NCBI GenBank assembly: GCA_002269645.1
Contig: NIVC01002638.1
Coordinates: 1 to 34,134, forward strand
Reading direction: 5' to 3'
Length of the DNA stretch: 34,134 bases
From: Macrostomum lignano
Lineage: Eukaryota
Shown: in pieces, positions 1 through 34,134 of the stretch
How the letters are laid out: every line of letters begins with the position of its first letter
How positions within the stretch are numbered: the first letter of the stretch is position 1
Translations under genes and position numbers: made by a program
The notes under the pieces: model-generated
Told to the model about the DNA's origin: nothing
The model's input: the letters and a program-made list of their open reading frames with translations, nothing else
Databases searched by the model: none

Positions 1-765
1 CAATATAGCTGTATGCTGCATGTGTCACTGACAATATGGCTGCATGTGTCACTGACAATATGGCTGTATGCTGCATGTGTCACTGATAATATGACTGTAT
101 GCTGCATGTGTCACTGACAATATAGCTGTATGCTGCATGTGTCACTGACAATATGGCTGCATGTGTCACTGACAATATGGCTGTATGCTGCATGTGTCAC
201 TGATAATATGACTGTATGCTGCATGTGTCACTGACAATATGGCTGCATGTGTCACTGACAATATGGCTGTATGCTGCATGTGTCACTGACAATATGGCTG
301 TATGCTGCATGTGTCACTGACAATATAGCTGTATGCTGCATGTGTCACTGACAATATGGCTGTATGCTGCATGTGTCACTGACAATATAGCTGTATGCTG
401 CATGTGTCACTGACAATATGGCTGCATGTGTCACTGACAATATGGCTGTATGCTGCATGTGTCACTGATAATATGACTGTATGCTGCATGTGTCACTGAC
501 AATATAGCTGTATGCTGCATGTGTCACTGACAATATGGCTGCATGTGTCACTGACAATATGGCTGTATGCTGCATGTGTCACTGATAATATGACTGTATG
601 CTGCATGTGTCACTGACAATATGGCTGCATGTGTCACTGACAATATGGCTGTATGCTGCATGTGTCACTGACAATATGGCTGTATGCTGCATGTGTCACT
701 GACAATATGGCTGTATGCTGCATGTGGCACTGTGTTGTATGCTGCATGTGTCACTGATAATATGG
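1..765. repeat. Minisatellite, 31-bp unit with 24-bp variant, in an intron of the MiT/TFE gene; runs off the left edge
   Basis: Unit CAATATRGCTGTATGCTGCATGTGTCACTGA (31 bp) and a variant lacking GTATGCT (24 bp). 24 complete units in 1-702, then degenerate copies. A 117-bp higher-order block recurs at 1-117, 118-234, 383-499 and 500-616. Confidence 0.97.
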
Positions 766-900
766 ATACATCAGTGAGGTGTCACGTTAAAACAAATATA
801 TCTTAAGAATATATAACAAATATAATACATATTTAAACAATCGCGGTCAAAGACAAATGTAAAAGTACACGCCTGACTTTCACAATAAGTGTGAGCTGAC

Positions 901-3900
901 CTGAATCTGCATGGCCAGAGCCCGAGACAGCTGGTCCAGTTTCTCCGCCCGCGTCTCCGACTGGGCCACCCGATCCGACAGTTTCATCTGTTCAGCCTGT
1001 AGTTCCCGGATATAGTCAACCGAAGCCTTCAGGATGTTTCCTTTGTTCTTCTTCAAGTCGCTGGAGGGTTCAAGGGTCGGTTGGTGTTGGAGGTGGACTG
1101 TTTGATGGCAAATTATTATTAGTTCGGGTCATAGACACTTGGCCATAGAAAGTTGAGGCCATAGACACTACTTTAACTCATAGACAGTCTGGGTCATTTG
1201 ATAGATCGGGTCATAGACAGCCTGGGTCATTTGACAGATCAGGTCATAGACAGTCTGGGTCATTTGACAGATCGGGTCATAGACAGCCTGGGTCATTTGA
1301 TAGATCGGGTCATAGACAGCCTGGGTCATTTGACAGATCGGGTCATAGACAGCCTGGGTCATTTGATAGATCGGGTCATAGACAGCCTGGGTCATTTGAC
1401 AGATCGACTCATAGACAGCCTGAATCATTGACAGATCCGCTTCATAGACAGCCTGAATCATAGACAGATCGGGTCATAGACAGCATGGATCATAGACAGA
1501 TAGGGTCATAGACAGCCTGGATCATAGACAGATCGGGTCATAGACAGCCTGAATCATAGAGAGATCGGGTCATAGACAGCCTGAATCATAGACAGATCGG
1601 GTCATAGACAGCCTGAATCATAGAGAGATCGAGTCATAGACAGCATGGATCATAGACAGATAGGGTCATAGACAGCCTGGATCATAGACAGATCGGGTCA
1701 TAGACAGCCTGAATCATAGACAGATCGGGTCATAGACAGCATGGATCATAGACAGATCGGGTCATAGACAGCCTGAATCATAGAGAGATCGGGTCATAGA
1801 CAGCCTGAATCATAGACAGATAGGGTCATAGACAGCCTGAATCATAGAGAGATCGAGTCATAGACAGCATGGATCATAGACAGATAGGGTCATAGACAGC
1901 CTGGATCATAGACAGATCGGGTCATAGACAGCCTGAATCATAGACAGATCGGGTCATAGACAGCATGGATCATAGACAGATAGGGTCATAGACAGCCTGG
2001 ATCATAGACAGATCGGGTCATAGACAGCCTGAATCATAGAGAGATCGGTCATAGACAGATCGGGTCATAGACAGCCTGAATCATAGACAGATCGGGTCAT
2101 AGACAGCATGGATCATAGACAGATAGGGTCATAGACAGCCTGGATCATAGACAGATCGGGTCATAGACAGCCTGAATCATAGAGAGATCGGGTCATAGAG
2201 AGATCGGGTCATAGACAGATCGGGTCATAGACAGCCTGAATCATAGACAGATCGGGTCATAGACAGCCTGGATCATAGACAGCCAGCTTGGATCATAGGC
2301 AGCCAGCTTGGATCATAGACAGCCTGGGTCATTGACAGATCGGGTTAAGGACAGCCTAGGTCATAAACGGATCAGGCCATAGATAATTTGGCTCATAGAT
2401 CCTTGAACTTGACTAGAAAATAGTATTTGTACATGACTGTTGTTGATTATATACATGTAAATTAGCTAATCGCGCGGGAACAGAATCAAAGTAGCAACTT
2501 TTGTCAAGTTGCGTCAACAAGCCGAAAGCTTACTCATTAGACAAAAAAACTGAATGCAATCAAATGAACTCACCTATCCTGAAAGTAGCCCCTCGGCAGA
2601 ATTTCGCCGAGCTCGGCAATCTGATGATTAATATTCTCTCGACGCTTCCGCTCGATCCGGTTGTGCGAGTCCTTCTTAGACCGGTCGCGTGGCGGCCCGC
2701 CGGCGGTGGCCAGCGAGGAGGCAACCGAAGCGGCACGGGAATCGGACGAGCCCAGGGAGGCCGGCGCCAACGAAGATTGTTGCTGCTGCTGCTGCTGCTG
2801 CTGAGCTGGTGAGCGGAGAGCCGGGACCCACCGGTCAGAAACAGATGCGTGCTCGCTGGCGCGGATGTCGACGGCTTGGCTTCCATGACCGATGGAGGGT
2901 CGCCGCCGTCGCCGTCGCGGAGGCCGGTAAAACCGCTGAATGTCTGGCCGGAGCTGATCGGAAAGTGAGCCGGATTCTGGGGGGGGGGAGATGAAGCAGC
3001 TTGATTCAATTGTTCACTTCCGTATTCGCGATTCCAAAAAAACTCTCTGAGTCCGAGACTCTTCATGATCTCAAATGACACTAACTTCGCTTTCCGAAAC
3101 CCCCACAGATATTAAATTCCCTGGCCCCCATCAACTCGGGTATTCACTTCCCGTGATCCCAATCTATCCCAGGTATTCACTTCCTGTGATCCCAATCTAT
3201 CCCAGGTATTCACTTCCCGTGATCCCAATCTATCCCAGGTATTCACTTCCCGTGATCCCAATCAATATACACTTCCCGTGATCCCAATCAATATACACTT
3301 CCCGTGATCCCAATCAATATACACTTCCCGTGATCCCAATCAATATACACTTCCCGTGATCCCAATATTTCCCAGACATCACAAAGATTCACTTCAGCGA
3401 TCCCAATAATCGCTGACGTTAATTTCCGTGATACTAAATCATCCTTGAGCTTTACTGCCGCGACACATGAACCATTCCCCTACCACACTAGTGCAGACAA
3501 CAGAATGAAATCAATGAAGCGATGCAAAGGTGAACAAACAGCAAGCGAGGAGTACATACGGGTGCAGTAGAAGACAGATGAGCAAAGTCGCTATCATCGC
3601 CCAACAGTTCGCTAATATCCAAGTCCATGTCCACGTCGTTGGGCAATTGTAAATCGGCTGAGTCGGCCGAGTTTTCAGGCGACTCGACCGGACTGGAGGC
3701 GGCGGCGGCACTGCTAGGTGTGCTCTGATTGAGCTGCTGCTGCTGCTGCTGCTGCTGGGCCAGGTGATAGGGCGTTGGGTTTTCCAAACGGCTGAAAGAT
3801 GCGCCGCCAGCCAGACTGACAGGAGCTGCCGATTGCGCAGAGACTGGCCATGCTGGTCGGGCAAACTGCGGTTGCTGCTGCTGCTGCGGCTGCTGTTGTT

Positions 3901-3961
3901 GAGGCTGCTGCTGAGCCTGTTCTTTAAGCAACTGCTGTCGCAGGTTGGTGCGCATAGCCAT
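901..3961 (-). CDS. MITF: MiT/TFE family bHLH-ZIP transcription factor (MITF/TFEB/TFE3-like), 3'-partial
   Basis: Exons (minus) 3961-3560, 2976-2574 (frame discontinuity near 2806-2831, see findings) and 1060-901. N-terminal MAMRTNLRQQLLKEQAQQQ and LENPTPYHL match the MiT/TFE N-terminal signature. The basic region/helix 1 KKDSHNRIERKRRENINHQIAELGEILP splices (AG|gtgagt at 2574, ccag|C at 1060) into helix 2/zipper DLKKNKGNILKASVDYIRELQ...LAMQIQ, then a gtcagc donor at 900. The symbol denotes the family; the specific paralogue cannot be assigned. Confidence 0.92.
1125..2400. repeat. Minisatellite of 16-bp subunits forming 32/33-bp dimers, in the MiT/TFE intron splitting the bHLH
   Basis: Alternating CATAGACAGATCGGGT and CATAGACAGCCTGAAT/CATGGAT (32-bp dimer). 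The 1180-1430 part has a 33-bp variant, CATAGACAGCCTGGGTCATTTGACAGATCGGGT. Confidence 0.97.
3141..3370. repeat. Minisatellite with 33-bp then 26-bp units in MiT/TFE intron 1
   Basis: TATTCACTTCCCGTGATCCCAATCTATCCCAGG repeats with period 33 (3146, 3179...), then ATATACACTTCCCGTGATCCCAATCA with period 26 (3271, 3297, 3323). Confidence 0.95.
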
Positions 3962-5553
3962 ACTCACTGGTTATAGAGTGAAAGCAAGGGTGCAGGCTGT
4001 GTACTTTATTAAAGCTGCTCTAGCCTGCACTGCGGCCAGCATGCACAGGATTATGTGAGAATATAATTCCCTCTAGGTGTCTGTCATAGCACATCAACAT
4101 GATATATAAGTGCCATATATTCTGGTAATTCATATTTCATTTCAAGTATCAATGCTTGTATAACTTTTGGGATTTCAAGAGTGGAATTAGGATCTCTATC
4201 TAGCTTATAAGCAAAAATGTTGGCTGGATGAAATCAGCATTCTTGGGATCAGATAGGATCTTGATCCCATCCTACCTGTACTATACCGGTAAGCATGGAG
4301 TCAGAGGCTTAGCAAAATAAAGGGTAGATTGTGACTTTTTTACTGATGCCAGCTGATTTAGAAACCAAGATGTAAAATGTTATTGCAATTTGAACACTTT
4401 CTGTCCAGGTCACTTTGTCTACTTGAGACATTTCATTTCAGAGTACTTTATGTTTATAATTAGTCTAGTGTTTTTGCTACTTGCTACCTACAATAATATG
4501 ATGACAATCGATTTGGGAAATTTGAGCTAAAAAGGTAGCATTTTGGTTTTTTAATATATTTCTATTTAGTGCCTTTTTCCAAGAACTAAAACCAACTGTT
4601 TCTAATATATCTTTCTAGGGAAAAAAACTGCATTCTTGACTTTAGAATTCTTATCCATAAAGTGCACTTTAATGCAAATTTGTATCAACTTTTTGGTAAA
4701 AACACTGCCTAGCTAAACAAAAGATCTAAACAAAAACAATAATTAGCAAATTGATTCTTAATGAACAAAAATGTGACATAGTTTTTGGCCAAAAAATGCA
4801 ACTTACATGTAAAAGAAACACTAAAGCAAAATTAACTCAAGTTTGGGTAAACGGCAGGAGTAACTATGATTGTCTTATTAAGGCAAAATGTCTCGTTATC
4901 TACTTAGTACTACTTGGGTATTTATTCAGGTGGGCATTTTTGCAACTTACCTTGGTTGGCTGCCAAATTGGTGAGCCGACTCGGCCAACTGTTGTGCATG
5001 TATGTACCTATTGCTATAAACTATGAGAAAGTTATAGAGTTTTCAATAGCCTACCTGCCTAACTACTTACCTAACTACCAATGCCAATAGTTGCAGACAT
5101 GGTTTAGATAAATAAAATTGTTATTCAAAATTGACTTTTCCAATTATTTTTCTTAGTAAACAGTTTAAGAAAGTAATAAAGAGTAATGTGGCCAAAGTGG
5201 CTTAATACTTTTCTTTTAGGTTGAACAATATATTGCAAGTCAAAATGTTGCATATTAAGGCTCCATGCCTCTATATATTTCTTATGAAAATAATTCTATA
5301 TTTTATTTATAGTTATAATCATCATTCTATCTTTAGTATATAATGAATATACTTTTTAAGGATTGTATAGCTAAAAAAAAAGTATTATTATCATTTAATT
5401 GCATTTCATATTCACTATTTTATTTCTTGGTCTTCTAAAATTTAGTAGGCCATAATAATTCAGCTGCAACAGGTAAACTATATTGATATTTTATATCCAC
5501 ATTTTAGCACTTTGAAATTCTGGGTGTCAACTAATTGCTAAGCAAATTGTTTG

Positions 5554-5800
5554 ATGCCAACTAAATGTTGCATACTAGGTTGCAAAAGGAATTATACTAA
5601 GCACAATACTAAGACAATAGACTTTGGATTTCCCAACGATGAACATGAATGTTCCAATATGAGAATATACTTTCATTTCTTTATAACTATTTCAGGCAAT
5701 TTCAAAGCCATGGGGGTCTATAAATCACATTGGCCACATAACCCCAATGAAAGTGAAGCAGTTTCTATATCCCATTGATCCTTCTAATATCTTCCCTAGC
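5554..5800 (+). pseudogene. Decayed THAP zinc-finger coding remnant, probably transposon-derived
   Basis: MPTKCCILGCKRNY...DFGFPNDEHE resembles the THAP start (MPxxCCVxGC...FP). It is followed by VYKSHWP (THAP CxxH position with the Cys lost) and, in a shifted frame, PIDPSNIF. Frames are broken. Confidence 0.45.
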
Positions 5801-6016
5801 TTTTGACAAAGTACATTGCAACAAACTGCATCAAGATGTTTTTTTCCTAATTTACAAGGTTATTAATTGCATTTATGCTTATCCAATATATTTATGTTAA
5901 TTATATTACATGTTGATGTTATAACTCAGCTTGCATTACTATCATTAAGGAGCAAAAGAGCTACAAAGTGTGGGGTACTACTAAGTCAGCAAGCCCAAGT
6001 TGCAGATGAGTTAGAC

Positions 6017-6190
6017 CAATTGTTCTCAACCTATGGGTCGCGTGACCATTTTCTCAGGGTCGCAGCACTAAGAAATGTGTGAGTACATCATACTTAATGA
6101 TGCATTATATTGATTATTAAGGGGTTGCAAGCATTAAAAAATAAGGCAAGTGAATAAATTAGGGTTGCCTGAAAAAAAGGTTGAGAACTG
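6017..6190. mobile_element. Charlie/hAT-like non-autonomous element (MITE), degenerate
   Basis: Inverted termini GTTCTCAACCT (6022-6032) / AGGTTGAGAAC (6178-6188), with subterminal GGGTCGC/GGGTTGC motifs typical of Charlie-type MITEs. No TSD recognised. Confidence 0.6.
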
Positions 6191-7049
6191 AAATGGATCT
6201 GTTGAGACCCATTCAATGCCATTGACAGAATTAGTTCCTAGGATAACTATAATAATAAATTCTACTTCTATATTGTTTTAATTGTACAATGGAGTTTTTT
6301 ATGTCTATTAGTTCAAAGACTAAACTTTAAGGTGGGTTGGGATTATGATGGCCCAATTGTGACAGGATCCTTGAATAGATAAATATTCTTCAAAGCAGCA
6401 GTCTATTCTTAAAGTCTCATAATCTGCTTAATTAATATGCCATACTATATTTTGTTTCCATGAATTAATTTTTGTTTGAATGTTGCTAATTATCATTAAA
6501 AATTTATTTGTGTATAGTTTTTTAAGCAATATTATTTTTACTGATCTGTGAAATTCAATTGTTTTTGTGATGTTCTTAGAATGAGTTGACATTATTTATG
6601 TTTTCATTGATAGCAATAGCCAAAAATTGTCTTTATATCTCTCTTGCAATAACTTTAGTGGAATTTAGATTGGAGCTTTGTCTAGTCAATATTTCAAATA
6701 TCTCTAATTATTTCTAATATCTACTATTTATCTACTTGTTTCCAATTGTATTTCATAAATACATTACTTTTTGTATCCCATTTTTACTCATGACCTAAAA
6801 CAATCCTCTTGTTTCTTGGCACTAACTTAACTTCAAAGTCAAAAGGTTAGCTAATTGAACTGACTGTGAGCATTACTTATTTTTATTGGTTAATAAATGT
6901 GGTATATGTTACTTTTTATTGCCAAAAAGAAGTAAAGATTTCGCATTGAAAGGCATGCAATCTATGGGGTACTATACTAAAAAGTCATTTTTTGTATTCT
7001 GGGAAGAATAAATAAAAGCCCATGCAGCAATCAAAAAAGCATATGAAAC

Positions 7050-7229
7050 CAGTGGCAGATCCAGGATTTTGAAAGTAGGGGGGTGGATTGGCTTAACTTT
7101 TTGGGTTAGCCCAAAATAAGCCCCAAAAAAGCCAAAAATTGCAATACTCCCCACTTACATGCAAGTTCAGCCATGGCAAAAGAGGGGGGCAGCCACCCCC
7201 TGCCCCCCCCCCCTCTGGATCTGCCACTG
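7050..7229. mobile_element. 180-bp hAT-superfamily MITE
   Basis: Perfect 15-bp terminal inverted repeats (TIRs) CAGTGGCAGATCCAG / CTGGATCTGCCACTG. Exact 8-bp TSD TATGAAAC at 7042-7049 and 7230-7237. Confidence 0.93.
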
Positions 7230-8439
7230 TATGAAACTGTATATCCTGAGCAAAAATCTACTCATTTTATCAATCTGTTTAGACATGGCACAACTGCATA
7301 ATTTGGCCTTCAAATTTTTTTTTTCACAAACTTGGAATGGGCCCTATTCAGTCCTTCTTAAGTAGTCCTTGAAAAAATGTTTCAGCATATTGATTTTCTA
7401 TAATGAATATTATAGTAAGCAAGAAAGATAAATAATCAGCTAAATTATTAGTTGAATAAGCTTAGTGAGTAATAATCTTTTTATGCAAGGCAAAAGGCCA
7501 TTTACTATTGCAATGCAAAAAAGGTCATTTATTACTGCAATACTAGCCTAGATTTGAGAGTGTGGGCATGCACTTAATTTTTTAGACATGCATTTGTAAC
7601 TATTCAATTTCTATTCAAGCATGCATCTAGCATGATCTAAGACTATGGGTTTTAAACAATATACCTGACAATGCGGTACTAGTGTAGTTTGATTCACAAT
7701 TTTTTTCTATTGAATTTAGCAAAACTAATAATTTTAATTTTATTTTCTTATTCCTAGTAGTGCAAGAAACTGTTGTAACATGTAAAACATTTGTTGGTTT
7801 GTTTATAACAATAAACACAACTGTAAACTTGAAAAGGAGTTTGTAGGCCTAGTTTAGTATATGTATAGTGTATAGTTATGGATCAACTATTGGCCTAGGT
7901 GGCCTAGGTGGACATCTAGCCATTTTTGGTCAAAGTGATAAGATATACTTATAAGAATACTTTTTGCTTTAGAAAAAATAGACTGTAAAAATGCTTTCTG
8001 CTATTCCCCTTTTCCCACTCAGCAATTATCAGACTGCATGAGACACCACACCTTTGGGCCATAGATAACTTACAAGGTAGACTTTTTGCCACATCTTTAT
8101 CATACAAATCATCAAATTAAATTCTTGGCACTGGCATAAATTCAAATAAAAATGATTTTGTGAAATATATGACATTAAATATACTGACGTGACTGTGACA
8201 TTAAAATGTCATTAGCATTACTAATCATTGGAACTGGCACAAATTCAATAGAAAATAATTTCACAAATGAAACTGCACTAATGCAAACAATGCACCTTCC
8301 TAAATGCATTTTAACAACCTATATGTTGATTTTTAGCCTCTTTATTTATTTTCCAAGAAAAGTGAGCCATCTAACCTGAATTTTTTAGGGCCTATTATTT
8401 GGCCATACCGTAGGCCCTGCATACAATAATAATACATAA

Positions 8440-9975
8440 GTGACAATCTACAGTCAGGATCATAGCATGCCTACGCTGAAATGAATTTTATCAAAAAAGT
8501 TTGATTGCACCATGAGCTGAAAAAATCTTATCAAAAAGGTTTGCTTGCGCCCCATAGTCAGGAAGGTATGCCATGTGCGCCAGAATAAATTTCCCCTATT
8601 TTTTTTTAATGTACCATGCGCCAAAGCAATTTTTTTCTTTGGGCCATGCACCGGTACTTAGAATAGTTAAAAATGCTGTTTATGAATTTGTTTAAATGTT
8701 CATTAAAAAATAACTTTTTTGTCAAAGTTCCATAAATTTTATTAAGTAAATTAACAATTGTTGTAAAAGTTCTATAAAATTTTGTTAGGTAAATGACCAA
8801 TTGTTGTTAAAGTTACTATAGTTGTAATAACAAAATATCTGAAAATACAAGAAATATATAGGCCTATCACAAAGGCTGCTTGATTATATTATTATTTACT
8901 GATCAATGGAATCTATCCTATGCACCAACTGTGCCAAGTTGCAGGATATCATTTATCCTTTTGCACCAAATGCACCGAGTATGCTAGAGAAATGGCCAAT
9001 TTATGCCGGAAAATTCAGTGAAATTTACTGCCTTTCTAACTTTGGCTTGCGCCATGCATAGGAACTATTTTTATCAAAAAAGTTTGCTTGCGCTGTATAC
9101 CACAACTTTAAAAAAATGCAAAAACAAGTAATTTTCCATATAAAAAATACCAGTTGGCAGTAAAACTTGTATTTAAATCAGTTTCATAGAAAATGCATAT
9201 TAATGTAAATTAATTAAAAAGCCATCAATACACTAGCAAACAAAAAGTACTAATAACAAGAAATTCTATATGCTAATTTTCTGTTAGACAAAAATATTGT
9301 CTTTTTTTTCTTGCATCAAATTGTGCCAATTTTTTGTCTTGCGCCATACTGCGCCAGATTTTTCTCCCTTGCCTGCTTTTGCACCAGAATGTGCCAGTGC
9401 AGCGCATGTCCAACGCTATAGTCAGGATCATATCATGGTATACGCTAGAATAAAAAGTCCCCTAAAAAATCTATGCCACTTATACTGAAATGTACGCCAA
9501 GGTCCTAGGAACTTAGGCCAGGTTTTCTAGGCTTTTATGACAATAAATGACCTTTTTTGCTTGTTACACATTTTTGCCTACTTTATAAACACCTCTACTT
9601 TACCCGCTTCATTCACCAAATACAATGCACTAGTTTTTGATTAAGTTTTTTAGAAAATTACACAATTAGTTTGCATGGAATTTTAAATTTTTAAATTTGA
9701 ACTTTCATCTTATAAGTTTAATGGTTTTTATGATTTTATAATAAGATTCTGAGGTTATGGCATTATGCCAACAATTTATTTACACCACAGCGTCATGCCA
9801 AAAGGTATGCCAAATATATTTTGCCTTGTTTTTTATGCCAATTATACGCCAAAAAAGTAAAATTTTTAATTGTACGCTGGAAATTTCTGGCATAATATAC
9901 ATCATCCTGACTATGGGTCCAAACCCTTTTTGTGCCAGAATTTTCCGTGAAAAAGGCTATCTTCCTGACTATGGG
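8440..9975. mobile_element. Motif-rich non-coding repeat element, family unassigned
   Basis: A(T/C)AGTCAGGA direct copies near 8450, 8554 and 9418 and inverted copies near 9905 and 9963. TTATCAAAAARGTTTGMTTGC occurs three times (~8488, 8528, 9071). Many TGCGCCA/TGTGCCA/TGCACCA heptamers. Boundaries approximate. Confidence 0.5.
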
Positions 9976-10987
9976 CAGTGATGGGCACTAGCGCTACTAA
10001 ATTTGAATTCCACTAAAGCGCCACTAATGTTTTGTTAGCGCCACTAATTCCATTAAATTGAAATTCTAGTTAGTGAGCGCTATCAAAGTGCTACTAATAT
10101 TTTTTGAAAATGGCTAACTGCACTAAATTCATTTTTTTGCTATAAAACTAGATGGTTAATGCCTGTTTAATACTTAAAATGAGATCCCATTTAAGTAATA
10201 AGTTAAATATTATGTAAATCCACCTATAGGCTATAATATCTCTAATGTTTTTAATTTTCTCAGAAATGTGAAACAAAATTTGAATATCTTTTTTTGCTTA
10301 TTGTTATCCACAATTGATCTTGTTTTTGTCATTCACTTTTAAAATTTTTCTTACTACTTTTAATTTGTTAACAAAAAGTTATTGATTAATTTAATTTAAT
10401 TTGATAATTTAATCAAAGAATTTAACATTCAACTTAGTTGATACAGTTCTAAGCGTTGATGCAAAGCAACAGACTATATCAACAGGGTGATGGTGGGGTT
10501 AATAAATCCCATATCAATGTTTCACTGATGATCTTGCCTTCTTTCTTGAGTATAAGAAGGCCATGGCCCCAGTAGCAAGGGCCCTTGACATTTTCAAGGC
10601 AAAAAACATAGTAATTTAGGAACTATTTCCACCAACTATTGCTTTGACAGTTCCGTGGCTTGAGGATTTTTTATTAGGATTGATAAATAAAAACAAATTA
10701 TTAGCAAAAGCATTATACATTATTCATTTAAAACATGTGAGTTAAAAATGTGCAAAAATGCATTAAATACATGTGAAATGGCTGTTTATATTAAATAAAT
10801 TTATATTAAATATTATCTTAAAAATATATTTATTAATCAGTGCACTTCAAAATTAGCAGTGCTAATTGCGCTAAATTCAAAGTAGAAATAGCGCCCACTA
10901 ATTAGCAATCACTAATTTTTTTCTTCTATCAGTTAGCGACAGTGCTAATTAGTGGCGCTAAAAATAATTTAGTGGTGCCCATCACTG
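9976..10987. mobile_element. 1012-bp non-autonomous hAT element
   Basis: 13-bp TIRs CAGTGATGGGCAC / GTGCCCATCACTG. Exact 8-bp TSD ACTATGGG at 9968-9975 and 10988-10995. Subterminal GCGCCACTAAT repeats. No transposase ORF. Confidence 0.93.
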
Positions 10988-11563
10988 ACTATGGGTGACA
11001 ATAGGTCTATAATAGGCCCTAACACTATATAGTATATACAATTATAGTCATGGTGCATAATTACATAATATATTATGAAAAAATGCAACTATTAAACTAG
11101 GCCCTAGGTCTAATAGACCCAATAAATTAAATGGTAGTAACAGTAAAAAATTATGCAAGTTTCATTAAATTATTTCCAAATGCTGATAAGATTAACAAGC
11201 AATGCATACGTGAACCACGCTTGATGATAAGTTGCAGTGGTTAGTAAGTAATCAGAATACAGAATGTGATTAAAATGTAACTAACTTAACTGCAAGTAGT
11301 CCTACATTTTACAATCGCTCACAAGTCAGTTTTAATTTTTGTAAAGACCGTAATTCGTAGAAACAGAAATTAAAATATCATTGCACTATAACATAATTTA
11401 GCTACGTCAACAGATTAAATTATTTAAACAGTGCTTGCAATTTCTGGCAGAAACATATTTAAAGTTAAAGAAATTTTGCTCTTCAGAACTTTTAGCTTTA
11501 GTTAAATTTGGTAAGAATTATAGTACTACCAAAGGGGCCTGTTTTCCTAGCCAGGGTTCCCAC

Positions 11564-11601
11564 CAAGGACCACTGTATATAGCTATGTACAGTGGTCCTT
11601 G
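11564..11601. mobile_element. 38-bp palindromic insertion with 8-bp direct flanks (minimal hAT-like)
   Basis: CAAGGACCACTGTA-T-ATAGCTAT-G-TACAGTGGTCCTTG, 36/38 self-complementary, flanked by GTTCCCAC at 11556-11563 and 11602-11609. Confidence 0.65.
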
Positions 11602-12941
11602 GTTCCCACCCAGTTAAAAACTATGCATTTGTGTTTATAATTTAACCATACGTGTACATCGTCCTCTTTGTCAAGTATTGACTGACTGCACAAAAGTGCT
11701 CCTTGACGAAGATACATGTGCATGTATTAATACATACTTACCCTAACCTAGCGCGTTTGAGGGGACGATCAAGCTCCTAAACTTTGAAAGTCTGCAGTAG
11801 CGTAAAAGTTTTAACTCTGGGAGCAAGTCTTATTTGTATTGTAGTAAGTAGCCATACTACACTGCTTTTTTGAAAAGTCGATTTCGACTTTTTCAGAATT
11901 GTTGATTCGTTCTATGATCAATCACGTCAAAAGCTTTAAATTTAATTTCAACATTCAAATCTCATTCAAATACTTTTAAATATCAGTCTTACTGACAAGC
12001 TGTAGTTTTTTGTCTGTAAGAATTTTTATTTTGAAATATTATTTTTTGGCCTAAGCATGTAATAAATTAACAAAATTACAGTTTGTTTTTACGAGGCATT
12101 ATGTGAGTAATGAATGAAAACACACAAGATAGAAAGTAGTATGCGGTTCTAGGCAATCGAACCAAATTAGCAGTCTCCCGTTAAGAATTAAACCTACAAT
12201 ACAGGAAACAAGATGAATCTAACATCACCGCATCAATAATAAATGCAATATTGTTTAGTAAGATTTTGATGATTAAACGGAGCTAAATGTTCTAAATGTG
12301 AATTGAATTTAAAATAGCAGCAAAGACCGACTTAAACGTAATAAACGAGTTAGCTAGCAAGACCAAAAATCACATTAGATTAAATAGCGATAAAAAACTT
12401 TACACCTGTTTTAAATTACAGAAATTGAATAAAAATGGCAGGAAGCATGAACAGAACAAGCAACAGAAAGCGAGTGTATAAATCTGAGACAAAAAAAGCA
12501 CGAAATAGGTTTGATGGAGACTGAGATGCAAAAATGCTTTTAAACTAACGGGCTGAGTAAGAAATGCTGGGAATTCTTGAGAATCAGATGGTAAGTTAGC
12601 ACTACAAATGCATAATTTCATAATGCTTAATTATAGAAAATATTTCAAATCTAGAACAAGATTTGATTGTTTTTTTCATAGCCATTTATAATATCCAGAT
12701 TAGAAGTATTTGTTTCGGGCAATTTCAAATATTTGTTTGAAACATACTGCTCGAGGCTTTGACTAAAAGGATTGCTGGGAACAAATCAAATTAGTGGAAA
12801 ATTTTAAGGCAGACCCAAATTTCGATTGACAATACATTTGTATGTTTGCTAAGTCATCAGTTAAGGGAACATTTAAATTCGATAATGTACAGCCAGGGAA
12901 TATTGCTTCTAATTCTCAGGAAATGCAACCAGAAACACAAT

Positions 12942-15900
12942 TCATTTTCTGGCAGCGGCCGCAAATGCGCGACCCTGTTTTAAATTGAGAAACTGCGGCT
13001 TCTTGCCAGCAGCGCCAACGCCGGATTTTTTACTCAACCAGCCGGAACCGGAAGCGCCAGTCGAGCTGCTGCCGGAAGCACTGGCGCCACCGCCGCCGGA
13101 AGTTGACGCCGCTTTTCGCTGCCTGCCGGCACCCCGACCTTTGCGCCACTTCCGGCCGGCAAAGTACTTGGACCGGTTGCCGCTGGCGCCACCGCCGCCG
13201 GAGCCGCTAGCGGACATGGCGACTGGAGCGGACTGGGCGGCCAGCCTTCGCGCCTTCTCCTCGGCCTCGCGCTCCTCGGCTCGCATAGTCTCAGTTAGCA
13301 GTAGGTAGTCCTGAGTAGTGATTAGGAATTTATCAGCGCCAAGATTTTCCACCTTGGCTTGGGTCATGCCGGTGATGGTTAGCAATTCTGTCACTGTGGT
13401 TGGCAGGCGCTCGGCAATCTCGCGCAGGCACTCAGTAGGGAACACGTTAGTGTAGTTCTTCACGCCCTTGTCCATGGCCAACTCTTTGGCTATCTTGGTT
13501 AGATCGTTCAAGCAGCTCTCCTTGGCCTGGGCGTACTTGTCCATTGGCTTCTTGTCGTCCTGATTGGCTGCCGCGGCTCGGTTGGACACCTGCGGCGTCG
13601 GGGATAATTATAGGCGGGGGGTCTTAGGTTGCACACACTGATCAGTAGGATTTTTCGCTTAGATTTTTCATATCCATAAGTCAGAGTCCTACTAGGGCCT
13701 GTGATTGTTAAGCTCGTTAGCTTTATCGCGATTAACGATTAATGTTGAGTGAGTACCGCTAATAGGGGGGGGGGGGGTACCGTAGCCCGGTGATGTAGCG
13801 CGGCGCTCTTATGTACTAGCGGCGCAGGCTCGATTCCAAGTGCAGTCACATTCACACTAATTTGGAGCTAAAAATTGGAATTTCGACTTGGGTTTGCTCA
13901 AGCAATTAACACCAAGCTTCATGGCCAACCCCAAGGCACTTGTGAAGTGTACATGCCTAACGATAAATAAATAAAGTTAGGGCCGCTGTACACTCCTGTG
14001 TGAATGTGTACCTGTGTATCCGCGCGCTTGTGTGCCTGCTCAGGGGAGTGGGCGGAATGGAGCAGTAATGCAAATACCCAAACCGCAACAGACAACTCTT
14101 CCTTACCTTGATTGCCAGCAGAAACCGGTGACCGGGCTGCTGCAGCAGGGCAGAGCGCGGGCCAGGCACGGCATAGGTGAATACGTGGTCGCCCTGGGAT
14201 ACCAGCTCCTCAGCCAGGTACTGATCGCAGATTAGCTTGCGCACTAGGCGCTCCATATCGGAGGTGTTAATGTGGCTGAGACTGCCGTACATGGCGTGAC
14301 TAGTTAGGCCCAGGCTAGTCAACCGGGCATTCTGCAGCCGCCTAAAGAACTGCACGAGCTGGCCGGGCGCCAGTTTAATCCGCTGGCTCTCCAGCAATTG
14401 GCGCACCAGATCAACAACAGTGGTGGCCTGTTTAGTAAAGTCGCGCTCTTCGAACTCGGCCCTATTATTGCAGTTGTCGCAGGCGCAGCCACGCATAGCG
14501 TCGCAATCGGATTTGTCGAAATACTCGCCAAAGTAAGTTAACAGCTGGGCTCGCCTACAGTCGGTGACGTTAATGCAGTAGGACACCATGCTGTTCAGGT
14601 TGCTGTGATGGATCTGCCGGGTCTCAAAACTGCCACCCTGTTCGCCTTCGATGAGGCGCTGCAGACGGACTTTGTCCGAATAGCAGAACAGCAGCAGGCA
14701 GGTGGACGGCCGGCCGTCCCGGCCAGCTCGGCCAGCCTCCTGGTAGAAGCCTTCGATAGACTTCGGCAAAGAATAGTGAATGACGAATCGAACGTCGGCC
14801 TTATCAATGCCCATGCCGAATGCTATGGTGGCGCACACAACTTTACAAGTGGCCTCCTGCAGCCAGTCTTGCAGCACTTCGCGCCTCTTGGTATCGGACA
14901 GGCCGGCGTGATAGGGCCGGGCCTTGATGCCCGCCTTGCACAGGGCGGTGGCCACCTGCTCGCACTCTTTCCTAGACAGGCAATAGACAATGCCGCTCTG
15001 GCTGCGATACGATTTATTAATAGTTTCAATTACTTGGTCAACGCTTTTAGTGCCTCGCTTCTGTTCGACTTGGTAGCGCAGGTTGGGCCTATTAAACGAC
15101 GAAGTGAACCATTTAGTGTCCTGCTTACGCAGGCCCAGCTGCTTCTCGATGTCCAGGCGAACCTGCGGGGGGCATATTGAATTATATATCCACACATCTA
15201 CTATTACGAGTATCTACAGATATATCTATAGTACGCATTTCACTGCCGACAGATCAGCAACGAATTGTTCGCCAACCGAAACCCCAACCCTTAGCCTGCC
15301 TAAACCAAACCCTACCTAACTCTAACCTAAACCCAACCTACCCTAACCTAAACCCAACCTACCCTAACCTAAACACAACCTACCCTAACTCTAATTTAAA
15401 CCCAACCTACCCTAACTCTAATCTAAATCCAACCTACCCTAAACCCAGTCTACCCTAACCTAAACCCAATCTACCCTAACCTAAACACAACTTACCCTAA
15501 CCTAAACCCAACCCACCCTAACCTAAACCCAACCTACACTAACCTAAACCCAACCTACCCTAACCTAAACACAACCTACCCTAACTCTAATTTAAACCCA
15601 ACCTACCCTAACTCTAGTCTAAATCCAACCTACCCTAAACCTAGTCTACCCTAACCTAAACCCAACCTACCCTAACCTAAACCCAACCTAAACACAACCT
15701 ACCATAATAACCCTAACCTAAATCCAACATTCGTCCCTAACCCTAACCTACCCTAAAAACTGAAATCAGAGTAGACGCTCTATTTTGTCACAACTTAACA
15801 TGTAGTTAATCTAGTATCTTGAGATTTCGCCGCACTGTTTTGAGCGAAGCAATTAAACTATAACCATTATTTACAATTTATAGGACTACTGTAAGTATAA

Positions 15901-18056
15901 TACACTACATTTAGAAGCACAACAGGGCCTACCTGAGGCGTAGCCGTCGCAGTTAAAGCCATCATTGGCACATTTGGAAAAGAAGTTCTTAGCCGATTTA
16001 AATTTCGATAATCCTGCCTAAAATCGTGGCCCCATTGGCTGACGCAGTGGGCCTCGTCAATAACAAATCTGTCTAATTTGCCGCGCTGATACAGAACAGA
16101 GAAGCACCGCTGCAGTTTATCAGATTGGCTAATCTTTTCAGGCGTCACATATAACAGCTGCACCTGACAGCCGCTAGAATTAGTGAGCATGGCAAACACC
16201 TGATCCTGCTGCTGCGGCGATATGTCTCCAGTCAGCTGGTAGGTTCTAATGCCTAGAGACGTCAGCTTATTAACTTGGTCGGTGATGAGCGACAGCAGAG
16301 GGGACACCACCACGGTGCAGCCGTCAGTGACAACAGCTGGCAGCTGGTAGCACAGGCTCTTGCCGCCGCCCGTAGGCATCAGCACAAACGTGTCGTGGCC
16401 AAGCAAGCAGGCGTTAATAGCCTGCAGCTGGTTGCGACGGAACTCTTTCAAGCCGAACACCTCTCGGAAGGCGAGCCGCACCCGGTCCGAGTGCGGATAG
16501 GCCTCGCCGCCGAATTCAGCCGAGTGGTCCGGCTGCTTCGTGGCCGCGGCTCCAGCGTGGGCGGGCACGGCGGCGTTAGCCACGGCCGAGGTCCATTTCG
16601 ATTGACGCGCCTCTAACGGCACGTAGTCATCGCCGGCGGTGGCTTCGGCCGCTGTCAGCGTCTTTTTTGGTTTGGGAGGCTCAGCCGAGTTGACTGACAA
16701 CATCGAAGGCTTCGAGGTTGGACAGTCGAAATCGAGCGAGGCACGAATTGCCGGCATTGGCGGCTTATCAGCGACGGCAGCAGCTACCGCAGGTTTAGAT
16801 GCGCCAACAACAGAGCTGGCCGAAGCTGACGCTGTCATCGAAAATGAGGCGTTGATGCCAAAGTCCAGTCCACTGGAGTCGATGGCGCCGCGGGTCCGCT
16901 TGAACAGCGGCTTCCGCTCCGGCTCTGGCAGGGTGGCGGCAGCCGCGGTCGCTTGAGCCGGCTTCGGCTTTTGTTTACCCTCTGTCGCGCTTTTAGGCGT
17001 CTGTTGCTTAGCAACGGTTGAAGTCGAAGCTGACGCGTCGCTGTCTAGATGGCCGCGCAGCTCTCCAAGCAGGCGGAAGACGTCCGTAGCTGACTGGCCA
17101 AACGCGTCGAACAGCTGGCCGGAGGGCAAGTCGCGAACCGCCACGCAGATGCCGCGCATCGACTTGTACACTCGCTTCGTAAGGCGGATCTCCGCATCGC
17201 CTGTACTGTCGTTGTTGTCGGGCGGCGAGTCGTCCTCCTCCTCGACCACATCGGCGGAGTCATCGTCCACAACAAAGTCATCATCGTCGTCGTCGTCGTC
17301 GTTGTCAATTTGAAATTCAATTCGATGGCCGCCGACGTTTTGGTCGTCATCCGAATCCGACTGAATTCGCTGGCGCTTGCGGCCGGTGCTTGGAATTGGC
17401 GTTGGCAGAGAATCGTCGGCATCCAACTGCTGCTGGTTGCCAGCGCTGACAGGCTGGAAGTTCGATGCCGTCTTCAACGAATTGGCGGCGGCTGTCGGTG
17501 CGGCAGCAGTAACAGCAGCCGCCGAAGTAGCGGGCGTTGTCGGCGCGGCCTGGGTGGTAGACGAAAGCACGTCGGATCGATTAATGGATAGCGGCATTCG
17601 AAAGTCGAATTCGTCATCAAAGTCGTCGATGAAATCGGCGTCATCTTCGTAGCCCGACGGCTCAGGCATCGCCGCGGCGTCTGAAGCGGACAGCTGCTGC
17701 TGGGCCCGCTGGGATGTTGGATTGGCAAGAAGATCCACCACCTGTGAGTCTCTGGCATAGACGCTTGACAGCAGAGTTGGCCGGGAGGCCTCTCCGCCGG
17801 CCGACTGTTGCTGATGGTGCACGGGAGTTGGCGGCACCTTGGCTGTTGGCACCAGTTTAAACGGATTGCCGAGACTGCTTGGCTTTGAGCTGGATGCGTT
17901 AGGCGTTGCTTTGCTGACTAATGTCTGCTTCTGCTGCCCTACTGGCCGCTCGCTACTAGCAGCATCCGAGGTCAGTGTAAAGTCCAATATACTTCGATTG
18001 CCTGCGTCACCGCTGGCGCCTGACTTAAAAGATTTAAATGTGAACTTGCGCGACAT
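12942..18056 (-). CDS. BLM: Bloom syndrome-type RecQ DNA helicase, 3 coding exons, 1275 aa model
   Basis: Exons 18056-15933 (CAG|gtaggc), 15162-14107 (cgcag|GTT...AAG|gtaagg) and 13589-12942 (cgcag|GTG...TGA), all phase 0. Motifs: [71 protein letters not shown] Zn site ([12 protein letters not shown]...[12 protein letters not shown]), winged helix and HRDC. The long acidic/disordered N-terminus and basic C-terminal tail fit BLM better than RECQL1/4/5 or WRN (no exonuclease). Confidence 0.93.
13779..14060 (+). mobile_element. tRNA-derived SINE, family B, in BLM intron 2
   Basis: B-box-like GGCTCGATTCC at 13827-13837. The body ATGGCCAACCCC...GTGTACATGCCT.ACGAT...AGGGCCGCTGTACAC...TGTGTGA is homologous to the minus-strand copy at 29950-30276. 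Confidence 0.7.
15280..15756. repeat. Telomere-like (CCCTAA-derived) 21/27-bp minisatellite in BLM intron 1
   Basis: Unit ACCTACCCTAACCTAAACCCA (21 bp), with 27-bp variants carrying an extra CTCTAA. Tandem CCCTAACCCTAA near 15735. Confidence 0.95.
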
Positions 18057-18715
18057 CCTTCCACTACTCTGCGGCTGTTTTTTTTAAGTATTTTCCTAGT
18101 CGCTTTTGGCTGGAAGAAAAGCAGAGAGGTTATAACTCTAACTTGATATTTAAATTGCTCCAATTGGCGATAAATGTCAAGCAACAGTGAAGAATCCCCA
18201 GGAAATAGTTCCTTTTAGTTCACTTCATTAGCTATGAGAAACTGTATCTGAACTTGATGTGAAATTTATTTTAATAACCCAGTTTAATAACATGTAATAG
18301 TGTAATAAGTTAGATAGGATCAAAATACTTGGGATTAGATAGATCACAATTCAATATACTGTGGGTATTTTGGGGATTTCAAGACAATTTGAAATTGGAA
18401 TTTACATAAATTATGCTTTTATGACCAATAAAAAATGTAAATGAATAATTAAATATATATATAATCGATATATTTAACTTAATTTATACCTATATATATT
18501 TAATAGTATAAATTGTCTAATAATACTAATTACAATTCAAGTTTAGCTCTATAGGAGCCTTCAAAGTCTTCATTTAAGATCAATTATGGTCATTATAGAT
18601 TTGATGACCTAAACTGGCTAAACAATACTATTCAAACATGTTTACAATAAGTATATATATGCTTTAACATATGCCACTTTTGAATCTATCCATACTAGGT
18701 AGCCCAAAGTATTTA

Positions 18716-19662
18716 CAAGGGCTGTCCAAAAAGTAGTGTTACTTTTCACTATATCTCTTGTTATACATGCACAACCTTGGGAATCACCTGGCCATTTCTA
18801 TTGGCGACACACACATAAGTTGCTATTGGCTAAGAGCTGTCACGTGACTACTATTCTATCCAACAGCAACTTACATGTGTGTGTTGCCAATAGAAATGGC
18901 CAGGTGAATCCCTAGATTCCCTAGACACCCAAGCATGTCTCTTGTTCTGCTGATCCAAATAACATCTTTGCATAGATTTATAGCAACAACTTTTTTCTTT
19001 ATATTAACTTTAACATTATTAAAAACAGACAATGGAAACAAAAGTTATAAACAAAAATGTAGCAGGACCTTGATCATAGACTTACAGTAATTTGGCAAGT
19101 TAGTGAAAAGTAGCGAAAGTACTTTTGATAGAATGCACTCAGACTTCTTTGTTAGGCTGCTGTGACAAATATATTTATAGAAAAAATTGGAACAGCATAT
19201 GGCTTTTAAAGCAACAAAATATTTCAAACTAGGCTTCAACTATATTGCTGTTTGTTTCCTCAGTTTGCTGCACTAAAATTCCTAGATTTGCATTCAAGTG
19301 TTGCTCAAAGGAGTGTGATATTTACCTTTTGGGGGATGGGAGACAATTGAGCAAAGATTTATGCTTAACTTTCATTGGCTCATGGGTCTATTACAGTCAT
19401 TTTGCAGCATTCCCCGTGGCCAGTTACCCATTTGTCAGCTACCACTTCAAATTTTTATTAACTTGCTTACTTACTATAAGTCTATTGTCCAGTCTTGCTA
19501 CATTTTAGTTTATAACTTTTGTTTCTATTGTCTATTTTTAATGATGTTAAAGTTAACATAAAGAAGAGAGTTGCTACTATAAATCTGAGCAAAATGATAT
19601 TATTTGGATTAGCAAAACAAGAGACATAGTGAAAAGTAACACTACTTTTTGGATAGCCCTTG
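18716..19662. mobile_element. 947-bp Tc1/mariner-type non-autonomous element
   Basis: 47-bp TIRs at 18716-18762 and 19616-19662 (45/47 identical, starting CAAGGGCT), flanked by TA on both sides (18714-15, 19663-64). No transposase ORF recognised. Confidence 0.9.
18779..18912. promoter_or_regulatory. Internal palindrome centred on a perfect CLEAR/E-box motif GTCACGTGAC (candidate regulatory site)
   Basis: ~51-bp inverted arms (18779-18829, 18860-18912) carrying ATTGG/CCAAT and CACCTG/CAGGTG. GTCACGTGAC at 18839-18848 lies at the loop centre, ~780 bp upstream of the BLM ATG. Function is not demonstrated. Confidence 0.35.
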
Positions 19663-22600
19663 TATTATTAGCTAATAGTATGCATACCAAATGCTTACAC
19701 ATACTAGCCTTGAGGCTTGTGTATATTAGAAATTTTTAAGCAGTTTAGCATGATTACCAATGTGAGTTATTGGCACTAAAAAGTTTCAGCAAATTTAGTT
19801 ATATTTGATTTTTTTCTTATTAATAGATAAAGGATAAAAGCTAAAAAATATAATAAAACAGAAATTGATTAAATAAATGTGGAAAATATATTTTTCTAAA
19901 AATGTTTATATATTTTCTATATATTTATAAACACTTACTATGTTTATAGCATTTTATTATGCTGCATTGGCATTTTTTTCTATTTTTCATGATTACAAAT
20001 CATGCCTAGACCAAAAATTTTATAATATTTTATATTCAATTAAATTTTTTGTACTTATCTTATTCCTACAAGATACCTTATAAATATATAGGTTGCAAAT
20101 AAAAAAGGCAGTTATTATTATTATGGTGACTATATAAATTAGTGAGACAGTTATTTTTATGGTCAACACTTAAAACAAATACCATCTAAATGAAGTAACG
20201 AACTTGCAGTGCAAATACTAAGGTGGTTAAATTTAAAAAATAAAGAAATGTGTTATTAATAAATACATTGATACAATGGTAACTTCTAATGGTTCTTGTC
20301 ATAGTAGCATACTTTAGGTAATTGTTAACTATTACATTGTAATTTAACTAAAAATTTTTCCACATGACCATAAATATACATGTGCAACCCCCTGATGCTA
20401 ACTCTAGGCCTAATGCATGCTTCTACAAAGTGCACACTAGGTGTGCACACAAGGACAACTATTTTCTTAGGAGTGATGCATGCTAACTGTGCATGCCTAA
20501 TTTTAGTGTGCAAGGCCAATACATGCCTAAATATTTGGGTATATACAAATGATCTAGAGTGTGGATTGACATAAAATATTTCTACTAGCCTATGTTATAT
20601 ATATTAGGATATACGCTAATATATATTAAAAATGGCAAGTACCTTTCACTTTGTTGTACGCTAAGAAATACTAATGTGTCAATTTCCAAACTATGGCTAC
20701 CAGTATTAGCTACTAGGCCTAGGCCTAGTATATAGACCTACTCTAACTATAGTAGTAAATATAAATATTATAGCAAGGATAAGTAGGCCTATGCCTAAAT
20801 AAAAAGAAGAAATTAAAACATTACCATAATATTAGTAGCATTTAATGGGATTTGAAATTTTAGTCAACCCTAGTACTTGAAGCCTGAAGGGCCTACAACT
20901 TAGTGACTTAAAGATTCATAAATAAAGAGGAAAGCAAACCCTATGACAAGGACAGCATTGAAAACATGGCGTTGGCTTTGTAATAAAAGTCATCATTAAT
21001 TACAATACAATTAACAATACAAAAGTAATTTTTAGTACTTGATCAATTTTAAAAAATATGGTGTTTTTACCATGCAAGTAAAATTAAGCCCTAGGCCTAT
21101 TAAATCACAAATATAAAACAAAAATAAAAAATTACAACTATAAAAAGATTAAAAACCTTAGACATAAGTTAGACTTAGACATTAGGGGACCTAGCCTCGG
21201 GGTTAGGCCCCCCTAGTAGGGCCCTGCCTAGGCCTAATATAATATACAAAAAATAAATAGTTTTCAAAATGAAAGGCCTAACTAACCTAAAATAGGCTTA
21301 GGAATAGATTTTGAAAAAATACATCAATTTTAAAAACAAAAGCAAGGGCAGCTACCTCTTCCCTGCCATCTCCCAGAACTGCTGTTGGCCTAGCTACGCC
21401 TAGTGATTGTGATTTACAATATTCTATAATTAATTAGGCTATAATACATTTTAGGACATTGCTATTAAGTAAGCTAAGGTTATAAAGTAAATATTTATTA
21501 TACTATAACAAAACATGTTTAAATTCTAGTCATGAAGCCTTAAATTTCAGTTTGAGCAATGATAATAAATTAATAATGGATTCTGAGCTGAGCTGAGCTG
21601 GTACTGACCGCGCGCGCGCTGCGACGGCCAGCGCGGCCCACGTTTTAAAATCACTTGCCTTCAAATTCGCGCCCAATTAAGTTTGAAAATTTTACGGAAC
21701 TGGTGGGAGGCTTCCTTAGCAAGCGCCCTCCATGGGAGGCGATTAGGCCTAAGGTTTCCTTAACTGCAACCAAAGAAAATGTGCGGTGATTTTAGACTGT
21801 ATTGTAGGTTCGCTTAGGTCGGATTGGGAGTTTACCCATATAAACTAACACACTAGATACTCTTTCTGATACTCTTTTGCAGTTTAGGGGCCTAACGACA
21901 AAATATTACAGCCCTGGCGAAAGATTATTTGTACCCAAATGCGCAGAATTAATCAAGCAGAATAACCCGTTGGTCTCTCTTATAAGACCACAAGGCCGAA
22001 ATTTCGCAACACCGAAAATACCTGTAAAATATTTCGCAAACATTATACGCTCGTACATACTGTATGTATCACATCAAGACCGAAATTCAAAAGCTCGAAT
22101 TATTATAATGTGCATGCATTATTTATCCTGTCCAACTAAGGCTAGCATAGTATAGTTGCCTACAAGACGGCTATTTGCATCCATCTAAGCGTAATTATAA
22201 TAAGCTAATTATCCCTTCTCACGGGGGACAATCGGCCAATCGCTCTCTACGTTTAAAATATAGAAATTTTATACACAGCAACACCGACATAATATTTTAA
22301 TAGACTCGTAAAAGATGCTGCATTTCAAGTTTCTGGTGTTAATTATCTGTCGGTCGGCTCATGTTCTTTGGCGTTGTGAAATTTCGGCGCTGTGAGTGTT
22401 GTGAAGTTTTCTTCTTTCAACGTGAACTTTCTGGGGTTTTGATCGAAAGCAACCTCATCTGGCACAAGACCAGCGAGAGGTAATGTACGTGCGCAAACTT
22501 CGTGCAGCGAGGCAGCATGAAGGCCAACCTCCCTACGCGCATCGACACCGAGGTTTGCCAGTAACCGTCAGCAACGTCGTCTTCTTGTTGGTATTGACAG

Positions 22601-23629
22601 ACAGCCAGACTACAGCTGCTGCAGCCGGCAGGTTGTCCTGCCTGCAGGCGTCAGGCTCTTCGGCTGGTCTCGAAAGCAGAGCCAGCAGGTCATCCGCGTC
22701 TTGCCGAGAGTCTTAGTTCGCGGTGGGGCTGTGGGCGCTGCCGCAAATCAAGGCGACAGTCGACCCACAGCCAACCAGGAGGTAGACAGTCATGCCCATT
22801 CCCCTGACCATTGAGCACCATGGTCACACTACTTGTGCGCGCTTTTTGCCTTTTACTGCTCGGGGTTTTGGCCCTAATAGGCGTGACTTGCAATACAAGC
22901 CCCCTCGTCAATTTTTCTGCAAATACGACACGCGAATAGGCGATCTGCGCTCTGCGTAAAGACGCACATAATTGGCACAAAATCGAATCTGGACATAATT
23001 CAAAGTACTTTGGCGAGTGAGTAAGACGCCTTAACTGCTGGGCTACTCTGTCGTCCCCTGGAGTAATTGGCTTGCGTCACTTTCAAGGACTTTTCTGTAG
23101 TCTACATCACATGTGCATGTATGACCTGAGCGAGTTGAAAATTACGCTCTGCTGTATTAGAAAAGCAACTGCCAGAGAAGGTCAGAGTTGCGACTCTAAA
23201 ATTAATCACAACTGTTTAAGATGTTATAAGCTGTTCGCAGCCCGTGGTTGATGCGACATGCAATTGCAGCGGCTTTTTTATTTTTTATGTTTCCATATGC
23301 AGGAAACTGTTTTATGCGCGGCGTGTAAGAGTTAAGGAGGGGATAAAGCATTGGAATAATAAACAGTTGTGAATGGATTGCTGACAGAAGATTCCTTAAC
23401 CGCGGGCGCTTTAATAATCACGAGTCCACGCGAGCGTACCGAAGTATGTGCAATAGGAAATTTCAGACATCCGTAAATTTCTATACTCGCAATAAGATTC
23501 AGAACAGAACAGACGGGCGCAACAGACATTGTTCTTCAGATCTTCACAGACCTTCAGATATTGTTGATAAGATCAGTTGTTGCCAAGCGAAGCAGTCGCA
23601 CTCGTGCTGGCGCACTTTTGCCTGAAGCA

Positions 23630-26155
23630 TTAGCTCGCAAAGCCCAGCTCCTGGCCGCCTTCCTGCTCGGCTCGCCTGCGCTGCTGCTTGCGCAGCTTCC
23701 GGCCCTCGGCTGCCTGCTGGCTGTCACTGTCAGGCTGATCACGGCGCTCCAGCGTCTTCACTATCAATCGGACGCCGAGAACGGCGCCTGCGCAGCCGAT
23801 GAGGGCTGTGCAAAAAATAATAATGATAATAGCTGATTATTAGGAAGTCATAAATAAGAATATTATATTTCTAAGCTGATTCTGTGAGATAAGTGAGGTA
23901 AGCCGAAATGATTTATGCATATACCGTATGTCCCACAAAAGCCAACCATCTAATTGCACCGATCTCTAGTGGCTACATGTAGATCGTGCAACGCATACCG
24001 AAGGAACATCCTTACCGAACATACCGAAGGGCCAAATGTGCAACCGACAGCTCAGCCGCAGCTACTGAAGGCTGCGTACGGCTGTCCTTCCATCCAAGGA
24101 CTGGGGTGTCCCCCGCCAGGGGGGGGGGTTTACTAGGCTGAAATTTCACTAGGCCAAAACTTCAAATTGCCGAAATAGCTAGCACGCTCTTTCATAAGTT
24201 TCGGACTATGTGAAAGAGGCTACTAAATGATTTTTCGGCAATGTTAAGTTTCGGCCTAGTGAAGTTTTGGAATAGTGAAGTTTCGGCCTAGTAAAGTTTC
24301 GGCCTAGTGAAGTCTTGGAATAGTGAAGTTTCGGAATAGTGAAGTTTCGGAATAGTGAAGTTTCGGCCTAGTGAAAGACGCTGCTAAAATGATTTTTCGG
24401 ACGTTGTGGAATTTCAGCCTAGTGAAGTTTCGGCCTAGTGAAAGAGAGTGATTTTCGGTGAAGTGAACTTTCGGCCTAATGAAAGCGCCCCGGTCGCCAC
24501 ACACACCCACAATGACCCCAGCTAATGCTGGCACCAATTTTACGAGCGTACAGTTGGCTGAACCGAAGCAATGCAGAAAGGTAAGTGTCTTGCTCCACTC
24601 AAATCGAACCCCCGACCTTTCAGTCGTGAGTCCGATGCTCTAACCACGAGGCTACCACTCCATTAGGCTATAGCCATTGAAAATAGGCGCGTGTGCCCAT
24701 AGCATAATCCGATCCGGAAGATGTTGTCTATGGTCTGAATTCGCCTATGTGCAAAGCTTCTGCCTCCCAAGGACTATACTCGTAGCTCCTGTACCAATGA
24801 TTGCCTTAAAGGCCAGTACTTGCCTTTCCCACATATTTACATGCAAAAGAAAAATGCGTAAACTCAATAAAAAATGCCAGCCATGCAATTAACCTCAATC
24901 CGAACACCAAGCAGACACCAGATTCACTTGCTGCTACGCTATTTTCGTACCGATGGCTCATTTGAAGGCATGCGGTCAATCCTAGAAACTGTTTTTGAAT
25001 GCTCACGTGTGCTCAAGGCCTGCGACAATGTGTGTCAAAACTTACCGGCAAACGTGGCTCCAACTATGATGTAGTAGTCGTGTGGCGTTGGGATTGCTGG
25101 CGGATTACTGGTGTACCGACAGACTGGAATTTCACGATCGATATTGAATGTTAGTGTGATTTGCATTGATTTTCATTGTGTGTTGAAGTCAATTTATGAG
25201 TTTATTTAACGCTATGTCGTAGATACCTGTAAATCAGGAGCCCAGCACCTAACATGATTCCGCTCACTAAGGAGATATGAATCAGAGGTTCTGACCAACA
25301 AATTCTATTCAATCAATTGCAACTTAAGTAAGGTGGGAAGGGAAAGCTAAAACGTTACTTTGAATTAAATGAACTCAAGCATTCGCTCACTAAGCAGCCT
25401 GTACGAACAGCTCCAGACTCCAGTCACACATGCATTACCTTCAATGTCAGACCTGTGACACACTGTAAGCACCACATCGGCTGGCTCGGCACAGGAGTCC
25501 CAGGGTGGAACATTTTCGCACGGATAATCCGCCAAGTTGCCATCGTAGCTGACCATGGTGCAGTTCTCGACGCAGTAGGAGTAGCTGGGCTCCGATTTGC
25601 TCCACTCGATCCCCGTAGTGTTCCCAGTCTTCACGAAGTCCTCCGTGGCCAGCGAGCCGTCGAAGTCGCTGCCGGACTGCCAAGTCCACTCGGAGCTGCC
25701 AGTGCGAACGAAGCCCGTCCAGAAGCGTCGGTTTTCAATGTAGATTCGCAGCCGCTGCCAGCCGTAGGCAGTTCTCATCATTGGCAGGGTGGCATTGTAC
25801 AGGGCGCAGAAGTCTCTAGCCTGAGCCCAGGTGAGGTAGTAGCTCGAGTTCAGATGGAACAGGCAGAATTCCTCACTCTTGTAGACGGACACGTCGCTAG
25901 CATTGGCTGGCGGGTTGCTGTTTCCGATGATGCCGGATGAAAGGGCTTCCCTGCTGATCGGCGCTTTGAAGCCTGATTGTTGGCGGGGTGAACAATTCCT
26001 GCTCTACATTATGGCATTGGGACTTGTTTATTCAAATTGAGACTCGTGATTTACTTACACGCCTTAGCTGGCATTTCGCAGACGACCATCTGACAGATGC
26101 TTCCTAACAATATTATTACTATAGAGCTGAATTTACCGCAAATGACATAAGCCAT
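23630..26155 (-). CDS. Type-I transmembrane C-type lectin domain protein, 4 exons, 294 aa model
   Basis: Exons 26155-26059 (signal peptide MAYVICGKFSSIVIILLGSICQMVVC, gtaagt donor), 25972-25439 (lectin domain: TWAQARDFC, FWTGF, WSKSEPS, ENCT, LADYPC, TVC), 25123-25046 (stalk PPAIPTP, gtaagt donor) and 23805-23630 (TAA). All junctions are phase 1 and total 885 nt. The TM helix YYIIVGATFA|ALIGCAGAVLGVRLIV is formed across the last junction; the tail is short and charged. Confidence 0.88.
24029..24660 (-). mobile_element. tRNA-derived SINE, family A, interrupted by an insertion; in lectin intron 3
   Basis: Head GTAGCCTCGTGGTTAGAGC...GGTTCGATT at ~24660-24600. Body segments match the copy at 29641-29925 on both sides of an insertion at ~24105-24491. 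Confidence 0.8.
24105..24491. repeat. Inserted element made of 16-bp repeats in direct and inverted orientation
   Basis: GTTTCGGCCTAGTGAA / GTTTCGGAATAGTGAA tandem units at ~24248-24375 and ~24400-24483, with inverted copies (TTCACTAGGCC...) at ~24130-24170. Confidence 0.8.
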
Positions 26156-26582
26156 AGCAGGTGTGTTACTTTTACCTAGCTGGCTAAGTGAATCGATTGG
26201 TTACATTGATTTGGATATAGACATCTGACCAGGTTAGGGCTGCAAAATGCCTCTCAAACGGTGCGGAGCAAGTCTTGTATGTATAGAAGCAGAAAGAGGC
26301 ATTGCCCAATCAAGTTCGTCAACCCATACTGATTGGCTGAGATAGTTTGTGAGAAACACAGAAGGGGATTTACCATCCGGAGATTAGCCGAAATAGTCGA
26401 TAAGGAAAGTGCATTTCAGAAATATAATCGACAGTATTGAAACAAACACCATTAGAAAAAGATCGTAGTCTTTTTTTCGCCAGGCAGTTTGAAATTTTTC
26501 TCTCTTTAAGCTGACGAAAATTTTGGCTCTATGATTTGATTTGTGTATAATTATTGTTTTAATAGTAGCTCGTAATTGATTT

Positions 26583-26733
26583 CACCTGCCTTAATGAGCA
26601 GATGTGCAACCAACAGCTCATTTAAGTGTTAAGTGTCTTGCTCAAAGACACAAATTGTTCCGAGTGGGTCGAGAATCGAACCCCCGACCTTTCAATCGCG
26701 AGTCTGACGCTCTAACCATTAGGCTACAACCCC
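26583..26733 (-). mobile_element. tRNA-derived SINE, family A, internally deleted copy
   Basis: A-box TAGCCTAATGGTTAGAG, B-box GGTTCGATTCT and TGTGTCTTTGAGCAAGACACTTAA, joined directly to the 3' segment TGAGCTGTTGGTTGCACAT...AGGCAGGTG. Confidence 0.8.
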
Positions 26734-27699
26734 TGTCCATTAATCTATACGGTAAAATCCATTAACACTTATGCCTGAATCCGATACAGTCAAGTTTGAA
26801 CGACACGCATTGGTACGCACTGAAAAAATTCAGCAATCAACCAATGCTAATTAGCTTTTCTAGAGATTGTCTTCTTCTATTTGAGTCTTTCAACGGTTCG
26901 AATTCAGCTGTCGACGCTGCAGATGAACCAAATTGCTCCACCCTTCTCAGGCGGCTCGCGTGCCGCTTTGTACGTCCGTGAACTGGGATTTTGGGCGCGG
27001 CTGAGCTGCAGTCTTGCTTTGCCTGAGCGCGTGCTGGACTGCGACTGCATTGGGAAGCCATCTAGTTGATTAGGAAGAATTCTCCGTCTTAGAGACATTA
27101 GAAAGGGGAAGATACGACGAAAACATTTCGATAAGCTCTACATACGATACACAAAAGGCTGCCACACCCATGCTCTTGGTTGTCCAGTTCCAATTATTGC
27201 TTTGCAGTAGCTTATGCCATACAGAGCTACCAACCTGATTCTTGCATTGTCAACTGTTTAACCCCGAGGATGCGGGTGGCCTGCTCTGCAGGCCATAGCT
27301 CATGGTCTATGGCTTGCGAATTATTACGATGCTGTTTCGAAAAATAAGTCTACATAACCGTAGCTTGCGGCTTTGGCCTGCTGAGCAGGCCATGACTATT
27401 TTCTATACAGAAAACATTTTGTAGATCACGGTGAACGAGTTTTTCTATCTGATGAAGTCATTTTCCAGCATCGGCTGTCTTCATATAGTCTCAATTAAGG
27501 TTGCAAGAGAAGCATTTGTGAGGTAAGCACGACGTTGAATGAATACTCTATGACTATGACGTCACAAGCCACAGAGTTCGCGCATAAAAGTACATATAAC
27601 AGAGCAAACTTGGCTGCACGAATTGGAACTAAAAATGAAAGCACATTTAAATTACTTTGTTTTGGCATAGTATAGAATACGCTGTACTTCGTGTCAAAA

Positions 27700-28610
27700 G
27701 GAGGACACGAGGGGGACAGGGAGGACACAGGTTGGGACGGAAAGGACACCAGGGTGGGACGGAGAGGACACAAAGTGGGACGGAGAGGACACAGGTTGGG
27801 ACGGAGAGGACACGGGGTGGGACGGAGAGGACACAGGGTGGGACGGAAAGGGCTCAGGGTGGGACGGAAATGGGCACAGGGTGGGACGGAAAGGGCACAG
27901 GGTGGGACGGAGAGGACACAGGGTGGGACGGAGAGGACACAGGGTGAGACGGAGAGGACACAGGGTGGGACGGAGAGGACACAGGTTGGGACGGAGAGGA
28001 CACAGGGTGGGACGGAGATGACACAGGTTGGGACGGAGAGGACACAGGGTGGGACGGAAAGGGCTCAGGGTGGGACGGAAAGGGCACAGGGTGGGACGGA
28101 AAGGGCACAGGGTGGGACGGAGAGGACACAGGGTGAGACGGAGAGGACACAGGGTGAGACGGAGAGGACACAGGGTGGGACGGAGAGGACAAAGGTTGGG
28201 ACGGAGAGGACACAGGGTGGGACGGAGATGACACAGGTTGGGACGGAGAGGACACAGGGTGGGACGGAGAGGACACGGTGAGATGGAGAGGACACGATCG
28301 GTGGGGATAGGGAAGACACGAGGTGAGGACAGAGGACACGAGGTGGGGAAAGGGAGGACACGATGTGGGGACAGAGAGGACACGATGTGGGGACAGGGAG
28401 GACACGATATGGGGACAGGGAGGACACGATGTGGGGACAGGGAGGACACGATGTGGGGACAGGGAGGACACGATGTGGGGACAGGGAGGACACGAGGTGG
28501 GGACAGGGAGGACACGATGTGGGGACAGGGAGGACACGATATGGGGACAGGGAGGACACGATGTGGGGACAGGGAGGACACGAGGTGGGGACAGGGAGGA
28601 TACGAAGAAT
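27700..28610. repeat. Purine/G-rich minisatellite, 21-bp then 22-bp units
   Basis: GGACACAGGGTGGGACGGAGA (21 bp, ~27760-28280) followed by GGACACGATGTGGGGACAGGGA (22 bp, ~28340-28600). Confidence 0.97.
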
Positions 28611-28701
28611 CTTATTCGCAGTACTAAGCCGCGATGACGGCAGCAAGCTAGCAATGGCTGTGGCAGCTGGTACAAGCTCACAATAACTCTGTAGCTGAAT
28701 A

Positions 28702-31700
28702 TCAGTCTGCAGGCGTTGGCAGCAGGGCTCGCAACCGGTTAGCTACTTGGCCAGCTGTCAGGCTGCAGCTCGACTCCGTGTAGCCCGCTGGTGCCAGGGG
28801 ATCCGGCTGGCACTCCAGCAGAAGGCGGTCCAGATCAGCTGATGCTTCTGCTGTCAGCTCGAAGTCCACTGGCACTGCGTGTACTGCAGGACCAGATCTG
28901 ATTAAAAATGAAAATGAAACGTTACCAAGCCTAATAGCATCGAAGGAAATCATCACTTGCAACTGTGACGAACTCACGTCAGACTCTGTAGAATCCGTCC
29001 CAAACAGCAGACATCTTGGCTAACCAACTGACTGAAGAGCATGCAGCCTGGTGGTTTAGAGCCATCTGGCAACTCCTTGTCTGGCAACAATTGCTGGCCG
29101 AGGTCGGACAGCTTCACCACCGCCGACTCGGTGCCCGACCGAATCACCTGAGATGTTTTTCCAACAAAAACTTCATTTTGCCTTCAAAAACTCAAAGCAA
29201 TCAACTTCAACTGTTCCTTGCCCGACCTCCCCGCTTCCTACTTACAAACACATTGGCGGCGTGCAGATTTCCGTGCGCCAGTCGGCTCTCCGAGTGCAGC
29301 TTCGCCAGCGCGTCCGCTGTTGCCAAGCCAACGACCAGCCGCTTTCGCAGCGAGGGTTGCAGGGCCAGGAAATCCAGCAGATTGCGGCCGTCAGCCATGA
29401 ATGGCATGTACAACTGCAGTCTCCAGACATCAGGTGCGGTCAGTCTGTACAACCGCAGGCCAGCGATGTGGACTAGATTCTCGTTCATTTCACTGTATTT
29501 GGAAATTAGAAGTAAAGCAAAATTTGTTAGCTCATTCCAATGAGGAATCGTTGAAAGCGTTGAGAAAATTTGATAAACAGTTAAATTTAGGTTCTGATCA
29601 GTTGCTGCCTATAATTTAATAATATTAATTAATAAGTTACTACACCTGCCTTTTGGGCCATATGCGCAACCGACAGCTCAGCCGCAGCTATTGCGCGGAG
29701 CATCTGAGGGCTGCTTACGGCTGTTCAGTCCAAGGACTGGGGGTCGCCTCGCACACCCTCAGTTACCCCAGCTAATGCTGATTTTAAAGAATTTACAGCT
29801 GGGTGAACTGAAGTACTGCAGAGTTGTGTCTCTCTCAAGGACACAAAATGTTCCGAGTGGTTAAGAATCGAACCCCGACCTTTCAGTCGCGAATCCGACG
29901 CTCTAACCCCTAGGCTACAGCCCCCTTGCCCATGCCTCAAATAAATAATTTAAATACTCGTTGGAGGGCTGGGGGCACCCCGGCGCAATGAATTCGGCGA
30001 AATCGTCCCACACAACCAGTGCTGAGACGATTCTGCCCATCCCGCTGAGTCCTGAGCACATGCAAGCGCGCCAATACTGTACGCAGGTGCCCACTCATGC
30101 ACACGCTCACACAAGGGTGTACAGCGGCCCTTTGACTTTCTAATCGTCAGGCATGTACACTCTCTGCGGGGGTTGGCCATCGTGACGCCCCCCCCCCCAG
30201 GCAATTGGCCGCGCACGGAATCGAACCGGGGGTCGCGTGGGGCGAGAGTCGGACGCGTTTAACGCACAGTCCGCTAAAAATATGCAAGCTCCAGTGGCTT
30301 TAACATCATTTCATACACGAAGTAGATCGTATTTTTTAAAGTTATCAAGACATCAAGAACTTAGTACATTTAAGTACTCTCTGATCTTTTACAAGTACTC
30401 GTAAATACAGGCAGTTAAAGTAAAGGGACGCTACACTCGCTCAATAGTGTACGTTGCATCGGAGGCTGGAGTTTGCTAATTCCGGGATCACGATAGTAGC
30501 ACTGAGAATTTTGCCAATACCGGATTCAAAAGATTACAGTTTTCTTTTTTGTCAATTTATTAGGTTTGTTTTACATTTTTTATGCTTCCTTCTTGCTTTG
30601 TTCAATTATGCTGTATGCATGCAGAGTTTTACTCTTTAAATATGACAAATGGAGGATCTTGTATGCGATAATGCGTTGCTTGATGTTTAAGATTTACAGA
30701 TATTTGATATAGTTTTCGGTATGATGTAATTTATTGCACTAACAAAATGTTTCTATCTATCCTTCTTCCTTTCTCACTGATGCATTTTGTAAAAAAAACA
30801 CTGGCTTGTAGCGAAATTTTCACACCTTGCTAGTGTGTACGGTGGTCCTTTTAGCTGTACTTCAGCTGTCCATGCCTTTATTCTGCACTTAAAACTGAGT
30901 TTCAGGCGCTTTAATAAAGTCAAATGGGCCGCCTAGGCATCGGCAAGTGAAAATTGCCTCCTACCGACTGACGTGCAATCCGGGAGCAATCTCGCCCAGC
31001 TGTCTGTCGCTGAGCATCATCTCCTTGACGGCCAGGTCTCCGCCGCAGCGGTAAAGCTTGCTGCCTTGAGACCCGGATGCCACCAGCTTCCATTCGTCGG
31101 ATTCGCCTCCGCAGAGCTGCAGTTCTCCGCACTCGGTCGCGACGCTGTCCAGCTGTAGACTTATCTTCAAGCATAGCGGCAGCAGAGCCAGACTGAGACG
31201 CCGTCTGTCCATCGCTGTTCGAAGGTCGAGCTGGACCCGGTCTTCAGCGGCCTGCACTGCCGCCAGAATTCCTCTGTGCAGCTCTTCAAACCAGCGGCGA
31301 AGGTCCTGCAGGACTCCGTCGGCCAGTTTATTCAGTTTGAGCTTTCCTGCGGTTGAGTAGCAGTGATCTGCATCAGTGCTGGCTTTCTAGCAGTTTTCAG
31401 TTCCTTTTCAGCGGTACACTAAAAAAATGACTTAAAACCCAAAATATTACAGTGCATACTGAGTTTTACTGACTATACTCGTAAAATACGGCAGAGTGCT
31501 TTTATTAAATAATTTTGAGTACACACAGTTGTCACTTCCTCACCAAGAAACTCCTCTACATTCAGCCGTCTCAAATCTGCATCCCTCGATGGCACCTTCG
31601 GTCGTAGTCGCAGCCTTGACAATCCTTTCGGCGGCTTGCAGCCATCATCAAGCAACAGTTCCGCCAATTGGCGCCGCAGGCTCCGCTCCGGCACGCGGAA

Positions 31701-33700
31701 TCCTTCTGTGGCGGCTGGCACGAGTTTCTGCGGGCCCTCGCCACCAGCCGCTTCTTCAACCTGCTTAGCCAGCGACACGCCGCGCTGGAAACAGTCGGCC
31801 AGTCGAGGCAGAGCGAAGTCGAAGTCGCCGCCAATCCGGTCGGTTAAGATGTCTAGTAGCTCCAATCTGGAAGGAGACTCCGCAGCTCCGGCTGATGCCT
31901 TCGCCAACTCGCTACACCGTTGCTTCAGTGCTGCAGTCAGCCATCGAACCAGATTGCGTGCGGTCGCTGCACCGGATGCCTCGGACTCTGAGTCGGCTAG
32001 AAGGCAAACCGCCGCGTGCCCGGCGTCCAGAAGAGTCAGTCGCCGCCTGTGGCAGGCCTCCTCGCTAGCCAAGGAGGCCGCCTCATCCAGGTCCTTGTGC
32101 AAGTAATCTAGCAGGGCTCGACGGAGGCTGGTGGCTGCCTCTAGCGGAAGTTCAGTCAGACGACGTTTCGCGAATGAAGAAAGCGACGACTTCGCCAACT
32201 GGAAGGCCTCCAGCCAGCGGGTCTCGTCATCGCTAGCTATCGTCAGCTGCTTCATGCGGAGCTGCTGGCGTCGGTGGCGCCGTCTAACTGTGGCCACGAT
32301 GCGGCTGGAAATGCAGCAAAATCGATACGAACATGGCGGCTCTGATACCTGCTGGCTACTGTGCTGATTATGATACTGATTTTTGCCATAATCCACTGGC
32401 TTCTCAGATTCCGGTTCGATGATGCAGCCTAACCGCCGGAGTCCCGCGAGCAGGCGCTGTAGCTTCTCTCGCTCCAGTGTCTCTCTGGTGCGGCCGCACC
32501 CGGCCGAGATGTCCCCATCATCAATATCCATGTGCGTGGCCAGGTAGAATAACTTGTCCGGGCCGCCTACCCTGGTCTGCAGGTTGACAATGTCGGCTTC
32601 GACCTGTGGTGTTAAATCGAGAGTAAATTACTGAAATAGACTCGCAATTTGCAGCTTGTGACTTTAGCGTAGTTATTTTAGTGGAAATGTGAACAGAAAC
32701 AGAACCCTCACCATGCGGCTCACGCCATTGTTGGCATTGATAACGTAGACAACCAGAGGCAGGAAGGCATCCACCGCACTCAATGTGAGCTCGTCCAATC
32801 GCGCGTTCTCATTGAGGCCCGGTGTGTCCACCAGATCCAGGCCGCTAGCCAGAAGAAACTCGCTGGGCCGCCCGATGACCGCCGGCGAGAGCTCGCCATT
32901 GGCTTCGGGATCTTCAATGGGACTGTCGAAGGGCTCCGCTGAGTGCACGATCCGCACCACTTGGCTTGTGCACGGATGCTGCGACTGGGCCAACACCTGC
33001 TGGCCTGGACAGAGGATTGATGTAGCGTGTTTCAGAATCAATATTCTTTAAAAGTTAGGAAAGGCGATTTAACCGAAACGGAGACAAAAGTAAAGCTCGG
33101 AACAGGTCGACTGAAATCGCTGGGACACCGCAGTCAGGTCCCTCCCTTGAGCTCCCAGTCTCAGAATTCGCTCAGAATTGTGTCGCTGAAATCGGCGTTT
33201 CTAGGATGGGATTTCTCTGTGTTCCCATCAAGCCGACTGGTCTGGCAAGTTATCAATTGCACTCGGTGCTCGAGCTGACATTTCTTCTATGGACAGGGTA
33301 CTTACGGTACCTACGTAGCTGTTCTCTTACGAGCGTATCTATACTTTAGTTTTGTGCTGAACTAGGATATTAACTTTGCCCCAATAAGCACTCAGTACCC
33401 AGTCTCCTCACCCAGCAGCTCATTGATGAAGCTGCTCTTGCCGGCCTTAGTCTGGCCGACAATCAACAAGCAGACGCGACACTCCGCATCGCCTTGTCTG
33501 CCACGCCGCCCCCTCAGCCTCAGCAGTTTCTCCACCTCGCTCGCAACCGCCTCCAACCGCTCAGCTGATGTCGCAGCTACTATCTGCCTCGCCTCTTCCA
33601 CTAGACAACGCACTTCATCAAGCGCATTGGCCAGCCTCTGACGATTAAGCAAAAACTGATCGAGATAGTTTGGTAGCTGCGCCATTTGCTGCTTGTCGAT
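28702..33700 (-). CDS. Dynamin-like GTPase fused to a kinase-fold (pseudokinase) domain, DSTYK-like architecture, 7 exons, ~873 aa from ATG 33685
   Basis: Exons 33700-33412, 33004-32712, 32603-31544, 31346-30965, 29492-29246, 29147-28978 and 28897-28702 (TGA). All introns are GT-AG and phase-consistent (1,0,1,2,0,2); 2622 nt from ATG 33685. GTPase: GQTKAGKSSFINELLG, HPCTS, LVDTPGLN, LATHMD. Kinase fold: ASGSQGSKLY, LAVKE, NENLVHI, AHGNLHAANVF, VKLSDLG, QDVCCLG. The true start may lie further upstream. Confidence 0.85.
29641..29925 (-). mobile_element. tRNA-derived SINE, family A, near full-length copy in an intron of the GTPase-pseudokinase gene
   Basis: A-box TAGCCTAGGGGTTAGAG (29917-29901), B-box GGTTCGATTCT (29874-29864), TGTGTCCTTGAGAGAGACAC core and AT-rich 3' flank. 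Confidence 0.85.
29950..30276 (-). mobile_element. tRNA-derived SINE, family B
   Basis: B-box GGTTCGATTCC (30227-30217) with a tRNA-Glu/Asp-like CTCTCGCC loop. Body homologous to 13921-14045. Confidence 0.75.
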
Positions 33701-33868
33701 CTGTGCAGGCAGGTGAGAGAGATAATGCATAAAATTGCCGTACACTGTATGGGGCAGATATTGCTGCTGCTGTTAGCTTGTCAGATTGAGAGAAAGGGTT
33801 CGGAGACAGGTAGCTATAGTGTACACCAAGATGTGTTCTGTGCAACTCAACGCACACCAGCTCCGATC

Positions 33869-33900
33869 CTCTCTCTCTCCGTCTCTCTCTCTCTCTCTCT
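33869..33900. repeat. (CT)n/(GA)n microsatellite
   Basis: CTCTCTCTCTCC-GT-CTCTCTCTCTCTCTCTCT, about 170 bp upstream of the first identified exon of the GTPase-pseudokinase gene. Confidence 0.95.
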
Positions 33901-34134
33901 TTCCTCTGCAAAGAGATTCGACTCGAAATTGTAACGTATATACTACACATATCTTATCTACAGTATAGCTCCTTAGTAAACAGGATTCATCTCAGGCAAG
34001 CAACTTGAAGCTTGTAGGCTTGTAGGTTTATTACTACATAGCGTAAAAGACTGCAAAAGAAAGTTTGACGCGAAATATTCATTGCTCTGCGTCCAACTTA
34101 GCTCATTATTCATAATATATTGAAATAAACTCTT

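What the first reader, a model, noticed from the sequence alone, without database searches (positions are those of the whole stretch)
28702..33700. Intact dynamin-like GTPase fused to an apparently dead kinase
Seen: one spliced ORF joins a P-loop GTPase with all four G motifs (G1 GQTKAGKS 33457-33434, G2 Thr in HPCTS, G3 DTPG 32828-32817, G4-like THMD) and a long helical region to a kinase fold. That fold keeps the beta3 Lys (AVK, 31032-31024) but has HGNLHAAN in place of HRDxKxxN (Asn for the catalytic Asp, 29269-29267), DLG for DFG (29105-29097), and no recognisable APE. Established: HGN-type catalytic loops mark pseudokinases such as JAK JH2 and the kinase-homology domains of receptor guanylyl cyclases; dynamin-like GTPases remodel membranes and several act in cell-autonomous immunity. 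Inference: the layout and size resemble DSTYK/RIPK5, which as I recall has a canonical kinase and a degenerate N-terminal P-loop region. This protein could be the reciprocal case, a membrane-remodelling GTPase regulated by a pseudokinase module. It is the best candidate here for an undescribed system.
Basis: partly seen in the sequence, partly recalled or inferred. Interest (0 to 1): 0.82.

Follow-up and report, generated by a model that had tools for sequence, protein, structure and literature searches.

The report
Flatworm DSTYK copy with dead kinase
This is a real, transcribed gene of the flatworm Macrostomum lignano: an extra, fast-evolving copy of DSTYK whose mitofusin/dynamin-like GTPase half keeps its nucleotide-binding motifs while its kinase half has lost its catalytic residues, so it varies a named but poorly understood family and is not a new system.

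Summary
Seven GT-AG exons on the minus strand (33685-28702) give an 873-aa protein, and every motif sits at the stated coordinates. Pfam finds Dynamin_N. The AlphaFold2 model matches BDLP and mitofusin-1 over the N-terminal part and protein kinases, including the MLKL pseudokinase, over the C-terminal part. The window is Macrostomum lignano. A 99%-identical copy is annotated from RNA-seq transcripts as one mRNA spanning both halves.

The gene is a divergent paralogue of DSTYK. It groups with the three canonical M. lignano DSTYK paralogues (100% bootstrap), shares 5 of 6 intron positions with one, and lies next to it in a cluster. Canonical invertebrate DSTYKs have intact G motifs and an intact kinase. 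Human DSTYK has degenerate G1, G3 and G4 with an intact kinase. This protein keeps G1-G3 and the G4 Asp (G4 Lys to His) but has lost the HRD Asp, alphaC Glu, Gly-loop, APE and subdomain XI Arg.

So "reciprocal of human DSTYK" is right, but the layout is ancestral to the family. At least 20 other DSTYK-like proteins (cnidarian to amphioxus) and two more M. lignano lineages also pair an intact P-loop with a degenerate kinase. Constraint among copies is weak (omega 0.34 to about 1). Function remains inferred. Interest is moderate.

The parts
28702..33685 (-). Whole coding region of the DSTYK-like gene: 7 exons, 873 codons plus a TGA stop at 28704-28702.
   Evidence: GT-AG at all six introns, in frame. 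A 99% identical transcript-derived GenBank protein PAA78588.1 (P0001) has the same exon structure.
33412..33685 (-). Exon 1: N-terminal helices and G1 (aa 1-91 and the first base of codon 92).
   Evidence: The intron position is shared with paralogue P0009.
32712..33004 (-). Exon 2: G2 and G3 (aa 92-189).
31544..32603 (-). Exon 3: G4, the end of the G domain and most of the helical stalk (aa 190-542).
30965..31346 (-). Exon 4: end of the stalk and the kinase N-lobe (Gly-loop remnant, beta3 Lys, alphaC).
29246..29492 (-). Exon 5: kinase hinge to catalytic loop (HGNLHAAN).
   Evidence: The junction across the 1.47-kb intron 4 is supported by alignment to paralogues (HVSR|EMNENLVHIAGLRL against HSSVLEHDNLVHVVGVRL).
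28978..29147 (-). Exon 6: DLG and a shortened activation segment without APE.
28702..28897 (-). Exon 7: remnant of the kinase C-lobe, and the stop codon.
32421..33481 (-). G domain (aa 69-250, spanning introns 1 and 2), of the dynamin/BDLP/mitofusin type.
   Evidence: Pfam Dynamin_N. PDB sequence hits to BDLP and Fzo1. Foldseek matches to BDLP and MFN1. It is 44.6% identical to canonical paralogue P0003.
33434..33457 (-). G1 / P-loop, GQTKAGKS (aa 77-84).
   Evidence: In the aligned stretch GQTK[S/A]GKSSFINELLG only this one residue (Ser/Ala) differs from P0003.
32964..32978 (-). G2 region, HPCTS (Thr104).
32817..32828 (-). G3, DTPG (aa 151-154).
32526..32537 (-). G4 variant, THMD (aa 212-215). 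The Lys is replaced by His and the specificity Asp is kept.
31099..32420 (-). Helical stalk (aa 251-625, spanning intron 3): long helices aa 289-615 and a basic low-confidence loop around aa 509-525.
   Evidence: AF2 secondary structure. Foldseek alignments of up to 728 columns to BDLP. Only about 20% identical to paralogues.
28705..31098 (-). Kinase-fold domain without catalytic residues (aa 626-873, spanning introns 4-6).
   Evidence: Alignment to DSTYK paralogues. Foldseek matches to kinases and the MLKL pseudokinase. Pfam PK_Tyr_Ser-Thr is sub-threshold.
31060..31080 (-). Degenerate Gly-rich loop, ASGSQGS (family consensus GxGxQG).
31024..31032 (-). Beta3 AVK; the Lys (K650) is retained.
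30976..30990 (-). AlphaC position IAPGL; the conserved Glu is replaced by Gly, with a Pro before it.
29252..29275 (-). Catalytic loop HGNLHAAN (family consensus HRDxKxxN). The Arg, Asp and Lys are lost; the distal Asn750 is kept.
29097..29105 (-). DLG (Asp767 kept). DLG is also the normal form in human DSTYK.

Best explanation
Shown: the gene is a Macrostomum lignano-specific paralogue of DSTYK (the 'dusty' kinase). It arose by whole-gene duplication within a local cluster of DSTYK-like genes. It is transcribed as one mRNA. It encodes a soluble protein with three parts: a mitofusin/BDLP-type G domain, a long helical stalk and a C-terminal kinase fold. The ancestral family protein had both an intact GTPase and an intact kinase. 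This copy has kept the GTP-binding and hydrolysis motifs (G1, G2 Thr, G3, G4 Asp). It has lost what a kinase needs for phosphotransfer (HRD Asp to Asn, alphaC Glu, Gly-rich loop, APE, subdomain XI Arg), so the C-terminal domain is a pseudokinase.

Inferred mechanism: the protein still binds GTP and probably hydrolyses it, and undergoes the G-domain dimerisation and stalk rearrangement typical of BDLP/mitofusin-type proteins. The dead kinase domain retains the beta3 Lys, the catalytic-loop Asn and the DLG Asp, so it may still bind nucleotide. It would serve as a docking or allosteric module. The most plausible partners are the catalytically intact DSTYK paralogues encoded next to it, and the most plausible site is endolysosomal membranes, where vertebrate DSTYK acts.
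For: Family identity:
- The best non-self hits are M. lignano DSTYK paralogues carrying Dynamin_N, MMR_HSR1, Pkinase and PK_Tyr_Ser-Thr.
- The alignment is collinear over the full length.
- In an NJ tree of 727 columns the protein groups with P0003, P0009 and P0012 at 100% of 200 bootstraps.
- 5 of 6 intron positions are shared with P0009 within one residue.
- In the 98.5%-identical copy the canonical paralogue P0009 lies 1.1 kb upstream on the same strand, and a further degenerate paralogue is on the same contig.

Single mRNA: GenBank protein PAA78588.1 has the same seven exons. That annotation was built only from RNA-seq and transcript assemblies with TransDecoder ORFs (PMC5730564).

Fold: the AF2 model has pLDDT 70.8 and pTM 0.64. 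Foldseek matches BDLP 2j69 at 4e-12, MFN1 5go4 at 8e-10, and kinases and the MLKL pseudokinase at about 1e-5.

Selective retention of the G domain:
- G-core identity to P0003 is 44.6%, equal to the cross-phylum value between P0003 and the Lineus protein (43.9%).
- The kinase part is 30.6% identical, below the cross-phylum value of 39.7%.
- omega for this copy against the L001 copy is 0.34 overall (12 synonymous, 12 non-synonymous changes; one-sided binomial p 0.008) and 0.13 in the G domain.

Recurrence: at least 20 other family members and two other M. lignano lineages (HQD/PFG type P0008, P0047 and P0213; P0030) keep GxxxxGKS while losing kinase motifs.

Membrane context of the family: DSTYK localises to late endosomes and lysosomes, and its overexpression fuses and enlarges them (PMC6981171).
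Against: - No biochemical or expression data exist for this gene, and no paper mentions it.
- The G domain is not pristine. G4 Lys is His (unique in the census) and about 35 residues between G2 and G3 are deleted. Model confidence is below 50 over residues 117-134.
- Constraint among the three near-identical copies is weak. omega is 0.8-1.0 against the L002 copy, and that copy has seven 1-bp indels in exons 1-2.
- The stalk is only about 20% identical to paralogues and is rich in Leu, Ala and Arg.
- No transmembrane or clearly hydrophobic membrane-binding segment is present.
- No orthologue outside M. lignano was found, so long-term conservation cannot be measured.
Confidence: 0.62

Rival explanations
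1. It is a decaying duplicate. After duplication the copy lost kinase function, is now drifting towards a pseudogene, and has no role of its own. The intact ORF and G motifs are leftovers.
For: omega is 0.83 and 1.04 against the L002 copy over exons 3-7, and 1.0-1.3 in the kinase part, not different from neutral. L002 has seven 1-bp indels in exons 1-2. The branch is very long, with several deletions. P0030 looks like a further-decayed relative sharing the same G2-G3 deletion. No orthologue was found outside the species.
Against: The 873-codon ORF and all 12 splice sites are intact here and in L001. omega between these two copies is 0.34 (p 0.008), and 0.13 in the G domain. Despite about 72% overall divergence from its paralogues, the G1 stretch differs from P0003 at a single residue and G2 and G3 are kept, while kinase motifs are not. 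That pattern needs long purifying selection on the G domain. The gene is present in a transcript-based annotation. The L002 indels occur with 0 substitutions in exon 2, which looks like long-read assembly error.
Confidence: 0.22
2. It is a fast-evolving innate-immunity GTPase, working like Mx, GBP or IRG proteins. On this view the DSTYK-like expansions in marine invertebrates are defence gene arrays, and the pseudokinase is a sensor or decoy domain.
For: There are lineage-specific clustered expansions: several paralogues on single scaffolds in Ptychodera, Saccoglossus, Glandiceps, Lingula and M. lignano. Divergence is rapid and catalytic motifs are lost repeatedly. A C-type lectin gene is the downstream neighbour here and in L002. 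MxA is among the structural matches.
Against: No expression, induction or pathogen data exist. omega never exceeds 1 significantly. The best structural matches are fusion-type proteins (BDLP, mitofusin), not Mx or GBP. The one characterised member, vertebrate DSTYK, acts in development and lysosome biogenesis. Lectin adjacency may be coincidence.
Confidence: 0.12
3. The kinase domain is still active through a non-canonical mechanism, as in WNK, CASK or the weak activity of JAK2 JH2. On this view the protein is a bifunctional GTPase-kinase like its paralogues.
For: The beta3 Lys650, the catalytic-loop Asn750 and the DLG Asp767 (the nucleotide and metal ligands) are retained. From memory, JAK2 JH2 has an HGN catalytic loop, binds ATP and has been reported to have weak activity. 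The kinase fold is predicted with fair confidence for the N-lobe and catalytic core.
Against: Five independent elements are lost together: the catalytic base Asp, the HRD Arg and the Lys two residues on, the alphaC Glu, the Gly-rich loop geometry (an insertion and G to A), and the APE with the P+1 loop and its subdomain XI Arg partner. The activation segment and C-lobe are the least confident parts of the model (769-789 and 813-853 below 50). Pfam kinase models fall below threshold.
Confidence: 0.06
4. The model wrongly joins two neighbouring genes: a GTPase gene and a separate kinase-like gene.
For: Intron 4 is long (1.47 kb) and contains a dispersed repeat. UniProt holds conflicting automatic models for this locus (686, 1038 and 1557 aa).
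Against: The frame runs through six canonical introns. The order and spacing of all segments match full-length DSTYK proteins from flatworm to human. Intron positions are shared with the paralogue. The transcript-derived GenBank model spans all seven exons.
Confidence: 0.03

Closest known systems
Human/vertebrate DSTYK (dusty kinase, 'RIPK5'; NP_056190.1)
   Same: Homologous over the whole length: the profile of invertebrate DSTYK-like proteins matches human DSTYK at E 6e-94 over 840 columns, and the window protein is collinear with those proteins. The order is the same: N-terminal helices, G-domain fold, long helical region, C-terminal kinase fold. Size is similar (873 against 929 aa). Both have DLG in place of DFG.
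   Different: The motif status is the mirror image. Human has G1 GQDCNVKC, G3 VAPC and no TKxD, with an intact GxGxxG, Lys, Glu, HRD and APE. The window protein has an intact G1-G3 and a dead catalytic loop. It is not the orthologue of vertebrate DSTYK but a lineage-specific paralogue.
Canonical M. lignano DSTYK paralogues (P0003/Mlig021056g2, P0009/Mlig014911g1, P0012/Mlig016260g1)
   Same: Same clade (100% bootstrap), same intron positions and same genomic cluster. The G1 stretch GQTK[S/A]GKSSFINELLG differs at one residue, and the G2 and G3 neighbourhoods are closely similar.
   Different: Those proteins pass the Pfam Pkinase threshold (136 bits for P0003) and have HRDVK, DFG and APE. The window protein is only 27-29% identical overall. 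It has a roughly 35-aa deletion in the G domain, a roughly 21-aa insertion after it, a deleted APE segment and a truncated C-lobe.
Other DSTYK-like proteins with a degenerate kinase (e.g. Nematostella XP_032222785, Lingula XP_013414054, Branchiostoma XP_019629833, Ptychodera XP_070553788/798, Glandiceps XP_077983941)
   Same: Same overall state: an intact GxxxxGKS, DxPG and [NST]KxD with HRD, DFG and APE lost, and a length of 850-960 aa.
   Different: They form separate clades from the canonical DSTYK group, whereas the window protein nests inside the canonical group with its M. lignano paralogues. Its loss of kinase motifs is therefore independent. None of these proteins has been studied, as far as the held literature shows.
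BDLP / mitofusin (Fzo1) fusion-type dynamin-like proteins
   Same: They are the best sequence matches (2j68 at E 3e-6, Fzo1) and the best structural matches (2j69 at 4e-12, MFN1 5go4 at 8e-10) for the G domain plus helical bundles. The G3 context (xVxxP..L..GhxhVDTPGLN) is similar.
   Different: The window protein has no transmembrane segment or hydrophobic paddle. It has an extra C-terminal kinase fold. Identity is only 13-17%. Its GTPase activity and membrane binding are untested.
HGN-type pseudokinases (JAK JH2) and the MLKL pseudokinase
   Same: A kinase fold with the catalytic Asp replaced while the beta3 Lys is kept. MLKL pseudokinase structures are among the Foldseek hits (5ko1, 6o5z).
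   Different: There is no specific sequence relationship, and the HGN is convergent. The comparison with the JAK JH2 sequence is from memory and was not tested here.
ROCO proteins (LRRK2 and relatives)
   Same: A GTPase and a kinase fold in one polypeptide. Paralogues with one inactive module are known in that family (from general knowledge).
   Different: In ROCO proteins the GTPase is a Ras-like Roc domain with a COR dimerisation domain, not a dynamin-type G domain with a stalk. No homology beyond the generic folds was seen.

Membership tests
DSTYK (dusty kinase) family | Full-length collinear homology to DSTYK proteins | tested here: met
   E 1.6e-57 to M. lignano DSTYK. Alignment A1 is collinear. 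Human DSTYK aligns to the same family profile at E 6e-94. Clade support is 100%.
DSTYK (dusty kinase) family | Domain order: N-terminal G-domain-like region, helical region, C-terminal kinase fold | tested here: met
   Pfam Dynamin_N, the AF2 model and Foldseek matches to BDLP/MFN1 plus kinases.
DSTYK (dusty kinase) family | Catalytically competent dual-specificity kinase domain (Lys, alphaC Glu, HRD Asp, D[FL]G, APE) | tested here: not met
   HGN replaces HRD, the alphaC Glu is Gly, the APE segment is deleted and the Gly-loop is altered. Only the Lys, the distal Asn and the DLG Asp remain. The Pfam kinase score is below the cut-off.
DSTYK (dusty kinase) family | One-to-one orthology with vertebrate DSTYK | tested here: not met
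   It is one of several M. lignano paralogues and sits on a long branch inside the M. lignano group. No orthologue was found in other species.
Dynamin superfamily (BDLP/mitofusin-type) | G domain with G1 GxxxxGKS/T, G2 Thr and G3 DxxG | tested here: met
   GQTKAGKS, PCT and DTPG align with the family motifs. Dynamin_N scores 56.6 bits.
Dynamin superfamily (BDLP/mitofusin-type) | G4 (N/T)KxD | tested here: inconclusive
   THMD: the Thr and Asp are kept and the Lys is replaced by His, the only such case among the 43 aligned members. The effect on guanine binding is unknown.
Dynamin superfamily (BDLP/mitofusin-type) | Helical bundle or stalk following the G domain | tested here: met
   Predicted helices span aa 289-615. 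Foldseek alignments of 590-728 columns to BDLP and the bacterial dynamin pair. This rests on a predicted structure only.
Dynamin superfamily (BDLP/mitofusin-type) | Membrane-binding element (TM, paddle or PH domain) | tested here: not met
   The maximum 19-residue Kyte-Doolittle mean is 1.75, in a buried G-domain strand. Distant dynamin-kinase proteins P0174 and P0183 reach 2.4-2.5. Only a basic loop around aa 509-535 could play this role, and that is inference.
Dynamin superfamily (BDLP/mitofusin-type) | GTP hydrolysis stimulated by G-domain dimerisation; membrane remodelling | not testable with these tools
   This needs recombinant protein, nucleotide-binding and GTPase assays, and liposome assays.
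Pseudokinases | Protein kinase fold | tested here: met
   Homology to the kinase domains of DSTYK paralogues. Foldseek probability 1.0 to many kinases, target TM-scores 0.5-0.6.
Pseudokinases | Loss of at least one essential catalytic residue (VAIK Lys, HRD Asp, DFG Asp) | tested here: met
   HRD Asp is Asn745, and this is conserved in all three copies.
Pseudokinases | Absence of phosphotransfer; nucleotide-binding class | not testable with these tools
   This needs kinase and thermal-shift assays.

The most novel reading that the evidence does not exclude
DSTYK, an understudied human disease kinase (urinary-tract malformations, spastic paraplegia SPG23), would be in origin a mitofusin/BDLP-type fusion GTPase fused to a kinase. 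The two enzymatic halves would be separable. Vertebrates kept the kinase and silenced the GTPase. Many invertebrate paralogues, this flatworm gene included, independently kept the GTPase and silenced the kinase. On this reading the flatworm protein is a GTP-driven tether or remodeller of endolysosomal membranes whose dead kinase domain pairs with, and regulates, the active DSTYK paralogues encoded beside it. No paper in the held library describes the dynamin-like nature of the DSTYK N-terminus or these pseudokinase paralogues.
Probability: 0.3. Interest if true: 0.65.

Novelty: new variant of a known kind. Interest (0 to 1): 0.45.

Why it matters
The gene itself is a lineage-specific duplicate and matters little on its own. 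It matters for what it shows about its family. In human DSTYK the kinase domain lies at the C-terminal end (aligned from about residue 640), and none of the held papers that were searched assigns a fold or function to the region before it.

The comparison made here shows three things:
- That region is a silenced dynamin/mitofusin-type GTPase with its stalk.
- The ancestral protein had both activities.
- Evolution has switched off either half repeatedly.

This gives a concrete hypothesis for why DSTYK sits on late endosomes and lysosomes and enlarges them when overexpressed. It also provides natural separation-of-function variants: GTPase-only proteins such as this one, and kinase-only proteins such as the human one. 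Macrostomum lignano has RNAi and transgenesis, so the roles of the canonical and the pseudokinase paralogues could be compared directly.

Tried and rejected
- Pfam on the full protein gave no kinase hit at E <= 1. The C-terminal fragment alone gave only a sub-threshold PK_Tyr_Ser-Thr hit. Kinase identity therefore had to come from paralogue alignment and fold.
- The PDB sequence search gave only a weak kinase hit (TOPK, E 0.25).
- Two word-indexed homologue searches (P0003, and the profile A2) did not retrieve vertebrate DSTYK. An exact look-up then showed it to be NP_056190.1/Q6XUX3.
- The first tree script timed out. The second produced a meaningless comb because the Kimura correction failed at high distances. 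Only the Poisson-distance NJ tree is used. It is a simple distance tree: deep nodes have support below 40% and are not interpreted.
- ARAGORN and Rfam found nothing in the window, so the tRNA-like stretch in intron 4 is not called a tRNA.
- A search for the gene identifiers in papers, and in the supplements of two M. lignano papers, found nothing. There are therefore no expression data.
- PMC4277547 (Peng et al. 2006, the original dusty kinase paper) is not held.
- An operon or trans-splicing link to the upstream paralogue was considered. A UniProt fused 1557-aa model exists, and an AG lies 15 nt before the ATG. The idea is not claimed, because GenBank gives the two genes different transcriptional-unit names.
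- Whether the L002 indels are real or assembly errors could not be decided.

Full report
**1. Observation**

Reading the minus strand and joining seven exons gives a 2622-nt CDS with GT-AG at all six introns and no internal stop. The exons are 33685-33412, 33004-32712, 32603-31544, 31346-30965, 29492-29246, 29147-28978 and 28897-28702, and the product is 873 aa. Mapping residues back to the genome reproduces every coordinate in the finding:
- G1 GQTKAGKS 33457-33434
- DTPG 32828-32817
- AVK 31032-31024
- the Asn of HGN 29269-29267
- DLG 29105-29097

**2. Is it more than chance?**

- Pfam reports Dynamin_N at 56.6 bits (cut-off 27, E 4e-15) and MMR_HSR1 at 33.8 bits.
- The closest solved sequences are the bacterial dynamin-like protein BDLP and yeast mitofusin Fzo1.
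- The kinase part is not recognised by Pfam on the whole protein. On its own it reaches 18.2 bits against a cut-off of 23.1.
- An AlphaFold2 model built on a 19-sequence alignment has pLDDT 70.8 and pTM 0.64. It shows a six-stranded G domain, helices from 289 to 615, and a bilobal alpha/beta domain from 629 onward.
- Foldseek against the PDB matches BDLP (4e-12), mitofusin-1 (8e-10 to 5e-8), a bacterial dynamin pair and MxA over the N-terminal part. It matches several hundred kinase structures, including the MLKL pseudokinase, over the C-terminal part.

**3. Source and transcript support**

The protein is 99% identical to GenBank PAA78588.1, hypothetical protein BOX15_Mlig005846g1 of Macrostomum lignano. 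The DNA of that locus (L001, NIVC01000677.1) is 98.5% identical through the first 2.7 kb compared, which runs from the upstream flank into exon 3, and has the same seven exons and splice sites.

The GenBank annotation of that assembly was derived only from RNA-seq and transcript assemblies (StringTie, TACO and a de novo transcriptome), with ORFs called by TransDecoder (PMC5730564). The deposited protein starts four residues upstream of the Met (DKQQM...), as a 5'-open transcript ORF would. This is indirect evidence that one mRNA joins the GTPase and kinase-like halves. I could not map reads myself.

A third copy (L002, NIVC01000921.1; P0002, 96% identical) is annotated only from the Met at the end of exon 2. 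In that assembly exons 1 and 2 carry seven single-base indels. Exon 2 has five indels and no substitution, which looks more like long-read assembly error than decay, but I cannot decide this.

**4. What it is**

[quoted passage not shown] They are 28-31% identical (E 1.6e-57) and carry Dynamin_N, MMR_HSR1, Pkinase and PK_Tyr_Ser-Thr. Searching with one of them, and then with a profile, found three canonical M. lignano lineages (P0003, P0009, P0012). It also found DSTYK-like proteins of a nemertean, hemichordates and a soft coral, all with Dynamin_N plus a kinase.

The exhaustive representative search with the window protein found no closer relative outside M. lignano. Only two hits fell below 1e-30, and both are M. 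lignano. It did return about 30 proteins of 850-960 aa. Cluster look-ups name these DSTYK or DSTYK-like in Tubulanus, Lineus, Lingula, Ptychodera, Glandiceps, Saccoglossus, Branchiostoma and Nematostella.

Status of each motif in the alignment with canonical members:
- G1: kept (GQTKAGKS; one residue differs from P0003 in the stretch GQTK[S/A]GKSSFINELLG).
- G2: kept (PCT).
- G3: kept (DTPGLNEN).
- G4: TKMD has become THMD.
- About 35 residues between G2 and G3 are deleted.
- About 21 residues are inserted after the G domain.
- Gly-rich loop: GSGAQG has become ASGSQGS.
- Beta3 Lys: kept.
- AlphaC Glu: now Gly, preceded by Pro.
- Catalytic loop: HRDVKxxN has become HGNLHAAN.
- DFG: now DLG.
- The GTPxxxAPE segment is deleted.
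- The subdomain IX Asp is kept.
- The subdomain XI Arg and the helix before it are lost.

A distance tree on 727 profile columns places the window protein with the three canonical M. lignano paralogues in 100% of 200 bootstraps. It lies inside the canonical DSTYK group and apart from the other degenerate-kinase clades. Deeper nodes are unsupported and I do not interpret them. Five of six intron positions coincide within one residue with those of P0009.

In L001 and L003, P0009 lies 1.1 kb upstream on the same strand. An inverted kinase-bearing fragment lies further upstream. A further paralogue with HQD and PFG (PAA78585.1) is on the same contig. In L002 the neighbours are P0003 and another kinase gene. 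The window ends 449 bp upstream of the ATG, so its own upstream neighbour is not visible.

The gene is therefore a clustered whole-gene duplicate of DSTYK that lost its kinase catalytic residues within the Macrostomum lineage.

**5. The family picture**

I aligned 43 sequences to the canonical profile and read the motif columns.
- Sixteen have all G motifs and all kinase motifs.
- Human DSTYK has GQDCNVKC for G1, VAPC for G3 and no TKxD, with an intact kinase. It aligns to the invertebrate profile over 840 columns at E 6e-94.
- At least 20 others, from Nematostella to Branchiostoma, have an intact GxxxxGKS, DxPG and [NST]KxD but lack HRD, DFG, APE, the beta3 Lys or the alphaC Glu.
- Within M. 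lignano, two further lineages keep the P-loop and have degenerate kinase motifs. One is P0008, P0047 and P0213 (HQDVA, PFG). The other is P0030, which shares the G2-G3 deletion and local motifs (DRQL, SDVGQ) with the window protein but has lost G2, G3 and the catalytic core.

But the layout is the family's ancestral one, and the GTPase-kept, kinase-lost state is recurrent.

**6. Is the gene under constraint?**

Identity to P0003 by domain, compared with P0003 against its nemertean counterpart:
- G core: 44.6% against 43.9%.
- Kinase part: 30.6% against 39.7%.
- Stalk: 20.5% against 23.1%.

The G domain has thus been held about as tightly as in canonical orthologues across phyla, while the kinase part has not.

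Among the three near-identical copies, omega behaves as follows:
- Window against L001: 0.34 (12 synonymous and 12 non-synonymous changes; one-sided binomial p 0.008), and 0.13 in the G domain.
- Against L002: 0.83-1.04, not different from neutral.

The counts are small. Taken together, the evidence favours a gene that was long maintained for its G domain, with at least one copy now possibly relaxed.

**7. Mechanism**

Shown: the fold, the motif states, the family membership and the single transcript model.

Inferred from established knowledge of BDLP/mitofusin-type proteins: GTP binding through G1-G4 drives G-domain dimerisation and stalk rearrangement. Whether His in place of the G4 Lys, or the deletion between G2 and G3, impairs this is unknown. 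The model is below pLDDT 50 in residues 117-134.

The kinase domain cannot use the canonical mechanism, because five elements are missing. It keeps the Lys, the distal Asn and the DLG Asp that ligate nucleotide and metal, so nucleotide binding without transfer is plausible.

No transmembrane or strongly hydrophobic segment exists. More distant dynamin-kinase proteins (P0174, P0183) do have one. Any membrane contact would have to come from a basic loop near residues 509-535 or from partners.

Vertebrate DSTYK localises to late endosomes and lysosomes and enlarges and fuses them when overexpressed (PMC6981171). That fits a fusion-type dynamin ancestry and suggests where this protein may act. Pairing with the adjacent active paralogues is my best guess for the role of the pseudokinase. 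It is untested.

**8. Rivals**

- A decaying duplicate is the main one (0.22).
- A fast-evolving defence GTPase is suggested only by clustered expansions, rapid divergence and a lectin neighbour (0.12).
- A non-canonically active kinase is unlikely (0.06).
- A mis-joined gene model is unlikely (0.03).

**9. Novelty**

Searches of the held literature for DSTYK together with dynamin, GTPase, pseudokinase, AlphaFold or mitofusin returned no paper that describes the N-terminal region as dynamin-like or that mentions pseudokinase paralogues. A search for dynamin-like together with pseudokinase domain gave the same result. Reviews treat DSTYK as a divergent kinase of little-known function. The original 2006 description is not held, so I cannot exclude that the similarity was noted there or in subscription journals. 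Databases already detect Dynamin_N in the invertebrate proteins and auto-name them DSTYK-like.

I rate this a new variant of a known kind. The specific gene is of modest interest. The family-level reading is the more interesting part.

**10. Verdict**

- Observation: confirmed.
- Interpretation: partly supported.
- Interest: 0.45.

Noticed in passing
window 27701-28605: A tandem array of 21/22-bp units (GAGGACACAGGGTGGGACGGA and a variant; about 28 plus 14 copies) begins about 100 bp downstream of the gene's stop codon. It creates long spurious ORFs on both strands (up to 295 aa). The same array follows the gene in L001.
   Followed up: partly
window 29621-29924 (intron 4); L001 4638-4942: A dispersed repeat inside the 1.47-kb intron 4 is also present, inverted, in an intron of the neighbouring paralogue in L001 (83.5% identity). 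By eye it contains a tRNA-like stretch, but ARAGORN and Rfam find nothing. It may be a SINE-like element.
   Followed up: partly
window 12945-18056 (-): A RecQ/BLM-type helicase gene lies here: DEAD (15870-18056), Helicase_C + RecQ_Zn_bind + RQC (13960-15195) and HRDC (12945-13589). A 21-bp array (AACCTAAACCCAACCTACCCT, about 18 copies) sits at 15299-15690 between the coding blocks.
   Followed up: partly
window 25368-25892 (-); L002 16191-18771: A C-type lectin domain ORF lies downstream of the DSTYK-like gene. A Lectin_C gene is also the downstream neighbour in the L002 copy.
   Followed up: partly
window 3491-3967 (-): An ORF with a MITF/TFEB/TFE3 N-terminus domain (30.8 bits) and poly-Gln runs lies here. 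This is a curiosity, because zebrafish Dstyk acts through mTORC1/TFEB. It is about 25 kb from the gene and is probably coincidence.
   Followed up: no
window 1-765 and 1178-2383: Two further large tandem arrays (31-bp and 32-bp units, about 25 and 37 copies) lie at the low-coordinate end of the window.
   Followed up: no
L002 9040-10003 (NIVC01000921.1): The third copy of the gene has seven single-base indels in exons 1-2 and none in exons 3-7. Exon 2 has five indels and no substitution. This is either local long-read assembly error or the start of pseudogenisation of the GTPase half. It explains why the GenBank protein there is N-terminally truncated.
   Followed up: partly
L001/L003 (NIVC01000677.1, record 190653-221554): DSTYK-like genes are clustered. 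An inverted kinase-bearing fragment and a duplicated exon 2 of P0009 lie upstream, then canonical P0009, then the pseudokinase gene. PAA78585.1 (HQD/PFG type) is on the same contig. UniProt holds fused or partial automatic models of this locus (1557, 1038 and 686 aa).
   Followed up: partly
proteins P0174, P0176, P0183, P0186 (Glandiceps, Xenia, unnamed assemblies): A more distant group of proteins combines a Dynamin_N domain, a strongly hydrophobic mid-protein segment (19-residue KD mean 2.4-2.5, mitofusin-like) and a C-terminal kinase or degenerate kinase. Dynamin-kinase fusions therefore extend beyond the DSTYK clade.
   Followed up: no
window 33868-33902: A (GA)n microsatellite lies about 200 bp upstream of the start codon. 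An AG lies 15 nt before the ATG, close to where the transcript-derived GenBank model begins, and could be a trans-splice acceptor.
   Followed up: no
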